64,000 bases of DNA from Dehalococcoidia bacterium (GTDB lineage: Bacteria > Chloroflexota > Dehalococcoidia > Plut-88900), in assembly GCA_965207225.1 (NCBI GenBank), contig CBDBLV010000005.1:672001-736000 (forward strand). Reading direction: 5' to 3'. The number at the start of each line of letters is the position of its first letter. Positions within the stretch are counted from its first letter, which is position 1. Made by a program: the position numbers and the translations under genes. The notes beneath the pieces were generated by a model, which was not told where the DNA came from, did not search any database, and was given only the letters and a program-made list of their open reading frames with translations. Below, piece after piece: positions 1 through 64,000 of this stretch.

Positions 1-1
1 C

Positions 2-157
2 CGCATCGTCGACCCCGAAGGCATCCACCTCTTCTTCGACTACTCCCACCACGACATCGCCGAACAATACCTCACCGACCTCGCCCTCGTAACCGCCCAA
101 ACCCGGTCCGGCAACATCACCCGCCGCCCCACCCAAACCACCTACACCCGCAGCTAG
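2..157 (+). CDS. 3' end of a gene truncated by the window edge; possibly a PLP-dependent decarboxylase/sphingosine-1-phosphate lyase-like C-terminus
   Basis: Open frame RIVDPEGIHLFFDYSHHDIAEQYLTDL...TRS* with the C-ending codon usage of + strand genes. The family guess rests only on the PxxIHL...h...YLxDL pattern. Confidence 0.4.
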   Translation, partial: RIVDPEGIHLFFDYSHHDIAEQYLTDLALVTAQTRSGNITRRPTQTTYTRS

Positions 158-212
158 CCCCATCCGGTTCCCTTCCCCCCTCGTCATCCCGAGATCCTCT
201 CCTTCCCGGTGC

Positions 213-273
213 GGGGCCGCTCACCCTGAGTTCCGTCGAAGAGCCTGCCCCTGCGTAGGCAGGGGGTCGAGCG
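213..273 (+). repeat. Repeat family C (GGCCGCTCA-n2-CTGAG-n4-GTCGAAG-n3-GAGCG), copy 1, interrupted by a 23-nt insert
   Basis: Near-identical copies at 19461-19500, 29718-29755 and 62485-62522. Confidence 0.8.
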
Positions 274-334
274 TGGGGAGGCCCACGCATCTTCAACCCC
301 TCACATAACTCCACTGACAACTCACGCCCCTCAC

Positions 335-400
335 TGTCATTCCGAACGGCAGTGAGGAATCTGGGGAGGTGCAGTGCAGGTCTCCCAACTCGCCTGGATA
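335..400 (+). repeat. Repeat family D (TGTCATTCCGA-n6-GYGAGGAATCT) with a shared 3' extension
   Basis: The core and about 40 nt downstream recur at 2562-2626. Further cores at 514-538, 19373-19400, 24905-24932 and 28559-28582. Confidence 0.85.
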
Positions 401-413
401 TGCACCCTTCCGC

Positions 414-438
414 GTAGGGGCGACCGGCGGGTCGCCCT
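414..438 (+). repeat. GTAG-type REP hairpin (GTAGGGGCGACC-n4-GGTCGCCC)
   Basis: GTAG tetramer followed by a GC-rich palindrome. Related copies at 1909-1934, 1969-1992, 17080-17108, 19424-19447, 28452-28477 and about 29191-29217. Confidence 0.8.
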
Positions 439-598
439 GGGGGCAGTGGGGGGCGGCCCGCGCATTGCTCAACCATCGCGTTGCCCCACCACGAACCCGC
501 GCCTCTCCTCTCCCATCCCGATGCCCCGCGAGGAATCTCAAACGCCCCTCCCCCAACCCACCATGATTCTTGCAACTCTCACCTCTTACTGACGTCCC

Positions 599-700
599 CC
601 CTTGGTAAAGAATTATCAGCAATGCCGCTTGGCGGCATTGCTGATAATTCAAATAAAACAGGGCGGGCGGGTGGGACTCCATTTACTCCCGGGACGGCGG
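599..700 (+). repeat. Repeat family B copy 1: fixed flanks around a perfect 19-bp palindrome (610-650)
   Basis: CCCTTGGnAAA-[palindrome]-AA(A)TAAAACAGGrCGGGCGGGTGGGAC. Second copy at 28783-28876. Confidence 0.85.
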
Positions 701-715
701 GGGGCACCCCTCCCC

Positions 716-829
716 CAGTACCAAACTAGAGGCCCACACCTGCGCCTTAGCGCAGGTGTGGGCCTCTGTTTTTTCTCCCCCTCTCCCTTACAGGCCCTAA
801 GGGAGAGGGGGACCAAGGGGGAGAGGGTT
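716..829 (+). repeat. Repeat family A copy 1 (CAGTAC-yrAAC-T-AGAGGC...GCCTCT-GTT, then a CCCCCTCTCCCTTA/TAAGGGAGAGGGGG hairpin)
   Basis: Copies at 2658-2707, 2727-2868, 2948-3064, 4699-4816 and 28902-29006; remnant at 2529-2545. Confidence 0.9.
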
Positions 830-936
830 ACCCGTGAAAGTGCAGCGCCGATTTGCTCCCGGGGCAACCGGGAGGGGGTGAGAGTTCCCCCAGGGGGCCG
901 GGGGAAAATCCCCCCAAAACTGCCCCCTTTGCCCTA

Positions 937-964
937 TTGACAAATATGCTATAAGTTCTATACT
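937..964 (+). promoter_or_regulatory. Putative sigma70 promoter for ORF 979-2061
   Basis: TTGACA (937-942), 16-nt spacer, TATACT (959-964), in an AT-rich patch 15 nt before the ATG. Confidence 0.6.
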
Positions 965-978
965 AACGTTCAGACCTA

Positions 979-2061
979 ATGTCTACACCCAAACTTCACA
1001 ACAAACCATTATCAATAGACCATCACCCCTCCAACGGGGTGCCCGCTCAAGAGGCGGCTGATCCCTCCCCGGGACCCGACCTGGCCCCGGATGCCCGCGG
1101 CCCTGCGCCGCGGAAGAACCCCCGAGGCCCGGCTCCTCAAGGAGCAATCCTCACGACCTCGGATGCCTGCGGCAACCTACCGCAGAAGAAGACCCGCACC
1201 CCCGCCCCTGCACGTCAGGAGCGCAGTCGACGCGGAAGACCGTACCCGCAAAACCGCGATGGGTCCGGTAATGCCGGCCAAGCCGAAGGCTCGTTGCCGC
1301 GTCTGGCCCCCGAGGGCCGGGGCTTCGAGCAGGAGATTTCTCTCCTTCGTTCCATGATCAACCGCCTCTTGAGCAGGCGCCCCCTGAATCACACCTACAT
1401 CTCCCGCTACATGAGACTTCTCATTCAGGCCCAGACCGCCCAGGCCAAAGCCCCCAAAGAACTCACCGACGAACAGGAAGTCGACTCCCTGATCAAGAAG
1501 CACTTCCACAAGGAAGTGGATGATGGCAATACCTCCTACTATGACCTCCTGCCCGTCCGCACCGCCCAACCCGGGGACAAATGGTGGCCGTGGAGGCAGC
1601 TGGTGTCTATTGATGAACGACGCCGGGACGGCCTCATCGATGAAGAGGACTCCACCATGATGGATGCCATGAAAGAGGCCGAGTCCAGCTACTACGGACT
1701 GTCCGACGATGATCCCCCCGACGACACTGACACTTTCGATGATGACCCCGACGACGATGACTATGACCCGGATGACCCGGATTCTTCTTCCAATCCCGAC
1801 AACCAAGACCCCGATGATGAAGACCCCCACCCCGACTACCCGCCCTGCAACCATAACCTGGACGATGACGCCCCGCCCCCCGAAGAAATGGGTCCATCCC
1901 TCTCCCCTGTAGGGGTGCCCCTTGTGGGTACCCTGGACGCCGCCCACGCCGATACCCTCCCCTCCCCCGTAGGGGCGACCGGCCGGTCGCCCGGTTGGGC
2001 CTACCCTTTTCCCAGCCCCTCACCCAAACCCCGCATCGCCAGAGGCCGCCCCCCGCCCTGA
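979..2061 (+). CDS. Hypothetical protein with Pro-rich N-terminus, helical core (FEQEISLLRSMINRLL) and Asp/Pro-rich low-complexity tail
   Basis: 360-aa ORF with an upstream promoter and typical + strand codon usage. The C-terminus is made of translated REP hairpins. Confidence 0.65.
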   Translation: MSTPKLHNKPLSIDHHPSNGVPAQEAADPSPGPDLAPDARGPAPRKNPRGPAPQGAILTTSDACGNLPQKKTRTPAPARQERSRRGRPYPQNRDGSGNAGQAEGSLPRLAPEGRGFEQEISLLRSMINRLLSRRPLNHTYISRYMRLLIQAQTAQAKAPKELTDEQEVDSLIKKHFHKEVDDGNTSYYDLLPVRTAQPGDKWWPWRQLVSIDERRRDGLIDEEDSTMMDAMKEAESSYYGLSDDDPPDDTDTFDDDPDDDDYDPDDPDSSSNPDNQDPDDEDPHPDYPPCNHNLDDDAPPPEEMGPSLSPVGVPLVGTLDAAHADTLPSPVGATGRSPGWAYPFPSPSPKPRIARGRPPP

Positions 2062-2123
2062 CCCAAATAACCCGCGCCCTAAAACTGAATACCACAACCC
2101 CCCAGTCTGCCTTGGAGTAAGCA

Positions 2124-2582
2124 TTGAGAAGACCGAGAAGACTGAGAAAATCTAAGGGATACAGAAGACGCCTTGAAGGCCTCGTAGGCAAGCGCACGCG
2201 CTTCACCGCCGTGTTGAGAAGGCGCTACAGTGGCCCCCGCCGCGTCTTGCTGGTAGACGTCCGCAACCCCGAGACCGGCGCCCAGGTCACCGACCACCTC
2301 TGGTTTAACGAAGGAAAGTGGAGCTCTCGCATACGCCCCCGCAACACCATCGCCTTCGACGCCCGCGTCGTCCCCTACCTCAAGGGACGCGGCCCCGCCA
2401 AATTCCTCGACTACAGGCTCGAACGCCCCACCCAGGTCCAGGTCCTCAGCCGCCACCCCTGCTCTCCCCGAAACTCATCCCGCCCAAACCGCAACGCCCG
2501 CAGGCTGCTGATATCCCAACCCTCTCCCCAGTCTGAACCAGAGGCTTTCACCCTCTCCCATTGTCATTCCGAACGGCAGTGA
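2124..2582 (+). CDS. Hypothetical basic protein (VLLxDV...VTDHLWF..GK...FDARV..Y.KG)
   Basis: GGAG RBS then TTG start; globular-looking core. The 3' end runs into repeat DNA. Confidence 0.65.
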   Translation: MRRPRRLRKSKGYRRRLEGLVGKRTRFTAVLRRRYSGPRRVLLVDVRNPETGAQVTDHLWFNEGKWSSRIRPRNTIAFDARVVPYLKGRGPAKFLDYRLERPTQVQVLSRHPCSPRNSSRPNRNARRLLISQPSPQSEPEAFTLSHCHSERQ

Positions 2583-2626
2583 GGAATCTGGGGAGGTGAG
2601 GTGCAGGTCTCGCAATTCACCTGGAC
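2562..2626 (+). repeat. Repeat family D copy with extension
   Basis: Direct repeat of 335-400. Confidence 0.85.
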
Positions 2627-2657
2627 ATTCGGGACAGCAACTCTCCCCTCTCCCCAC

Positions 2658-3064
2658 CAGCACTGAACTAGAGGCCCACGTGCGTGCCTGCATCCACGTG
2701 GGCCGTTATTATTCCCTCCCCTCCCCCAGTACCAAACTAGAGGCAAGCGCCTGCGCCTTGGCGCAGGCGCTTGCCTCTGTTTAACTCTCCCCCTCTCCCT
2801 TACAAGCCCTAAGAGCCTGCCCCGAGTCCCTCGAGGAGGAGAGGGCGACCAAGGGAGTGAGGGTTCCCCGTTGGTTGGCTGTATCCTCGCCAGGAATCCA
2901 TTTCACCCAACAGCCAAGATTCCATCTCGTTCTGTTCCTCTCCCCCCCAGTACCGAACTGGAGGCCCACGTGCGTGCTCTGCACGCACGTGGGCCTCTGT
3001 TCTTCTCTCCCCCTCTCCCTTAAAGGCCCTAAGGGAGAGGGGGACCAAGGGGGAGAGGGTTCCC
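2658..3064 (+). repeat. Cluster of three family A units (2658-2707 degenerate, 2727-2868, 2948-3064)
   Basis: Repeated CAGyAC-nnAACTrGAGGC heads with different palindrome cores. Confidence 0.9.
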
Positions 3065-3167
3065 TTCGTAGTCAAGGCGTATTCTGGGAAGCACCCCCTT
3101 GGCGGACAAGCCATCCCCCACCCCCTATGCTACAATCCCCCAAAACCCTCCCCCGACGGCTCACACC

Positions 3168-3518
3168 ATGCTTTACATACTCCTCGCCACCCTCACGACC
3201 GACGGTCAGCGCAAGCTCATCGACAACCCTGACCTCATCAATCAGGTCGCCAAAGAGATCAACGTTCCCCACGCCAGCCTCCTCTCCCGCTACATGGTTC
3301 TCGGCCGGTACGACTTCGTTCTAATCGCCCAGGCCGACGACCCCGAGTCCGCCGCCCGTCTCTCCCTCGAGTTCGGCCTCCGCGCCGGCGTCCACACCGA
3401 GACCCTCCAGGCCATCAACGTTGACCTCCTCGCCGGCGCCTCCGAAGACGACCTCCTCTCCGCCATCACCGAGACCTTCGCCCCCGCCGACGGCGCTCCC
3501 CCCACCCCCGACACCTAA
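3168..3518 (+). CDS. GYD domain-containing protein
   Basis: MLYILLATLTTDG...YMVLGRYDFVLI...TETLQA matches the GYD family pattern; start taken at ATG 3168. Confidence 0.85.
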   Translation: MLYILLATLTTDGQRKLIDNPDLINQVAKEINVPHASLLSRYMVLGRYDFVLIAQADDPESAARLSLEFGLRAGVHTETLQAINVDLLAGASEDDLLSAITETFAPADGAPPTPDT

Positions 3519-3534
3519 CAGAAAGGGCCAACCC

Positions 3535-4689
3535 ATGACCACCCTGGACTTCGAAATATCCGAGTTCGAAGACCGCCAGACCAGGACACGCGCCGCCATG
3601 GAAGCGGCCGGCATTGACCTCCTCATCGTCACCCACCCCGTCCACATCCACTGGCTCATCGGCAGCCGTATCAAGGGCTACCAGGAATTCCAGGCCCTCC
3701 TCTTCACCCTCGAACCCTCCGACAACCTCCTCCTGACCCGCTTCGCAGATGTGGTCGAAGCAGCCGACCTCTCCCTCTCCAACGACGTACGCGGCTGGGG
3801 CCGGGACCCCGGCGACGACGCCATCCCCATCCTCAAGTCCATCCTTGAAGAGAAAAGCTACCTCAACCGCAAGATCGGCCTCGAAGTCCCCGACACCTAT
3901 CTCAACGTCCACGACTACCTCCAGCTCCGCGACATCCTCGGTGACTCCCTCGTCTCCGAACTCACTGGCCTCGTCGAGAAGCTCAAGCTCGTCAAGTCTC
4001 CCGCCGAACTCGTCTACATCCGCAAAGCCTCCGACATCAACGACGCCGTCCATCAGACCTGCATCGACACCCTCGCCGCCGGCAAGACCGAGTTCGAAGT
4101 CGTCGCCGATATGCACCGCACCATGATCGCCAACTTCGGCGACTTCACCTCCAGCCCCATGAACTTCGTCAGCGGCGAGCGCACCGTCTACTCCCACGGC
4201 TTCCCCTCCGAGCGAGTCATGCAACATGGCGACCTCGTCCATCACGAATACGGTGCCGCTTACCGGCGCTACACTTGTACCATCGGCCGGGTCCTCTGCA
4301 TCGGCGAACCAACGGCCCGTATGAAAGAGGTCTACCAGGTCGTCCGTGACGCCTGCGACGCCCAGATAGCTGCCATCAAGGACGGCGTAGCCGCCTCCGT
4401 CCCCCACGAAGCCGCTAAGAAAGTCATCGGCGATGCTGGCATGGAGGAAGGCCGGTGGCACACCAGCGGCTACGGCATCGCCCCCAGCTTCCCCCCGAGA
4501 TGGTCCGAGGACATCCAGATGGACGGCACCACCGACGAACCCCTCCGCAGCGGCATGGTCCTCTCCATCGAACCCCCCGTCTTCCTCCCCGAGGAAAAGC
4601 TCGGTGCCCGCATCATCGACAACGTCCTCGTAACAGACACCGGCGCCGAAATCCTCTCCAAAACCTCCCGAGACCTCACCATCGTCTGA
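3535..4689 (+). CDS. M24 family hydrolase, creatinase/ectoine hydrolase (DoeA/EutD)-like
   Basis: Creatinase N-domain, KSPAEL linker, GYGIAPSFPPRWSE and GMVLSIEP. The aminopeptidase P metal ligands are partly lost. Confidence 0.85.
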   Translation: MTTLDFEISEFEDRQTRTRAAMEAAGIDLLIVTHPVHIHWLIGSRIKGYQEFQALLFTLEPSDNLLLTRFADVVEAADLSLSNDVRGWGRDPGDDAIPILKSILEEKSYLNRKIGLEVPDTYLNVHDYLQLRDILGDSLVSELTGLVEKLKLVKSPAELVYIRKASDINDAVHQTCIDTLAAGKTEFEVVADMHRTMIANFGDFTSSPMNFVSGERTVYSHGFPSERVMQHGDLVHHEYGAAYRRYTCTIGRVLCIGEPTARMKEVYQVVRDACDAQIAAIKDGVAASVPHEAAKKVIGDAGMEEGRWHTSGYGIAPSFPPRWSEDIQMDGTTDEPLRSGMVLSIEPPVFLPEEKLGARIIDNVLVTDTGAEILSKTSRDLTIV

Positions 4690-4698
4690 CCCCCTCCT

Positions 4699-4816
4699 CA
4701 GTACTGAACTAGAGGCCCGCATTGGCGCTCTACGCCAATGCGGGCCTCTGTTCTTATCTCCCCCTCTCCCTTATCGGCCCTAAGGGAGAGGGGGACCAAG
4801 GGGGTGAGGGTTTCCC
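4699..4816 (+). repeat. Repeat family A copy
   Basis: CAGTACTGAACTAGAGGCCCGCATTGGCG-ctcta-CGCCAATGCGGGCCTCTGTTC followed by the second hairpin. Confidence 0.9.
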
Positions 4817-4920
4817 CTGTGGAGTCGTGGGAGCAGCATTCCGAGAGTGTAGGACGGTCCGAACTCCACTTAATCCTGAGGTGCTGGGGGGCGTCGCAGC
4901 TTTCCTTGGACGTAGACCCC

Positions 4921-6027
4921 CTACCCCACCCCCACATCTACCGGGAACTCCCTCACCTCCCCACCCATCCCCGCCACCACCGCTCGACCCGCCGCCACCG
5001 ACGCTGTCCTCGCCATCTCCACGTCAACCTCGAACGCCTCTCCCTCCACCGTGATAGTGTACCGACGCCGGGCAACCGCCGTACCCAGGTACTCCTTCAC
5101 CCTCTCAACCCCGGCTTCCTGCTCCCTCAACGCCTCGTGCGCCTCCTCCAGTGTGACCTTCTGGAAGCGCATCTCGTCACCCGGCATCCTCTGGGCTACC
5201 TTGCCTATGTCTGCGCTTATCACAGTCGCCGGCTTCGTGTAGCCCCCCGACGTCCCCCGGTCCGCCATCAGCACTATCGGCTGCCCGTCCCCCGACACCT
5301 GCACACCCCCAAACGGTATCCCGTCCGATATGATGTCCGGCCCCGATACGTGCTCTATCTTCGGCCCCTGCAACCGGTACCCCATCCTGTCGGACTGTGC
5401 CGACACCGTGAATGCCTCCCCCAGGAGAGTGTCTAGACCTGACTCCGTGAACCTGTCGTCCTGCGGCCCCAGGATCACCCGGATGGGCAGACTGGCGTCA
5501 TACCTCGGCACGAGGCTGCGCGGTATCCGTCTCCCCGACATCCCACCCGACGAGTCCGGCAGGCGCGTAACCAGCATGTCCCCGGCCTTCAGTGCCCGAC
5601 CGTCGAACCCCCCAATCCCCGCCTTCATAAACGTCGACTTGCTCCCCATCACCACCGGCACGTCCAGCCCCCCGGCCACCGCCACGTAGGCCCGTGTCCC
5701 CGACTCCTGCCCCCCGAAGGAAAGCAAGTTCCCCTGCTGCACCGTCGCCGAACCCCACGTCGGAATCGGCGAACCATTGATGCTGGGCGACAGGTCGGCC
5801 CCCGTAACCGCAATCACCGCCGCCGACCTGAACCTCAACCTCGGCCCCGACAGCGTCACTTCCAGGCAAGCCTCTTCTTCCGGATTGCCCACCAGCAGGT
5901 TCGCCAGCCGCAGCGCCACCGGGTCCATCGCCCCCGATACCGGCACCCCGTGCCTCAGATATCCGAACCTTCCCACGTCCTGTACCGTGGTCAGCAGCCC
6001 TGGCTCGATGACCTCGATTACGCCCAT
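4921..6027 (-). CDS. pxpC: 5-oxoprolinase subunit C (allophanate hydrolase subunit 2 family)
   Basis: PGLLTTVQDxGR, GVPVSGAMD, SDRMGYRL and GGYxK motifs; operon with pxpA and pxpB. Confidence 0.92.
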   Translation of the reverse strand: MGVIEVIEPGLLTTVQDVGRFGYLRHGVPVSGAMDPVALRLANLLVGNPEEEACLEVTLSGPRLRFRSAAVIAVTGADLSPSINGSPIPTWGSATVQQGNLLSFGGQESGTRAYVAVAGGLDVPVVMGSKSTFMKAGIGGFDGRALKAGDMLVTRLPDSSGGMSGRRIPRSLVPRYDASLPIRVILGPQDDRFTESGLDTLLGEAFTVSAQSDRMGYRLQGPKIEHVSGPDIISDGIPFGGVQVSGDGQPIVLMADRGTSGGYTKPATVISADIGKVAQRMPGDEMRFQKVTLEEAHEALREQEAGVERVKEYLGTAVARRRYTITVEGEAFEVDVEMARTASVAAGRAVVAGMGGEVREFPVDVGVG

Positions 6028-6034
6028 CCTCTAA

Positions 6035-6769
6035 TCACCCTGCTTCCCGAATCGTGACCTTGAACGTCCCTGCTTCCACCTCGCCCTCGATCTCCCTGTA
6101 CCTGATCTCGTCGATGGACGTGAACCTCACCAGGTCACCCGCCATCACCAGCGAAGGCGGCTCCCTCCCCGGGTCGAACATCCTTATCGGAGACCTGCCT
6201 ATCACCCTCCACCCTCCCGGACTCGCCAGCGGGTATATCCCCGTCTGCCGCTCCGCTATCCCCACCGATCCCGGCACCATCCGCACCCGGGGCGTAGGCA
6301 GCCGAGGCGTAGCTATCCTCTCCGACATTCCGCCCAGGTACGGGAACCCTGGATTGAAGCCGACCATGTACACCAGGTAGTCTGACCCCGTGTGGACTTC
6401 CACCACTTCCGCCTCGCTGATCCCGTTGTGCGAAGCCACAAAGTCGATGTCCGGGCCATACTCTCCCCCGTACAGCGTGGGAATCTCCACGATCTTCGCC
6501 CCACCCAGCTCCGCATCCTCCAGGTTCCCGTACAACACCGAGATCTGCTCCTTGAGCACCTCGGGTTCCACCGTCAACGGATCGTAGTAGACGAGGATGG
6601 AGCGGTAAGTCGGGGCAAGGGCCTGAACGCCCGCAAGGTCGGCCTTATCAATCGCGCTGAGCAGGTTGCGAATGCCCCGGTTTACTTCGGGCGTGATCTC
6701 ATCACCCACCTCAACGAATAGCGAGCGGTCACCGCCGTTCCGAAAGCTGAGTTCGCTGAAGAGTGGCAT
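6035..6769 (-). CDS. pxpB: 5-oxoprolinase subunit B
   Basis: YGGEYGPD, GFNPGFPYLGG, GSVGIA and SPGGW motifs. Confidence 0.95.
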   Translation of the reverse strand: MPLFSELSFRNGGDRSLFVEVGDEITPEVNRGIRNLLSAIDKADLAGVQALAPTYRSILVYYDPLTVEPEVLKEQISVLYGNLEDAELGGAKIVEIPTLYGGEYGPDIDFVASHNGISEAEVVEVHTGSDYLVYMVGFNPGFPYLGGMSERIATPRLPTPRVRMVPGSVGIAERQTGIYPLASPGGWRVIGRSPIRMFDPGREPPSLVMAGDLVRFTSIDEIRYREIEGEVEAGTFKVTIREAG

Positions 6770-6797
6770 TCCTTGGATTCTGCGAATAGGAGAGGAC

Positions 6798-7562
6798 CTA
6801 GCAGAAGGTACCCATCGGCGTCACCTCTACCCCCGACTCCTCGAACCGCCTCCGGATCGCCGACGCCAGTTCCACCGCCCCCGGGTTGTCCCCATGTAGG
6901 CAGATCGTATCCGCCTCCACCGGGATCTCCTCGCCCGTGATCGCCGTGATCTTGCCCTCGGTCACCATCTTCAGGCTCCGCTCCACCACCATGTCCGGAT
7001 CGTGCAGCACCGAACCTTCCACCGACCTCGCCACCAACGTCCCATCCGCGTTGAAAGCTCTATCCGCAAACGTCTCCTGGGCAATCCTGTTGCCCATCTC
7101 CTTCCCGATCTTCACCCAGTTAGTGCCAGCCAGCACCACCAGTATGATCTCCGGGTCGATGTCCAGGATAGCCTGGCAGATTCCCTTGGCAAGGTCGTCG
7201 TTCTTCACCGCCGCGTTATAGAGCGCCCCGTGCGCCTTCACGTGCTGCAGCTTTGCCCCCCCGAGGAACCCCTGCAGAGCCCCGACTTGATACTTCACGT
7301 AAGCCCGTGCCTCCTCCGGTGTCGCCGTCATGTTCCTCCGCCCAAATCCCAGCAGGTCCGGGAAGCTCGGGTGCGCCCCTATGGCCACCCCGTTCTCCTT
7401 CGCCAGGTTCACCGTGTGCTGCATCCACACCGGGTCCCCTGCATGGTAGCCGCACGCCACATTGGAAGAAGTAACGTGCTTGATTACCTCTTCGTCCAAG
7501 CCCATCTTCCACGCCCCGAAGCTCTCTCCCATGTCGCAATTGAAGTCTATTTTTGCCGCCAT
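6798..7562 (-). CDS. pxpA: 5-oxoprolinase subunit A (LamB/YcsF)
   Basis: DFNCDMGESFG, NVACGYHAGDP, HVKAHGALYN and ICLHGD motifs. Confidence 0.95.
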   Translation of the reverse strand: MAAKIDFNCDMGESFGAWKMGLDEEVIKHVTSSNVACGYHAGDPVWMQHTVNLAKENGVAIGAHPSFPDLLGFGRRNMTATPEEARAYVKYQVGALQGFLGGAKLQHVKAHGALYNAAVKNDDLAKGICQAILDIDPEIILVVLAGTNWVKIGKEMGNRIAQETFADRAFNADGTLVARSVEGSVLHDPDMVVERSLKMVTEGKITAITGEEIPVEADTICLHGDNPGAVELASAIRRRFEESGVEVTPMGTFC

Positions 7563-7667
7563 CTCCTGTTGCCCCCCGACTCGAAATACTGGGTGTCCGA
7601 ATATGAGCTATCCTACAAGTCGCCCGCTTTGAGTGTCAATGAACACCCACCCCCGAGACATTCCGCT

Positions 7668-8861
7668 ATGCCCGAAAATCCGCTTGAGTTCCTAATCATC
7701 GAAGAGGCCCGCCGCAAGGGCCCCATCACCTTCGCCCGTTTCATGGAGTTGGCCCTCTATCACCCGACCCTCGGCTATTACCCCACGGGTCCCGACCCCA
7801 TAGGCGCCGACGGCGACTTCTATACCAGCCCCGGGGCCCATCCCGCCTTTGGCGCCCTCCTCGCCATCCAGCTCGCCGACATGTGGGACAAGCTCGGCAA
7901 CCCCTTCCCCTTTCACGCTATCGAACTCGGCGCTGGCTCCGGTATCCTCGCCACCGACATCCTCGAATTTGCCCCTCACATCTCCCCAGCTTTCTCCGAA
8001 GCCCTCCAATACGTCACCATAGATAGACGCCCAGCCCACAACGCGGCAGGAGCCCACCCCATCATCTCCGATGCTCTCCCCCTCCGAAACATAACTGGCT
8101 GCATCCTCTCCAACGAATACTTCGACGCCCTCCCCGTCCACCGGGTCACGATGCAGAACGGCAGGCTCCTGGAAGTCTACGTCGGCCTGGAAGATGACAC
8201 CCTAGTTGAAGTCATCGGCAAACCCTCCACCCCCCTACTCCAGCAAAGATTGACCGACCTCAACGTCACCTTCGCAGAGGGTCAAAAGGCTGAGATTGAC
8301 CTCGCTCTTGATACCATCACCCGCTCCCTCTCGCATTCCCTCCGCTGCGGCTATGTCCTCACCTTCGACTACGGCCACCCCGCCCGAGACCTCTACTCCC
8401 CCTCCCGACTCTCGGGCACGCTTGCTTGCCACTACCAGCACACCCTGAACACTCAGCCACTCCGGCGTATCGGCCATCAGGACATCACCGCCCACGTGGA
8501 TTTCACAACCCTTGCCAAAACCGGGGGATGCTACGGACTTGAATCCGGCGAATTGGTTACCCAGAGAGACTTCCTGGGCAACCTCGGCATCGTGACACTA
8601 AAGGATCGCCTGAGAGACCTAGGCCTGACCACCACCCAGTACAACGCCAACCTCATGGCCCTCGGCAACCTCATAGACCCCGACGCCCTCGGCGGCTTCA
8701 AAGTCCTAGTCCAGTCCAAGGGCGTTGGATTGGAAAATCTGTCCGGCCTCGGCGGCCAGGGCCGCATCTTCACCCACGACCTCCCCGTCCCCCTCCCCAC
8801 CCGACGCCACCTCAACCTCCTACGGGGCAAATACCCTCACCTCGCCTGGGAAGTCACCTAG
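7668..8861 (+). CDS. SAM-dependent methyltransferase, MidA/NDUFAF7 family
   Basis: GPITFARFMELALY, GDFYTSP, ELGAGSG, SNEYFDALP, DYG and QDITAHVDF. Start taken at ATG 7668; the longer ORF call overlaps pxpA. Confidence 0.92.
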   Translation: MPENPLEFLIIEEARRKGPITFARFMELALYHPTLGYYPTGPDPIGADGDFYTSPGAHPAFGALLAIQLADMWDKLGNPFPFHAIELGAGSGILATDILEFAPHISPAFSEALQYVTIDRRPAHNAAGAHPIISDALPLRNITGCILSNEYFDALPVHRVTMQNGRLLEVYVGLEDDTLVEVIGKPSTPLLQQRLTDLNVTFAEGQKAEIDLALDTITRSLSHSLRCGYVLTFDYGHPARDLYSPSRLSGTLACHYQHTLNTQPLRRIGHQDITAHVDFTTLAKTGGCYGLESGELVTQRDFLGNLGIVTLKDRLRDLGLTTTQYNANLMALGNLIDPDALGGFKVLVQSKGVGLENLSGLGGQGRIFTHDLPVPLPTRRHLNLLRGKYPHLAWEVT

Positions 8862-8897
8862 CTGTAACCAGCCCTCTTCCCGCGCCACCCGAATTGC

Positions 8898-9701
8898 CTA
8901 GAACCCCGCTATATCCTCCCCGCCGTCCACCCCGATAACGTCGCCGTTGATCCAGTTCGTCGGACCTGTTGCCAGCATCGCGATAGCCGCCGCTACGTCC
9001 TGCGGTGTCGTCATTCTCCCGCTCGGATTGTTCGCTGTGGCACCGGCTATCAGGTCCTCGTGGCCCGGGATCTTCCTTAGTGCCGGCGTGTCTGTTATCC
9101 CGGCTCTTACCGCGTTCACCGTGATCCCTCGACCCCCAAGCTCCATCGCCAGCTGCCTCACGTGCGACTCCAGCGCTGCCTTCGCCGCCGACACCGCTCC
9201 GTATGTCGGCACAACCCGGTGAGACCCGGCGCTCGTCAACGCATACACCCGACCCCCCTCCCCCATCAGCCCCCTGTGCACCAGGTCCTGCATCCAGTAC
9301 ACCAGCGTGTTCGCCATCACGTGCAGCGTCATATCCATCTGCGCCTGCGTCAACGAGTCCTTCGGGTCATCCGTGATATACGCCTTCAGAGTCCCGAACG
9401 CCAGCGAGTGGACCAGAACCTTCACCGACTCCCCTTCCCCCAGGTTCTCTTTCACGCTGTCCAGTACGCTTGCCCTCTTGGCGTCATCCGCGGCATTTGT
9501 GTTAAAGAACAGCGCCTTCACCCCCGACTCCTCGATCTTAGCTGCTATAGCCTCGGCGTTTGCCAGCGTTGCCCTCCTGTCCAGGTGGACTCCCGCAATG
9601 TTTAGTCCCTTTTCTGCCAGGGCCAGCGCACACGCCCCCCCGAACCCGCTGGACGCACCCAGCACTACCGCCCAGTCCCGACCGTCGTTCGCTCCGTTCA
9701 A
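8898..9701 (-). CDS. SDR oxidoreductase, enoyl-ACP reductase (FabL/FabI)-like
   Basis: GASSGFG, YGAVSAAK (Y-x6-K spacing) and TDTPALRKIPG. Confidence 0.85.
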   Translation of the reverse strand: MNGANDGRDWAVVLGASSGFGGACALALAEKGLNIAGVHLDRRATLANAEAIAAKIEESGVKALFFNTNAADDAKRASVLDSVKENLGEGESVKVLVHSLAFGTLKAYITDDPKDSLTQAQMDMTLHVMANTLVYWMQDLVHRGLMGEGGRVYALTSAGSHRVVPTYGAVSAAKAALESHVRQLAMELGGRGITVNAVRAGITDTPALRKIPGHEDLIAGATANNPSGRMTTPQDVAAAIAMLATGPTNWINGDVIGVDGGEDIAGF

Positions 9702-10090
9702 TCTTTGTTACCTCCGTGGCCTGGGTCTCGGCGCCTGGTTATCTCCACCGCCGCGCCCTTGAGTTTCGCACCCTTTAGCGGCACATCCGGCTTGCCAACC
9801 TTCACCCTTATCTGCTCAACGGGGAAGTCTCTTAGCACCCGACCTGCAATTTCACCCGCCACCGCCTCGATGAGATCGCGGGAAGGCCCTTCTACAATTT
9901 CCTTGATTGAGCGGAAGACGTGGCTGTAATTAACGGTGTCTTCCAGGTCGTCCGTCTCCGAGGCCCTGCTCAGATCGGCAGTCATCTCAACATCGACTAT
10001 GAAGCGCTGTCCCTGGGTCTTCTCGCTCTCATTGACCCCGTGATAGGCATAGAACTCCATGCCTTCCAGCAGGATCTTGTCGCCCTGCAA
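9698..10090 (-). CDS. folB: Dihydroneopterin aldolase
   Basis: FYAYHGV..EK..GQRF, DDLEDTVNY, LIEAVA and KP motifs. Confidence 0.95.
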   Translation of the reverse strand: MQGDKILLEGMEFYAYHGVNESEKTQGQRFIVDVEMTADLSRASETDDLEDTVNYSHVFRSIKEIVEGPSRDLIEAVAGEIAGRVLRDFPVEQIRVKVGKPDVPLKGAKLKGAAVEITRRRDPGHGGNKD

Positions 10091-10098
10091 CGGAGCCC

Positions 10099-10674
10099 CT
10101 ACGCCTTGGCCAGCCTTCCGTCCAGCCCAAGCTCCGAGGCCACGCCGTGCATCGCCTCGATGATCGTCGCTATATGATCGTCAAGCTCGACGCCTAGTTG
10201 CGCCGTCCCGTTCGTGATGTCTTCACGAATAACGCCGCGGGCGAAAGACTTGTCCTTCAGCTTCTTCTTCACCGACCTGACTTTCACATCACCTATGTTC
10301 TTGGTCGGCTGCACCAGCGCAACGGCGTTCACCAGGCCGACCAGCTCGTCGCACGCGAATATAGCCTTGTCCATGTTCGTCCTGCGCTCAAGACCCAGGT
10401 AGTCGGCGTGACACTGGATAGCGTAGATGACCTCTTCCGGGAATCCCCGCTCTCTCAGGATCCTGGAGCCTTCCATCGGGTGCTTGTCGACTGTCGGGTG
10501 TACCTCGTAGTCGAAGTCATGCAGAAGCCCGACAAGCCCATACACATCTTCATCCTCCCCATATTTGCGGGCGTAGGCCCGCATCGCCGCCTCCACTCCG
10601 AGCCCGTGCTTCCGCAGCTTCTCGCTCTTCGTGTACTCGTATAGGAGGTCTAGCGCCTCCTGTCTCGTTTTCAT
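10099..10674 (-). CDS. HD-domain phosphohydrolase
   Basis: GLLHDFDYE, ACDEL and KxKDKSFARGV motifs. Confidence 0.9.
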   Translation of the reverse strand: MKTRQEALDLLYEYTKSEKLRKHGLGVEAAMRAYARKYGEDEDVYGLVGLLHDFDYEVHPTVDKHPMEGSRILRERGFPEEVIYAIQCHADYLGLERRTNMDKAIFACDELVGLVNAVALVQPTKNIGDVKVRSVKKKLKDKSFARGVIREDITNGTAQLGVELDDHIATIIEAMHGVASELGLDGRLAKA

Positions 10675-10713
10675 AGGCTCACGCTTGAGAGCGACTGTTG
10701 GACTGCAGGCTGC

Positions 10714-11175
10714 CTAGAGCGCAGCAGCCTTCGCGGCAAGCGCTTTGACGTCGGGCAGACCGCCCTCATAAACCTCCGCCGCCTGCACCACTCCCTGCTT
10801 GTCTATCAGGAAGCACGCCCGCTTGCTAATCCCGTTCTCAGTCATGATCCCGTACAGATCGGCAACCGCGCCCTTGGGATGGAAGTCAGCCAGCAGCGGG
10901 AACCACAAGCCTCCTAGCGTCAGGTCGTACACCTTGTGCGCAAAGATGCTGTCTATGCTCAGCCCTAGCACCTGAGTGTTGGCGTCTTCAAAGGACTTCT
11001 TGGCCGCCCGAAGGGTAGCCAGTTCCGTGCTTCAGCCACCTGTGAAATCAAGTATGTAGAATGCCAGCAGTACGTTCTTTTCCCCTTTGTATTGGCTCAG
11101 GGTGACCTTACCTCCCTGAGTTGCCTGAAGGGTGAAGTCCGGGGCTTCCTGCCCGATCTGGACCTGCTCTGCCAT
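10714..11175 (-). CDS. AhpE-like peroxiredoxin, probable selenoprotein (UGA at 11032-11034)
   Basis: Two ORF-track fragments are in one frame, separated only by TGA: APDFTL...FYILDFTGG(U)STEL...FPLLADFHPKGAVADLYG...RACFLIDK. GGAGG RBS before ATG 11175. Confidence 0.88.
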
Positions 11176-11354
11176 GAGTTTTCCTCCTAGAATTTTCGTC
11201 TGAGGCTGCTTCCCGCAGCCGTGCAATCATATCACAAAGCACTTAATTCAGCTTCAGACCCGACTGTACGTTTGAGGGCCGGGCTACCGGATGCTATCTT
11301 ATGACAGACTATCCCGCTAACCCGTTTACTAGCGTAAGAACTAAGACCGCTGTC

Positions 11355-11660
11355 ATGAATGCCCAGGTTGCAATCCAAAAGAAGAGACTCGCATCCCTTT
11401 GTCGTGCCAAAGGCATTAAGCGGTTGGCCGTATTCGGTTCTGCCCTCCGCCCCGACTTCTCACCTGAGAGCGACATCGACGTCTTGGTCGAATTCGAACG
11501 GGGCCGCACTCCCGGACTGCTGGGTATAAGTCGCCTGGAACGAGAGCTTTCACCCTTGTTTGGTCAACGAAAGATCGACCTGCGCACCCTCGAAGACCTG
11601 AGCATCTACTTCCGCCAAGAGGTAATGGAAGAGGCTGAAGTGCAGTATGGACAGGCTTGA
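11355..11660 (+). CDS. Minimal nucleotidyltransferase (MNT) antitoxin
   Basis: FGSALRPDF..ESDIDVLVEF; overlaps the HEPN gene. Start could be 11301 or 11355. Confidence 0.9.
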   Translation: MNAQVAIQKKRLASLCRAKGIKRLAVFGSALRPDFSPESDIDVLVEFERGRTPGLLGISRLERELSPLFGQRKIDLRTLEDLSIYFRQEVMEEAEVQYGQA

Positions 11661-11991
11661 TGCGGTTCGCCTCCGTCACATGCTGGACGCGGCGCGTGAG
11701 GCTCTGTCGTTCATAGAAGGGAAAAACCGATCTGAGCTCGACGCAAATCGGATACTGGTTCTGTCGCTGGTTAAAGAGGTTGAGATTATCGGTGAGGCGG
11801 CCTACAGAGTATCAGAATCCACCCGAAATGAGCTTCCTGCAATCCCTTGGGCCGATGTAATAGGCATGCGTCATCGACTCGTCCACGCCTACTTTGATAT
11901 CAATCTTGATGTATTGTGGCGTACGCTGGTGCAGGACATTCCCCTACTGATCCCAGCGATAGAGGGCACGCTGACTGGGAGCTCACATTGA
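11647..11991 (+). CDS. DUF86/HepT-like HEPN RNase toxin
   Basis: EIIGEAA, IPW, R-x4-H-x-Y (RHRLVHAY); lower-GC insert. Confidence 0.9.
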   Translation: MDRLDAVRLRHMLDAAREALSFIEGKNRSELDANRILVLSLVKEVEIIGEAAYRVSESTRNELPAIPWADVIGMRHRLVHAYFDINLDVLWRTLVQDIPLLIPAIEGTLTGSSH

Positions 11992-12028
11992 GTGAGGAGG
12001 TTGGGGCTACGTGGAAGCGTCTGCTCAG

Positions 12029-13174
12029 CTATCCCCGCTCATCCAGCGGCACGTACTCCAGGTCCATAGGGCCCGTGTACTCCGCCAGCGGCCGGATCAA
12101 TATGTTCTTCTCGTGCTGCTCCACCACCTGCAGCGTCCACCCCGGGATCCGACCCATCGCGAACAGCGGAATGAACAGGTCGTCCGGGATCCCGAGAAGG
12201 TGGTAGATCGAACCCGCGTAGAAGTCCACGTTCACGAACACGCCCCGCTTCCGATATGGCGCCATCGCCTCTTCCACCCTGGTCAGGATCTGATACCACT
12301 CCGGCTGTCCCATCTTCTGCCCCAGCGCCCGAGACCTCTCCCTCAGGTGACCCGCCCGTGGGTCCTCGGCCTTGTAAACCCGGTGCCCGAATCCCATGAT
12401 CCGACCGCCGTTTTTGATCGTGTCTCGCACGTATGTCTCTGCGTTGTCCGGAGACCCGATCGCCAGCGTCATAGTCTGCGCCGCCTCCGCCGCACCCCCA
12501 TGCGCTGGCCCCTTCAGCACAGCAATTCCCGTCACTACTGCCGAGTGCAGGTCCGAAATCGTGCTGGCACACACCCGAGCTGCAAACGCCGACGCATTCG
12601 TCCCATGTTCAGCGTGCAGGATAAAGTCCACGTCCAGTAGCTTGGCATCCTCTTCCGTTGGCTTCTCCCCGTGCAGCATGTGCAGGAAGCTCGCCGCATG
12701 ACCTAGGGTCGGGTCTGGAGTCACCGGCACCAACCCCTGCCTTATCCGGTGGTGCGCCGCAACTATTGTCGCTGCCTGAGACGTCAGCCGGATCCCCTTT
12801 CGGATGTTCGATTCCGACGAGTTGTCATCTACGTCAGGGTCAAAAGCCGACAGAGCTGACACCCCAGTCCGCATCACGTCCATCGGGTGGGCGTCCTTCG
12901 CCAGGTCGATTACCTGGTAGACCGCATCGGGTATCTGGCGGCTGCTCTTTAACGACTCGTCTATTTCGCTTAGCTGGCTGCGGGTGGGCAGGGACCCGTG
13001 TAGGAGCAGGTAGGTCGTCTCTTCAAATGTCGACTTTTCGGCCAGGTCGTGAATGTTATATCCACGATACAGGAGCTTGCCGACCTCACCATCTATGAAA
13101 GATGCCGCGGACCGTTCGAAATATATCCCCTTCAGGCCCCGATGTAGCTGGATCTCTTCTTTGGCCTCGGCCAT
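12029..13174 (-). CDS. Citrate synthase / 2-methylcitrate synthase
   Basis: LLYRGY, HAEHGTNAS, GPAHGGA, GFGHRVYK, NVDFY and IRP motifs. Confidence 0.95.
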   Translation of the reverse strand: MAEAKEEIQLHRGLKGIYFERSAASFIDGEVGKLLYRGYNIHDLAEKSTFEETTYLLLHGSLPTRSQLSEIDESLKSSRQIPDAVYQVIDLAKDAHPMDVMRTGVSALSAFDPDVDDNSSESNIRKGIRLTSQAATIVAAHHRIRQGLVPVTPDPTLGHAASFLHMLHGEKPTEEDAKLLDVDFILHAEHGTNASAFAARVCASTISDLHSAVVTGIAVLKGPAHGGAAEAAQTMTLAIGSPDNAETYVRDTIKNGGRIMGFGHRVYKAEDPRAGHLRERSRALGQKMGQPEWYQILTRVEEAMAPYRKRGVFVNVDFYAGSIYHLLGIPDDLFIPLFAMGRIPGWTLQVVEQHEKNILIRPLAEYTGPMDLEYVPLDERG

Positions 13175-13507
13175 TACTGCTCCCTGAATGCCCTGCCTAT
13201 TTTTCAGGCAGCCCCGATGCCCTGGGCCTTTACCCCATCGCGCTGCCCGATTTGTCTGATGATTCTCTGGTTATGCGCCCCTAATTCTGCCCTTAAATCG
13301 TGTCCCGCGTCTCGTCGCTTTTTGGGAGTCTGGGGTGCGGGCGTAAAGCACAGGCGCCGAGTTGCGACTTTATCATCGCGCCTGCCTGAGTGTCAACAGC
13401 GTATCACGTTTTCCTGCCCTTGCTTCTCTTTTTCCGGCCCGCATTCCCTCCCCCCAAATGCTCTTGCGAATACCTCTTGGCTGCCCATGCCCTTGCTAGC
13501 CTCCAAG

Positions 13508-13537
13508 TTGACAAACTACCCCCCCTGATGTTAGGAT
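13508..13537 (+). promoter_or_regulatory. Putative sigma70 promoter for korAB
   Basis: TTGACA, 18-nt spacer, extended -10 TG-t-TAGGAT. Confidence 0.5.
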
Positions 13538-13699
13538 GCCCCGGCCCTTGGCTACTGGTCAGTGGGCAAACTTGTGTGTTGGCGGGCCCTTGTCCTACCG
13601 ACAATAAGCGCGCAATAAATGTGAAGAAGTGGATTACCTGCAAATGGCCCGATACCCGACTCCCCTATTGTTCGGGCCTCCTAGACAGGAGAGTGGCAA

Positions 13700-15415
13700 T
13701 TGGAGACTAGAGACTTTGTAGTCCGTTTCGCCGGTGAGGGTGGTCAGGGCGTGGTCACCGCGGCCGCAGCCCTCGCCCAGGCCGCAGCGCAGGTGGGCTA
13801 CCACGTCCTTACATTTTCGACCTTCCCTTCCCAGATTCGCGGTGGCCCGACCTGGACCCAGGTTCGTGTTGCCACTTCCCCCATCCTCAGCTCCGGCGAC
13901 GCCCTCAACGTCCTGGTTGCCTTCAACCAGGAAGCCTACGACACCCACCGCGAAGAAGTCCGTGACGACGGCGTTGTCATATATAACACCGGCGACTTCT
14001 CCCTCGAAGAAGATGACCAGAGTGTAGGCCTTCCGTTTGAAGAATTGGCCCGCTCTACCGGCAACCTCCGGGCCGCCAACTTCGTCGTCGTCGGAGCCCT
14101 CGCCCACCTCGTCGACATGCCCCACGAATATCTCGCCGAGTTCAACCGCAAGCGCTACACCCGCGGCCGCCCCAACGACGAGGAGATCATCGAATCCAAC
14201 AACAAGGCCCTCCTCCTCGGCAGGGAAGGCGCCGCCAAGAGCGGCTTCAGCCTCGGCACCCTTGCCCCGGCCACCAGGACCGAGGGTGAGCAAGTCCTCA
14301 TCAACGGCAACCAGGCCCTCTCCATGGGCGCCATCGCTGCCGGGCTGGACTGCTTCATCGGCTACCCCATCTCCCCCGCCACTTCCATCCTCGTTTTCAT
14401 GGAAAACAACCTAATCGGAGAGGGCAAGTTCGCCTACCAGGCCAGCTCGGAGATCGAATCAATCAACGCCATAGTCGGCGCAGGATATTCGGGTAAGAAG
14501 GCCATGACCTCCACCGCAGGCCCGGGCTTCAGCCTCATGAGCGAGGGTCTCGGCTTCGCCTGGATGGCTGAAATCCCTTGCGTGGTCGTCGATGTCCAGC
14601 GCGGTGGCCCCGCCACCGGACTTCCGACCAAGACCGAACAGTCAGACCTCCTCACCGCCATCCACCCCGCCCACGGTGACATGGAGCTCCCAGTCATTGC
14701 CCCAGGCGATGTGTCGGAATGCTTCGACGCTGCAGTAAAGGCCCTCAACTGGGCCGAGCGCTACCAGGGCCCCGTGGCCATCCTCAGCGAGCACAACCTT
14801 TCTGAGAGGGCCCAGAACATCCCCAGACCCGACATCGACTCCGTCAACGCCGAGACCCGCCAGGTCTACACCGGCGCCAACGGCTACCTCCGCTACGAGG
14901 CCGCCCACGTCTCCCCCATGCCCCTCCCCGGCGGCCCCGGCCCCTACGTCGCCAATGCCAGCGAGCACGACCCCTATGGTGACACCACCCACCGCCCCGA
15001 CCGCCACATCCACATGACCAACCGGAGGTTCAGCAAGCTGGACCTGCTCAAGGAAAACGAGTTCGAGGTGGAAAACGGTGACTGCCCCGTAGCCCTATTG
15101 CCCTGGGGCGGCTCCAAGGGCCCGGCGCTCGAGGCGTACCGACAGCTCGTTGCCAGTGGCGTCGACCTGGGCTGGTACTACACCATGAACATCAACCCCC
15201 TGCCCCCGGCCCTCCTGGAAGAGCTCAAGAAGAAAGAGTTGGTCATTGTCCCCGAACTCAACTACTTGGGCCAGTTCTCCATGATTCTCAGGTCAAAGGG
15301 CGTCAACGCCGAGTCCATTTCCCAGATCACTGGCCTCCCCTTTAAGGTGCGAGACCTCGTGCAGTGGATCGGCGACAGAGTCCGAGTACAGTCTGAAAGG
15401 ACAGTCAAGGTATGA
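13700..15415 (+). CDS. korA: 2-oxoacid:ferredoxin oxidoreductase alpha subunit (gamma-alpha fusion)
   Basis: GEGGQGV, SQIRGG, GYPISP, TAGPG and QRGGPATGLPTKTEQSD. Confidence 0.92.
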   Translation: METRDFVVRFAGEGGQGVVTAAAALAQAAAQVGYHVLTFSTFPSQIRGGPTWTQVRVATSPILSSGDALNVLVAFNQEAYDTHREEVRDDGVVIYNTGDFSLEEDDQSVGLPFEELARSTGNLRAANFVVVGALAHLVDMPHEYLAEFNRKRYTRGRPNDEEIIESNNKALLLGREGAAKSGFSLGTLAPATRTEGEQVLINGNQALSMGAIAAGLDCFIGYPISPATSILVFMENNLIGEGKFAYQASSEIESINAIVGAGYSGKKAMTSTAGPGFSLMSEGLGFAWMAEIPCVVVDVQRGGPATGLPTKTEQSDLLTAIHPAHGDMELPVIAPGDVSECFDAAVKALNWAERYQGPVAILSEHNLSERAQNIPRPDIDSVNAETRQVYTGANGYLRYEAAHVSPMPLPGGPGPYVANASEHDPYGDTTHRPDRHIHMTNRRFSKLDLLKENEFEVENGDCPVALLPWGGSKGPALEAYRQLVASGVDLGWYYTMNINPLPPALLEELKKKELVIVPELNYLGQFSMILRSKGVNAESISQITGLPFKVRDLVQWIGDRVRVQSERTVKV

Positions 15416-16311
15416 CCACCCTGAAGCAAGCCCCAAGGAAAGCCCCGAAGGTCAAGAACCCCGAGTACGACTTCAAGTGGTGCCCCGGCTGCGGTGACTT
15501 CGGAGTCCGGCGCGCTGTCGAAATGGCCATCCGCGAAAGGGCCCTCAGGGACGAAGCCCCCCTAACCGAGACCGTAATCGTTGCCGGCATTGGCTGCTCC
15601 GGCAACCTCGTCCACCTCGTCGAGGGCGAGCAGCCCTTCGGAATTCACGGTGTCCACGGCCGTACCCTCCCCCAGGCCTTCGGCATTAAGATGGGCCGCC
15701 CCGAGCTTAGCGTCCTCGTCGTTGCCGGAGACGGCGACTTCCTCAGCATCGGTGGCGAACACATCGTTCCTCAGGCCCAGCGCAACCTCGATGTCTGCGC
15801 GGTGATCATGGACAACGGCGTCTACGGCCTCACCAAGGGCCAGAGCTCCCCGACCACCGAATTCGGCGTAAAGACTTCCAGCACCCCCTACGGCAAGATC
15901 GAAGGCTCCGTCGACCCCTTGGACCTCTACCTCACCGCCGGCGTCTCCTTTATCGCTTCCGGATTCTCAGGCAAGCCCAAGGACTTGGCCAGCCTCATAG
16001 TGCAGGGCATGGATCACAAGGGTTTCTCCATCGTCCACATCCAGTCCCCTTGCACCGAGTACAACGACACCTACGAGCTTCTCAAGGGCAACGCCAAGCA
16101 AGGCATCAAGCCCGCCCTCTGGCCCCTCCCCGACGACTATGACTCCTCCGACAAGCGGTCCGCCTACGAGGCCATTCACGAACCCGGCATCCCCGTTGGC
16201 ATTCTCTACAAAGACCCCGATTCCGTACCCATGCAGGACCGCCAGGACGAGATCCGGGGCAAGGCCCGTCAGAGGCCCCTCTCAAAACTCCTCGACGGTT
16301 TCAGGGTCTAG
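15412..16311 (+). CDS. korB: 2-oxoacid:ferredoxin oxidoreductase beta subunit
   Basis: WCPGCG, GIGCS, GDGD TPP motif and YGLTKGQSSPT. Confidence 0.93.
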   Translation: MTTLKQAPRKAPKVKNPEYDFKWCPGCGDFGVRRAVEMAIRERALRDEAPLTETVIVAGIGCSGNLVHLVEGEQPFGIHGVHGRTLPQAFGIKMGRPELSVLVVAGDGDFLSIGGEHIVPQAQRNLDVCAVIMDNGVYGLTKGQSSPTTEFGVKTSSTPYGKIEGSVDPLDLYLTAGVSFIASGFSGKPKDLASLIVQGMDHKGFSIVHIQSPCTEYNDTYELLKGNAKQGIKPALWPLPDDYDSSDKRSAYEAIHEPGIPVGILYKDPDSVPMQDRQDEIRGKARQRPLSKLLDGFRV

Positions 16312-16337
16312 TAAGTCCCCCCAATATAGTTGAGCCT

Positions 16338-16375
16338 CTTTGGGCCGCTGATAAGCGGCCCAAAGTCTTTTCGTT
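16338..16375 (+). terminator. Probable intrinsic terminator after korB
   Basis: CTTTGGGCCGCT-gata-AGCGGCCCAAAG followed by TCTTTTCGTT. Confidence 0.65.
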
Positions 16376-17083
16376 ATGCTTGCCGAACATAGAGAAACCC
16401 GCACAACCGCGGACCTGCTCCAGGTCTACGACCTTGGCCTCGTCGACTATCAGACCGCTCTCGCCCTCCAGACCGACCTCCGTGACCGCCGTATAGCAGG
16501 CCAAATCCCCGATACCCTCCTCCTCCTCGAACACCCCCCCGTCATCACCCTCGGCCGCTCCGGCAACCTCGCTAACGTCCTTGTTTCAGAATCTGAGCTC
16601 TCTGCCCGGGGCATCCAGTTCATCCACTCCAACCGTGGCGGAGACGTCACCTACCACGGCCCGGGCCAGGTAGTCGGCTACGCCATCATGGACCTCGCCC
16701 GACACGGCACAGACCTGCGGAAGCACCTCTGGAAACTGGAAGAAGCCCTGATTTCTGCCCTTGCAAGCCTTGGCGTCACCGGGACCCGGCGAGACGGAGA
16801 AACCGGCGTCTGGGTCGCCCGGAACAAGATCGCCTCCATAGGCATTCACGTGAAACGCTGGGTAACCATGCACGGCTTCGCCCTCAACCTCGCCCCCGAC
16901 TTTGACCGCCTCTCCCTCATAAACCATTGCGGCATCACTGACGCCCCCATGACCTCCATACAAAATGTCCTCGCACGTCCTGTCCACCCACCCCGCGTCC
17001 GCCGCGCCCTCATAAACTCCTTTTCCCAAGTCTTTGACCTTACTCCAACTAACTCCCCAAATCCCTTGCCTCTTTCCCCGTAG
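16376..17083 (+). CDS. lipB: Lipoyl(octanoyl) transferase
   Basis: LEHPPVITLG, RGGDVTYHGPGQ, KIASIG, HGFALN and CG motifs. Confidence 0.95.
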   Translation: MLAEHRETRTTADLLQVYDLGLVDYQTALALQTDLRDRRIAGQIPDTLLLLEHPPVITLGRSGNLANVLVSESELSARGIQFIHSNRGGDVTYHGPGQVVGYAIMDLARHGTDLRKHLWKLEEALISALASLGVTGTRRDGETGVWVARNKIASIGIHVKRWVTMHGFALNLAPDFDRLSLINHCGITDAPMTSIQNVLARPVHPPRVRRALINSFSQVFDLTPTNSPNPLPLSP

Positions 17084-17165
17084 GGGTGGCCGACTGGTCC
17101 CCACACCCTCACTGTGACATCCACCCCTCCTCCCGCTCCCCTATCCGCATTCGTCCATTTTCCTC

Positions 17166-17194
17166 TTGCGCACTAAATCCTATGTAGTTAAAAT
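17166..17194 (+). promoter_or_regulatory. sigma70 promoter of groESL
   Basis: TTGCGC, 17-nt spacer, TAAAAT, directly upstream of CIRCE. Confidence 0.7.
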
Positions 17195-17203
17195 CTCCGT
17201 CGG

Positions 17204-17230
17204 TTAGCACTCTAAACAGCAGAGTGCTAA
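17204..17230 (+). promoter_or_regulatory. CIRCE operator (HrcA site)
   Basis: Perfect TTAGCACTC-N9-GAGTGCTAA upstream of groES. Confidence 0.97.
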
Positions 17231-17269
17231 AATTATGTGCAAACGGAGGATCCGAAAGGAGGACCCATA

Positions 17270-17563
17270 TTGGCAAGAACGTTTGAACCGCTGGGCGATG
17301 GAGTTCTGCTCAAGCCCATGGAAAAAGAAGAGGTCACGGCAAGCGGCCTCGTTCTCCCCGACACCGCTAAGGAGAAGCCCCAGGAGGGAGAGGTTATCGC
17401 CGTTGGCCCAGGCCGTCTCGGTGAAGACGGCAACCGGGTTGCCATGGAGGTGGCAAAAGGCGACGTAGTCCTCTACCGCAAGTACTCCGGCACCGAGATA
17501 AAGGAAGGTGACGACGAGTACCTGATCGTTAGGGAGTCCGACATCGTCGCCAAGATATCCTAG
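17270..17563 (+). CDS. groES: Co-chaperonin GroES
   Basis: [26 protein letters not shown]; AGGAGG RBS then TTG start. Confidence 0.97.
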
Positions 17564-17608
17564 GCCCTTCTAACCAGAAGGCCAGGAACAGTTACGAAAG
17601 GAGCATAA

Positions 17609-19228
<1,620 letters not shown>

Positions 19229-19261
19229 TCCACAGGCACAGGGTCCCAAACCCGAATAGCA

Positions 19262-19305
19262 ATAATGGGCCGACGCCCAGGCGTCGGTCCATTATCTTTC
19301 TATTC
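19262..19305 (+). terminator. Intrinsic terminator after groEL
   Basis: ATAATGGGCCGACGCC-ca-GGCGTCGGTCCATTAT followed by a T-rich tract. Confidence 0.8.
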
Positions 19306-19372
19306 TTAGTGGCCCGCCTGGCCTGTCGTATCTAGGAAAGGCATCGTTTTCCTGGCCTTCCACATTCCTTAA

Positions 19373-19500
19373 TGTCATTCCGATGCCCTGCGAGGAATCT
19401 GGGGTGGAGGCCTTCCCTCTCCTGTAGCGGCGTCCCTCGTGGGCGCCTTCCCTGGGAAGTGGGGCCGCTCATCCTGAGCGAAGTCAAAGGGTCGAACGTG
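19373..19500 (+). repeat. Composite repeat cluster: family D, GTAG REP and family C
   Basis: Units at 19373-19400, 19424-19447 and 19461-19500, between convergent genes. Confidence 0.8.
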
Positions 19501-19526
19501 GTCGCCTACGCCTCGCTAACTCACCC

Positions 19527-20552
19527 CTACTTCAACCACGGCTTGATCAACAGCTTACCGAACTGCCGCCTCTCTTCCATCATCTGGTGCGCTTCCTTCG
19601 CACCCTCCAGCGGGTACACGCTGTCGATCGCCGGCCTTATCCTCCCCTGTGCAACCACCTTCAACAGCTGCGCCAGCTCATGCCGGGACCCGAGATACGA
19701 TCCGATTAACGTCAGCTGCTTTATGAACAGCTCCTGGATGTTGATCCGCCCATAAACACCCGTGTGCGCCCCGGACGTCACCAGCCGGCCGTTGAACGCC
19801 AAACACCCGATGCTCCCCTCCCACGTATCCGTCCCTATGTGCTCCACAACAATGTCCACCCCCCGCCCCTCCGTCAGCCCTATCACCATATCCTTGAAAT
19901 CATCTTTGGAGTAGTTGATCGTCTCGTCGGCACCTATCTGCCGGGCTCTCTCCAGCTTAATGTCCGACGATGCCGTCGCTATCACCCGTGCCCCGGCCAT
20001 CTTCGCTATCTGGATCGCCCCACTCCCTACCCCGCTGCCCGCTGCCTGGACCAGCACGTCCTCACCGCTCCGCACCTTCGCCCGCGTTATAAGCATGTGC
20101 CAGGCCGTGAGGTAAGCAAGCGCTACCGACGCTGCCTGGTCGTAGGACACTTCGGGTGGCAGCGTAATCAGGCTGGAAGCCGGTGCCGTCGTGAACTCCG
20201 CGTATCCGCCCGGGATGCTCGCTGCTTGGAGGCACATCCCCTCCTCACCTATCCGGCACGGCTCGCAGTTGCCGCATGGGAATCGTGGAATCACGGTCAC
20301 CCGGTCCCCGGGCTCGAAGTCCCTGACCAGTTCCCCAACCTCCACGATCTCACCCGCCACCTCACGGCCCGGTATCGCCGGCAACGGGATGTTCGCCCCA
20401 ATGATGCCCTGTCGCAGGTACAGGTCCACGTGGTTCACACCACACGCCCAGACCTTTATAAGCACATCCAGCGGGCCGATTTCCGGATTGGGCGCCTTGC
20501 GGACTTCCAGGACTTCAGGGCCGCCGTGTTCCTCTATCAGTACAGCTCTCAA
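19527..20552 (-). CDS. Zinc-binding MDR dehydrogenase / quinone oxidoreductase
   Basis: HGGPEVL, CGNCEPC..C structural Zn cluster, AAGSGVG and GK terminus. Confidence 0.9.
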   Translation of the reverse strand: MRAVLIEEHGGPEVLEVRKAPNPEIGPLDVLIKVWACGVNHVDLYLRQGIIGANIPLPAIPGREVAGEIVEVGELVRDFEPGDRVTVIPRFPCGNCEPCRIGEEGMCLQAASIPGGYAEFTTAPASSLITLPPEVSYDQAASVALAYLTAWHMLITRAKVRSGEDVLVQAAGSGVGSGAIQIAKMAGARVIATASSDIKLERARQIGADETINYSKDDFKDMVIGLTEGRGVDIVVEHIGTDTWEGSIGCLAFNGRLVTSGAHTGVYGRINIQELFIKQLTLIGSYLGSRHELAQLLKVVAQGRIRPAIDSVYPLEGAKEAHQMMEERRQFGKLLIKPWLK

Positions 20553-20627
20553 TCCGGCTTGCCCCTCTTTTTCCTATGTCTGGCTCCCCATAGGGAACAC
20601 GCTCGGACGGGTGGCCTCGAACTTGGG

Positions 20628-21599
20628 CTAGGCTACACCAAGCTCTGCTTTTACCAGGTCCACACCCCGTTTCACCGCTATCAGCTTGTCCTTCGCTTCC
20701 CCCACCGTCCTTGTCTTCAGGCCGCAATCGGGATCGACCAGGACCTTGTCGGGCGAGAACTGGGTCAGGATGCGGCGCAGCCCGTCTGCGACCTCTTCCG
20801 GCCCCTCTATCCTGTGGCTGTGTACATCCACCACTCCGGCGGACAGCATCTTTCTGAACGGGTGCGTGGCGAACACGTCCAGGAGCTGGTATCCAGCGTT
20901 CGCCATCTCAAGATCGAAGATGTCTACCGGCATGTCCAGCATCCGCGGGTAAATCTTCGCAAAGTCTCCGTAGCAAATATGCGTAATCGTCGTCGCCGAA
21001 AGCCCCTCTGTCACCACACCCATCGCCCGGATCGCCACGTCTATCTCCTCTGGCCTCGTGGATAGCGCCGGCTCGTCTATCTGGATGTACTTAGCCCCCG
21101 CGGCCTCCAGGTCCCGGGCCTCATCCCTCACGAACTCCGCCACGTTCATGATGAACGCTTCCCGGTTCGGGAAATACTCGTCGAATGACCAGTCGCAGAT
21201 CGTATACGGCCCCGTCAACATCCCCTTCACCGGCTTGTCCGTCAGGCTCTGCGCGTATTTCCAAGTGTCCAGCGTTACTGGTCGTTTCCTCCGTATCGGA
21301 CCCGTTGCAATCGGCTTGCGGTAGTACCGGTTTCCGTAGGACCGTACCAGCCCGCTGATTCCCATCCCCTCCAGGTTCTCCGCGAAGAACGTGACCATAT
21401 CCCCGCGGTCCATCTCCCCGTCCACCAGTATGTCAATCCCGATCTCCTCCTGCGCCTCAATCCACTCCCGGGTCGCCTGCAGCTCCAAGTCTCGCAGCTC
21501 CTGCCGGTCCATCTCCCCCCGCGACACCCGACCCCTCGCCTTCCTCAAATATGGCGGCTTGGGGAAGCTCCCCACCGAAGTAGTCAACAAAGGCCCCAT
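20628..21599 (-). CDS. metE: Cobalamin-independent methionine synthase, catalytic (C-terminal-type) subunit
   Basis: TTSVGSFP, DGEMDRGDMV, KGMLTGPYT, IQIDEPA and Zn ligands HICY...E...PDCGLKT. Confidence 0.9.
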   Translation of the reverse strand: MGPLLTTSVGSFPKPPYLRKARGRVSRGEMDRQELRDLELQATREWIEAQEEIGIDILVDGEMDRGDMVTFFAENLEGMGISGLVRSYGNRYYRKPIATGPIRRKRPVTLDTWKYAQSLTDKPVKGMLTGPYTICDWSFDEYFPNREAFIMNVAEFVRDEARDLEAAGAKYIQIDEPALSTRPEEIDVAIRAMGVVTEGLSATTITHICYGDFAKIYPRMLDMPVDIFDLEMANAGYQLLDVFATHPFRKMLSAGVVDVHSHRIEGPEEVADGLRRILTQFSPDKVLVDPDCGLKTRTVGEAKDKLIAVKRGVDLVKAELGVA

Positions 21600-22571
21600 C
21601 TAGCTCACCGTCTCCTTCAATGCCGCGGCGCCCTCGGCCATGCGCCTCAGCTTGGCTATCGCCGTCTCCCGGGGCAGGTAATCGAGCCCGCAGCTTGGTG
21701 TTAGATGAATCCTGCCCAAAGACACCCGGGTAGAAACATCCATGACGGTCTTCGCAATCTGTTCCACCGACTCCATACGCACGTTGCGCGCATCCAGGAT
21801 TCCCAACCCCAGCGTCTTGTCAGTCGGGAACCCGTCCAGCAGATCGAAGTTAGCGGAGCCCATCACGAAGTCCAGCCCAAACCCATCAAAGTCCAAATCA
21901 AAGAACCCCTCCAGCCCCGACACATCCCCGAACCACGTATACAGCATCCGCTCGACTTTAAGTTCCCGCGTGAACCTCTCCATAACCTGTTGGAACAGTC
22001 CCCAGTCCTCCTTGTTCCTCACGATCGCCGGCTCATCCACCTGCAGTATGGGCACCCCCTCACCCTCCAGCGCCATGGCCTCCTGCCTCATCGCATCGGC
22101 CAGTTCCATCGCCAGGTGCGCAAGGTCTCGGTGGTGCTCGGAGCGGGACAGCTTGGCCAGTGTGTAGGGGCCCGTGATAATGGCCTTAACAGGCAACGAT
22201 GTGCAACTCGTAGCAAACCGGTAATCGTCCACCGTTATCGGCCCTGACCACCCCACCGGCCCCTTCGCCACCGGCTGCCGGTAGTACGTGTTCGTATCGA
22301 AATAGCGAAGCAGTCCCGTCGCCTCGAACCCGTCTAACTGCCGCGCAATATAGGTCTGCCCGTCGTCCCACCTGATCATCCCGTCAGTCACCATGTCCAG
22401 CCCCGCGCTTTCCTGCTCTTTGATCACTTCCCGGGTGACTTCGTCCTCCACCCGCGCCAGATCCTCGGGGGTAATCTCTCCCCTGTCGGAGCGGGCTATG
22501 GCCCTGCGGAGCTTCTGGCCATCGGGCCCTCTGCCAATCTTTGGGTAATTTCCTACGGCTGTGAGTTTCAT
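21600..22571 (-). CDS. MetE-like N-terminal (folate-binding type) subunit of a split methionine synthase
   Basis: RYFDTNTYYRQP, QVDEP, YTWFG in place of HxC, and ARN...PSCGL; abuts the catalytic subunit gene. Confidence 0.85.
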   Translation of the reverse strand: MKLTAVGNYPKIGRGPDGQKLRRAIARSDRGEITPEDLARVEDEVTREVIKEQESAGLDMVTDGMIRWDDGQTYIARQLDGFEATGLLRYFDTNTYYRQPVAKGPVGWSGPITVDDYRFATSCTSLPVKAIITGPYTLAKLSRSEHHRDLAHLAMELADAMRQEAMALEGEGVPILQVDEPAIVRNKEDWGLFQQVMERFTRELKVERMLYTWFGDVSGLEGFFDLDFDGFGLDFVMGSANFDLLDGFPTDKTLGLGILDARNVRMESVEQIAKTVMDVSTRVSLGRIHLTPSCGLDYLPRETAIAKLRRMAEGAAALKETVS

Positions 22572-22684
22572 TTCCCTGTAGCGGCTGGCAATCCTATCAC
22601 AGGCATGTCCCGGTCACAATAAGATCGGTCTGGTTCCCTGCATCTAGTAGACTGCTCTTTAGGTTTAGCATGACTCGATGACGT

Positions 22685-23989
22685 TTAGCTGCGCAGGTCC
22701 CTCAAAGACTCTTCCGCCACCGCCAGCGTCCGGTCTATATCCTCCTCTGAATGCACCAACGATACATACATCTTCGGCCCGCCGGGCACCGTCCACACCC
22801 CCCGACGTATCATCCCCGTCTTGAACCGGTACGCCATATCCCCATCCGCCGACCATGTGTCCCGATACCCTTCCACAGCCCTGTCCGTGAACATCACGTC
22901 CACTATCGACTCCTCCTGGCACACGAACATCGGCACTTCCAGCATCTGGCTCAGCTCCTTCAACCCGTCGCCCAGCCTCTTCCCCATCACCGACAACCGC
23001 TCATACTGTCCGGGTCTGCGCAATACGTTCAACGCCGCCCGACCCGCCGCCATCGACACCGGGTTCCCGCTGAACGTCCCTCCGTACATCGCCACCTCCC
23101 CCCGACTCGCGGCCTCCGGCGTGAACGGGTAGAACAACTCCTCCCGACCCACTATCGCCCCGATGGGATATCCACCACCCATTATCTTTCCTAGCGTTGC
23201 CAGGTCCGGCGTGACGCCGTAATACTCCTGGCCCCCTCCCCACGCCAGCCGAAACCCGGTCACGACCTCGTCAAAGATCAGGATTACCCCGCACTGGCTT
23301 GTCACCTCCCTCAGCCCCTCCAGGAACTCCACCTTCGGCGGAATGTTCCGCTGAACAGGCTCGACGATCACGGCTGCCAACTCATCCTTGTTCTCCTCAA
23401 TCAGCCTCGCGGTCGTCTCCAGGTCATTGAAGGGCGCGGCCAAAACCAGCCCCGACAGCGCATCCGGTATCCCCCGCGAGTCCCGAGGCGGATTGGGATA
23501 CTCGAAAGGTTCCTTGTGAGTTCCTCCCCACGCTGTATAGTCGTGAGTCCCGTGGTAGGCCCCCTCCATCTTCATGATCTTCTGCTTGCCCGTGATCGCC
23601 CTGGCCAGCTTCAGGGCCGTCATCGTCGCCTCGTTCCCCGACCCCGTGAACTTGACCCTCTCCGCACACGGCACGGCATTCACCAACGTCTCCGCTAGGT
23701 CGATCATAGGCTCGCTCAGGTTGTAGTACTGCGAACCGGCCCCCGCCTGCGTCTCCACAGCTTCCACCACCTCCGGATGCGCGTGCCCCAGGATCAGCGG
23801 CCCCGACCCCATTACATAATCGATGTATTCCTTCCCATCCACGTCCCAGAACTTGCTCCCCTCCCCCCGTGCCACGATCGGCTGGAGTTCGCGCGGCAGA
23901 GACCCGTGCGTCGTGTGGTGCATCGTGCCTCCCGCCAGGAACTGCGAGGCCCGGCCCATTAGCTCCGCGCTGGACTGTCCTTCAGACAT
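22685..23989 (-). CDS. Class III aminotransferase, glutamate-1-semialdehyde aminomutase-like
   Basis: DVDGKEYID, GPLILGH, FDEVVTGFR, LGKIMGGG and GTFSGNP; RBS supports ATG 23989. Confidence 0.9.
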   Translation of the reverse strand: MSEGQSSAELMGRASQFLAGGTMHHTTHGSLPRELQPIVARGEGSKFWDVDGKEYIDYVMGSGPLILGHAHPEVVEAVETQAGAGSQYYNLSEPMIDLAETLVNAVPCAERVKFTGSGNEATMTALKLARAITGKQKIMKMEGAYHGTHDYTAWGGTHKEPFEYPNPPRDSRGIPDALSGLVLAAPFNDLETTARLIEENKDELAAVIVEPVQRNIPPKVEFLEGLREVTSQCGVILIFDEVVTGFRLAWGGGQEYYGVTPDLATLGKIMGGGYPIGAIVGREELFYPFTPEAASRGEVAMYGGTFSGNPVSMAAGRAALNVLRRPGQYERLSVMGKRLGDGLKELSQMLEVPMFVCQEESIVDVMFTDRAVEGYRDTWSADGDMAYRFKTGMIRRGVWTVPGGPKMYVSLVHSEEDIDRTLAVAEESLRDLRS

Positions 23990-24091
23990 GATTTCTCCTT
24001 CTGGACATGGGGTGTGGGACGGCAGAGAGTATAGCACGGCTCGTGCCTGCTCCCTGTAGATTTGACCCTCTCTGGTCCCGTGTCCCGACCC

Positions 24092-24865
24092 CTAACCTTT
24101 CCGTTCAGGCAGCGCTGCCAACCTGTCCAGAAACCCCGCCGACCTCACTTCCCTCTCCAGCTGATAACGGATGTACCGGCTCAGCGCCAACTCCATCTCC
24201 CCCGCCAGCCCCTCCGGCGTTTCCTTCTCCGCAATCGCCGATGCATCTGAGTTCCTCAAATACCTGAACGACACCACCGCATCCCGAGACATCGGAAACG
24301 CAGACCCTTCCCCATCAGCACACTCCGAGCACAGCACCCCACCAGACCTCGGGCTGAACCAGGCCCCTCCCCTGAACTCCGTCTCCCGACACGACACGCA
24401 AGAGTCCAGCTCCGGCGCAAATCCGAGGATGGACAGCAGCCTCAACTCGAATCTGCGCAGCACGAGCCCCCCGTCCCGGTTCACGGTAAGCGCATTCAGC
24501 GTCTCGAGGAAAGCCTCGTAAAGCTCCGGGCTGGCGTCCTCCTCCCCCGTAAACAGGTCTAGCAGCTCCGCAACATAGAATCCCTGCGCCGTCCGCTCCA
24601 AATCGTCCCGCAACCCCACAAAACTGTCGATTGGACTAACCTGGCTGATTACGTCCAGGTTAGTCCCCCTAGCTATTAGCAACGACACCCGTGACAGCGG
24701 CTCAACATGCCCACCCACCCGACTCTTCGGCTTCAACACCCCCTTCCCCACCACCCTCAGCTTCCCCACGTACGGGCAGTACACCGTAATAATCTTGTCC
24801 GCGTCCCCCAAATCCTGGTGCCTCAGCACCACCCCCTCAGTCTTATATACCCGCGCCCTGACCAT
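24092..24865 (-). CDS. recO: DNA repair protein RecO
   Basis: TEGVVLR...DADK OB fold, FELRLL..LGF.P, and CxxC...GGxxCxxC. Confidence 0.93.
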   Translation of the reverse strand: MVRARVYKTEGVVLRHQDLGDADKIITVYCPYVGKLRVVGKGVLKPKSRVGGHVEPLSRVSLLIARGTNLDVISQVSPIDSFVGLRDDLERTAQGFYVAELLDLFTGEEDASPELYEAFLETLNALTVNRDGGLVLRRFELRLLSILGFAPELDSCVSCRETEFRGGAWFSPRSGGVLCSECADGEGSAFPMSRDAVVSFRYLRNSDASAIAEKETPEGLAGEMELALSRYIRYQLEREVRSAGFLDRLAALPERKG

Positions 24866-24904
24866 ACCGGCATTATACGTCCGCTGGCCCCCCCACGCCG
24901 TCTA

Positions 24905-24932
24905 TGTCATCCCGAGGCCCCGCGAGGGATCT
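24905..24932 (+). repeat. Repeat family D copy
   Basis: TGTCATCCCGAGGCCCCGCGAGGGATCT. Confidence 0.75.
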
Positions 24933-25081
24933 AAGGCGTCTGCTTAAAGGAAACCGTCGCTTAGCCTGACCAGCCTCTGTATATTGGGGGGTAGCAAGTG
25001 CCTAAGCAGGATGCTCAGAAGTCTCGACTAAGAACCTAAGTGGAAAGGGAATGAACAATAGATTCGAGACCCGGCCCACCC

Positions 25082-25687
25082 CTACAACTCCTGCCGACCC
25101 TCCAGCGCCCGAGCCAACGTCAGGTCATCCACGTACTCCAGGTCCCCGCCCGCGGGGAGCCCCCTCGCCAGCCTCGTAACCCGGATCCCCAGCGGCGATA
25201 TCAACCCGTTCAGGTACATGCAAGTCGCATCCCCTTCGATGTTCGGGTTGATCCCGAGGATGATCTCCTTCACCTGCCCGTCCCGAAGCCTCTCCAGCAG
25301 CTCCTTCACCTTCAGGTCCTCGGGCGTGATCCCGTTCATCGGCGATATCACCCCGTGCAGAACGTGAAACAGCCCCTGGAACTTCCCCGACCTCTCGATT
25401 GGCAGGATGTCCAGCGGCTCCTCCACCACGCAGATCTGGCTCCTGTCCCGACGAAAGTCGCTACACAGTGGACAGACTTCAGTCTCAGCAATGTTCTGGC
25501 ACGAGGCGCACAGCGTTGTCAGCTCCTTCACCGCCATGATCGCCTCGGACAGCGCCCGGGCCTCCTCATCCGGCAGCCGCACCAGGTGATAGGTCAGCCT
25601 CTGTGCAGTCTTCGGCCCGATCCCCGGCAGCCGGTGGAACGCCTCTATCAGCCGGGTCACCGCCGGCGACGTCGGAGAGCTGGCCAT
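25082..25687 (-). CDS. recR: Recombination mediator RecR
   Basis: LPGIGPKTAQR, C4 zinc finger, ICVVE, EGDAT and TRLARGLP. Confidence 0.97.
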   Translation of the reverse strand: MASSPTSPAVTRLIEAFHRLPGIGPKTAQRLTYHLVRLPDEEARALSEAIMAVKELTTLCASCQNIAETEVCPLCSDFRRDRSQICVVEEPLDILPIERSGKFQGLFHVLHGVISPMNGITPEDLKVKELLERLRDGQVKEIILGINPNIEGDATCMYLNGLISPLGIRVTRLARGLPAGGDLEYVDDLTLARALEGRQEL

Positions 25688-25702
25688 CGACTGCCCCGCC
25701 CC

Positions 25703-26014
25703 CTACATCCCCGGGATATTGAGGCCCGCCGTCAGACCTCCCAGGTGGCTCGACGCCAGGCCCTGCGACTTCTCGATCGCCTCGCTCACCGCCGCCTGTA
25801 CCAGGTCCTGCAGCATCTCCACGTCCTCCGGGTCCACCACGTCCGGCGATATCGTTATCGACTTCATCTCCTGCTTGCCGTTCATCACCACCTTCACCAT
25901 GCCCCCTCCCACGCTAGCTTCCACCTCCTTCTCCGCCAGCTCATCCTGTGCCTTGGCAAGCATCGCCTGCACGTCCTGCATCTGCTTCATCTGTCTTCGG
26001 AATTGCCTGTTCAT
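25703..26014 (-). CDS. ebfC: YbaB/EbfC nucleoid-associated protein
   Basis: GGGMVKV and DPEDVEMLQDLV; lies between dnaX and recR. Confidence 0.95.
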   Translation of the reverse strand: MNRQFRRQMKQMQDVQAMLAKAQDELAEKEVEASVGGGMVKVVMNGKQEMKSITISPDVVDPEDVEMLQDLVQAAVSEAIEKSQGLASSHLGGLTAGLNIPGM

Positions 26015-26047
26015 TCTCTGCTCCTGGTAAATGCCGGTTGCCGGTTC

Positions 26048-27835
26048 CTAGCCCTTCTCGATGATCCGCGCTCCCATCTCCAGCGCCGCCTTCACCAGCG
26101 GCCCAGGGCCCTGCTCCGACACCGAAGCCACCGATACGTCATTGGCGCCCGACGGCGCCTGCTGTTGGCCGTACCCGCCGTTAGCAGGAGCAGGCTCCCG
26201 GATCTCGGGACCCGCGTCTCGGTAGGTCGGGGCTGGGGTGGGGTTGTTCTTGCCCACCAGGTCGCACCGGATCCGGTATGGCCCCCCGAATACGTCGTTG
26301 ACCTTCTTCTCAACCAGGTGCCGGTACTTCGGGTCGTCGATCTTGTTCTTGTGAAACTCGTGGTAGAAGCCGATTACCAGCGTATCGCCTTCCAGGGCCA
26401 CCGGCTCGCACGCGCTTCTCAGCAAGGCATCCAGGCTCCCCTTTGACCCGACCCCCCTCAATGCATCTACCAGTGCCGGCCACTTCTCCTTGAAGTCGGA
26501 TATGTCCCCGCTCTCCTGCGAGACTGGTGCCGGCTGCAAATCTGCAACTTTCATCGGCCTTACTGGCTCTTCCAACTCGGCTGGAGCCTCGGATGTCCCA
26601 TTGTCGGTTGCCGCCACAGCCGGCTTGGCTTCCGCCGCCCGGGGCCTTGGCTTCACTGGCTCAATGGGAGCCGGAATGCCCCCTCTCGGCGTTCCAACCG
26701 TTGCTGGTTTTCTCGTTGGCTCTCTTGCTGCCACCCTTGTTTCCACTGATGTCGATTCCGCCGCACCTAGCGCCACCTCGATGACGGCCATCTCCAGGTA
26801 CATCCCCCCCGACGAATCAGTCTTCACATTCGCCCTGCTCCAGGATGCCAATGCCCTCTGCAAAGTCTCGATGTCAGACCTCGAAGCCTGCTCCCTCGTC
26901 CCTTCCAGCTCCTCCTCCGGCATCTCGATTACGTCTCCGGCCCCGGCCTTTATCAACAGCAGACGACGTAAATGCTCCTGCATCTCACGGTGGAAGTGCC
27001 TCAGGTTCAGACCCTGCTCCGCCACCCCGTGCAACGCCCGTAGAGCCCCCGGCAGGTCTCCCGCCAGCATCCCCTCGGCAATCTCAACGATCGGCAGCCC
27101 CGACGACACCCCCAACAGCTCCTTCAAATGCTCCGCCTCGATATTCGTCCCGTATGAGACGATAAGCTGCTCCAGCAGGTTCTCCGCATCCCGCAGACTC
27201 CCCTCCGACGCCCTCACTATCGACTTCATCGCCCAGTCTCCGATCGTCACCCCCTCGTCCTCGCAAAGCTCCCTCAACCGACCCTCTACCGCCCCCTGGC
27301 TTAACCGCCGGAAGTCGAACCGCTGGCACCGGGACACGATTGTCACAGGCAGCCTGTGCGCCTCCGTTGTGGCCAGGATGAAGATCACATGTCCCGGCGG
27401 CTCTTCCAGCACCTTCAACAGGGCGTTGAATGCCGGTGTGGTCATCATGTGTACTTCGTCTATGATGTAGACCTTGAAAGGCGCCTCCGCCGGCGAGTAG
27501 TTCACCCTCTCCCTCAGCTCCCGCACCTCGTCAATTCCGCGGTTGGACGCCGCATCAATTTCGATAAGGTCCAATGCACTTCCCTGGCTCACCCCGACGC
27601 ACTGGACACACTCATTGCACGGCTCCCCCTTCCCGTTCCGTGAGCAGTTCACCGCCTTTGCCAGGATCCGCGCCGTGCTCGTCTTCCCCGTCCCCCGGGG
27701 CCCGCAAAACAGGTACGCGTGCGCCACCCGGCCTTGGGCTAGCGCGTTCAAAAGCGTCCGCGTGACGTGCTCCTGCCCCACCACCCCCGCCAGCGTCTGC
27801 GGCCGCCACTTCCTGTACAGCACTTCCGAGACCAT
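26048..27835 (-). CDS. dnaX: DNA polymerase III subunit gamma/tau
   Basis: YRKWRP, GPRGTGKT, EIDAASN, DEVHM, LEEPP and SRCQ. Confidence 0.98.
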   Translation of the reverse strand: MVSEVLYRKWRPQTLAGVVGQEHVTRTLLNALAQGRVAHAYLFCGPRGTGKTSTARILAKAVNCSRNGKGEPCNECVQCVGVSQGSALDLIEIDAASNRGIDEVRELRERVNYSPAEAPFKVYIIDEVHMMTTPAFNALLKVLEEPPGHVIFILATTEAHRLPVTIVSRCQRFDFRRLSQGAVEGRLRELCEDEGVTIGDWAMKSIVRASEGSLRDAENLLEQLIVSYGTNIEAEHLKELLGVSSGLPIVEIAEGMLAGDLPGALRALHGVAEQGLNLRHFHREMQEHLRRLLLIKAGAGDVIEMPEEELEGTREQASRSDIETLQRALASWSRANVKTDSSGGMYLEMAVIEVALGAAESTSVETRVAAREPTRKPATVGTPRGGIPAPIEPVKPRPRAAEAKPAVAATDNGTSEAPAELEEPVRPMKVADLQPAPVSQESGDISDFKEKWPALVDALRGVGSKGSLDALLRSACEPVALEGDTLVIGFYHEFHKNKIDDPKYRHLVEKKVNDVFGGPYRIRCDLVGKNNPTPAPTYRDAGPEIREPAPANGGYGQQQAPSGANDVSVASVSEQGPGPLVKAALEMGARIIEKG

Positions 27836-28335
27836 CAGCTTCGCTCCGGAGATAGCGAACTTCTCTCAATTCCCATCTTGCCCAGCGCCCTGGTCTCCAT
27901 CTCTTTCATTAGCTCCGCCTCGGAGACTATTTCGTGGTCGTAACCCAGAAGGTGAAACACGCCGTGGATCGTCAGGAACGCAATCTCGTCTTTGGTCTCG
28001 TGCCCTAGACCCTCGGCCTGTCGTTGGGCCTGCGGATAAGAGATTATCACTTCTCCCAGGTCCTGCTTGCCGCTCGGTGGGCTCACGAATCCCCCCTCCC
28101 CAACCTCCCCGCCCGTCATCGCGAACGACAGTACGTCCGTCGTCCCCTCCTTGCCCCTGAACCGTGCATTAAGCTCCGCCACCTCCTCGTCCCCCGTCAC
28201 CGCCACCGCCACTTCAGTGGCGTATCTGGCACCCTCTGTGTCCAGGGCGCAGGACACGGCTTTCTCTATCAATGCTTCGTCCAACTTGTCGCGATAAGGG
28301 GGCTCGATGAGAAGGCTTAGATCAAGGGGAGACAT
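27835..28335 (-). CDS. ybeY: rRNA maturation endoribonuclease YbeY
   Basis: LN..FR.K...TDVLSF and HGVFHLLGYDH; start position approximate. Confidence 0.95.
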   Translation of the reverse strand: MSPLDLSLLIEPPYRDKLDEALIEKAVSCALDTEGARYATEVAVAVTGDEEVAELNARFRGKEGTTDVLSFAMTGGEVGEGGFVSPPSGKQDLGEVIISYPQAQRQAEGLGHETKDEIAFLTIHGVFHLLGYDHEIVSEAELMKEMETRALGKMGIERSSLSPERS

Positions 28336-28451
28336 GCCACCAATGGCCGGAATCTGTGCTCCGATAATAGCACAGGCCCCCCGCGCCGAAAACCCCAACT
28401 CCACCTCCAAAGTGACTCTCTCTTCCCTCCCATTCCAATGCCTCCTTAACT

Positions 28452-29030
28452 GCAGGGATGTCCCTAGTGGGCATCCTCCCCGGCGGACGGGCCACCCACC
28501 CCGAGTTGCGTCGGACCCGTCACCCTTGCCTCCCCTCTCACCCCGACATCCCCCTTCCCATCCCGATGCCCCGCGGGGATCTGCAGCACCCCTCCGTCAC
28601 CCACCTCGTCCCCTGCAATCAGCCACTCGCTTACACGTCATTCCTGCGGAGGCAGAGCCTGCCCCTGCGAAGGCAGGGGAATCCATCCCTCCTAAATGAT
28701 CGCCTGCATCCCGGCAATCCACATCTAACCCCCTCCCCAAACCCACCCTACTCATTGCCACCCTCACACCTACCTGTCTCCTCCCTTGGCAAAGACATAT
28801 CAAAAATGCACTGCATTTTTGATATGTCAATAAAACAGGACGGGCGGGTGGGACCCATAATCATCCCGGGGTGGCGAGGAATTGTGTCCTTTCTTTATCC
28901 CCAGTACTGAACTAGAGGCCCACGTGGGTGCAGCGCACCCACGTGGGCCTCTGTTCTTCTTTCCCCCTCTCCCTTATAGGCCCTAAGGGAGAGGAGGACC
29001 AAGGGGCCGGGGGGATATTCCTCCCAAAAG
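28452..29030 (+). repeat. Composite repeat cluster: REP-like, family D, family F with 23-nt insert, family B copy 2, family A copy
   Basis: Units at 28452-28477, 28559-28582, 28637-28684, 28783-28876 and 28902-29006. The D-B-A order matches 514-920. Confidence 0.85.
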
Positions 29031-29044
29031 CCGCACATTTGCTC

Positions 29045-29073
29045 TTGACACACCTGTCCGACAGCACTATCAT
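29045..29073 (+). promoter_or_regulatory. sigma70 promoter with no clear downstream CDS
   Basis: TTGACA (29045-29050), 17-nt spacer, TATCAT (29068-29073). Confidence 0.7.
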
Positions 29074-29303
29074 ATCCTGCGGTCGAACAAATATCTGAAA
29101 ATAAAAGGAGGAACCAAAAACTTAGGGAAGCCCCCGAGACCCCACCCGAGGACTCAACGCCCTAGCCCATCCCAATACCTCTCGCCTCCCATAGGGAGGC
29201 GACCGGCCAATCGCCCCCCTTGCGAGGCAGGAAGGTTGCGGCACAAGCGAACAGCGCCATCTCCTCATCCCTTCGGGTCCCGTGCCCCTTCCCCACCCAT
29301 CCA

Positions 29304-29614
29304 GGCGATGGAAGGTCCACAACATTAACCGGCACGCCCCTCATATAGGAGCCCTGCCGAAAAACCTCGGGCCTTATGGCCCTTGGAAAAATCTCCCCCG
29401 TCGTTCCCCTCGGAGATTCCCATTAACCCAGCGACGGCAGCGAGAAAACGTGTTCCCCACCCCTCCGAGTGGGTCGAGCCAAACTGAAAAACTGGTGGTA
29501 GAGATGCCCTCTGGCGAGAAGTCCTCGCTTGTCTGCCACGTAACAACAGGAACACGGGGCTGAACCAGGCTGGCCTCCCGCCCCCTGAAACTGAGTCCCG
29601 GACCTTCCATCGCC
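29304..29614 (+). ncRNA. Candidate large structured RNA (or MITE-like folded element), family unrecognised
   Basis: Perfect 15-bp terminal inverted repeat, 7 or more nested helices, A-rich linkers on the + strand and no convincing ORF. Confidence 0.45.
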
Positions 29615-29677
29615 GACCCTCTCCAAAACAGACAAAACGAAAACCGAGACCCCAAAACCGAATAACCGACCTCAACC

Positions 29678-29755
29678 GCCATTCCCGACCCTGATCGGGA
29701 ATCCATCCCACGGGTGCGGCCGCTCATGCTGAGCGTAGTCGAAGTACGAGCGGGG
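29678..29755 (+). repeat. Family F hairpin (ATTCCCGA-ccctga-TCGGGAATCC) and a family C copy
   Basis: Resembles 28637-28684 and 213-273. Confidence 0.75.
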
Positions 29756-29893
29756 AGGCGAGGCTAGAGTGAAGAGCCAAGTGTTGATTTCCCTTAAACA
29801 ATCAAAGCCGTGCTTGAAAACGCAAAACAATCAAAACCCAGCAACTGAAGAAAGCCCTGGCGCATCACTAATCTGTCGGGCCGGTTCGCCCTG

Positions 29894-29922
29894 TTGACAA
29901 CCTTGACAAAGGGTGCTATCAT
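29894..29922 (+). promoter_or_regulatory. sigma70 promoter of rpoBC
   Basis: TTGACA, 17-nt spacer, TGc-TATCAT. Confidence 0.75.
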
Positions 29923-30060
29923 GGCAGGTCGAATGCAGTACTGCGTGGGCCCCTGCCCCATTCCTAGCTCAGCCCCCCCAGCTGACCAATTGTACTCACC
30001 CCTCACCTAGTTTAGGCATAGGTATTTTAATATCCGTTTGCCTTGGAGGTTCTAGCCGCG

Positions 30061-33000
30061 ATGGTCTCCACTCTCCCCGCGCCCGAAGCCCTCGACCGCT
30101 CCCGTGTCTCCTTCGCCAAGCTCCCCGAAGTCCTCGAAATTCCCAGCCTGATCCTCGTCCAGCTGGACTCCTACGAATGGTTCCGTAAAGAAGGCCTCAA
30201 GGAACTCTTCGAAAAGGTCTCGCCTATCTCCGACTACGCCGGCGGCAGGTTCGACCTCCACTTCCTCGACTACGAGTTCCGGGATCCCACCAAGGACATC
30301 GACGCGGACGGCGAACCCCTCCCCTGCCCCTTGGGCAACCCCGACTGCCATAAGAAGCACTTCCCCAAGTACGACGAGAGTGAATGCCGTCTCCGGGACG
30401 CCACTTACGCAGCCCCCCTCTACGTCAAGGTCCAGCTTGTAATCAAGCAGACCGGCGAGGTCAAGGAGCAGGAATTGTTCATGGGGGACATCCCCCTTAT
30501 GACCTCCCAGGGTACCTTCATCATCAACGGCGCCGAGCGTGTGGTAGTCAGCCAGCTCGTCCGGTCCCCCGGCGTCTACTTCACCACGGACACCGACCCC
30601 TCAACCGGCCGTGGCCTCTGCTCCGCCAAGCTCATACCCAACCGGGGCGCTTGGCTCGAACTGGAGACCAGCAACAAGAACCTCATCTCTGCCAAGGTCG
30701 ATAGGAAGAGAAAGATCCCTGTCACTACCCTGCTCCGTTGCATCGGCTACGGGGAAAATAAGTCCATCAGGGAGCTCTTCAAAGACATCGACCTTGATGA
30801 CGAACATTCCTACATTGAAAGGACTCTCGAAAAAGACGGCGGCATCGAGTCCCGTGAAGAAGCCCTTATCGAACTCTACCGCCGCATCCGCCCCGGCGAG
30901 CCCCCCACCGTCGAAAACGCCGAAAACCTCCTCAAGGCCCTCTTCTTCAACCCCCGCCGCTACGACTTCGGGAAGGTTGGCCGTTACAAGGTCAACAAGA
31001 GGCTCGGCACGGAACTCCTCAAGGCCGCAGGCTTGGATGACGATGAAGCTCGAAAAGTCTACCCTGTCGTGGCCCCCGGCATCGTCGATGAAGACGCCGT
31101 CCGCTCCCTCCTTCCCGAAGACAAAGCCGACAAGGTCATCGAAGTCCTCAGCAACCGCGCCCTCAACAATGAAGATCTCCTTGCAATCGTTCGCAAGGTC
31201 ATCCTGGTCAACCAGGGCAAGGACACCGTCGACGACATCGACCACCTGGGCAACCGGCGGGTGAAGGGTGTCGGCGAGCTTATCCAGAACCAGTTCCGCA
31301 TCGGCCTCATGCGTATGGAGCGGGTAGTCCGTGAGCGCATGACCCTTACAGAGGCCGAGACCGCCATGGCCCAGGCCCTGGTCAACGTCCGACCTATCGT
31401 AGCTGCCATAAAGGAATTCTTCGGCGGCTCCCAGCTTTCCCAGTTCATGGACCAGACCAACCCCCTCGCCGAGCTCACCCACAAGCGCCGCCTCTCAACC
31501 CTCGGCCCCGGCGGACTATCCAGGGAACGCGCCGGCTTCGACGTCCGGGACGTCCATCACTCCCACTATGGCCGCATCTGCCCCATCGAAACCCCGGAAG
31601 GCCCCAACATCGGCCTCCTTGGCTCCCTCGCCACCTATTCCATTATCAATGAATACGGTTTCATAGAGACTCCTTACCGCAGAGTGCTAACGGAGGTCCC
31701 CTGCGATTCCGAGGAACTGCTGGGCAAGACCCTCACCGAAAAGGTCATGGGCACCGACGGCAAGGCAATCGCCAAGGCTGGCAGGGTGATTTCCAAGGCC
31801 TTGGCCACCAGAATAAAGAAACTCGAGGGCGTCACCGTCAAGGTCCAGCCCTTCGTTTCTTCAAAGATCGACTACCTGGCTGCCGATGAAGAAGAGCAGT
31901 TTGTCATTGCCCAGGCCAACTCGCCCCTTGACGACCAGAACCAGTTCACCACCGACAGAATCGAAGCCCGTTTCGGTGAGTCCACCAGGATAGAGACCCC
32001 CGAACGCGTCGACTTCATGGACGTGTCCCCCAAGCAGATCGTAAGCGTGTCCACCTCCCTGATTCCCTTCCTGGAACACGACGATGCCAACCGTGCTCTC
32101 ATGGGCTCCAACATGCAAAGGCAGGCCGTCCCCCTCCTCCGCCCCGAGTCCCCCCTTATCGGTACAGGCATGGAGGCCTACGTCGCCAAGGACAGCGGCC
32201 AGGTCTGCGTCGCCGCTGCTGATGGCATCGTCGTGTCCGTCTCCGGGGACGCCATCATGGTCAAGGAAGACGAAGGTGGCCTGCGGGAGTACTCACTTCT
32301 CAAGTTCATGCGTAGCAACCAGGGCACCTGCATAAACCAGAGGCCCATTGTCCGCAAGGGCGACAAGGTGCGTCGCGGCCAGGTCCTCGCCGATAGCTCG
32401 TCCACCGAGAGGGGAGAGCTCGCTCTCGGCCAGAATGTTCTCTGCGCCTTCATGAGTTGGGAGGGCTACAACTACGAAGACGCCATTGTCATCAGCGAAC
32501 GAGTCGTCAGGGAGGACAAGTTCACCTCCATCCATATTGAAAAGCACGAAGTAGAGGCCCGGGACACCAAGCTCGGCCCCGAGGAGATTACCCAGGACAT
32601 ACCCAACGTGGGTGAAGAAAGCCTCGCCGACCTCGACGAGGAAGGCATCATTAGGATCGGTGCCGTGGTCGGCCCCGGCGACATCCTGGTCGGCAAAATC
32701 ACCCCCAAGGGTGAGACCGAGCTCACCGCCGAAGAAAAACTCCTCCGTGCAATCTTCGGCGAAAAGGCACGGGAGGTGAAGGACACCTGCCTCCGTGTCC
32801 CCCACGGCGAACAGGGCAAAGTCATCGACGTTAAGAAATTTACCCGCGACGATAAAGACGAGCTGGCGCCCGGCGTTAACCAGATGGTTCGAGTCTGGGT
32901 AGCCCACACCCGGAAGATCGCAGAGGGCGACAAAATGGCCGGACGCCACGGCAATAAGGGCGTCATAGCCGTCATCCTCCCCGAAGAAGAAATGCCCTTC

Positions 33001-33999
33001 CTCCCCGATGGCACCCCCATCGATATCGTCCTCAACCCCATCGGTGTCCCCTCCCGGATGAACCTCGGCCAGATCTTGGAGACCCACCTCGGTCTCGCCG
33101 CCCAGGCCCTCGGCTTCAAGGTCACCACACCTGTCTTCGACGGCGCCAGCGACACCTCAATCGAAGATGCCCTCTCCAAGATGTGGATCATCGACCGCGC
33201 TGAATCCTCCCTCTCCCATCCCGGAAACGGTGCCGGCCCCCAGAACGGACAGGTAGCTATCGATTGGCTGAATCAGAAAGGTTTCGACGGAGCTCAGGTC
33301 ATGGGCGATGACAGCCCTGGCTTGCCCAGAGAGGTCTGCTTGAAGCTCTGGTTCGAGGAACTGGGTGTCGATGTTTCGAACGCCGGCCCCGACGAGCTCA
33401 ATTCCAGGCTCACCCAGGCCATCTCCGACCAGGACCTCATACCCCCCTTCTTCGGCAAGACCCTCCTCCGGGACGGCCGCACCGGCGAACCCTTCGACCA
33501 GCCAATAACCGTTGGGCCCATCTACATGATGAAGCTTATACACCTGGTCGAGGACAAGATCCATGCCCGGTCCACGGGGCCCTACTCCCTCATCACCCAG
33601 CAGCCCCTAGGTGGTAAGGCCCAGTTCGGTGGACAGCGCTTCGGAGAGATGGAGGTGTGGGCCCTGGAGGCCTACAGCGCCGCCCATCTTCTCCAGGAAA
33701 TGCTGACCGTCAAGTCCGACGACGTTGCAGGTCGCGTCAAAACTTACGAATCCATAGTCAAGGGCGAGGACGTATTCCAGCCCGGCGTCCCCGAGTCCTT
33801 CAGGGTCCTCCAGAAAGAACTCCAGAGCCTTGGCCTCTCCGTCGAGCTCCTCAGCGAAGAAACCGAGGACTCCCTCCTCGATGACGGCCTGGACGAGTCC
33901 GAGGATGGCCTGTCCGGAGAGTTGGACATCATGGCCCAGCTCGGTCCCGATCCCGACGAATCAGACGCCGAACAGTCCGAACAAGAAGAGGTGTTATAG
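30061..33999 (+). CDS. rpoB: RNA polymerase beta subunit
   Basis: [38 protein letters not shown] and [11 protein letters not shown]; GGAGG RBS favours ATG 30061. Confidence 0.99.
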
Positions 34000-34002
34000 C
34001 CC

Positions 34003-38277
<4,275 letters not shown>

Positions 38278-39219
38278 ATGACAACAGCCGTAAAGAGGGA
38301 CCTTTCGGTCAACCTCGCTCCTCTGCATCCCGGCGGGCTGGTGATAACCAACCCCGTTATCGGTGCGTCGGGGACCGTTGCCTACGGCAAGGAGTTAGGA
38401 CAGGTCTCGGACCTTTCTCGGATTGGTGCCATAGTCTGCAAGGGCATCACCCGACGCCCCCGCCTCGGCAACCCCCAACCCCGCCTCGCCGAGACCGCAT
38501 CGGGCCTCCTTAATACCATCGGCCTTCAGAATGTCGGAGCAGAGGCCGCCGCAGAGGATCTCGCTCCTATCTGGGCAACCTGGCCCATAAAAGTCATCGC
38601 CAACATCTCTGGCGAGACCGCCGCCGAGTTCGGTGAAATCGCCCGCATCCTGGACGGCCGACCCGGCATCAGCGCCCTGGAAGTGAACATAGGCTGCCCC
38701 AACGTGGAACGCGGAGGTCTGGAATTCGGCGTCGACGCCCTTGCCGCCGCCCGAGTCACCCAAACCGTCAAAAAGTCCTCCTCCCTTCCCGTAATGGTCA
38801 AGCTGACCCCCAACGTCACCGATATCACTCAAATCTGCAGGGCCGTCGTAGACAGTGGCGCCGACTGCATCTCGCTTGTGAACACCTTTGTGGGCCTCTC
38901 CATAGACGTCCCCAGGCGCAGACCCGCCTTGAGCACGGTGACCGGCGGCCTATCGGGGCCCGCCATCAAGCCCTTGGCCCTTGCCATGGTCTACAAGGCT
39001 GCGGGCGCAGTGGACGTTCCCGTTATTGGAATGGGCGGCATCGCCAATGCCCAGGACGCCCTGGAGTTCATCATGGCAGGAGCAATGGCCGTGCAGGTCG
39101 GCACCGCCAATTTCACGAACCCCACGGCCTGCATCGAAGTCGCCGACGGCATCCGCAAGTTCATGGAGCGGGAAGGATTGGACATCCTCTCCACCATCGT
39201 TGGAGCCGCGAGGGTCTAG
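38278..39219 (+). CDS. pyrD: Dihydroorotate dehydrogenase, family 1B catalytic subunit
   Basis: ASGT, GNPQPRLAE, NIGCPNV, KLTPN and GGLSGPAIKP. Confidence 0.95.
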   Translation: MTTAVKRDLSVNLAPLHPGGLVITNPVIGASGTVAYGKELGQVSDLSRIGAIVCKGITRRPRLGNPQPRLAETASGLLNTIGLQNVGAEAAAEDLAPIWATWPIKVIANISGETAAEFGEIARILDGRPGISALEVNIGCPNVERGGLEFGVDALAAARVTQTVKKSSSLPVMVKLTPNVTDITQICRAVVDSGADCISLVNTFVGLSIDVPRRRPALSTVTGGLSGPAIKPLALAMVYKAAGAVDVPVIGMGGIANAQDALEFIMAGAMAVQVGTANFTNPTACIEVADGIRKFMEREGLDILSTIVGAARV

Positions 39220-39340
39220 ACTTCTCAGTCCCGAAACGGCCTTTATCTCCCATGGCTTTGTGATAGAATTATTGACACTTTCATGTTGAATACCCGGCTC
39301 TCGACTCATTCCGACTGAAAGGCTTCAAGGAGGGGCAAAG

Positions 39341-40222
39341 ATGGACAAGGGGACTTGGAAAGTTAAGGCAGGGCTCGCCCAGATGCTCAAGGGTGGCGTT
39401 ATCATGGATGTCGTCACTCCCGAGCAGGCGAAAATCGCCGAGGACGCCGGCGCATGTGCCGTTATGGCTCTCGAACGGGTCCCCGCCGACATCCGGAAGG
39501 ACGGCGGCGTCGCTAGGATGTCGGACCCCAGGATAATCAAGGACATCAAGGATGCTGTAACTATCCCAGTCATGGCCAAGTGCCGTATCGGCCACTTCGC
39601 CGAAGCCCAGGTCCTTGAAGCCATCGCCATCGACTATATCGACGAGTCTGAAGTCCTCACCCCCGCCGATGAGAAGCACCACGTCTGGAAGCACAACTTC
39701 CGCGTCCCCTTCGTCTGCGGCTGCCGTAACCTCGGCGAGGCCCTTCGCCGCATCGACGAAGGCGCCGCCATGATCAGGACCAAGGGTGAGGCCGGCACCG
39801 GTGACATCGTAGAGGCGGTCAAACACCTCCGTTCCGTCCTAGGCGGCATTGACCAACTACGTGAACTGGACGATGACCAGCTCACCGTTGCCGCCGAGGA
39901 GATGCGTGCCTCCCGAGAACTTGTCGCCGAGGTCCGGGAAACCGGCAAGCTCCCCGTCGTCAACTTCTGCGCCGGTGGTGTCGCCACCCCCGCCGATGCC
40001 GCCCTCGTAATGCAGCTCGGTGCAGAAGGCGTCTTCGTCGGCTCCGGTATCTTCAAGTCGGAAGACCCCGCCCCTCGCGCCAGGGCCATTGTCGAAGCCA
40101 CCACTCACTACCAGGACCCCGATATCGTAGCCCGCGTCTCCGAAGGCCTCGGCGAACCCATGAGGGGAATGTCCGCCAAAGACCTCCCCCCCGAGGCTCT
40201 CCTGGCTTCCAGGGGCTGGTAG
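39341..40222 (+). CDS. pdxS: PLP synthase lyase subunit
   Basis: [25 protein letters not shown] and FVGSGIFKS. Confidence 0.98.
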
Positions 40223-40246
40223 CCACACGGAGGTGTTCCTTCTCGT

Positions 40247-40822
40247 ATGGAGAAGGTAGGAGTCCTGGCTATCCAGGGAGACTTCGCCGAGCACTGTAAG
40301 ATTTTCAGGGACTTGGGTGTCCAGGCCCCCGAAATCCGGTTGCCCGACCAGCTTGACGATGTCGATGCCCTCGTCATCCCCGGCGGTGAAAGCACCACCA
40401 TCACCAAGCTCATGGATATCTATGGCTTGGTGGACCCAATCAAGCGGTTCGTACGGTCGGGCAGACCGCTGTGGGGCACCTGCGCTGGTATGATCGTCTC
40501 CTCCCGCCACGTCGTCGGAGATGTCTTGGTACCTATGGACCTCATAGACCTGGACGTCAGGAGAAACGCCTTTGGCTCCCAGATCGACAGCTTCGAAGCA
40601 GACTTGCCCGTACCTGCCATCGGAGACCCTCCCTTCCACGCCGTTTTCATCCGCGCCCCGTGGATCGAAAGAATGGGCCCTGATGTCGAGCTTATCTCCA
40701 GTCTGAATGATGGCACTCCCGTCGCAGCTCGCCAGGACAACGTCATGGTTACCTCCTTCCACCCTGAACTCACTGAAGACACCCGGTTCCACAACATGTT
40801 CCTGCAAATGGGCCAAGGTTGA
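40247..40822 (+). CDS. pdxT: PLP synthase glutaminase subunit
   Basis: PGGEST, GTCAG, FIRAP and FHPEL. Confidence 0.97.
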   Translation: MEKVGVLAIQGDFAEHCKIFRDLGVQAPEIRLPDQLDDVDALVIPGGESTTITKLMDIYGLVDPIKRFVRSGRPLWGTCAGMIVSSRHVVGDVLVPMDLIDLDVRRNAFGSQIDSFEADLPVPAIGDPPFHAVFIRAPWIERMGPDVELISSLNDGTPVAARQDNVMVTSFHPELTEDTRFHNMFLQMGQG

Positions 40823-40873
40823 AGGGAGCTTCTCAGCGCGAGAGCACTCAGAATACCGTCGATTCCGGGGAAG

Positions 40874-41809
40874 ATGATAAGGACTTTCAACCCGTTCGAT
40901 CTCATCAGGCTGGCTATCTCCGGCATTGGTAACCTGCAGAATCTGGCCAAGCCTCACAGGGAGTTGGATCCTGTCCGGTTTCGGGTTATGGACCTTGTTT
41001 CCATCAAGCCGCTGCTGGGATTGGCGCCTCGCAGATATGCCTATGTGCAGACTAGAGGATTGAAGATAAGGGGAGTCGCCCTCGCTCAACACCTGAGGGG
41101 CTCTACGATCTGGGAGGTCATCATCCTCGCCGCCCCCCCCGACTCCCGAAACTCCATAATGGATCTGCTCAACGGCCTGACACTGGGCGCAGGGCAGAAA
41201 GGCGTAGACCGCCTTTTCTTGAGAATTGTGGGCGCCAGCCCTTGCCGTGACGGCGTTAGCGCCGCTGGATTCTCATTCTACCTCCAGGAATACCTATACC
41301 GGCGTAACATCCGGAACACCTCCTCCACCGAGCCTGGCGTTCCCGGCCTTGCATTGCAGCCCGTGACCAGGGGCAATGAATTCAGCGTCTACCAGATCTA
41401 CAACGCCGTCTTTCCCTATCATGTTCGCGAGGTCGAGGGACAGACCCTGGAGTACTGGAAACAGACCCGAGACCGCAATTGGCAAGGTCGCAATGCTGGC
41501 CAGTTCCTGGTCCTCCACCATGGTCAGGTCGTCGGCTGGGTCGGCACCCGGGAGCAGGGACGGTTTGGCTATTTCAATGTCATGATAAGGCCCGGGTCTC
41601 CGGTCTCCTTCGAAGATGTGCTGCCCATGGTCGAAAGCCGCCTGTCCCACTTGGACACCTTGTTATGCCTCGCCTCGGAATTCGCAAACTCCTTGATGGT
41701 CGCTATGGAGGCTCGCGGCTATACTTTAGTTGAGGAGTACTCTAGGGCCGTGCGACGAGTCACCGCCCGGATTAAGAGGCCGTCCCTGGTCCCTATAGGT
41801 GCCGAATAG
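40874..41809 (+). CDS. Hypothetical protein, possible tandem GNAT-like fold
   Basis: 311-aa ORF filling the gap, with two similar halves ending AAGF and ARGY; the fold is inferred. Confidence 0.65.
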   Translation: MIRTFNPFDLIRLAISGIGNLQNLAKPHRELDPVRFRVMDLVSIKPLLGLAPRRYAYVQTRGLKIRGVALAQHLRGSTIWEVIILAAPPDSRNSIMDLLNGLTLGAGQKGVDRLFLRIVGASPCRDGVSAAGFSFYLQEYLYRRNIRNTSSTEPGVPGLALQPVTRGNEFSVYQIYNAVFPYHVREVEGQTLEYWKQTRDRNWQGRNAGQFLVLHHGQVVGWVGTREQGRFGYFNVMIRPGSPVSFEDVLPMVESRLSHLDTLLCLASEFANSLMVAMEARGYTLVEEYSRAVRRVTARIKRPSLVPIGAE

Positions 41810-41822
41810 CAAACACTAAGGG

Positions 41823-43382
41823 ATGACTGTGCTAGACAAGCAAATCACCGATGACCTGGAAGCGCTGCTTGAAGCCCTTCCCCCCCACCTCCAGCGACCC
41901 CTCCGGCTAAGGCCCGACTCCAAAGACCTCTTGGAAGTGGTTATGGACCTGGGTCGCAAACCGGAGGCTCGTTTCCCCACCGGTGAGGTCTGCCTCTGCG
42001 ACTCTGAGGTCTCGGATGACGACCTTGACTACGTCGTCCAGCGCATCGGCAGCTTCGGTGATGACAACCGCGCCGGCATCGAAAGGACCCTCCACCGCAT
42101 CTCCGCCCTCAGAAACCGCAAGGGCAAGATAGTGGGCCTTACCTGCCGGGTCGGCAGAGCCGTATACGGCACGATTACCATCATCGAAGACCTGGTCAAA
42201 TCTGGGAAGAGCATTCTTCTCCTTGGAAGGCCCGGCGTCGGCAAGACTACCATGCTTCGCGAAGTCGCCCGGGTCCTCGCCGACGGCATGCGTAAACGCG
42301 TCGTCATCGTCGACACCTCCAACGAGATCGCCGGAGACGGTGACATTCCCCATCCTGCCATCGGCCGCGCCCGACGCCTCCAGGTTCCCACCCCCACCCT
42401 CCAGCACGCCGTCATGATCGAAGCGGTGGAAAACCACATGCCCCAGGTCATCATCATTGACGAAATCGGCACCGAGCTTGAGGCCACAGCCGCCCGAACT
42501 ATAGGAGAACGGGGAGTCCAGCTTGTGGCCACCGCCCATGGCAACAACCTCGACAACCTCATCCTGAACCCGACCCTCTCTGACCTCATCGGTGGCATCC
42601 AGTCCGTGACCCTCGGCGATGACGAAGCCCGCCGCAGAGGGACTCAGAAGTCCATCTTGGAACGCAAAGCCCCCCCGACCTTCGACATTATCGTCGAAAT
42701 CCAAAGTTGGGAAAAAGTCGCCGTCCACCCTGATGTTGCCGCCACCGTAGACTCCACCCTCCGCCAACGGCCCGCCGCCCCCGAAGAACGTTGGCTTGAA
42801 GAAGACGGGGCCGTCGGCAAGAAAGCCGCCGTCCGCGCCGAAGCCCCTGCCCCCTCCCAGTCCCCCGAACGAAAGCCTAGGGCCCTCGCCGGAATCTCTC
42901 GCATTTATTCCTTTGGCGTCAATCGCGGACGTCTGGAAAGCGTCATTAAGAAGCTCAAGCTACCCGTAAGCTTGGTGGAGGGCTTCCGTGACGCTGATGT
43001 TGTGATAACCACTAAGACCTACTACCGCAAGAGGCCCCAGGCCCTCAGAGCCGCCGAGGCTGAGGGTGTCCCCATCTTCGTATTGCGCCGCAGCAGCGTC
43101 ACCCAGATTGAACAATACCTGATGTCCGTATTCGGCCTCGAAAAGCAGGGAGACGGAATCAATGCCGCTATCAGGGAGGCAGAGGACGCGGTCCGAATGA
43201 TCGAGACCGGAGAGGAGACCGTGGCCCTCAGCCCCCAGAGTAGCTTCATCCGCCGCCTACAGCATCAGACCGCCGAGCGCTCCAATCTCTCATCCTACAG
43301 CGTTGGCACTGACCCTTGGCGCCACGTCAACATCTCTCGATCCGGCAGCGTGCCGTCCAGGAGAAACCCGGCCCCCTATTAG
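41823..43382 (+). CDS. AAA ATPase with C-terminal R3H domain (Ycf45/SpoIIIAA-like)
   Basis: [26 protein letters not shown] and RRLQH. Confidence 0.92.
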
Positions 43383-43399
43383 GCAGGCTGTCACATCTA

Positions 43400-44137
43400 A
43401 TGAGACTGTTCATCTCTTTCGAAGGGGGGGAAGCCACGGGCAAGTCGCTTCAAGCGCGACTGCTTCTTGGCCGCCTCCAGCGCATGGGATACAAGTGCTT
43501 CGCTGCCAGCGAGCCCGGAGGGACGCGGCTCGGCGAGTTTTTGAGGCCATTTATCAAGGGCGAGACAAGCCTTACTCCCGTCTCGGAACTGTTCTTGTTC
43601 TCCGCCTCTAGGGCTCAATTGGTTCACACTCACATCGAACCGAAGTTGCAGGAAGGGACCATCGTTATAGTTGACCGCTACATTGATTCCACCTTGGCCT
43701 ATCAGGGTTACGGATATGAGGACACCAGGGGTCGTCCCACACTCGAACAGATCCAGGCAATGAACGCTATCGCTGCCAAGCACATCATGCCTGACCTTAC
43801 CATCCTGCTTGACATGGACCCTGGTGAAGCCCTGTCCCGGAGGATGCTTCAACTCTCCTTTGGTAGTGGCGAAGAACCGGCCATGACCAAACCGCGGATA
43901 TATGACGAAGGGCAGAGCAAATTCGAAAACAAGGCAATGGCGTTTCACAAAAGAGTCCGCGATGGCTACCTGAGGCTGGCAAGGAGAGAGCCTGAAAGAT
44001 GGTTCGTCATTGATGCCCGTCAATCGATAGACGCCATTGAGATGACTATTTGGAACAAGGTAAAGCTTCTGATAGATGACAAAACCACAGACGAGCGCGA
44101 AAGCCAGAAAAATCTGGAGAATAGAAGGCTAATCTGA
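43400..44137 (+). CDS. tmk: Thymidylate kinase
   Basis: FISFEGGEATGKS, EPGGT, DRY..ST.AYQGYG and PDLTILLD; start at ATG 43400. Confidence 0.93.
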   Translation: MRLFISFEGGEATGKSLQARLLLGRLQRMGYKCFAASEPGGTRLGEFLRPFIKGETSLTPVSELFLFSASRAQLVHTHIEPKLQEGTIVIVDRYIDSTLAYQGYGYEDTRGRPTLEQIQAMNAIAAKHIMPDLTILLDMDPGEALSRRMLQLSFGSGEEPAMTKPRIYDEGQSKFENKAMAFHKRVRDGYLRLARREPERWFVIDARQSIDAIEMTIWNKVKLLIDDKTTDERESQKNLENRRLI

Positions 44138-44196
44138 GCCCTGGCAATAGACCAAGAAAAAAAGCGGCCAGGATCGATTCACCTCGGATTCGTTCC

Positions 44197-44439
44197 TTGG
44201 GCCCCTTCCTTCACCCCAATTTTGAACTCGCCATCTGGGCCCTCGCCGGCCTTGTGATAGGTGTCGCCCTCGGCGTTACAACTGTCGTTGCTATCATCAT
44301 TACAGTTCTCGTACTCGCAGCCATCGCCCGACTCTACTTCGAAAGGACCGAGAGAAGCATCCGACCAAGCATTGGCATGGTCCCCGTCTTCATCGGCTGC
44401 TACGGCATCGGCCTGTTCATCAAGGCCCTGATTAGCTGA
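44197..44439 (+). CDS. Small membrane protein, hypothetical
   Basis: 80 aa with about three hydrophobic segments. Confidence 0.65.
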   Translation: MGPFLHPNFELAIWALAGLVIGVALGVTTVVAIIITVLVLAAIARLYFERTERSIRPSIGMVPVFIGCYGIGLFIKALIS

Positions 44440-44480
44440 CTATTCCCGGAGCGCCCGGCCTCATCAATGCTCCTCTTTCC

Positions 44481-44510
44481 TTGACGTTCAACCCTCCTCA
44501 TTGGTATATT
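44481..44510 (+). promoter_or_regulatory. Putative sigma70 promoter of the nuo operon
   Basis: TTGACG, 18-nt spacer, TGg-TATATT. Confidence 0.55.
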
Positions 44511-44637
44511 TCAGACCGATTCCGCTTCTCGTACGGACGGTTTATCTGCCCCGGGCTGACACCTCTGGAAACGGCTCTGAGCGCGAGGAAATGACACCGA
44601 CTCCCGCTCCCGGGCCCTCGATACCGAAATAAGGCAA

Positions 44638-45006
44638 GTGCCGGAACAATACTCCCTCGAATACACCGCAGTCCTCATCGCCGTTATAGCAGGGACTTTG
44701 ATGGTGCTATTCGGTTTCCTCGCCTCCATGCTTCTCTCCCCGAAGAGCAAGTCCGAGGCCAAGGACACCCCCTACGAATGCGGCATTCCCCCCGTTGGCC
44801 GCTTCTGGTCCCAGATCCACATCCGCTACTACATCTTCGCCATCCTCTTCCTAATCTTCGATGTCGAGGCCGCCTTCCTCTTTCCTTGGGCGGTCATCTT
44901 CAAGACTAACGGCCCCATCATCTTCTACGAAATGATGCTCTTCATCGCCATCTTGCTCTTTGGCCTGCTATATAGCTGGCGCAAGGGGATGCTCCGATGG
45001 AAGTAA
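44638..45006 (+). CDS. nuoA: Complex I subunit A
   Basis: PYECG and FLIFDVE..FLFPWA. Confidence 0.96.
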
Positions 45007-45515
45007 CCCCCGGCGCCCGACGCAACTGGCCCGGGAAGAGCCTTTTCAAGTCCGCCGCGCCCGGCGTGATCACCGCCAAGGCCGACCAGATCTTCGCTAT
45101 GGCCCGTAAATCCTCCCTCTGGCCCCTGCAGTTCGGCCTCGCCTGCTGCGCCATCGAAATGATAAGCACCTTCATGTCCCACCATGACCTGGACAGGTTC
45201 GGCATAGTCCCGTGGCCCTCCCCTAGGCAATCGGACCTCATGATCGTTGCCGGCACCGTAGTCAAGAAGATGGAAGACCCCATCAAGCTCCTCTACGAAC
45301 AGATGCCCTCCCCGAAATGGGTCATTGCCATGGGTAGCTGCGCCAGTGCTGGGGGCCCTTACCAGAAGTCCTACTCCGTCGTAATGGGCGTAGACAAGAT
45401 CATCCCTGTGGATGTCTATGTCCCCGGCTGTCCCCCTCGCCCCGAGGCCCTTATGGACGGCATCATCAAACTCCAGGAAAAGATCATGCGTGAACGTGGG
45501 GAGGCCGGGACTTAG
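44997..45515 (+). CDS. nuoB: Complex I subunit B
   Basis: [14 protein letters not shown] and [11 protein letters not shown]. Confidence 0.97.
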
Positions 45516-45517
45516 CA

Positions 45518-46036
45518 ATGCCGCCGAAAGGCAAAAAGGGTCCCCCACCTCCTCCCCCAGACCCTAGGGCGCTCGCAATCTTGGAGCTTCTGAAAGAAGT
45601 CTTTCCCGAGTCGGAGCCCGTCCTCAACCTCAACCAGGTCGAAATGCCCATTGCCCCCAACGATGCCGGACGCATCTGCCTTGCCGCTAAGCAAGACCCG
45701 AGGCTTAGCTTCGACCTTCTCGGTTGCCAGTCCCTCGTCGAATACGACGAGACCTTTCAGACTGTGTACCACCTGTATTCCACGGCCCTGAAGCACAGCG
45801 CTGTATTCAAAGCCGACGCCCGCAAAGACAACCCCATATTCGACTCAGTATCCTCGGTATGGCGTGCTGCCGAATGGTTCGAACGCGAAAACGCTGAGCT
45901 TTTCGGCGTTGTCTATACCGGCCACCCCGACCCCCGACCCCTCCTCCTCTGGGAAGGCTTCGAAGGATTTCCCGGCCGCAAGGAATACCCCTTCTCCGAA
46001 ATCCAGATCCCCGACGACATCAAGGTGCCACAGTGA
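45518..46036 (+). CDS. nuoC: Complex I subunit C
   Basis: AEWFERE..ELFG..Y.GHPD motif. Confidence 0.93.
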   Translation: MPPKGKKGPPPPPPDPRALAILELLKEVFPESEPVLNLNQVEMPIAPNDAGRICLAAKQDPRLSFDLLGCQSLVEYDETFQTVYHLYSTALKHSAVFKADARKDNPIFDSVSSVWRAAEWFERENAELFGVVYTGHPDPRPLLLWEGFEGFPGRKEYPFSEIQIPDDIKVPQ

Positions 46037-47145
46037 CCATCGACCAATCCCTCGACACCGTCGACATGATGCTCAACATGGGGCCCCAGCACCCCAGCAC
46101 CCATGGTGTCTTCCGCATGGTCCTCACCGTCGACGGAGAGAACATCGTCGACGTCCAACCCCATATAGGCTATCTCCACCGGGGCTCGGAAAAGCTCTGC
46201 GAGGCTGAGGACTACCGCCAGATAGTCGACCTCTTCGACAGACTCGACTACGTATCCTCCTTCAACAACGAGCTCCCTTACGTCATGGCCGTCGAAAAAC
46301 TGATGGGACTTGAAGTCCCCGAACGTGCCCAGTACATCCGCCTCGTAATGTGCGAACTGAATCGCATAGCCAGCCACCTCCTCTTCTACGGCGCCTTCGG
46401 CGCTGACTGCGGAGCCGTCACCCCCTTCCTCTATGGCTTCCGCGAGCGCGAGCAGATGCAGTCCCTCTTCGAGTCCGTCAGCGGCGCCCGGATGATGCAC
46501 GGCTACTTCCGTGTCGGCGGCGTTTTCCGAGATCTCCCAGATGACTTTAACCAGCGCCTTGACTCCCTCCTCCCCATGCTCGAAAAAGGCATCACCGAGT
46601 GCGAAGCCCTCCTCTCCAAGAACGAGCTTTTCCTTGAACGCACCCTCGGCGTAGGCGTCATTGACGCAGAGACCGCCATCGACTTTGGCGTCACAGGCCC
46701 CAACCTCCGTGCCTCCGGCTCGACCTACGATCTGCGCAAAGACGACCCCTACCTCATGTACCCCGACTTCGACTTCAACGTCCCTATAGGCGCCTCCGGA
46801 GACTGCTTCGACCGCTACATGGTCCGCATGGAGGAAATGTGGGAGTCCCTCAAGATAGTTAAGCAGGCCGTGGCCCGGATACCCCGGGGGCCCATCATGG
46901 CCAAGACCCCCCGCACCCTCCGTCCCCCCAAGGGAGACGTCTACGTCCGCACGGAAAACCCCCGAGGTGAGATGGGCGTCTACCTTGTCAGCGACGGCAA
47001 GGACAAGCCCCACCGCATAAAGATGAGGACCCCTTCCTTCTGCAACCTTGTAGCCCTTCGGCACATGCTCATCGGCTCCTACGTCGCCGACGCTGTGGTC
47101 ATCCTCGGCTCCATAGACATTGTCTTGGGAGACGTTGACCGTTGA
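46033..47145 (+). CDS. nuoD: Complex I subunit D
   Basis: NMGPQHPSTHG, GYLHRG.EK, DRLDY, ENPRGE and terminal GDVDR. Confidence 0.97.
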   Translation: MTIDQSLDTVDMMLNMGPQHPSTHGVFRMVLTVDGENIVDVQPHIGYLHRGSEKLCEAEDYRQIVDLFDRLDYVSSFNNELPYVMAVEKLMGLEVPERAQYIRLVMCELNRIASHLLFYGAFGADCGAVTPFLYGFREREQMQSLFESVSGARMMHGYFRVGGVFRDLPDDFNQRLDSLLPMLEKGITECEALLSKNELFLERTLGVGVIDAETAIDFGVTGPNLRASGSTYDLRKDDPYLMYPDFDFNVPIGASGDCFDRYMVRMEEMWESLKIVKQAVARIPRGPIMAKTPRTLRPPKGDVYVRTENPRGEMGVYLVSDGKDKPHRIKMRTPSFCNLVALRHMLIGSYVADAVVILGSIDIVLGDVDR

Positions 47146-48233
47146 GTTGGCAGGACGTGCTCTTCACCATACTCAAGGTACTGGCCGTCATCGGCCTGAT
47201 AACAGTCGTAGTCCTCGCTTTGACCTACCTTGAACGCAAGGCCTTGGGCCGCATCCAGATGCGCATGGGCCCCATGCGCACCGGCTTCCACGGCATATTC
47301 CAACCTATCGCCGACGCCCTCAAGCTCCTCCTCAAGGAAGACGTCACCCCCTCCGTCCGAGACAAGTCAGCCTTCTGGATCGCTCCCCTCATCGTCTTCG
47401 TCCCCGCCTTCATCCTCTGGATTACCATCCCCTTCACCGAAGACCTCGTTGTCCGTAACCTTGAATATGGCATCTTCTACATCATCGCCGTAAGCGTCGT
47501 TGCCATAGTCGGCATCCTCATGGCCAGCTGGGGCTCCAACAACAAGTACGCCCTCCTCGGCGGCGCCCGAGCCGCCGCCCAGCTCATCAGCTACGAACTA
47601 CCCATTATTCTCGTCATCCTCGCCGTCGTCATGCTCGCCGGTACCCTGGACATGAGGGAGATTGTCCACGCCCAGGGCAGCTACCCCTACATCTACCTAC
47701 AGCCCCTTGGCCTTGTCATCTTCCTGGTAGCCGGCCTCGCAGAGCTGGGACGCACCCCCTTCGACATCCCCACCGCCGAGTCTGAAATCGTCGGTGGCCC
47801 CTACGTCGAGTACAGCGGCATGCACTGGTCCATGTTCTTCCTCGCCGAGTACGCCAACACCTTCGCCATCGGGGCCTTGGGAACCGTCCTCTTCCTCGGC
47901 GGCTGGAGCGGTCCCCTTCTCCCGGGCGTCATCTGGTTCGCCATCAAGACTACAGCGATAATCATGGCCATCTTCTGGCTCCGCGCCACCCTCCCCAGGT
48001 TCAGGATCGACCAGCTGATGACCATCTGCTGGCAGTTTCTCATCCCCCTCACCTTCGTCAATATCCTGCTCACCGGCATTTACGCCTTCTACGGTTGGCC
48101 GTCCTGGACCATGTTCCTGATGTCCATAGCCCTGCTGGTCGTTAGCGGCGGCGTAGTCAGGCTGCGGCAGAGGGCCCGTACCGCCAAGTTCGAAGAGGCC
48201 CTCAGAGCCCGCAGGGAGAAGCTCGCGACATGA
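47142..48233 (+). CDS. nuoH: Complex I subunit H
   Basis: ERK...RIQ.R.GP, DALKLLLKE, PFD...AESE and PRFRIDQ. Confidence 0.97.
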   Translation: MSWQDVLFTILKVLAVIGLITVVVLALTYLERKALGRIQMRMGPMRTGFHGIFQPIADALKLLLKEDVTPSVRDKSAFWIAPLIVFVPAFILWITIPFTEDLVVRNLEYGIFYIIAVSVVAIVGILMASWGSNNKYALLGGARAAAQLISYELPIILVILAVVMLAGTLDMREIVHAQGSYPYIYLQPLGLVIFLVAGLAELGRTPFDIPTAESEIVGGPYVEYSGMHWSMFFLAEYANTFAIGALGTVLFLGGWSGPLLPGVIWFAIKTTAIIMAIFWLRATLPRFRIDQLMTICWQFLIPLTFVNILLTGIYAFYGWPSWTMFLMSIALLVVSGGVVRLRQRARTAKFEEALRARREKLAT

Positions 48234-48721
48234 TAGGTGTATTCAAGGGCCTCGCCACCACCATCAAGACCATGATCAGACGACCCGTCACCGCTCAATA
48301 TCCTGATGAGCATCTCCCCGTCTCCGACCGCTTCATGGGCTTCCCGGGCCTCCTCTGGGACGAGGAAATTGGCGAGTCCAAGTGCGTCGGCTGCCAGGTC
48401 TGCGCCCGATACTGCCCCACCGACTGTATGTACGTAACCATGAAGCCCAACGAGAACTTCGCCGCGGGCACAAGCAAGCGTAAGAAGATGGTCGATGACT
48501 TCATGCTCGACATGTCCCGCTGCATCATCTGCGGGATATGCGTTGAGGTCTGCAACTTCGACGCCATAGTCATGACCCAGGAGCACGAGATCGGTCAGTA
48601 CGGCCGCCGGGGCCTCTGGGCCGACCTCGACGCCCTCCACGCCCTCGGCAATGCCTATGAAAAAGAACACGGCCCCGCCTACCCAGACTCCGAAGTAGAC
48701 CCGGAGGCCGACGAGGAATAG
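48230..48721 (+). CDS. nuoI: Complex I subunit I (2x[4Fe-4S])
   Basis: CVGCQVCARYCP and CIICGICVEVC. Confidence 0.96.
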   Translation: MIGVFKGLATTIKTMIRRPVTAQYPDEHLPVSDRFMGFPGLLWDEEIGESKCVGCQVCARYCPTDCMYVTMKPNENFAAGTSKRKKMVDDFMLDMSRCIICGICVEVCNFDAIVMTQEHEIGQYGRRGLWADLDALHALGNAYEKEHGPAYPDSEVDPEADEE

Positions 48722-49218
48722 TGACTACCGTACTCGTCTTCTTCTTCATCCTCGCCGCCATGACCATGATCGGTGCCATCGGTACCGTCACCGCCCGCAA
48801 CGTCGTCCACGCCGCCCTTTTCCTCATCCTTTCCCTTCTAGCGGTCGCCGGTCTGTTCGTCCTTCTCCTCGCCGAGTTCCTCGCCATCGTGCAGGTCCTT
48901 ATCTACGGCGGCGCAATCACCATCCTCCTCCTCTTCGCCCTCATGCTCACCCGCGCCCGGGAGTCCGCCCTAAGGCTCGACAACAACCAGCGAGTCCTCG
49001 CCTTCCTCGCTACCGGAGCCCTATTCGCCGCGCTCACCGTCATCTTCCTCCTGTCCGACTGGCCCGACCCCATCCAGGACCCCCAGCGCCCCGGCTTCAC
49101 CGGCATTGCTGAGGTCCTCTTTCAGCAGTGGGCCATCCCCTTCGAGGTCGCCTCCCTCGTCCTCCTGATCGCCCTAATAGGAGCCATAGTCATCTCCCGC
49201 CCCGGCCCCGAGGAGTAG
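48721..49218 (+). CDS. nuoJ: Complex I subunit J
   Basis: AEFLA.VQVLIY.GAI and PFE.AS. Confidence 0.95.
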   Translation: MTTVLVFFFILAAMTMIGAIGTVTARNVVHAALFLILSLLAVAGLFVLLLAEFLAIVQVLIYGGAITILLLFALMLTRARESALRLDNNQRVLAFLATGALFAALTVIFLLSDWPDPIQDPQRPGFTGIAEVLFQQWAIPFEVASLVLLIALIGAIVISRPGPEE

Positions 49219-49230
49219 GAACCCGAACCC

Positions 49231-49551
49231 TTGATTGCCATCGAGTATTACCTTGTCCTGGGCGCTGCCCTCTTTGCCGTCGGCGTCTATGGAGTCCTCG
49301 TGCGCCGGAATGCCGTCCTCATCCTCATGTCCATAGAGCTCATGCTCCAGGCCGTCAACATCAACCTCCTCGCCTTTTCCACCTACCTAATCCCCCGAGG
49401 AGATACCGAACGACACCTCGGTTTCATATTCGCAATCTTCGTCATCACCATCGCCGCCGCCGAGGTCGGGCTGGCCCTTGGTATCGTCCTCCGAATCTAC
49501 AGGAACCGATCCTCCGTCAACGTCGACGAGCTAAACCGAATGAAATGGTGA
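49231..49551 (+). CDS. nuoK: Complex I subunit K
   Basis: RRN..LMSIELML and AAAEVGLAL. Confidence 0.96.
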   Translation: MIAIEYYLVLGAALFAVGVYGVLVRRNAVLILMSIELMLQAVNINLLAFSTYLIPRGDTERHLGFIFAIFVITIAAAEVGLALGIVLRIYRNRSSVNVDELNRMKW

Positions 49552-49561
49552 CCTCAACTTT

Positions 49562-51472
49562 ATGAGCGACGCAGGAATGATCGGACTGCAGTGGGCCTGG
49601 CTGGCCCCCGCAGCCTGTATCGGAGCCTTTGGCATCCTCGCCCTGTCGGCTCTATTGCGACGTTCCCTACCGAGTAGCGGAGTCCTCCTTGCCGTCTGTG
49701 CCATCGGCTTCTCCTTCGTCCTCTTCTGGTTCCTCCTCAACTCCCTAATCAACGGCGCCGAACGCGACTTCACCGTCTCGTGGTTCGACGCCGGAGGCGG
49801 CGCCTTCAACCTCGGCCTCACCCTTGACCCCGTTGCAATGGTGATGATGGGCGTCATCACCTTCGTATCCCTGCTGGTCCAGATTTACTCCCTCGGCTAC
49901 ATGCGCGGCCAGCCCCGACTCGCCTGGTACTTCGCCGTTCACTCCCTCTTCGCCGCATCCATGCTGGGCCTTGTCCTTACCAACAGCCTCCTTGTCCTCT
50001 ACATAGGCTGGGAGTTGGTCGGAATCTGTTCGTACCTGCTCATCGGCTTCTGGTACGAACGCCGCTCCGCCGCCGAGGCCGCCAAGAAAGCCTTCATCAC
50101 CACCCGTATCGGTGATGTAGGCCTGCTAGTCGGCATCCTGCTCCTGTACTACAAGTTGGACACTTTCCATATCCCCGATATCCTCAGCGCGGTCGAAGCT
50201 GGAGCGCTGAGCGATGGTGTGATGACCCTCAGCGCAATCCTCATCTTCCTCGGTGCTATGGGTAAGTCGGCCCAGTTCCCCCTCCACGTCTGGCTCCCCG
50301 ACGCCATGGAAGGCCCCACCCCCGTCAGCGCCCTCATCCACGCCGCCACAATGGTCGTCGCCGGTGTCTATCTCGTCGCCCGCATGCTCCCCCTCTTTGA
50401 AGCGACTCCCGCCGCCAGCGAGCTCGTCATCGCCATAGGCTTGGTCACCGCCGTCATGGGCGCCACCATGGCCCTGACCTCCAACGACCTAAAACGCGTC
50501 CTGGCCTACTCTACCGTCAGTCAGATTGGCTTCATGATATTGGCCTTGGGCCACGGGGCTCTCGCCGCCGCCATGTTCCACCTGGCCACCCACGCCCTCT
50601 TCAAGGCCCTCCTCTTCCTCGGAGCCGGCAACGTCCTCCACGCCGTCGGTGAACACTCAGACGTAGACATCCGACGCCTCGGCGGCCTCCGCTCCCGCAT
50701 GCCCGTAACCACCGTTGTGTTCATTATCGCCGCCCTCGCCCTCTCTGGTATCCCGCCCCTCAGCGGCTTCTGGAGCAAGGACGAGATACTCCAGGCCATC
50801 TGGAACTACGGCAATCCTGCCACCCTTGTCATCACCATTGCGGCCTTCTTCCTCAGCGCCCTCTACATGACCCGGCTCGTCTGGCTCGTATTCTTCGGTA
50901 ACCTCAAACCCGAGAACCAGTCCGCCCATGAGGCTCCGGCCGTAATGACCAGCCCCATTGCCCTTCTCGGTATTCTAACCCTCGTCTTTGGGTTCACTGC
51001 CCCCGACTGGCTGGACAACGTCTTCGGCCTCCCAGGCGAGGCCACAGGCTTCGCCAGCTTCGTCCTGGACAAGGCCGACAGCTTCCACGAGCACGTCGTA
51101 CTCGCTGCCATATCCTCGGTAGTCGCTCTCCTTGGCATTGCAACAGGTCTCGCCCTGTACAGGCAAGGCATGAAACTACCTGACACCGCAGACCGAGTCC
51201 TCGCCCCCGTCCGGACCCTCGCCACCAACAAGTACTACCTTGACGACGCCTACCAGTGCGCAATTGACCGCGTAGTCTTGGCCACAGGTGCCGCCACGGC
51301 CTGGTTCGACCGCTACGTCGTCAACGATACCGGCGTTGATGGCTCAGGCAAGATCACCGCCCTCGCAAGCCGGGTTCTGCGCCGACACCAGACGGGCCAG
51401 GTCTCCAACTACGTTCTCGTGATTTCTGCAGGCACCCTGATATTTGTGGTGGCCATCACATTGGCCGCATAG
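49562..51472 (+). CDS. nuoL: Complex I subunit L
   Basis: GKSAQFPLHVWLPDAMEGPTPVSALIHAATMV and SGFWSKD. Confidence 0.97.
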   Translation: MSDAGMIGLQWAWLAPAACIGAFGILALSALLRRSLPSSGVLLAVCAIGFSFVLFWFLLNSLINGAERDFTVSWFDAGGGAFNLGLTLDPVAMVMMGVITFVSLLVQIYSLGYMRGQPRLAWYFAVHSLFAASMLGLVLTNSLLVLYIGWELVGICSYLLIGFWYERRSAAEAAKKAFITTRIGDVGLLVGILLLYYKLDTFHIPDILSAVEAGALSDGVMTLSAILIFLGAMGKSAQFPLHVWLPDAMEGPTPVSALIHAATMVVAGVYLVARMLPLFEATPAASELVIAIGLVTAVMGATMALTSNDLKRVLAYSTVSQIGFMILALGHGALAAAMFHLATHALFKALLFLGAGNVLHAVGEHSDVDIRRLGGLRSRMPVTTVVFIIAALALSGIPPLSGFWSKDEILQAIWNYGNPATLVITIAAFFLSALYMTRLVWLVFFGNLKPENQSAHEAPAVMTSPIALLGILTLVFGFTAPDWLDNVFGLPGEATGFASFVLDKADSFHEHVVLAAISSVVALLGIATGLALYRQGMKLPDTADRVLAPVRTLATNKYYLDDAYQCAIDRVVLATGAATAWFDRYVVNDTGVDGSGKITALASRVLRRHQTGQVSNYVLVISAGTLIFVVAITLAA

Positions 51473-51482
51473 GGAGACTCAA

Positions 51483-52955
51483 CTGGACGGCAACATCCTC
51501 ATAGTCCTCCTCTTCCTCCCCGCTGCAGGCGGCGTTCTCGCCGTCCTCATCCCCGAGAACAAGCGCGAGTGGATGAAATACTCCATGGCCGCCATCGCCG
51601 CCGTGACTCTCGCCCTTTCCATCTACCTATTCGTCGCCTACGACAACAACCTCGGCGGCTACCAGTTCGAGACCGAGAAGTACAACTGGCTCCCGGGCCT
51701 CGGCGTTACCTTTCACTTGGCAATGGACGGCATTGCCGCCCCCATGGTTCTCCTCACCGGCATCGTCATGGTTACTGCCGTATTCATGGCCTGGAACACC
51801 GCCCCCCGGGCCAAGGACTTCTTTGCCCTCTTCATGGCCCTGGTCTGTGGTGTATACGGCGTATTCCTCTCCCTGGACCTCTTCTTCCTGTTCTTCTTCT
51901 ACGAACTTGCAGTGGTTCCCATGTATCTTCTCATCGGCGTGTGGGGCAGCACCCGGAAGGAATACGGCGCTCTCAAACTCGTCGTCTACCTGGTAGCCAG
52001 TAGTGTCCTGGTATGGGTGGGGCTAATTGCAATTTACGTCCATGCAGACCTTGGGACGTTCAACTTGTTGGAACTCGAACAGGCCGGTTACAGCGCCACC
52101 TTCCAGCGTGTCGTGTTCCCACTATTGATGTTTGGCTTCGGCGTCCTCGCAGGCCTGTGGCCCTTCCACACCTGGTCCCCCGATGGCCACGTCGCTGCCC
52201 CGACCTCCGTCAGCATGCTCCACGCTGGCGTCCTTATGAAGCTCGGGGCCTTCGGCATCATCCGCGTCGGCCTGGACCTCCTCCCCGAAGGCGCGCAGGA
52301 CTGGCAACTGGTGTTGGTCATTCTGGCCACGGTTAACGTCGTATATGGGGCAATGTCGGCCCTCGCCCAGCGAGACCTGAAGTTCGTCATCGGCTATTCC
52401 AGCGTTAGCCACATGGGATACGTCCTTCTGGGCATCGCGACCCTGCATCCCCAGGGCCTTACCGGAGCCGTCTACCAGATGTTCTCCCACGGCATAATGA
52501 CGGCCCTCTTCTTCGCCCTGGTTGGCGTCGTCTACGACCGCGCCCACACCCGAGACATCTCCGTCTTCCAGGGTCTCTCCAAGCGCATGGGCGTTACCGC
52601 ATCCTTCTTCGCCGTAGCCGGACTTGCTTCCCTTGGTCTCCCAGGCCTCAGCGGATTCATCGCCGAGTTCCTCGTATTCGTGGGCCTCTTCAAGACCTAT
52701 CCCGTAGTGGCCGTCTTCGGCATCATCGGCGCCGCAATCACCGCCGTCTACATCCTGCGCCTCATCGCCAAGGTTTTCTTCGGCCCCCTCGACCCCCGCT
52801 GGGAATCCCTCCCCGACGCCTCCCCTCTGGAAAAAGCCTCCATGCTCTCCCTCGTCGCCGTCCTCATATTCGGCGGCGTCTATCCCCAGCCCTTCACCCG
52901 GATCATCGACCAGGGCATCGGCCCCATCCTCGATAGAGTAGCCGCAGTAGCATGA
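51483..52955 (+). CDS. nuoM: Complex I subunit M (start uncertain: CTG 51483 or GTG 51444)
   Basis: PFHTW.PDGH, YSSVSHMG and LGLPG..GF..EF. Confidence 0.95.
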   Translation: MDGNILIVLLFLPAAGGVLAVLIPENKREWMKYSMAAIAAVTLALSIYLFVAYDNNLGGYQFETEKYNWLPGLGVTFHLAMDGIAAPMVLLTGIVMVTAVFMAWNTAPRAKDFFALFMALVCGVYGVFLSLDLFFLFFFYELAVVPMYLLIGVWGSTRKEYGALKLVVYLVASSVLVWVGLIAIYVHADLGTFNLLELEQAGYSATFQRVVFPLLMFGFGVLAGLWPFHTWSPDGHVAAPTSVSMLHAGVLMKLGAFGIIRVGLDLLPEGAQDWQLVLVILATVNVVYGAMSALAQRDLKFVIGYSSVSHMGYVLLGIATLHPQGLTGAVYQMFSHGIMTALFFALVGVVYDRAHTRDISVFQGLSKRMGVTASFFAVAGLASLGLPGLSGFIAEFLVFVGLFKTYPVVAVFGIIGAAITAVYILRLIAKVFFGPLDPRWESLPDASPLEKASMLSLVAVLIFGGVYPQPFTRIIDQGIGPILDRVAAVA

Positions 52956-54388
52956 ACGTCGACTTCGCACTTCTCGTCCCCGAGTTCCTTCTGGTCGGGC
53001 TTGCCTTCGTCCTCTTCACCGTCGACCTCTTCATCCCCAACGACAAGAAGGGCATCCTTCCCTATCTCGCCGTTGCCGGACTCCTTGCCACGGCCGGGTC
53101 TGCCTTCACCCTCCTCGGCAACGAAGGCTCGCTATACGCCAATATCTACGTCGTAGATAAGTACGCTATCTTCTTCAAAGTATTCCTGCCCATAGTCGGT
53201 GTGGTCATGGTCATCGCCTCCCGAGAGTTCGTCAAAAAGCACTTGGAGAATCCGGGAGAGTTCTACAGCCTCATCATGGTCTCCGTGCTGGGCATGATGC
53301 TGATGGTCTCCGCCAACGAGCTTCTCACCGCCTACATTTCCCTGGAGCTCCTCAGCTTCTGCCTCTACATCATGGCTGCCTACGCCAAGCGGGAGGCCCG
53401 CTCCAACGAGGCCGGAGTCAAATACATCCTCATCGGGGCCTTCTCCTCGGGCGTCTTGCTATACGGTATGAGCCTCATCTACGGCGCCCTGGGCACGACC
53501 ACCTTCGAAGGCATGGCCGACGCCCTCCGCGCAGGCGAGCACCTGGAGTTCGCCTTCCTAACCGGCCTGGTCCTGCTCATAGCCGGCTTCGGTTTCAAGG
53601 TCGTCGCCGTACCCTTCCACATGTGGGCCCCCGACGTCTACGAAGGCGCCCCCCTCCCCGTGACGGCCTACCTGTCCGTCGCTTCCAAGGCCGCCAGCTT
53701 CGCACTCCTGCTGCGCCTCTTCGCCGTCGCCTTCGAACCCGTCATCGACGATTGGAAGCCCATTGTTGCCGCCATAGCCGCTGTGACCATGACCGTCGGT
53801 AACGTAGTGGCGATCTCCCAGAAGAACATAAAGCGACTGCTGGCCTACTCCAGCATCGGCCACGCCGGGTTCCTGCTAGTCGGCATAGCTGCACTCTCCG
53901 AAATGGCCTCCACCGCCCTCGTTCTCTACCTCGTCGGCTACGCCGCTACTACCTTTGTCGCCTTCATCTGCGTCATCATCTATTTCAACCTCACCGGCCA
54001 CGAGAAAATCGAGGAATACGCTGGCCTCGCGAAGCGTTCACCCGTCCTGGCCCTCGCCCTGACAATAAGCCTCTTCTCCCTGGCTGGCCTGCCCTTCTTC
54101 GCCGGATTCACCATAAAGTTCTACATCTTTGCTGCCGCCGCCAAAGAAGACCTTATCTGGCTCGTCGCCATCGCCGTGGTCAACAGCCTCATCTCCGTCT
54201 ACTACTACCTCATGGTCATACGCCAGATGTACATCAAACCCGCCCCCGAGGGCTCAAAATCCCTCACCATGCCGAAGATAACCGGTTCAGCCCTCCTCAT
54301 CCTTGTCGGCGTCGTCTTCCTCATCGGAATCTTCCCCCAGTCCATCACCGGCCTCATAGAGAAAGCAACACCCGCCCTGTTTGGGTAA
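52952..54388 (+). CDS. nuoN: Complex I subunit N
   Basis: FKVVAVPFHMWAPDVYEGAP and KRLLAYSSI.HAG. Confidence 0.97.
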   Translation: MNVDFALLVPEFLLVGLAFVLFTVDLFIPNDKKGILPYLAVAGLLATAGSAFTLLGNEGSLYANIYVVDKYAIFFKVFLPIVGVVMVIASREFVKKHLENPGEFYSLIMVSVLGMMLMVSANELLTAYISLELLSFCLYIMAAYAKREARSNEAGVKYILIGAFSSGVLLYGMSLIYGALGTTTFEGMADALRAGEHLEFAFLTGLVLLIAGFGFKVVAVPFHMWAPDVYEGAPLPVTAYLSVASKAASFALLLRLFAVAFEPVIDDWKPIVAAIAAVTMTVGNVVAISQKNIKRLLAYSSIGHAGFLLVGIAALSEMASTALVLYLVGYAATTFVAFICVIIYFNLTGHEKIEEYAGLAKRSPVLALALTISLFSLAGLPFFAGFTIKFYIFAAAAKEDLIWLVAIAVVNSLISVYYYLMVIRQMYIKPAPEGSKSLTMPKITGSALLILVGVVFLIGIFPQSITGLIEKATPALFG

Positions 54389-54506
54389 GAAACTGATCTC
54401 AGAAGCCAGTAGTTCATACCCATACCCGCTTGACCCCCTCCCCACCCCCCAGTAACATTCCCACCGACCCTTATTTCTTTTCGCATCTCTTTGGAGGATA
54501 CACGTA

Positions 54507-55997
54507 ATGGCCCAGTCTCAATCTGCCCTGCTCGAAGTCAAGCAGTACTACGGCAGGGTGCAGAACTATATCGACGGTTCATGGACCGACTCTTCCACCG
54601 CAAACTGGCTGGACGTCCAGGAACCGGCCAGCGGCAGAGTAATCGCCGAAGTCCCCTTATCCACCACCTCAGAGGTGAACGCCGCAGTCGCTGCTGCACA
54701 ATCCGCCTTCTGGTCCTGGCGCGAGACCCCTCCCCCCGACCGCGTGCAGCGACTCTGGGCCTACAAGAACCTCATGGAGGAGAACCGGGAGGAGCTTGCC
54801 CGCATAGTCAGCCAGGAGAACGGCAAGTCTATCGGCGACGCCCGCGGCGAGGTCCGTCGGGCCATCCAGAATGTTGAGGTTCCCGCTGGTATTAACTCCC
54901 TCATGATGGGCTACAACCTCGAAGATATAGCCCGTAGCATCGACGAAGACTGCGTCCGGCAGCCCCTCGGCGTATGTGCCGGCATTGTTCCCTTCAACTT
55001 CCCCGCCATGGTTTCCCACTGGTTCCTTCCCTATGCCGTCGCCTGCGGCAACACCTATGTCCTCAAGCCCTCGGAGCAGGTGCCTCTGAGCATGTCCTTC
55101 TGCTTCGACCTGATGGACAAAGCGGGCTTTCCCAATGGCGTGGTGAACTTGGTGCATGGCGCCAAGGAAGCCGTCGACGCCCTCCTAGATAACCCCGACG
55201 TCCGCGCTATCTCCTTCGTCGGCTCAACCGCTATCGCCAGGTACGTCTACCAGCGGGCCACTGCCAATGGCAAGCGGGCCCAGTGCCAGGGTGGCGCCAA
55301 GAACTTCATGGTCGCCATGCCAGACGCCGACGTAGACAAGACCATAGACAACATGATCGGCTCCCTCTACGGCGGCGCCGGCCAGCGATGCCTTGCCGGT
55401 TCGGTCGTCCTTGCAGTCGGTGACGCCTACCAGCCCATCAAGGACAAGCTCATGGAAGCCGCTACAGCGATTAAGGTTGGCAACCCCTTGGACGAATCAA
55501 CGGACATGGGTCCGGTGATTAGCGAGAAACATCGCGAGAAAGTGGTGGGGTACATAGACCAGGGTGTCAAGGAGGGTGCGAAACTGATTCTTGATGGGCG
55601 TGATGTGTCCGTGGAGGGCTTCCCGGAAGGCGCTTTCGTAGGCCCGACTATCTTCGACGAGGTCGACCCCGAAATGACCATCGCCCAGGAGGAGATCTTC
55701 GGCCCCGTCGCTTCCATCGTCCAGGTCGACGACCTCGAACAGGCCATGGACATAATTGAGTCAAACCGCTACGGCAATGCCGCCAGCATCTTCACCTCCA
55801 GCGGCCGCTCCGCCCGGGACTTCAAGCACCGGGTACGCGCAGGTAACATCGGCATCAACGTGGGTGTCGCCGCCCCCATGGCCTTCTTCCCATTCAGTGG
55901 CATGAAGGAGTCCTTCTTCGGTGACCTCCACGGCCAGGGCCGTGATGCCATAGACTTCTTCACCGAAAAGAAGGTCGTAATCACCCGCTGGTTCTAA
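54507..55997 (+). CDS. mmsA: CoA-acylating (methyl)malonate-semialdehyde dehydrogenase
   Basis: PFNFPAM, KPSE, GGAKN, GQRCLA, EEIFGPV and terminal ITRW. Confidence 0.93.
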   Translation: MAQSQSALLEVKQYYGRVQNYIDGSWTDSSTANWLDVQEPASGRVIAEVPLSTTSEVNAAVAAAQSAFWSWRETPPPDRVQRLWAYKNLMEENREELARIVSQENGKSIGDARGEVRRAIQNVEVPAGINSLMMGYNLEDIARSIDEDCVRQPLGVCAGIVPFNFPAMVSHWFLPYAVACGNTYVLKPSEQVPLSMSFCFDLMDKAGFPNGVVNLVHGAKEAVDALLDNPDVRAISFVGSTAIARYVYQRATANGKRAQCQGGAKNFMVAMPDADVDKTIDNMIGSLYGGAGQRCLAGSVVLAVGDAYQPIKDKLMEAATAIKVGNPLDESTDMGPVISEKHREKVVGYIDQGVKEGAKLILDGRDVSVEGFPEGAFVGPTIFDEVDPEMTIAQEEIFGPVASIVQVDDLEQAMDIIESNRYGNAASIFTSSGRSARDFKHRVRAGNIGINVGVAAPMAFFPFSGMKESFFGDLHGQGRDAIDFFTEKKVVITRWF

Positions 55998-56082
55998 GCA
56001 GCCGTCGTCTTGCTCTAGCTTTGAAAGAGAACGGTCTCAGCGCCTGACGCCGATCCCGTCTCTCATCATCTGAATGTGGCCT

Positions 56083-56562
56083 CTATCCGACCACTGGGCT
56101 CAGAGCAGGCTTCACGACCGGTACATCCTCGACCACCAATGACCGCCCCACAACCTTGAGAGCCTTTTCCAATTGGGAAAGGTGTGTACGATACAGCGGG
56201 TCTAACAGTTTTCGCGTAGCTTCCTCCGTGAACCCCAGCCTTTCCGCAAGTGCTTTCCTGCTGATTCCATGCTCCTTCATGGCCGCATTGATGGCGAGTT
56301 TAGCAGCTGCCAATGGCGGTACCGAGATCATTATCTGGCTGTCGGTAGGGGGGCTGGGGGTGGGGATGTAACCCTGTTCGGTGCAGTAGTCGGAAATACA
56401 CAGCCACAGCACATCCTCAGCCATCTCCACCGCCTCTTCCCAGGACCAGCCGCATGTTATAGCTTCGGGTAAATCGGGGAATGTCACGTTGTAGGCTTCT
56501 CTTCCCGTTTCCTGTCGTTCCTCTTCGTCAAGGACTATATTGCAGGGATACACGAATCTCAT
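56083..56562 (-). CDS. hicB: HicB family antitoxin with C-terminal HTH
   Basis: VTFPDLPEAITCG...EEA..MAED, IP.PS, then an HTH. Confidence 0.88.
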   Translation of the reverse strand: MRFVYPCNIVLDEEERQETGREAYNVTFPDLPEAITCGWSWEEAVEMAEDVLWLCISDYCTEQGYIPTPSPPTDSQIMISVPPLAAAKLAINAAMKEHGISRKALAERLGFTEEATRKLLDPLYRTHLSQLEKALKVVGRSLVVEDVPVVKPALSPVVG

Positions 56563-56565
56563 CAG

Positions 56566-56771
56566 TCAAAACTCCCTACGGTTGATGCCAAGTTGCCTGA
56601 ACATATCCACCAGCGTACCTGGAGCGATCTCCCCATATGGTAATGCGTAAATCTACTGCCAACTATGAGTTTAATGTGACTACCCTTGCCGCTTTTGGTA
56701 TCAAGAACGAAGTCTAAACGATTCTTCCGTGCGTATCTCCTGGCCCATCTCAAAAATTCTCTATGAGTCAC
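56566..56771 (-). pseudogene. hicA: HicA toxin, frameshifted
   Basis: N-terminal GKGSH motif. The typical HicA C-terminus LPYGEIAPGTLVDMFRQLGINRREF* lies in the -1 frame after about 56645. Confidence 0.75.
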
Positions 56772-56786
56772 TCTAGAATGTTATCA

Positions 56787-56808
56787 TGTAGTTGCTATAA
56801 GTGCTACA
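56787..56808. promoter_or_regulatory. Possible HicB operator overlapping the hicAB promoter
   Basis: Imperfect palindrome TGTAG-n12-CTACA in AT-rich DNA just upstream of hicA. Confidence 0.35.
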
Positions 56809-57008
56809 AAATAATCATTACATAAGAGATCATTGCGTCCTGCCCCGGGTCAATTGGCAACATTATGACGTTCCATCAAGTGTGATACCCCCACCCCCAT
56901 CCTAACACACCCCTCCCCCCACCAATTTCCATTGTTGGTACAATGGCCCTGGCCCGAGGTTCTAGTGTGGGGTTCAGTTTCCACGATTAGACTTGCAGAG
57001 GGAATCAC

Positions 57009-58679
57009 ATGGCTAGCTTGAACAACACCCCCGATTTCGACGCGGTAGTAATCGGGGCCGGGTTCTCGGGGATGGGGATGCTCCGACGCCTCAGGGATGA
57101 CATGGGAATGTCTGTCCAGGTCTATGAGACAGCCACCGGAGTCGGAGGAACGTGGTACTGGAACCGGTATCCCGGGGCCCGTTGTGACTCAGAAAGCTAC
57201 ACCTACTGCTTCACCTTCTCTAAAGAGCTGCTCCAGGAATGGAGTTGGAGTGGCAGATACCCCGAACAGCCCGAGATCCTGACCTACCTCAATTACGTCG
57301 CAGACCGCTTTGACCTCCGCCGAAATATCAAGTTCAACACTAAGGTTACCTCCGCAACATTCCTTGAAGACAGGAATTTATGGGAGATTGAGACTGACCA
57401 GGGCGACAAAGTCACCGCCCGGTACTTCATAACGGGCATAGGGTGCATATCTACCGGCAACATCCCCAAGATAAAGGGTCTCGACTCCTTCGAAGGAGAC
57501 TGGTATCACACTGGCAACTGGCCTCACCATCCGGTCGATTTCTCCGACAAGCGAGTTGCCGTGATAGGCACCGGCTCCAGTGGTGTGCAGTCAATACCCG
57601 TGATAGCCGAACAGGCGGGCCACCTCACCGTATTCCAACGCACACCCCAATTCACTGTTCCCGCCCGGCACGGTGCCATAGACCGTAAGTTTATCGAGGA
57701 AGAGGTTAAGCCCAACTACGACGCCATCATCGAACGAGGAAAATGGACCAACGGCGGATCACCCATGACACCCGACTCCGGCTCCGCCTTGTCCCTTACC
57801 GAAGAGGAGCGCAACAGAGTATTCGAGAAATTCTGGGCCATAGGTGGCAACCACTTCATCTATGGCTCATTCGACGACATCCATAGCGACAGAGATGCTA
57901 ACGACATCGTCGCCGACTTCATCCGCTCCAAGATTCGTGAGACGGTTAAGGACCCCGAGACCGCTCAGAAACTCCTCCCCCTTGACCACCCTTACGGATC
58001 GAAGCGGGCTCTCATGGACACCAACTACTTCGAAACTTACAACCGGGACAACGTCGACCTCGTGGACCTGCGCCAGACCCCTATCGAGGAGATAACCCCA
58101 ACAGGCATACGGACGTCGGAACAGGAATTCGACTTCGATATCATCGTCTTCGCCACCGGCTTCGACGCCATGACTGGCACCTTCATGAAAATCGACATCC
58201 GGGGACGCAACGGCCTGACCCTTCGCGAAAAATGGGCCGAGGGCCCGAAAACATACCTTGGTTTACAGGTGGCAGGCTTCCCCAATATGTTCATGCTCAC
58301 GGGCCCCGGCAGCCCCTCCGTACTCTGCAATATGCCGGTATGCATTGAGCAGCACATAGACTGGACCGGAGACTTCATAGGCTGGATGCGGGAACATAAT
58401 CTGGATACCGCGGAAGCCACCCCCCTGGCCGAGGAAGAATGGGGCGCTCACGTCAATGAGGAGGCCGAAAAGACTCTCTTTGTCTATGCCAACTCCTGGT
58501 ACCTGGGGGCCAACATACCCGGAAAGCCCCGCGTGTTCATGCCCTACGCAGGTGGGCAAGGCAAATACCGCAAGAAATGCAACGAGGTGGCGCAAAACGG
58601 TTATGACGGATTCGTGCTCGGGCCAGCTGCGGGACAAGATCGACCCCTTCACGAAAAAGAGACGGTGATAACGGGATGA
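57009..58679 (+). CDS. Type I Baeyer-Villiger monooxygenase (CHMO/PAMO family), copy 1
   Basis: GAGFSG, GGTWYWNRYPG, FEGDWYHTGNWP fingerprint, GTGSSG and ATGFDA. Confidence 0.96.
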   Translation: MASLNNTPDFDAVVIGAGFSGMGMLRRLRDDMGMSVQVYETATGVGGTWYWNRYPGARCDSESYTYCFTFSKELLQEWSWSGRYPEQPEILTYLNYVADRFDLRRNIKFNTKVTSATFLEDRNLWEIETDQGDKVTARYFITGIGCISTGNIPKIKGLDSFEGDWYHTGNWPHHPVDFSDKRVAVIGTGSSGVQSIPVIAEQAGHLTVFQRTPQFTVPARHGAIDRKFIEEEVKPNYDAIIERGKWTNGGSPMTPDSGSALSLTEEERNRVFEKFWAIGGNHFIYGSFDDIHSDRDANDIVADFIRSKIRETVKDPETAQKLLPLDHPYGSKRALMDTNYFETYNRDNVDLVDLRQTPIEEITPTGIRTSEQEFDFDIIVFATGFDAMTGTFMKIDIRGRNGLTLREKWAEGPKTYLGLQVAGFPNMFMLTGPGSPSVLCNMPVCIEQHIDWTGDFIGWMREHNLDTAEATPLAEEEWGAHVNEEAEKTLFVYANSWYLGANIPGKPRVFMPYAGGQGKYRKKCNEVAQNGYDGFVLGPAAGQDRPLHEKETVITG

Positions 58680-58871
58680 ATCGGGTTTCCTAAACCGTCC
58701 TCACCCCGAATCTCCGTCGAGCAACTACGGGAGAGTCCAACTCTCCCATATTTGTTGTCATCGAAGCCAAGCGTATACACCCGACCAAATCCTTTGCTGG
58801 TACAATGGCCCGTGTCCCGGAGATGTGTAGCCGGGAGCGGATCGAAGATGCTGAGTCGCAGGGGGAGTCGT

Positions 58872-60518
58872 ATGACGAGCTTTGACAATGGTGGCGATTT
58901 TGACGTAGTTGTGATCGGTGCTGGGTTCTCGGGATTGGGGATGCTGCGACGGCTCAGGGACGAGTCAGGCATGTCCGTCCAGATTTACGAAGCGGGTACC
59001 GGCGTCGGCGGCACCTGGTACTGGAACCGTTATCCAGGCGCCCGCTGCGACTCCGAAAGTTACACATATTGCTTCACCTTCTCCAAAGAGCTCCTCCACG
59101 ATTGGCAATGGAGCGGAAAGTACCCGGAGCAGCCCGAAATCCTCACTTACCTCAACCACGTCGCCGACCGCTTTGACCTCCGGCGTAACATCCAGTTCGA
59201 GACCCGCGTCACCTCCGCAACTTTTTTGGAGGACAGAAACCTCTGGCAGATAGAGACCGACCGGGGAGATAAAGTCACCGCCCGATACTTCATCACCGGT
59301 ATCGGCTGCATTTCCACGGGCAACATCCCCAAGATCAAGGGCCTCGACTCCTTCGAAGGCAACTGGTATCACACTGGCGGCTGGCCCCACCATCCCGTCG
59401 ACTTCACCGGCAAGCGTGTAGCAGTCATTGGCACCGGGTCCAGCGGTGTCCAGTCAATCCCCGTCATTGCCGCTCAGGCTAAGCACCTCACCGTGTTCCA
59501 GCGCACCCCCCAGTTCACCGTCCCCGCCCGACACGCTTCCATCGACACCCGCTTCATCGAAGAGGAGGTCAAACCCCACTACGATGAGATCATCGAGAGA
59601 ATGAAGTGGGCCCACGGTGGCACTCCCCAGATACCCATGGGTCGTTCCGCGTTGAATTTCTCGGAAGAAGATCGACGGGCTATCTACGAAAAGGCTTGGG
59701 CCGCCGGCGGTAACGACTTCGTCTACGGCTCCTTCGGCGATGTCATGACCAACAAGGACGCCAACGACACGGCATCCGATTTTATCCGCTCCAAGATCAG
59801 GGAAACGGTGAACGACCCCGAGACCGTTGAAAAGCTCCTGCCCCTGGACCACCCCTACGGCTCCAAGCGCGCCCTCATGGACACCAACTACTTCGAGACC
59901 TACAACCGCGACAACGTCTACCTCGTCGACCTCCGCCGGACCCCCATTCAGGAAATCACCCCCAGGGGCATACGCACCTCCGAGAAGGAGTTTGAGTTCG
60001 ACGCCATAGTCTTTGCCACCGGCTTCGACGCCATGACCGGCACCTTCATGAAGATCGACATCCAGGGCCGAGACGGCATCACCCTCAAAGACAAATGGGC
60101 CGAGGGCCCGAAGACTTACCTCGGTCTCCAGGTCGCCGGGTTCCCCAACATGTTCATGCTCACCGGCCCCGGCAGCCCCTCCGTGCTCACCAACATGCCC
60201 GTCGCCATCGAGCAGCACATTGAATGGGTCGCCGACTTCATAGACTGGATGCGAGACAGAGACCTCGAGACCGCAGAACCCGATCCCCAGGCAGAAAAGG
60301 ACTGGGATGTCCACGTCCAGGAGGAAGCCAACAAGACCCTCTATATGCAAGCCAACTCCTGGTACCTCGGCGCCAACATTCCCGGCAAGCCCCGTGTCTT
60401 CATGCCTTATACCGGTGGCATGGGAACCTACCGCAAACGCTGCAACGAGATCGCCGAGAACGGCTACGAGGGGTTCATCCTCGATGCAGTGCCGACCAAA
60501 AGTGCAGCTGTTGGATAG
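58872..60518 (+). CDS. Type I Baeyer-Villiger monooxygenase, copy 2
   Basis: Same motifs as copy 1; GGGGAG RBS before ATG 58872. Confidence 0.96.
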   Translation: MTSFDNGGDFDVVVIGAGFSGLGMLRRLRDESGMSVQIYEAGTGVGGTWYWNRYPGARCDSESYTYCFTFSKELLHDWQWSGKYPEQPEILTYLNHVADRFDLRRNIQFETRVTSATFLEDRNLWQIETDRGDKVTARYFITGIGCISTGNIPKIKGLDSFEGNWYHTGGWPHHPVDFTGKRVAVIGTGSSGVQSIPVIAAQAKHLTVFQRTPQFTVPARHASIDTRFIEEEVKPHYDEIIERMKWAHGGTPQIPMGRSALNFSEEDRRAIYEKAWAAGGNDFVYGSFGDVMTNKDANDTASDFIRSKIRETVNDPETVEKLLPLDHPYGSKRALMDTNYFETYNRDNVYLVDLRRTPIQEITPRGIRTSEKEFEFDAIVFATGFDAMTGTFMKIDIQGRDGITLKDKWAEGPKTYLGLQVAGFPNMFMLTGPGSPSVLTNMPVAIEQHIEWVADFIDWMRDRDLETAEPDPQAEKDWDVHVQEEANKTLYMQANSWYLGANIPGKPRVFMPYTGGMGTYRKRCNEIAENGYEGFILDAVPTKSAAVG

Positions 60519-60690
60519 CGCTCAGTGAAAGAGCGCGAGTTCAGAAATCAGGAGCTCGGGGGCCGACACCCCGCCGCCTGCACCTGCGCTAGCTGCACCC
60601 GACGCCGACTCCAAAAAATCGAAAGTGGCGGCAACCCACTGAAGAAAGTCCTGGACTTCCTGCTCCGCAGGCGCGGATAATGCCCGGCCC

Positions 60691-61605
60691 ATGAACGACA
60701 CTGTCATCCAGACCAGAGACCTCACCAAGGCCTACGGCTCCATAGTCGCCGTCAACAAGCTCTCCATGGAAGTGCCCCGAGGCCGTATCTTTGGCCTCCT
60801 GGGCCCCAACGGCTCCGGCAAGACCACAACCCTCAGCATCCTCCTCGGCCTCACCAGCCAGACCTCCGGCAGTTTCAACCTCTTCAATGATAGTGCCACC
60901 CATACTGATGCCCTCCACCGCATCGGCGCAATCGTCGAGACCCCCGCCTTCTACCCCTACCTGTCCGGCCGCAACAACCTGGCCTACTTCCAGGCCATCT
61001 CTGCTAAGGGCGACCGCCAAGAGCTAGACCGGCTCCTCGACACCGTCGGCCTTGGCACCCGCGCCAACGATAAATTCCACACCTACTCCCTCGGCATGAA
61101 GCAGCGCCTCGGCCTAGCCTACGCCCTCCTCGGTGACCCCGAGGTCCTCATCCTGGACGAACCCACCAACGGCATGGACCCCGCAGGCATGGCGGAAATC
61201 CGTGACCTCATCCGCCGGCTCGGCACTGGTGGCCGCACCGTCCTCCTCTCCAGCCACCTCCTCCACGAAGTCGAGGCCGTCTGCGACAGCGTTGCAATCC
61301 TCTCCAAGGGCAAGCTCATCGCCCAGGGAGACGTTTCCGAGCTGCTCAGCGCAGGCGCTCAGGTCCAGTTCCGCACCACCGATGACGCTAAGGCCAAAGA
61401 AGTGCTTTCAGCAGTGGACTGGATCAAGGGGCTTGAAGAAGAAGAGGGCTACCTGGTAGCCAACGCCCCTAGCGAACGATCGGGAGAGCTGACCGCAGCC
61501 CTCAGCGGTACGGGCGTATACGTCACCGAGATGCGACCCCGCTCCAAGACCCTCGAACAATACTTCCTCGAAGTCACCGGCGAGACGGACGGAGAGCTGT
61601 CTTGA
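60691..61605 (+). CDS. ABC transporter ATP-binding protein (BcrA/CcmA-like exporter)
   Basis: GPNGSGKTT, YSLGMKQRL, ILDEPTNG and SSH. Confidence 0.95.
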   Translation: MNDTVIQTRDLTKAYGSIVAVNKLSMEVPRGRIFGLLGPNGSGKTTTLSILLGLTSQTSGSFNLFNDSATHTDALHRIGAIVETPAFYPYLSGRNNLAYFQAISAKGDRQELDRLLDTVGLGTRANDKFHTYSLGMKQRLGLAYALLGDPEVLILDEPTNGMDPAGMAEIRDLIRRLGTGGRTVLLSSHLLHEVEAVCDSVAILSKGKLIAQGDVSELLSAGAQVQFRTTDDAKAKEVLSAVDWIKGLEEEEGYLVANAPSERSGELTAALSGTGVYVTEMRPRSKTLEQYFLEVTGETDGELS

Positions 61606-62456
61606 TACTCCACCTTCTCTCCCTGATGCGATGGGAGTGGTTCAAACTGCGGCGCAGGTGGATCCCCTGGGTATTGCTCGGGATTTTCGCTGTCTTCACC
61701 CAAATGCTCGTTTGGATAGGCTACCTCGTCTTTCGCTCCGAAGGCGAAGTGGGGGCTCAGGAACTCTTCCTTCTCCCCGGTAGCGTGACCCTCGGCATCG
61801 GCTCCATGTTTGGCATCGCAATAGTTTTGATGGTGACGCTGTCCTCGTCCGTGGTGGGGACCGAGTACGGATGGGGCACTCTGCGCACCGTCATCGCCCG
61901 TGGCCCGGGCCGCTGGCCCTTCCTTCTTGCCAAATTCTGCGTCGTCGCTTTGGCAGGCCTGGCAGCTCTGGTAGTTGTCGCGGTCTTTATCGGAATCGGT
62001 AGCATAGTCACCACGGGCCTCTCGGAGAATAGCAGCGAGTTGACCTCATCCGGAGAGTGGTCTGAGGCTGTCCTTACCATCCTTAAAGCAGCCTACGTGT
62101 TGATTCCCTATGCCTTGCTTGCCGCTGCCCTCACCGTCCTCACCTCTTCGGCGACGGTCGGTCTCGCCATCACCGTGGGATACCACATCGCAGAGCAAAT
62201 CGTTGTGCCAATCCTCATAATCTTTGTGGACGGCTTCGACACCATAGCCGGCTTTACGCTGGGAATAAGCGCCAACACCCTCGTTAGCCAGGGTGGGGCT
62301 CAGGACTTCATATTCCTCGTCACGACCATCGCCGGAGGCGAACTGCCCGGCACCACCCAAGCATTCCTGGTCCTCCTGGCCTACAGCGTAATTTTCGCTG
62401 GCTTGGCTCTCTGGCTATTCCAAAGACGGGACATCACCGGCGCCAAGGGCACCTAG
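61602..62456 (+). CDS. ABC-2 type exporter permease
   Basis: EWFKL, EYGWGT.R, six hydrophobic segments and FQRRDI. Confidence 0.9.
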   Translation: MILHLLSLMRWEWFKLRRRWIPWVLLGIFAVFTQMLVWIGYLVFRSEGEVGAQELFLLPGSVTLGIGSMFGIAIVLMVTLSSSVVGTEYGWGTLRTVIARGPGRWPFLLAKFCVVALAGLAALVVVAVFIGIGSIVTTGLSENSSELTSSGEWSEAVLTILKAAYVLIPYALLAAALTVLTSSATVGLAITVGYHIAEQIVVPILIIFVDGFDTIAGFTLGISANTLVSQGGAQDFIFLVTTIAGGELPGTTQAFLVLLAYSVIFAGLALWLFQRRDITGAKGT

Positions 62457-62484
62457 CCCCGCCCTATCCCCAATGGAGTTGGGA

Positions 62485-62522
62485 GGGGCCGCTCATGCTG
62501 AGATCCGTCGAAGTATGAGCGG
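62485..62522 (+). repeat. Repeat family C copy
   Basis: GGGGCCGCTCATGCTGAGATCCGTCGAAGTATGAGCGG, between convergent genes. Confidence 0.8.
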
Positions 62523-62525
62523 AAG

Positions 62526-64000
62526 CTAGCCGGCCATTGCGCTCGTAGCCGCCCCCCGCCCCGCTATCCTCCCGAACACCGACCCCGCCATCAGCCCCGA
62601 CCCACCGGCATAGTTGTGGTAAAACAGCCCGCCCACCAGCTCGCCCGCCGCGTACAGGCCGGGGATCGGCGCGTCCTCCGTGTCCAATACCTGCGCCTCC
62701 GGCGAGATCTTCAACCCCCCGAACGTGAACGTAATCCCACAAGTCACTGCATAGCCAACGTAGGGCGGAGAGTCCAGCCTTTGCGCCCAGTTCGACTTCG
62801 GCGGCTCGACTCCAACCGTCCCCTTTCCATCCAGCACCGCCGGATTGAACTCTCCCTCCATCACACAGGAATTGAACTTGCCCACAGTCTCTACAAGGTT
62901 TCCGCCGTTAATCCCCAGGGCCTCGGCCAGCCCCGCAATCGAGTTTGACTCAGCCTTCGTCACCCGGGAGAAATAGTATTCGTCCCTCAGCTTCTCCGAC
63001 ACCTTCGCATCAAAAATCTGGAACGCCGCCCGGTGGGGCTGCTTCAGTATCTCCCGGCCGTACTTGGCATACGTGAAGTTCCGGATGTCCGCGCCCTCGT
63101 CTAGGAAGCGTTTCCCTTCTGTATTCACCACTATCCCCAGCGGGTATGAGTGCTTCTGGAACAGGTCCGCCACGTTCCGGTCCCCGAAAGTCGGGGCATT
63201 CAGGTCCCACGCCACCGCATGACACGAGCTCCAGTGCCCGTAAGGCTGCGCCCCGATATCCAGCGCCATCCGGATCCCGTCCCCCGTGTTAAACCGTGTG
63301 CCCCGTACCTTCGCCAGTTCCCACCCGGGCCCCAGGTACCGGGTCCGCATCTCCGGGTTCGACTCGAAGCCCCCGCACGCCAGCACTACCGCCCCCGCCT
63401 CCATGTCACGCAACCCATCCTCCGTCCGCACCGACACCCCCGTCACCCGACCCGACTCATCCGTCAGCAACCCCCTGACCTTGGCCCCGTACAATACCTC
63501 TACCCCCCTCGCCTCCGCCATATTGAACAGCTCGTCCACCAGCCCCTTTCCTCCCCCCACAGCCTCCGTGATCAGGCCTCCGTAGAATTGCTGCTTCCCC
63601 CCGACCTCGAAAGACTGCCGACCGTACATCAACACGTAACGCAGCCCTTGCTCCCTTATCCAGTGCACCGTCGGGTGGGCCTCCGAGACCAGCGTCTGCA
63701 GTAGGTCCGCATCCGATAGCCCCTCCGTCACCCGCATGATGTCTTCGTACATCCTGGACTGCGGGTAGGACCCTATCTCGATCGACGCAGCTTCCTCGTC
63801 ATTCATCTCGGGAATTAACGCCCTGATGTCCTCCAATCCCTGGTAGGGGAACCGGAACCCGCCGCCCGTGAAATAGGAGTTTCCTCCGCGCAGGTGTTCC
63901 GGGGCCTTTTCCAGCACCAGCACCCGGACTCCCTGCTCCCTCGCCGAAAGCGCGGCGCACAGTGCCGCATTACCCGCTCCAACTACTATTACGTCTGCAT
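62526..64000 (-). CDS. FAD-dependent tricarballylate dehydrogenase TcuA-like flavoprotein (5' end outside the window)
   Basis: The frame stays open to the edge (DVIVVGAGNAALCAA); RGGNS, GGFESN, GITFTFGGL and YAAGE..GG. Confidence 0.88.
   Translation of the reverse strand, partial: ADVIVVGAGNAALCAALSAREQGVRVLVLEKAPEHLRGGNSYFTGGGFRFPYQGLEDIRALIPEMNDEEAASIEIGSYPQSRMYEDIMRVTEGLSDADLLQTLVSEAHPTVHWIREQGLRYVLMYGRQSFEVGGKQQFYGGLITEAVGGGKGLVDELFNMAEARGVEVLYGAKVRGLLTDESGRVTGVSVRTEDGLRDMEAGAVVLACGGFESNPEMRTRYLGPGWELAKVRGTRFNTGDGIRMALDIGAQPYGHWSSCHAVAWDLNAPTFGDRNVADLFQKHSYPLGIVVNTEGKRFLDEGADIRNFTYAKYGREILKQPHRAAFQIFDAKVSEKLRDEYYFSRVTKAESNSIAGLAEALGINGGNLVETVGKFNSCVMEGEFNPAVLDGKGTVGVEPPKSNWAQRLDSPPYVGYAVTCGITFTFGGLKISPEAQVLDTEDAPIPGLYAAGELVGGLFYHNYAGGSGLMAGSVFGRIAGRGAATSAMAG

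Follow-up and report, generated by a model that had tools for sequence, protein, structure and literature searches.

The window, by which we mean the whole stretch of 64,000 nucleotides of Dehalococcoidia DNA that was analysed, contains a family of hairpin modules that we call HP1. The motif CAGTACNRAACTRGAGGC, allowing up to two mismatches, has six matches in the window, all on the + strand (716, 2658, 2727, 2948, 4699 and 28902), against 0.02 expected in the shuffled window. The covariance model R1 finds five full HP1 copies scoring 79-90 bits (702-777, 2713-2788, 2934-3008, 4685-4759 and 28888-28962), and these five intact copies fold as DNA at -26.9 to -28.5 kcal/mol (z-scores -8.3 to -11.5). 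The copy at 2658, whose 3' arm is broken and which folds as DNA at -12.6 kcal/mol, is a remnant. The hairpin family described in the original prediction is confirmed as a whole, with a corrected count: it had listed six copies plus a remnant, although its own text named five, and the window holds five intact copies and one remnant.

Copy 1 opens with a C/T-rich leader ending in CCCC (702..715); in the position profile of 116 genomic copies, conservation begins about 14 nt 5' of CAGTAC. The hairpin itself (716..771; fold -28.2 kcal/mol, z -10.8) is composed of the CAGTAC tag, a C, AAAC, a bulged T at 727, an 18-bp stem with the loop CTTA, and GTTT. Downstream of it lie a second hairpin, HP2 (774..812), with the C-arm TCTCCCCCTCTCCCTTA, the loop CAGGCCC and the G-arm TAAGGGAGAGGGGGA, a G-rich tail delimited from the position profile (CCAAGGGGGAGAGGGTTACCC, 813..833), and, at the downstream end of the copy 1 mosaic, a promoter-like site (TTGACA-16-TATACT, 937..964) that agrees with the consensus at 11 of 12 positions. 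All of these lie on the + strand, as do the remaining copies. The remnant (2641..2714) has a leader, CAGCAC and a hairpin whose 3' arm is damaged, and it has no HP2. Copy 2 (2713..2869) comprises HP1 at 2727-2782, an HP2 in which an extra hairpin (AGCCTGCCCCGAGTCCCTCGAGG) is nested, and a tail, and copy 3 (2934..3064) comprises HP1 at 2948-3002, HP2 and a tail. In copy 4 (4690..4822, limits from BLAST, where they are query positions 791-923), HP1 (4699-4753) begins 10 nt past the stop codon of a gene for an M24 peptidase (3421-4689) and is again followed by HP2 and a tail, while in copy 5 (28888..29000) HP1 (28902-28956) and HP2 are followed by a tail that is shortened.

Several details of the original prediction hold for these copies. 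The stem base covaries as claimed (AAAC/GTTT at 716 and 2727; GAAC/GTTC at 2948, 4699 and 28902), the five differing cores were correctly given and pair perfectly, and a CCCCCTCTCCCTTA..TAAGGGAGAGG hairpin stands 3' of all five intact copies.

Architecture and arm pairing of HP1 across the genome

HP1 is about 60 nt long. Its CAGTAC tag and one further nucleotide precede a 4-bp A/T base; then come a bulged T, a GC-rich stem of 18 bp whose sequence is almost free, a loop of 2-5 nt and a T/C-rich tail. The head motif has 134 matches in the 4.03-Mb genome at up to two mismatches and 151 at up to three, of which the 116 with a closing arm constitute the intact set. These 116 copies are intergenic (seven overlap weak ORFs called by our own crude gene caller) and are located on all five contigs, although extensive regions of the genome carry none. 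They occur on both strands, so that the single orientation claimed for the family is true of the window and not of the genome. The tag reads GTAC or GTAT within CAGTAC/CAGTAT, 1 nt 5' of the stem. The basal stem, RAAC/GTTY, has 4 bp with one or two G/C and is followed by the 1-nt bulge, which is a T in 115 of the 116 copies, in agreement with the unpaired T noticed earlier. As their basal pair, 71 copies have G-C, 33 have A-T, eight have G.T and four have another combination.

The arms of HP1 vary widely and still pair almost perfectly. As many as 71 distinct 22-nt arms are found among the 116 copies, 81 of which have no mismatch over the first 21 pairs. Each of the stem positions 10-20 shows two to four types of Watson-Crick pair, with at least 94% of copies Watson-Crick paired (at least 97% at 10 of the 11 positions), and per-site diversity over these positions is 0.46 as against 0.02 mismatched. 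In 98 nearest-neighbour pairs of copies we counted 71 compensated double changes and 78 single changes. An alignment of 33 copies from nine genomes gives a similar picture: 99.2% of its cells are paired, both partners vary in 13 of the 22 pairs, and the covariation score is 0.506 compared with 0.159 in shuffled alignments (0 of 500 shuffles reached the observed score) and at most 0.099 when the partners are slid. HP1 is defined by structure and not by sequence, as originally proposed. Among the mismatches, G.T is in weak excess over A.C (26 vs 14; p = 0.08). A loop-flip test for inversion at the DNA level was not significant, as 32 of 57 loops in stem groups were found in reverse complement against 27.3 +/- 3.9 in shuffles.

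A polar mosaic of repeat modules around HP1

HP1 can be separated as one module from a larger, polar, promoter-bearing intergenic mosaic, a point that the original prediction missed. HP2 follows within 15 nt in 104 of the 116 copies, and of the 138 tail motifs in the genome, 103 are located no more than 140 nt downstream of an HP1. A promoter-like site in the sense direction is present within 330 nt downstream of 43 of the 116 copies; the corresponding counts are none for downstream antisense and one for each direction upstream, with a background of 4.6%. There are also 21 copies of an upstream module (an AT-rich hairpin plus a G-box), and about half of them, judged by eye, lead directly into HP1. 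All 31 neighbouring HP1 pairs less than 2.5 kb apart are direct and none is inverted; hence there are no REPIN-like doublets.

For 65 full elements, RNAalifold predicts a closed three-way junction of a leader:tail helix, HP1 and HP2. We rejected the leader:tail helix, which shows no covariation (8.52 pairs vs 8.52 in shuffles) and no copy-specific fit.

The predicted junction, together with the upstream modules that run into HP1 as a possible terminator, might indicate that each HP1 copy is a gene for a small RNA or forms the 3' domain of one. We regard this as very unlikely. The promoter-like site that a free-standing small RNA gene would have upstream in sense is found for one of the 116 copies, which also makes the small RNA alternative of the original prediction improbable; the leader:tail helix does not covary; and the stem sequence is free, leaving scant room for a sequence-specific RNA function. 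Moreover, a gathering-threshold Rfam scan of the window gave no matches, and an E-value scan of eight HP1-bearing loci gave only sub-threshold miRNA-like matches and a 5S rRNA. The family accordingly corresponds to no Rfam family in the window or at the eight loci, in line with the claim that it was an unrecognised one. A screen, mostly at surface level, of the literature on repeats in Chloroflexi/Dehalococcoidia and sponge Chloroflexi/SAR202 found no such repeat.

Distribution and turnover between genomes

The HP1 family is found only in this genus of Dehalococcoidia. A strict pattern matches in all eight congeners, with 1 to 83 copies each, and in none of 22 other genomes, and the covariance model matches in all six genomes of the genus that were sampled (G000 and five congeners) while giving no true member in 135 other genomes of the class. 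A search of 185,579 species returned 98 loci, all titled as Dehalococcoidia MAGs. Marginal model matches in another genus (g9) were discarded as one orthologous, ordinary single-copy terminator that has no tag.

Within the genus, HP1 is gained, lost or swapped as a unit between genomes that are about 94% identical. The copy at 4699 is missing from the orthologous site in all eight congeners. In G008, one of the congeners (about 94% identical), the block with the 2658 remnant is lacking, the site of copy 3 has no HP1 at 2948 but only HP2, with a nested hairpin inside, and the tail, and the whole mosaic block of about 330 nt at 28902 is missing, while the orthologue of copy 2 has an identical core. 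At site 716 both genomes have HP1, and next to a nearly identical HP2 the two hairpins have different tags and bases and agree at none of the 12 core positions. Further, the segment 158-3117, with mosaics at both ends, is missing in another congener, G007. The proposal that HP1 is a recombination or transposition site therefore stands in part: gain, loss and core replacement are seen at orthologous sites of congeners, whereas the enzymes of the analogues that were named are not found (see below).

No target-site duplication was detected, as the similarity between leader and downstream sequence within a copy is 8.22 compared with 8.30 +/- 0.04 between copies. Congeners that have no hairpin at the 4699 site already show a C-rich stretch past the stop codon, so that the leader is possibly part of the target and not of the element. 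Contigs from four metagenome runs, placed on window positions 1-6000, break at the repeats and give no clean empty-site joints.

Strand polarity of HP1

The orientation of HP1 tracks strand composition and not gene direction, a polarity that is new and absent from the original prediction. The CAGTAC strand is the locally C-rich strand in 106 of the 116 copies, and in 91 of the 95 copies where the absolute skew exceeds 0.05; with a skew calculated from coding sequence only, the figure is 105 of 116 (p = 2e-20). Genes show no bias with respect to strand composition (993 to 977). The same polarity is shared by the other repeat modules tested (GTCATTCC, 116 to 3; TTCAATCAA, 25 to 4; tails without HP1, 21 to 4) and by the eight congeners, in which all 21 copies, at 18 loci (two of them overlapping), have CAGTAC on the C-rich strand.

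Under the usual rule of G over C, the C-rich strand would be the lagging strand. The leading-strand signals from dnaA, the 16S/5S rRNA genes, L2 and the tRNA genes are conflicting or null: the sense strand of the 16S and 5S genes is the C-rich strand, dnaA is on the G-rich strand, and tRNA genes are divided 16 to 16. In addition, the orientation of HP1 flips about 16 times over the single 3.4-Mb contig of G008; a simple two-replichore picture does not match this unless there were many inversions.

If the hairpin or the mosaic were a protein-binding site oriented to replication in the manner of KOPS or Chi, one would expect orientation to follow local strand composition as closely as it does (91-96%), with unbiased genes and alike in every other repeat module tested and in eight congeners. 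The conserved tag and bulge also suggest protein contact. Such a chromosome signal nevertheless seems improbable to us, since copy numbers range from 1 to 83 among congeners, sites are not conserved at 94% identity, which is odd for an essential signal, and large stretches of the genome have no copies. Known polar chromosome signals are, besides, short oligomers.

Terminator-like features of HP1

HP1 also has the shape of an intrinsic terminator, which the original prediction had overlooked. The top three terminator-like sites in window positions 1-20000 are HP1 copies, with copy 1 ranked first. The GC-rich stem is preceded by an A-tract and followed by a T/C-rich tract, and T/C-rich tails of this kind are also seen at unique terminator-like sites in the window. 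Of 115 copies classified with the crude gene caller, 61 have a co-oriented upstream gene, and 20 of these lie within 100 nt past its stop codon. In tandem gene contexts, sense copies outnumber antisense copies 42 to 15 (p = 0.0005). From this shape, HP1 is predicted to act as an intrinsic terminator when transcribed in sense.

These features would also be in keeping with a family of ordinary intrinsic terminators, selected for stability and termination only and multiplied by intergenic duplication and recombination with no dedicated mobility; an unrelated Dehalococcoidia genus does have a single-copy terminator of like shape that matches the model weakly. We still think that HP1 is unlikely to be this alone. 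The other 54 of the 115 copies have an oppositely oriented upstream gene, 39 of them in divergent regions. The unpaired CAGTAC tag and the nearly invariant bulged T are conserved although stability alone has no need of them, and a plain terminator requires neither. G.U pairs are not favoured, almost every position being 97-100% Watson-Crick. Finally, the orientation by strand composition and the wholesale replacement of a core at one orthologous site both speak against selection for termination only.

Search for mobilising enzymes

The enzymes of the analogues that had been named for HP1, i.e. integron attC sites and the ends of IS200/IS605 and REP elements, are not found. The Y1 HUH transposase (PF01797) has no match in any of the 12 family genomes searched (nine in the genus, 80-94% complete), while 6 of 14 controls are positive. 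The best matches to the integron integrase (TIGR02249) reach 77.9 and 71 bits compared with a cut-off of 265, and control genomes are similarly below threshold. No match to TnpB (PF07282) exists in the window's own genome, and an IS110 transposase was likewise sought and not found. The genome does have four reverse transcriptase genes, two of which are identical and form part of a 2.4-kb group II intron with no HP1 next to it.

The sub-threshold integrase scores weigh against the reading of HP1 as attC-like recombination sites of an integron or cassette cluster. This reading would draw on the folded site with its AAC...GTT base and extrahelical base, on the four copies of one orientation that bracket three ORFs at window positions 716-4760, and on the mosaic-bounded segment 158-3117 that is missing in G007. 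However, the copies are scattered over five contigs and both strands, and many flank no ORF. The core sites R''/R' of attC have the consensus RYYYAAC...GTTRRRY; HP1 has the AAC and the GTT, but its 3' side reads GTTCTTC or GTTTTTT instead of GTTRRRY, and its R boxes pair over only 4 bp. The attC-like reading is the least probable of those considered and is already close to refuted.

A further reading is a classical REP family, whose Y1 (RAYT/IS200-type) transposase gene was lost or lies in the unassembled 7-20% of the genomes. The search rule for REPs set out in PMC6006769 calls for a hairpin that is preceded at 0-2 nt by a GTAG/GTGG tag and made up of a basal stem, a bulge of 1-3 nt, a second stem and a loop of 2-5 nt, and the layout of HP1 fits this order of parts. 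HP1 leaves no target-site duplication, and strand polarity is what one would expect from single-strand transposition at the replication fork (PMC6006769). As for the missing gene, REPtrons are reported to be absent from some REP-bearing strains, and REPs with the tag CGTC "apparently lack a dedicated transposase" (PMC3733652). On the other side stand the absence of PF01797 from genomes that are 80-94% complete while controls match, the tag GTAC in place of GTAG/GTGG, the 4-bp A/T-rich basal stem, and the complete lack of inverted arrangements among close pairs. We consider a classical REP family to be a fairly improbable source of HP1.

A proposed explanation for HP1

The explanation that we favour, with a little better than even confidence in it as a whole, is that HP1 is a REP/BIME-like, genus-specific intergenic module that spreads by a strand-specific DNA process and serves as an intrinsic terminator in RNA. 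HP1 would fold as single-stranded DNA at the replication fork, and its copies would spread, or be overwritten from other copies, through a strand-specific DNA process, for which template switching, gene conversion among copies, or a structure-specific enzyme reading the CAGTAC tag and the bulge are candidates. The same intrastrand copying might keep the arms complementary while their sequence drifts. Upon sense transcription, the hairpin and its U/C-rich tail would form a Rho-independent terminator, which may close the upstream transcript before the promoter of the downstream modules.

The question of how REP-like hairpins can emerge and multiply without RAYT has been raised for the CGTC repeats (PMC3733652). 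HP1 offers a clean case of it, with more than 100 copies, stems that are hypervariable yet perfectly paired, gain, loss and swapping at about 94% identity, and a near-absolute polarity despite unbiased genes. Tentatively, and with more doubt than confidence, one may go further and suppose that HP1 is the substrate of an undescribed, RAYT-independent system that moves or overwrites tagged hairpins on one replication strand, recognising them by shape (the tag, the 4-bp base and the bulged T), with arms regenerated by intrastrand copying. If such a system exists, HP1 would be structure-defined mobile DNA of a new class, and all the repeat modules of these genomes may owe their orientation to that one process. 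Should the polarity be due to replication, HP1 would also be a built-in record of fork direction and past inversions in these bacteria, which are uncultured. Lastly, if the mosaics truly pair a terminator with a promoter, they would be movable transcription punctuation that could rewire the expression of neighbouring genes.

Comparison with known systems

The intergenic mosaic elements and Correia elements of Neisseria are likewise assembled between genes from short repeat modules, and may carry promoters and terminator-like hairpins. Their sequences and hosts are unrelated to those of HP1, which also has neither the terminal inverted repeats nor the TA duplication of Correia elements. HP1 differs from DDE-derived MITEs in having no copy-specific similarity between its flanks, i.e. 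no target-site duplication. With Rho-independent terminators it shares a GC-rich stem-loop, a T-rich tract after it and an A-rich one before it, and a frequent position just past a stop codon. In contrast to them, HP1 occurs more than 100 times, conserves both its unpaired tag and its bulge, is oriented by strand composition, and in nearly half of its copies has no co-oriented upstream gene.

Integron attC sites are likewise structure-defined, loosely constrained in sequence and provided with an AAC/GTT base and extrahelical bases, which in HP1 correspond to the bulged T. However, IntI was not found, HP1 copies are dispersed and not arrayed, and the typical attC stem is far less perfect than that of HP1. 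The ends of IS200/IS605 elements are recognised as folded single-stranded DNA and leave no target-site duplication; these elements insert beside, not inside, a short target, with an orientation tied to the lagging-strand template (PMC6006769, as far as its account of them extends). They need TnpA (Y1) and often TnpB, neither of which was found. The two ends that enclose the body of such an element are unlike each other; HP1 consists of one hairpin only.

The CGTC-tagged REPs, e.g. the RPE-type repeats of Rickettsia, are also tagged palindromes and apparently have no dedicated transposase (PMC3733652). They differ from HP1 in tag, stem design and phylum, and strand polarity was not noticed as reported for them in the portion of that source used here. 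Compared with the REP/BIME families of Proteobacteria and others, HP1 has the tag (CA)GTAC and not GTAG/GTGG, and its 4-bp A/T-rich base falls short of the 7-20 fully paired nucleotides, with at least three G/C in the first four, laid down for the basal stem by the search rule in PMC6006769. Its upper stem of 18 bp is essentially perfect and free in sequence, its polarity exceeds 90%, and it has neither inverted doublets nor a RAYT. In most other respects covered by the two accounts (PMC3733652, PMC6006769), HP1 resembles REP/BIME elements: both are numerous short intergenic hairpins with a 5' tetranucleotide tag, a basal stem, a bulge and an upper stem; both have coexisting subfamilies in one genome, form mosaics with other motifs, are lineage-specific, vary in copy number and leave no target-site duplications; and REPs, too, have been proposed to act as terminators or mRNA stabilisers.

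Structure and covariation of the hairpin

HP1, the CAGTAC-tagged hairpin with a bulged T, is a real and well-defined family in the 4.03-Mb genome that holds the window (G000; five contigs, ~61% G+C; window at G000:C5:672001-736000). Its head motif (CAGTACNRAACTRGAGGC) has 134 matches in this genome at up to two mismatches and 151 at up to three; the matching closing arm is present at 116 of the 151 places, and the remaining 35 are truncated copies or chance matches inside coding sequence. The window accounts for six of the matches at up to two mismatches, each on the + strand (at 716, 2658, 2727, 2948, 4699 and 28902), where shuffles expect 0.02. The hairpins of the window are real and their sequences agree with the transcription in the original prediction, but its count of six copies plus a remnant is corrected here to five intact copies and one remnant, because the covariance model finds exactly five full copies (79-90 bits) and the 3' arm at 2658 is damaged. 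Folded as DNA, the intact copies reach -26.9 to -28.5 kcal/mol (z-scores -8.3 to -11.5), and the remnant -12.6 kcal/mol.

Position profiles and BLAST limits delineate a conserved unit of ~131 nt. It is composed, in order, of a C/T-rich leader (~14 nt), the tag CAGTAC with one pyrimidine, a base of 4 bp (RAAC/GTTY), the bulged T (T in 115 of the 116 copies), an upper stem of 18 bp with a loop of mostly 2-5 nt, a TTCT tract, a second hairpin named HP2 (CTCCCCCTCTCCCTTA, a 7-nt loop, TAAGGGAGAGGGGG) and a G-rich tail (AnCAAGGGGGTGAGGGTTCC). The 116 copies possess 71 distinct 22-nt arms, and 81 of them have no mismatch over 21 pairs. Each of the stem positions 10-20 uses between two and four kinds of Watson-Crick pair; Watson-Crick pairing there is at least 94% (at least 97% everywhere except position 20), and per-site diversity is 0.46 against only 2% mismatched cells. 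Nearest-neighbour copy pairs (n = 98) include 71 fully compensated double changes and 78 one-arm changes.

The suggestion that the element is defined by its structure was borne out when 33 copies, drawn from nine genomes, were aligned: 99.2% of cells are paired, both-sided changes occur at 13 of 22 pairs, and the covariation score is 0.506 versus 0.159 in shuffles and at most 0.099 with slid partners. None of 500 shuffles attains 0.506, a count that is not a probability because the copies are kin; the slid-partner controls lead to the same conclusion, as do the nearest-neighbour counts. A small RNA had been offered as an alternative reading, and was weighed here as a rival. G.T mismatches are in slight excess over A.C in the stems (26 vs 14, p = 0.08), and wobble pairs are not a tolerated state in HP1, contrary to typical RNA helices. 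The comparison with Rfam gave no matching family.

Distribution, gain and loss

The strict HP1 pattern is found in all eight other genomes of the genus (1 to 83 copies each), and in none of the three other genera of the family or the 19 other families of the class; the restriction to the genus is regarded as shown. Among 141 genomes of the class, the covariance model matches all six genus genomes sampled (G000 and five congeners). Its matches outside the genus (E ~1e-4; three of six genomes of one genus) were rejected, as they represent one orthologous ordinary terminator without the tag. A scan of 185,579 species (one genome each) yielded at least 98 loci, and the matches listed are all titled Dehalococcoidia MAGs.

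HP1 is a separable module, since it is present, absent or swapped apart from its neighbours at orthologous sites in congeners, as the prediction of movable or exchangeable DNA had anticipated. For instance, the copy at 4699, which begins 10 nt past the end of an M24 peptidase gene, is absent from all eight. In one congener the spacer at this site is plain and 146 nt long, and two others carry different repeat modules. G002, G003, G005, G006 and G008 (L027, L028, L031-L033) have a gene of ~1.1 kb with visibly lower GC, flanked by the M24 peptidase and carboxyltransferase genes, at the place where G000 has the HP1 mosaic, a polar intergenic array of repeat modules (window 4690-4920). In G008, which is ~94% identical to G000, the 73-nt remnant block (2641-2714) is missing, site 2948 has HP2 (with a nested hairpin) and the tail without HP1, and the entire ~330-nt mosaic at 28902 is gone. 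Site 716 carries HP1 in both genomes, with tag CAGTAC in G000 versus CAGCAC in G008 and base AAAC/GTTT versus GAAC/GTTC; all 12 core positions differ. The HP2 adjoining on the right is almost the same in both, and their left flanks show no relationship. Moreover, G005 and G001 have no copies in the stretch that separates the gene at 2124-2582 from that at 3421-4689, and G007 is without the whole segment 158-3117 (2.96 kb), its flanks lying 22 nt apart. This segment has mosaics at both limits, and its two ORFs (979-2058 and 2124-2579) have no Pfam domain. HP2 follows HP1 in 104/116 copies, and ~30 HP2 units occur without HP1.

No target-site duplication was found at HP1 copies. The C-rich stretch ahead of CAGTAC at 4699 pre-exists in congeners without the hairpin, and the leader may therefore be a preferred target rather than a part of the unit.

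An IS481-family insertion sequence of 1267 bp (rve and LZ_Tnp_IS481 domains) occurs in four copies, 99.8-100% identical (C1:39132-40398, C4:457416-458682, C4:503513-504779 and C5:1203768-1205034), each exactly inside an HP2 hairpin loop, hence it targets the repeat. Between identical arms, the HP2 loop was seen by eye in either orientation (nnGGCCC / GGGCCnn; e.g. C5:1036238, 1315038 and 912397), a sign that the loop may invert in the DNA itself. A separate loop-flip test on the hypervariable hairpins reached no significance. An upstream module with 21 copies in G000 (window 610-700 and 28800-28860) is made up of CCCTTGGTAAAGA, then a perfect AT-rich hairpin that comes in two sequence types, then AATAAAACAGGGCGGGCGGGTGGGAC; about half of these copies, judged by eye, pass directly into HP1.

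Enzymes sought

Integron attC sites and IS200/IS605-type ends had also been proposed as analogues, and lose ground in that the searches for integrase, Y1 transposase and TnpB found none. The integron integrase model (TIGR02249) gave nothing above its cut-off (best 78 bits vs 265). No Y1 HUH transposase (PF01797) was detected in G000 or in any of 12 family genomes (80-94% complete; controls positive), and neither TnpB (PF07282) nor IS110 transposase (PF01548) was found. Four reverse transcriptase genes (PF00078) are present, of which two identical ones belong to a group II intron with no HP1 adjoining. The intron is 2.4 kb long with a 586-aa reverse transcriptase (G000 C2:157229-159645 and C5:1547551-1549967; 99.8% identical). 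At least 12 IstB-like (IS21 helper) ORFs of G000 were caught by the DnaA model.

Strand polarity

Local GC skew in G000 is very strong, reaching about +/-0.25 per 50 kb, and patchy; genes of both strands share one sign within a skew block, and gene orientation is unbiased with respect to skew (993 to 977). For the block that includes the window, skew is about -0.15 to -0.19. The CAGTAC strand is the C-rich strand in 106/116 copies (91/95 where |skew| > 0.05); with coding-only skew the figure is 105/116 (p = 2e-20), most exceptions being at near-zero skew. All 21 congener copies follow this rule (18 loci in eight genomes; two loci overlap). Regions of G000 with near-zero skew have no HP1 copies.

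The same polarity holds for every other repeat module tested. It is stricter still for the hairpin repeat GTCATTCCGA.GCCCCGCGAGGAATC of the GTCATTCC module (116 to 3; ~119 copies at up to three mismatches in regions with |skew| > 0.05, one at window 2563-2590), and is seen for the tail without HP1 (21 to 4) and the TTCAATCAA module (25 to 4). The IS481-family ends show no polarity versus skew (4 to 4). Such a rule brings a polar chromosome signal into consideration as a rival, less likely reading. The leading strand is usually G-rich, and the CAGTAC strand would then fall on the lagging strand; the counter-signals are that the 16S and 5S genes, too, have the C-rich strand as sense strand, that dnaA is located on the G-rich one and that tRNA genes divide 16 to 16. 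Along the single 3.43-Mb contig of G008 the elements change orientation ~16 times, which calls for many inversions or for some other origin of the blocks.

Relation to transcription

A plain terminator family is another rival reading. Neighbouring genes were called with a crude caller made for this analysis. Among 115 classifiable copies, 42 lie in sense and 15 in antisense between tandem genes (p = 0.0005), 39 in divergent regions (34%, vs 15% of all intergenic regions) and 19 in convergent ones. A co-oriented gene lies upstream of 61 copies, and 20 of these begin no more than 100 nt from its stop codon. The top three terminator-like sites of window 1-20000 are HP1 copies, and unique terminator-like sites there carry similar T/C-rich tails.

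A promoter-like motif, present in 4.6% of all gene upstream regions, is found in sense no more than 330 nt downstream of 43/116 copies, one such site being at 937-964 after the first window copy; none lies downstream in antisense, and upstream there is one in each direction. This clustering makes the mosaic directional, with the terminator-like hairpin first and the promoter last. About a dozen same-orientation HP1 pairs, 0.8-1.3 kb apart, enclose a repeated promoter-driven unit of ~1 kb (L001-L008, e.g. G000 C5:1004600-1006400). The unit's own promoter is TTGCAC-17-TATACT, and it further has a Shine-Dalgarno-like site, an ATG and a frame with weak coding character. The module that comes after it carries the TTCAATCAA repeat three times.

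Comparison with known repeats

HP1 is most likely a REP/BIME-like, structure-defined DNA module that a strand-specific process at the DNA level spreads or overwrites, and that acts as an intrinsic terminator in sense. It would fold as single-stranded DNA at the replication fork. Intrastrand copying may maintain the perfect arms, and a protein may recognise the tag and bulge; in the sense direction HP1 would terminate transcription.

A classical REP whose RAYT, the associated Y1 transposase, has been lost is a further rival. In the available text of PMC6006769, the REP rule places a tag 0-2 nt on the 5' side of a hairpin whose basal and upper stems are separated by a bulge of 1-3 nt and closed by a loop of 2-5 nt, and HP1 matches this layout. 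The REP comparison thus holds for layout; however, it fails for the tag (GTAC vs GTAG/GTGG), for the basal stem (4 bp, A/T-rich) and for the RAYT that the rule requires (PMC6006769). HP1 also forms no REPINs, the inverted REP doublets. CGTC-tagged repeats, as described in the available part of PMC3733652, are likewise without a dedicated transposase and represent the nearest precedent for a tagged palindrome that has no transposase. A GTAC-tagged family could stand in the supplementary REP lists of PMC6006769 and PMC3733652. HP1 is set apart from other REP/BIME repeats by its perfect hypervariable stems, the absence of a known mobiliser and its near-absolute strand polarity.

Follow-up and report, generated by a model that had tools for sequence, protein, structure and literature searches.

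A dispersed repeat unit with a candidate promoter and an exchangeable structured core precedes rpoB and unrelated genes in one genus of uncultured Dehalococcoidia

The rpoB gene of this Dehalococcoidia bacterium (genome G000; 4.03 Mb in five contigs) is preceded by a 1.6-kb spacer, and a depth profile revealed that nearly all of this spacer is made of repeat modules. The locus lies in the window analyzed here, a 64,000-nt stretch of DNA corresponding to C5:672001-736000. Within the spacer, a 311-nt stretch (29304-29614) is bounded by the arms GGCGATGGAAGGTCC and GGACCTTCCATCGCC, which are complementary at 15 of 15 positions and enclose 281 nt. The original prediction had described this stretch as a candidate for a large structured RNA of a new kind; the perfect closing helix of 15 bp was found exactly where it had been placed, and a near-consensus match to a promoter is present upstream as well (Table 1).

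A search of the 64-kb window with Rfam 15 returned 0 matches at gathering scores, and nothing was detected inside the 311 nt even at E ≤ 10, in agreement with the earlier statement that signatures of RNase P, tmRNA, SRP, 6S RNA and group I/II introns are absent. Three open reading frames overlap the stretch (93, 128 and 117 aa). None has a Pfam match, and indels of 1–2 nt between copies disrupt every frame, upholding the view that there is no credible coding sequence. Direct repeats are likewise missing at the arms, as expected from the reported lack of a target-site duplication.

A core within a longer repeated unit

Full-length copies of the 311-nt core occur 14 times in the genome at 90–100% identity, and all 14 share approximately 260 nt upstream, comprising the promoter, a Shine-Dalgarno (SD)-like box and a stem domain, as well as approximately 50 nt downstream, an A/C-rich tail. 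The 311-nt stretch is the exchangeable core of a longer repeated unit spanning about 29045-29665. Its predicted association with a repeat module was thus correct, but it is not a self-contained element, since homology among copies runs well past both arms. What stands of the structured-RNA reading is a non-coding sequence with a strong fold, no Rfam family, a candidate promoter and a place in a repeat system; what does not stand is the delimitation of the unit to 311 nt.

To delineate the units, the genome was searched with three profiles, covering the SD-box region, the segment up to and including the left arm, and the right arm with the tail. These matched at 41, 45 and 38 places, respectively, and defined 41 units, 35 of which carry all three modules. 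In total the genome contains ~47 units with 11 or more core classes, made up of 40 oriented arm pairs and seven arm pairs with other flanks. Unit length ranges from 0.5 to 0.8 kb (~0.6 kb at rpoB), and the order of parts is constant: promoter, SD-like box, 5' stem domain, arms around the core, and tail.

Table 1. Features of the repeat unit and its surroundings upstream of rpoB (window coordinates)
Feature	Position	Strand	Remarks
Sigma-70-type promoter of the unit (TTGACA, 17 nt, TATCAT)	29045..29073	+	11/12 consensus match only
SD-like box AAGGAGGAACC, no start codon behind	29105..29115	+	40/41 units
5' stem domain	29124..29294	+	AGGGAAG (29124-30) opposite CTTCCC (29288-93), GACCC opposite GGGTC; pairing by eye
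Closing helix, left arm	29304..29318	+	
Class-1 core, multi-branched interior	29319..29599	+	14 copies; alignment of 50 copies from 7 genomes
Most conserved core segment, two mutually exclusive pairings	29392..29445	+	nearly all columns invariant
Hairpin with compensatory changes	29453..29477	+	columns 187/212: CG 40, UA 9, UG 1; columns 188/211: UA 21, CG 19, UG 10
Stem (H8/H9)	29495..29539	+	G-U, G-C and A-U alternate at three pairs (columns 231/279, 235/275, 250/269)
Closing helix, right arm	29600..29614	+	
A/C-rich, G-poor, unstructured tail ending ..CCCCAAAACCGAATA	29615..29665	+	conserved at 38 places
Distinct repeat module between unit tail and rpoB promoter	29676..29755	+	~60 copies (depth 56-63)
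Native rpoB promoter, outside the repeat, marking the end of the repeat block	29894..29922	+	11/12 consensus match

A candidate promoter is found in all 41 units, matching the consensus at 11 of 12 positions in 29 units, at 10 of 12 in two and at 9 of 12 in ten, and falls into three sequence types. The predicted start of transcription lies at about 29080. The SD-like box follows 29–36 nt past the −10 element, i.e., ~22–29 nt into the predicted transcript; reading the sequences by eye, we found no ATG, GTG or TTG at 5–12 nt past it. The motif AAGGAGGAWCC occurs 40 times genome-wide. Optional hairpin inserts in the 5' stem domain differ between copies. At the other end, the 55 nt past the right arm have a mean composition of A 0.46, C 0.38, G 0.11 and T 0.05 over 40 units.

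In the seven arm pairs with variant flanks, the arms lie ~188 nt behind the promoter, which there is followed by AAGGAG and an ATG. Long open frames run through these units, but coding was rejected, given that GC1, GC2 and GC3 are all ~0.65 and the translations are of low complexity and rich in P, S and R, as opposed to a GC3 of 0.75–0.9 in real genes. The module at 29676-29755 is found at the rpoB site in this species and in G008 only, and is absent from that site in G007 and G005.

Folding, covariation and strand

The ends of the core pair in all 40 oriented units, with a helix unbroken over 15 bp in 21 units, over 10 bp in nine and over 9 bp in ten, and with duplex energies of −31 to −50 kcal/mol. 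Past a 1-nt bulge, the helix continues in a class-specific manner (GGTCC/GGACC in one group, AGACGC../..GCGTCT in another). Constancy of the outer 9–10 bp, next to an inner part that is class-specific yet paired, suggests that sequence is what is conserved in the outer half, and pairing in the inner half. A frequent arm variant, GGATGG, produces a U-U mismatch with no compensating change.

Cores of the 40 oriented units fall into 11 classes and measure about 180–540 nt overall. Class 1, which includes the rpoB copy, has 14 members of 307–311 nt; the remaining classes have six, four and four members, five times two members, and one member in two cases, at lengths of 198–538 nt. A search of the other core classes with Rfam 15 (4227 models) assigned no family and returned only tRNAs elsewhere and sub-threshold hairpin noise. 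Known RNA families, T-box, HEARO, OLE, GOLLD and ROOL included, were rejected as identities for lack of an Rfam 15 match.

Folding of the 311 nt was compared with dinucleotide shuffles, a check suggested along with the original prediction. The + strand has a minimum free energy of −126.7 kcal/mol as against −96.4 ± 5.3 kcal/mol in the shuffles (z −5.74), and none of 100 shuffles equals it. For the − strand the z-score is −3.85, with one of 100 shuffles folding equally well.

We then aligned 50 full class-1 copies, of which this genome supplied 14 and six sister genomes 36, leaving out four loci with only part of the core. The ten nested helices proposed earlier are all present in the rpoB copy, where H1, H8 and H9 contain one G-U pair apiece, but two of them break down in most copies; the long-range helix CGTGTTCC/GGAACACG is paired in 60.6% of cells, while CCGGC/GCTGG retains its first pair in four of the 50 copies. 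The motif CATTAACC, said to be duplicated, was also taken up, and its first occurrence varies among copies. As a whole, the earlier fold leaves 90.8% of cells paired, and its covariation is no better than in shuffles, 217 of 500 of which reach its score.

A consensus fold obtained with RNAalifold comprises 71 pairs at −91.1 kcal/mol with 98.9% of cells paired. It contains 31 cells changed on both sides, compared to 4.3 ± 3.9 in shuffles, and none of 500 shuffles reaches this number; because the copies are related, this control overstates covariation. Covariation in the class-1 core is modest, with the signal coming mostly from a single hairpin (29453-29477, Table 1). In the most conserved segment, one pairing is a local hairpin, ATCTCC/GGAGAT plus CTGCCG/CGGCAG, which is 90% paired, and the other is a long helix of 29392-29405 with 29430-29445, chosen by RNAalifold. 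As the segment lacks variation, covariation does not tell its two pairings apart.

An initial strand count of 196 G-U against 26 A-C cells leaned to the + strand. The − strand has a consensus fold of its own with 74 pairs at −84.7 kcal/mol, against −91.1 kcal/mol on +, and among 39 pairs common to both folds G-U pairs number 20 on + and eight on −. Given a − fold nearly as good and this small difference in shared pairs, the strand assignment rests on the promoter and not on the pairs.

Perfect 15-bp inverted repeats around ~280 bp immediately upstream of genes could also belong to an invertible switch, in which recombinase action at the arms would invert the core and place terminators behind the unit promoter, blocking read-through. 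A terminator-like site on the − strand at 29382-29369 fits this idea, as do the A-rich + linkers, which appear as T-runs after several core hairpins on −. It is nevertheless very improbable: the core is flipped relative to its flanks in 0 of ~53 class-1 copies from seven genomes, no strand-changing joint is listed at the locus among the contigs of four sequencing runs, and other core classes lack the A-rich linkers.

Position relative to genes and distribution

According to crude gene calls, the next downstream gene is co-oriented with the unit in 36 of 40 cases, and in 25 of 41 the gene on the upstream side diverges from it. The downstream proteins are mutually unrelated, with diverse Pfam families; three of 40 resemble each other at 24–30% identity. 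They include the products of rpoB, nusA, pnp, recA, gyrB, leuS, a class-I Glu/Gln-tRNA synthetase gene, mnmA, ribF, def and folD, as well as Lgt, KatG, MoaA, a type-V FBPase and various metabolic enzymes.

Comparison of orthologous sites revealed how units relate to resident promoters. All nine species keep the native promoter and 5' UTR of rpoB. In the five more distant ones the spacer is compact, free of repeats and lacks a unit; in the four closest species, a unit is present with its 3' end at the native −35 element, and the core or the promoter type differs in each. The native nusA promoter is kept in six of six species, with a unit abutting its −35 element in four of them (three class-1 cores, one of another class); the two species without a unit have a tRNA gene upstream instead. 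The recurring −35 junction, together with the 36/40 orientation bias, suggests targeting to promoters or strong positional selection, neither of which has been described for such elements.

The recA locus has a different history. In G005 the site is empty and carries a native TTGACA-17-TATACT promoter. In G000 a class-3 unit and three other modules stand in place of the native-promoter stretch; the unit supplants ~135 nt with no target duplication, no second sigma-70-like site accompanies its promoter along 1250 nt of the recA strand, and no terminator-like site follows it on that strand. Still other cores occupy this locus in G008 and G007. More generally, cores differ at orthologous sites in sister species. 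A riboswitch-like leader was rejected on the grounds of the 11 core classes, the unrelated genes and the different cores at the same gene in sister species. Synteny breaks adjoin units.

A strict promoter match within 100 nt past the tail was detected in 11 of 37 units, at offsets of 10, 11, 17, 41, 41, 42, 42, 43, 43, 70 and 77 nt. When the interval from tail to gene was inspected in 32 co-oriented cases, with gaps measured to the longest ORF and hence underestimated, 13 contained a sigma-70-like promoter, nine contained a hairpin with a T-run and no recognised promoter, and ten contained neither. Many genes do not need the unit, given the sigma-70-like promoters found past the tail in 13 of these 32 intervals; with a hairpin and T-run in another nine, the unit transcript may stop before the gene.

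Terminators were assessed at two places. The 44 nt past the tail contain no significant hairpin in any of 12 units (z −1.7 to +1.3), so that a terminator hairpin directly past the tail is not supported: all 12 fold like shuffles. The hairpin and T-run module (28913-28953 at this locus, ~140 copies) was rejected as a plain terminator, the upstream gene being co-oriented in only 62 of 143 cases. Contigs from four sequencing runs, taken from a set of two metatranscriptome runs with small shares and further runs of unknown kind, were compared with the locus; the only well-fitting RNA-library contigs cover 29866-30127, the rpoB 5' UTR. A 41-nt RNA-library piece matches 29577-29617, and the rest of its contig matches another core class. 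Neither match bears on transcription of the unit.

The main alternative reading is that the units are ~40–50 paralogous stand-alone non-coding RNA genes that act in trans or as scaffolds and end at Rho, via the tail, or at a hairpin with a T-run. Each of the 41 units has its own candidate promoter; the tail has a rut-like composition (C 0.38, G 0.11) and the genome encodes Rho; in nine of 32 cases a hairpin and T-run follow with no recognised promoter before the gene; native promoters still follow the unit immediately at rpoB and nusA; and the central segment shows next to no variation in the 50 copies from seven genomes, as would be expected of a protein- or RNA-binding site. On such a reading, the location before genes would reflect no more than where a strong rightward promoter is tolerated. 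We consider stand-alone genes somewhat unlikely, in view of the lack of a second promoter within 1250 nt at recA in G000, the 12 of 12 tested 3' segments that lack a significant hairpin, and the genome-wide distribution of the hairpin and T-run module, which is not terminator-like.

We next assessed the distribution of the family. A 571-nt query found matches in all eight other genomes of the genus, and in none of three other genera of the family and none of 29 other families. Counts of the 14-nt arm motif in the nine genus members are 43, 40, 21, 54, 39, 36, 31, 8 and 32, as against 0–3 in each of 392 other genomes of the class, 74 of which have at least one occurrence; a reversed-pattern control gave near zero. 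Metagenome contigs with the arm motif number 75, and a paired right arm is present in five, all from one record set. Overall, the family appears to be confined to one genus of uncultured Dehalococcoidia, represented by nine genomes. Members of this genus are host-associated. A phage origin was rejected, as the single viral-contig match to an 18-nt arm motif lacks a right arm and is attributable to chance.

The original prediction had also raised the possibility that the 15-bp arms are the ends of a mobile element, and that an autonomous insertion sequence sharing them would make the element an ordinary MITE. The arms are internal to the repeated unit, with ~260 nt shared upstream and ~50 nt downstream, and no direct repeat was found at the arms or at the outer limits, which excludes a classical MITE. 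No transposase is bracketed by arms in G000: every arm pair is 204–553 nt apart, leaving no room there for an autonomous partner, and leftover arm sites with one mismatch are single matches in unrelated sequence. An insertion sequence with these ends was thus looked for in this genome and not found.

A broader version of this idea is that the units are selfish, non-autonomous mobile or recombining DNA of a MITE-, REP- or BOX-like kind, whose hairpins would act at the DNA level and whose promoter would be a passenger giving a functionless RNA. Such a nature would agree with the multi-copy presence in a single genus at 90–97% identity inside a genome, the mosaic of optional modules, the turnover of cores at orthologous sites with synteny breaks beside units, outer arms conserved by sequence and not by compensation, and good folds on both strands. 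We regard it as distinctly improbable, considering that the arms do not lie at the unit ends, that there is no target-site duplication and no autonomous partner in G000 (arm pairs ≤ 553 nt), that 36 of 40 downstream genes are co-oriented and the −35 junction recurs, and that one hairpin shows compensatory changes.

Proposed role and relation to known systems

We tentatively favor, at somewhat less than even confidence, the interpretation that the unit is a promoter-bearing structured leader or non-coding RNA module, dispersed in one genus, with exchangeable cores and spread by recombination. Rightward transcription would start at the unit's own promoter, making the unit a second and more distal source of transcripts. 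In most copies the gene seems not to be preceded by an intrinsic terminator, so that the RNA would continue into it and serve as a long structured leader; for recA in G000, the unit-derived RNA would be the sole transcript.

The RNA-decay context of the organism suggests a possible function for the 5' part. Genes for RNase J, RNase Y, RNase III and Rho (the latter scoring over the cut-off) were identified, and a search for RNase E/G found none in an assembly estimated to be 92% complete. In RNase-E-less Bacilli, a strong SD sequence with no start codon and an occluded 5' end stabilise whole transcripts (PMC3997798). The same combination of an AAGGAGG near the predicted 5' end, no start codon and an RNase J organism is present in 40 of 41 units. 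With RNase J/Y present and RNase E/G not found, attack on the RNA from its 5' end would be hindered by the 5'-proximal SD box, with a 30S subunit bound, together with the strong closing helix. The likeness extends to the STAB-SD of cryIIIA and to the ermC and hbs leaders, which also combine a 5' strong SD lacking a start codon with a structured 5' region (PMC3997798). Those stabilisers are single-gene leaders, whereas the unit here is a dispersed repeat and a putative stabiliser.

The unstructured tail, with its C 0.38 versus G 0.11 in a genome encoding Rho, has the composition of a rut site. Under the leader interpretation, this C-rich, G-poor tail may be a ribosome landing site, or a Rho entry site setting how much transcription reaches the gene. 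The same tail could also argue against a leader, as a Rho site terminating the RNA, and promoter donation alone needs no large, diverse and highly structured core. As to spread, units would multiply and swap cores via recombination between copies and not through a transposase acting on the 15-bp arms.

A more far-reaching possibility, which we consider improbable, is a new class of large RNAs, with ~40 cassette-core transcripts per genome positioned at housekeeping −35 boxes, a switch at 29392-29445, and promoter-targeted insertion. The scaffold would consist of the 5' SD box, the stem domain, the invariant closing helix and the A/C tail, and the switch would decide whether distal transcription reaches rpoB, nusA, recA and other genes. 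If true, this would amount to a genus-wide RNA layer controlling core genes.

Several known systems share features with the unit. BOX, ERIC and REP/BIME sequences are mosaics of optional intergenic hairpin modules with many copies per genome; they measure tens to ~200 bp and have no fixed promoter-to-tail order. Our unit resembles these mosaics in its optional hairpin modules and many copies, but it is longer and has a fixed order. Correia elements are dispersed intergenic inverted-repeat elements that supply promoters to, and are co-transcribed with, neighbouring genes; they are MITEs of 100–155 bp with terminal inverted repeats and a target duplication. By contrast, the unit described here exceeds them four- to sixfold in length, carries its inverted repeat internally and lacks a duplication. 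HEARO/IscB-associated RNA, OLE, GOLLD and ROOL are similar in comprising hundreds of nucleotides and many helices, and HEARO is also multi-copy. Unlike HEARO and other large RNAs, the unit has no associated nuclease or transposase gene, and ordinary housekeeping genes lie downstream.

The nearest concept is that of the putative mobile promoter (Matus-Garcia, Nijveen and van Passel 2012), along with promoter-bearing repeats, compared here via the description in a commentary (PMC3575422), which cites the Correia elements of Neisseria as promoter-bearing repeats. Putative mobile promoters are highly similar non-coding, promoter-containing sequences upstream of unrelated genes in one genome; they are defined on 100-nt windows, occur mostly as pairs, mostly lack an Rfam match, and their mode of movement is not known (PMC3575422). 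The unit is alike in being a near-identical sequence, with a candidate promoter, before non-paralogous genes. It differs in its length of 0.5–0.8 kb, ~40 or more copies per genome, fixed order, exchangeable structured cores and genus-wide presence. In a limited search of the literature on Dehalococcoidia symbionts and repeats, no description of this repeat family was found among the papers listed.

For genome annotation, a large share of the long intergenic sequence of these bacteria is explained by the ~47 units and the other repeat modules. If the favored interpretation is true, one repeat family would supply or double the promoter and 5' leader of dozens of core genes, among them those for the RNA polymerase beta subunit, NusA, RecA, gyrase B, PNPase and aminoacyl-tRNA synthetases, with the structured part of the repeat exchanged among loci and species. 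The family would then be an unusually large and orderly instance of regulatory DNA spreading inside genomes, and a natural counterpart of the promoter-stabiliser-insulator cassettes of synthetic biology.

Repeat modules flanking the unit

The unit, a promoter-bearing repeat, lies among other repeat modules in the repeat-filled spacer before rpoB. The palindrome listed in the table is part of a separate repeat. Several variants of the GTCATTCC...GGAATCC module accumulate in the gaps between units and genes, with three of them upstream of recA, for example. Upstream of the unit, a two-part hairpin and T-run module has stems that vary from copy to copy; the gene downstream is co-oriented with it in 96 of the 143 copies, against just 62 of 143 for the gene upstream. 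Its placement is therefore unlike that of an ordinary terminator, and we rejected that reading.

Features of the repeat-filled spacer and locations of arm-bounded cores with other flanks
Feature	Location	Copies
Perfect 17-bp palindrome, GACATATCAAAAATGCA / TGCATTTTTGATATGTC	window 28794-28828	~25-33 (whole repeat)
Hairpin and T-run module, first part: GC-rich 18-bp hairpin, then T-run	window 28913-28953	~143 genome-wide (whole module)
Hairpin and T-run module, second part: 15-bp hairpin	window 28962-28998	
Module of GTCATTCC...GGAATCC type	window 29676-29755	~60
rpoB native promoter and ~140-nt 5' UTR	window 29894-30060	
Arm-bounded cores with other flanks	G000 (source genome) C3:167328, C3:255807, C5:1330718, C5:1737119, C5:1005080, C5:1189888, C2:179536	

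The core in other contexts

Seven cores of the source genome, each an exchangeable segment bounded by the inverted-repeat arms, are embedded in flanking sequence unlike that of the other units. All seven have their own predicted promoter (TTTGCA-18-TATACT), followed in six of the seven by an AAGGAG box and then an ATG, a sequence arrangement that may represent a short leader ORF or the relic of one. On the − strand of the core in the window (29369-29540), T-runs, which are the A-rich linkers of the + strand, come after several hairpins; a terminator scan of this strand passed one hairpin with its T-run, at 29382-29369. One unit of the source genome (C1:66844-67900) is truncated downstream of the 5' domain, where an apparent IS21-type element has inserted; its translation, read by eye, shows an IstB-like ATPase encoded on the opposite strand.

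Gene order and the 5' UTRs of rpoB and nusA

Synteny breakpoints coincide exactly with the repeat-filled spacers, both at the rpoB loci (L120-L128) and at loci L232-L236. The upstream neighbour of rpoB is not the same in the four closest species as in the five more distant ones, and in one sister-species genome (G007) the genes neighbouring another unit are separated (L232-L236). Because its sequence is conserved throughout the genus (nine species), the rpoB 5' UTR may be a regulatory leader in its own right. The nusA 5' UTR is conserved across six species (loci L002 and L313-L317) and carries, between promoter and start codon, a hairpin followed by 7-8 T (GTGGG..CCCAC TTTTTTT), which looks like an attenuator.
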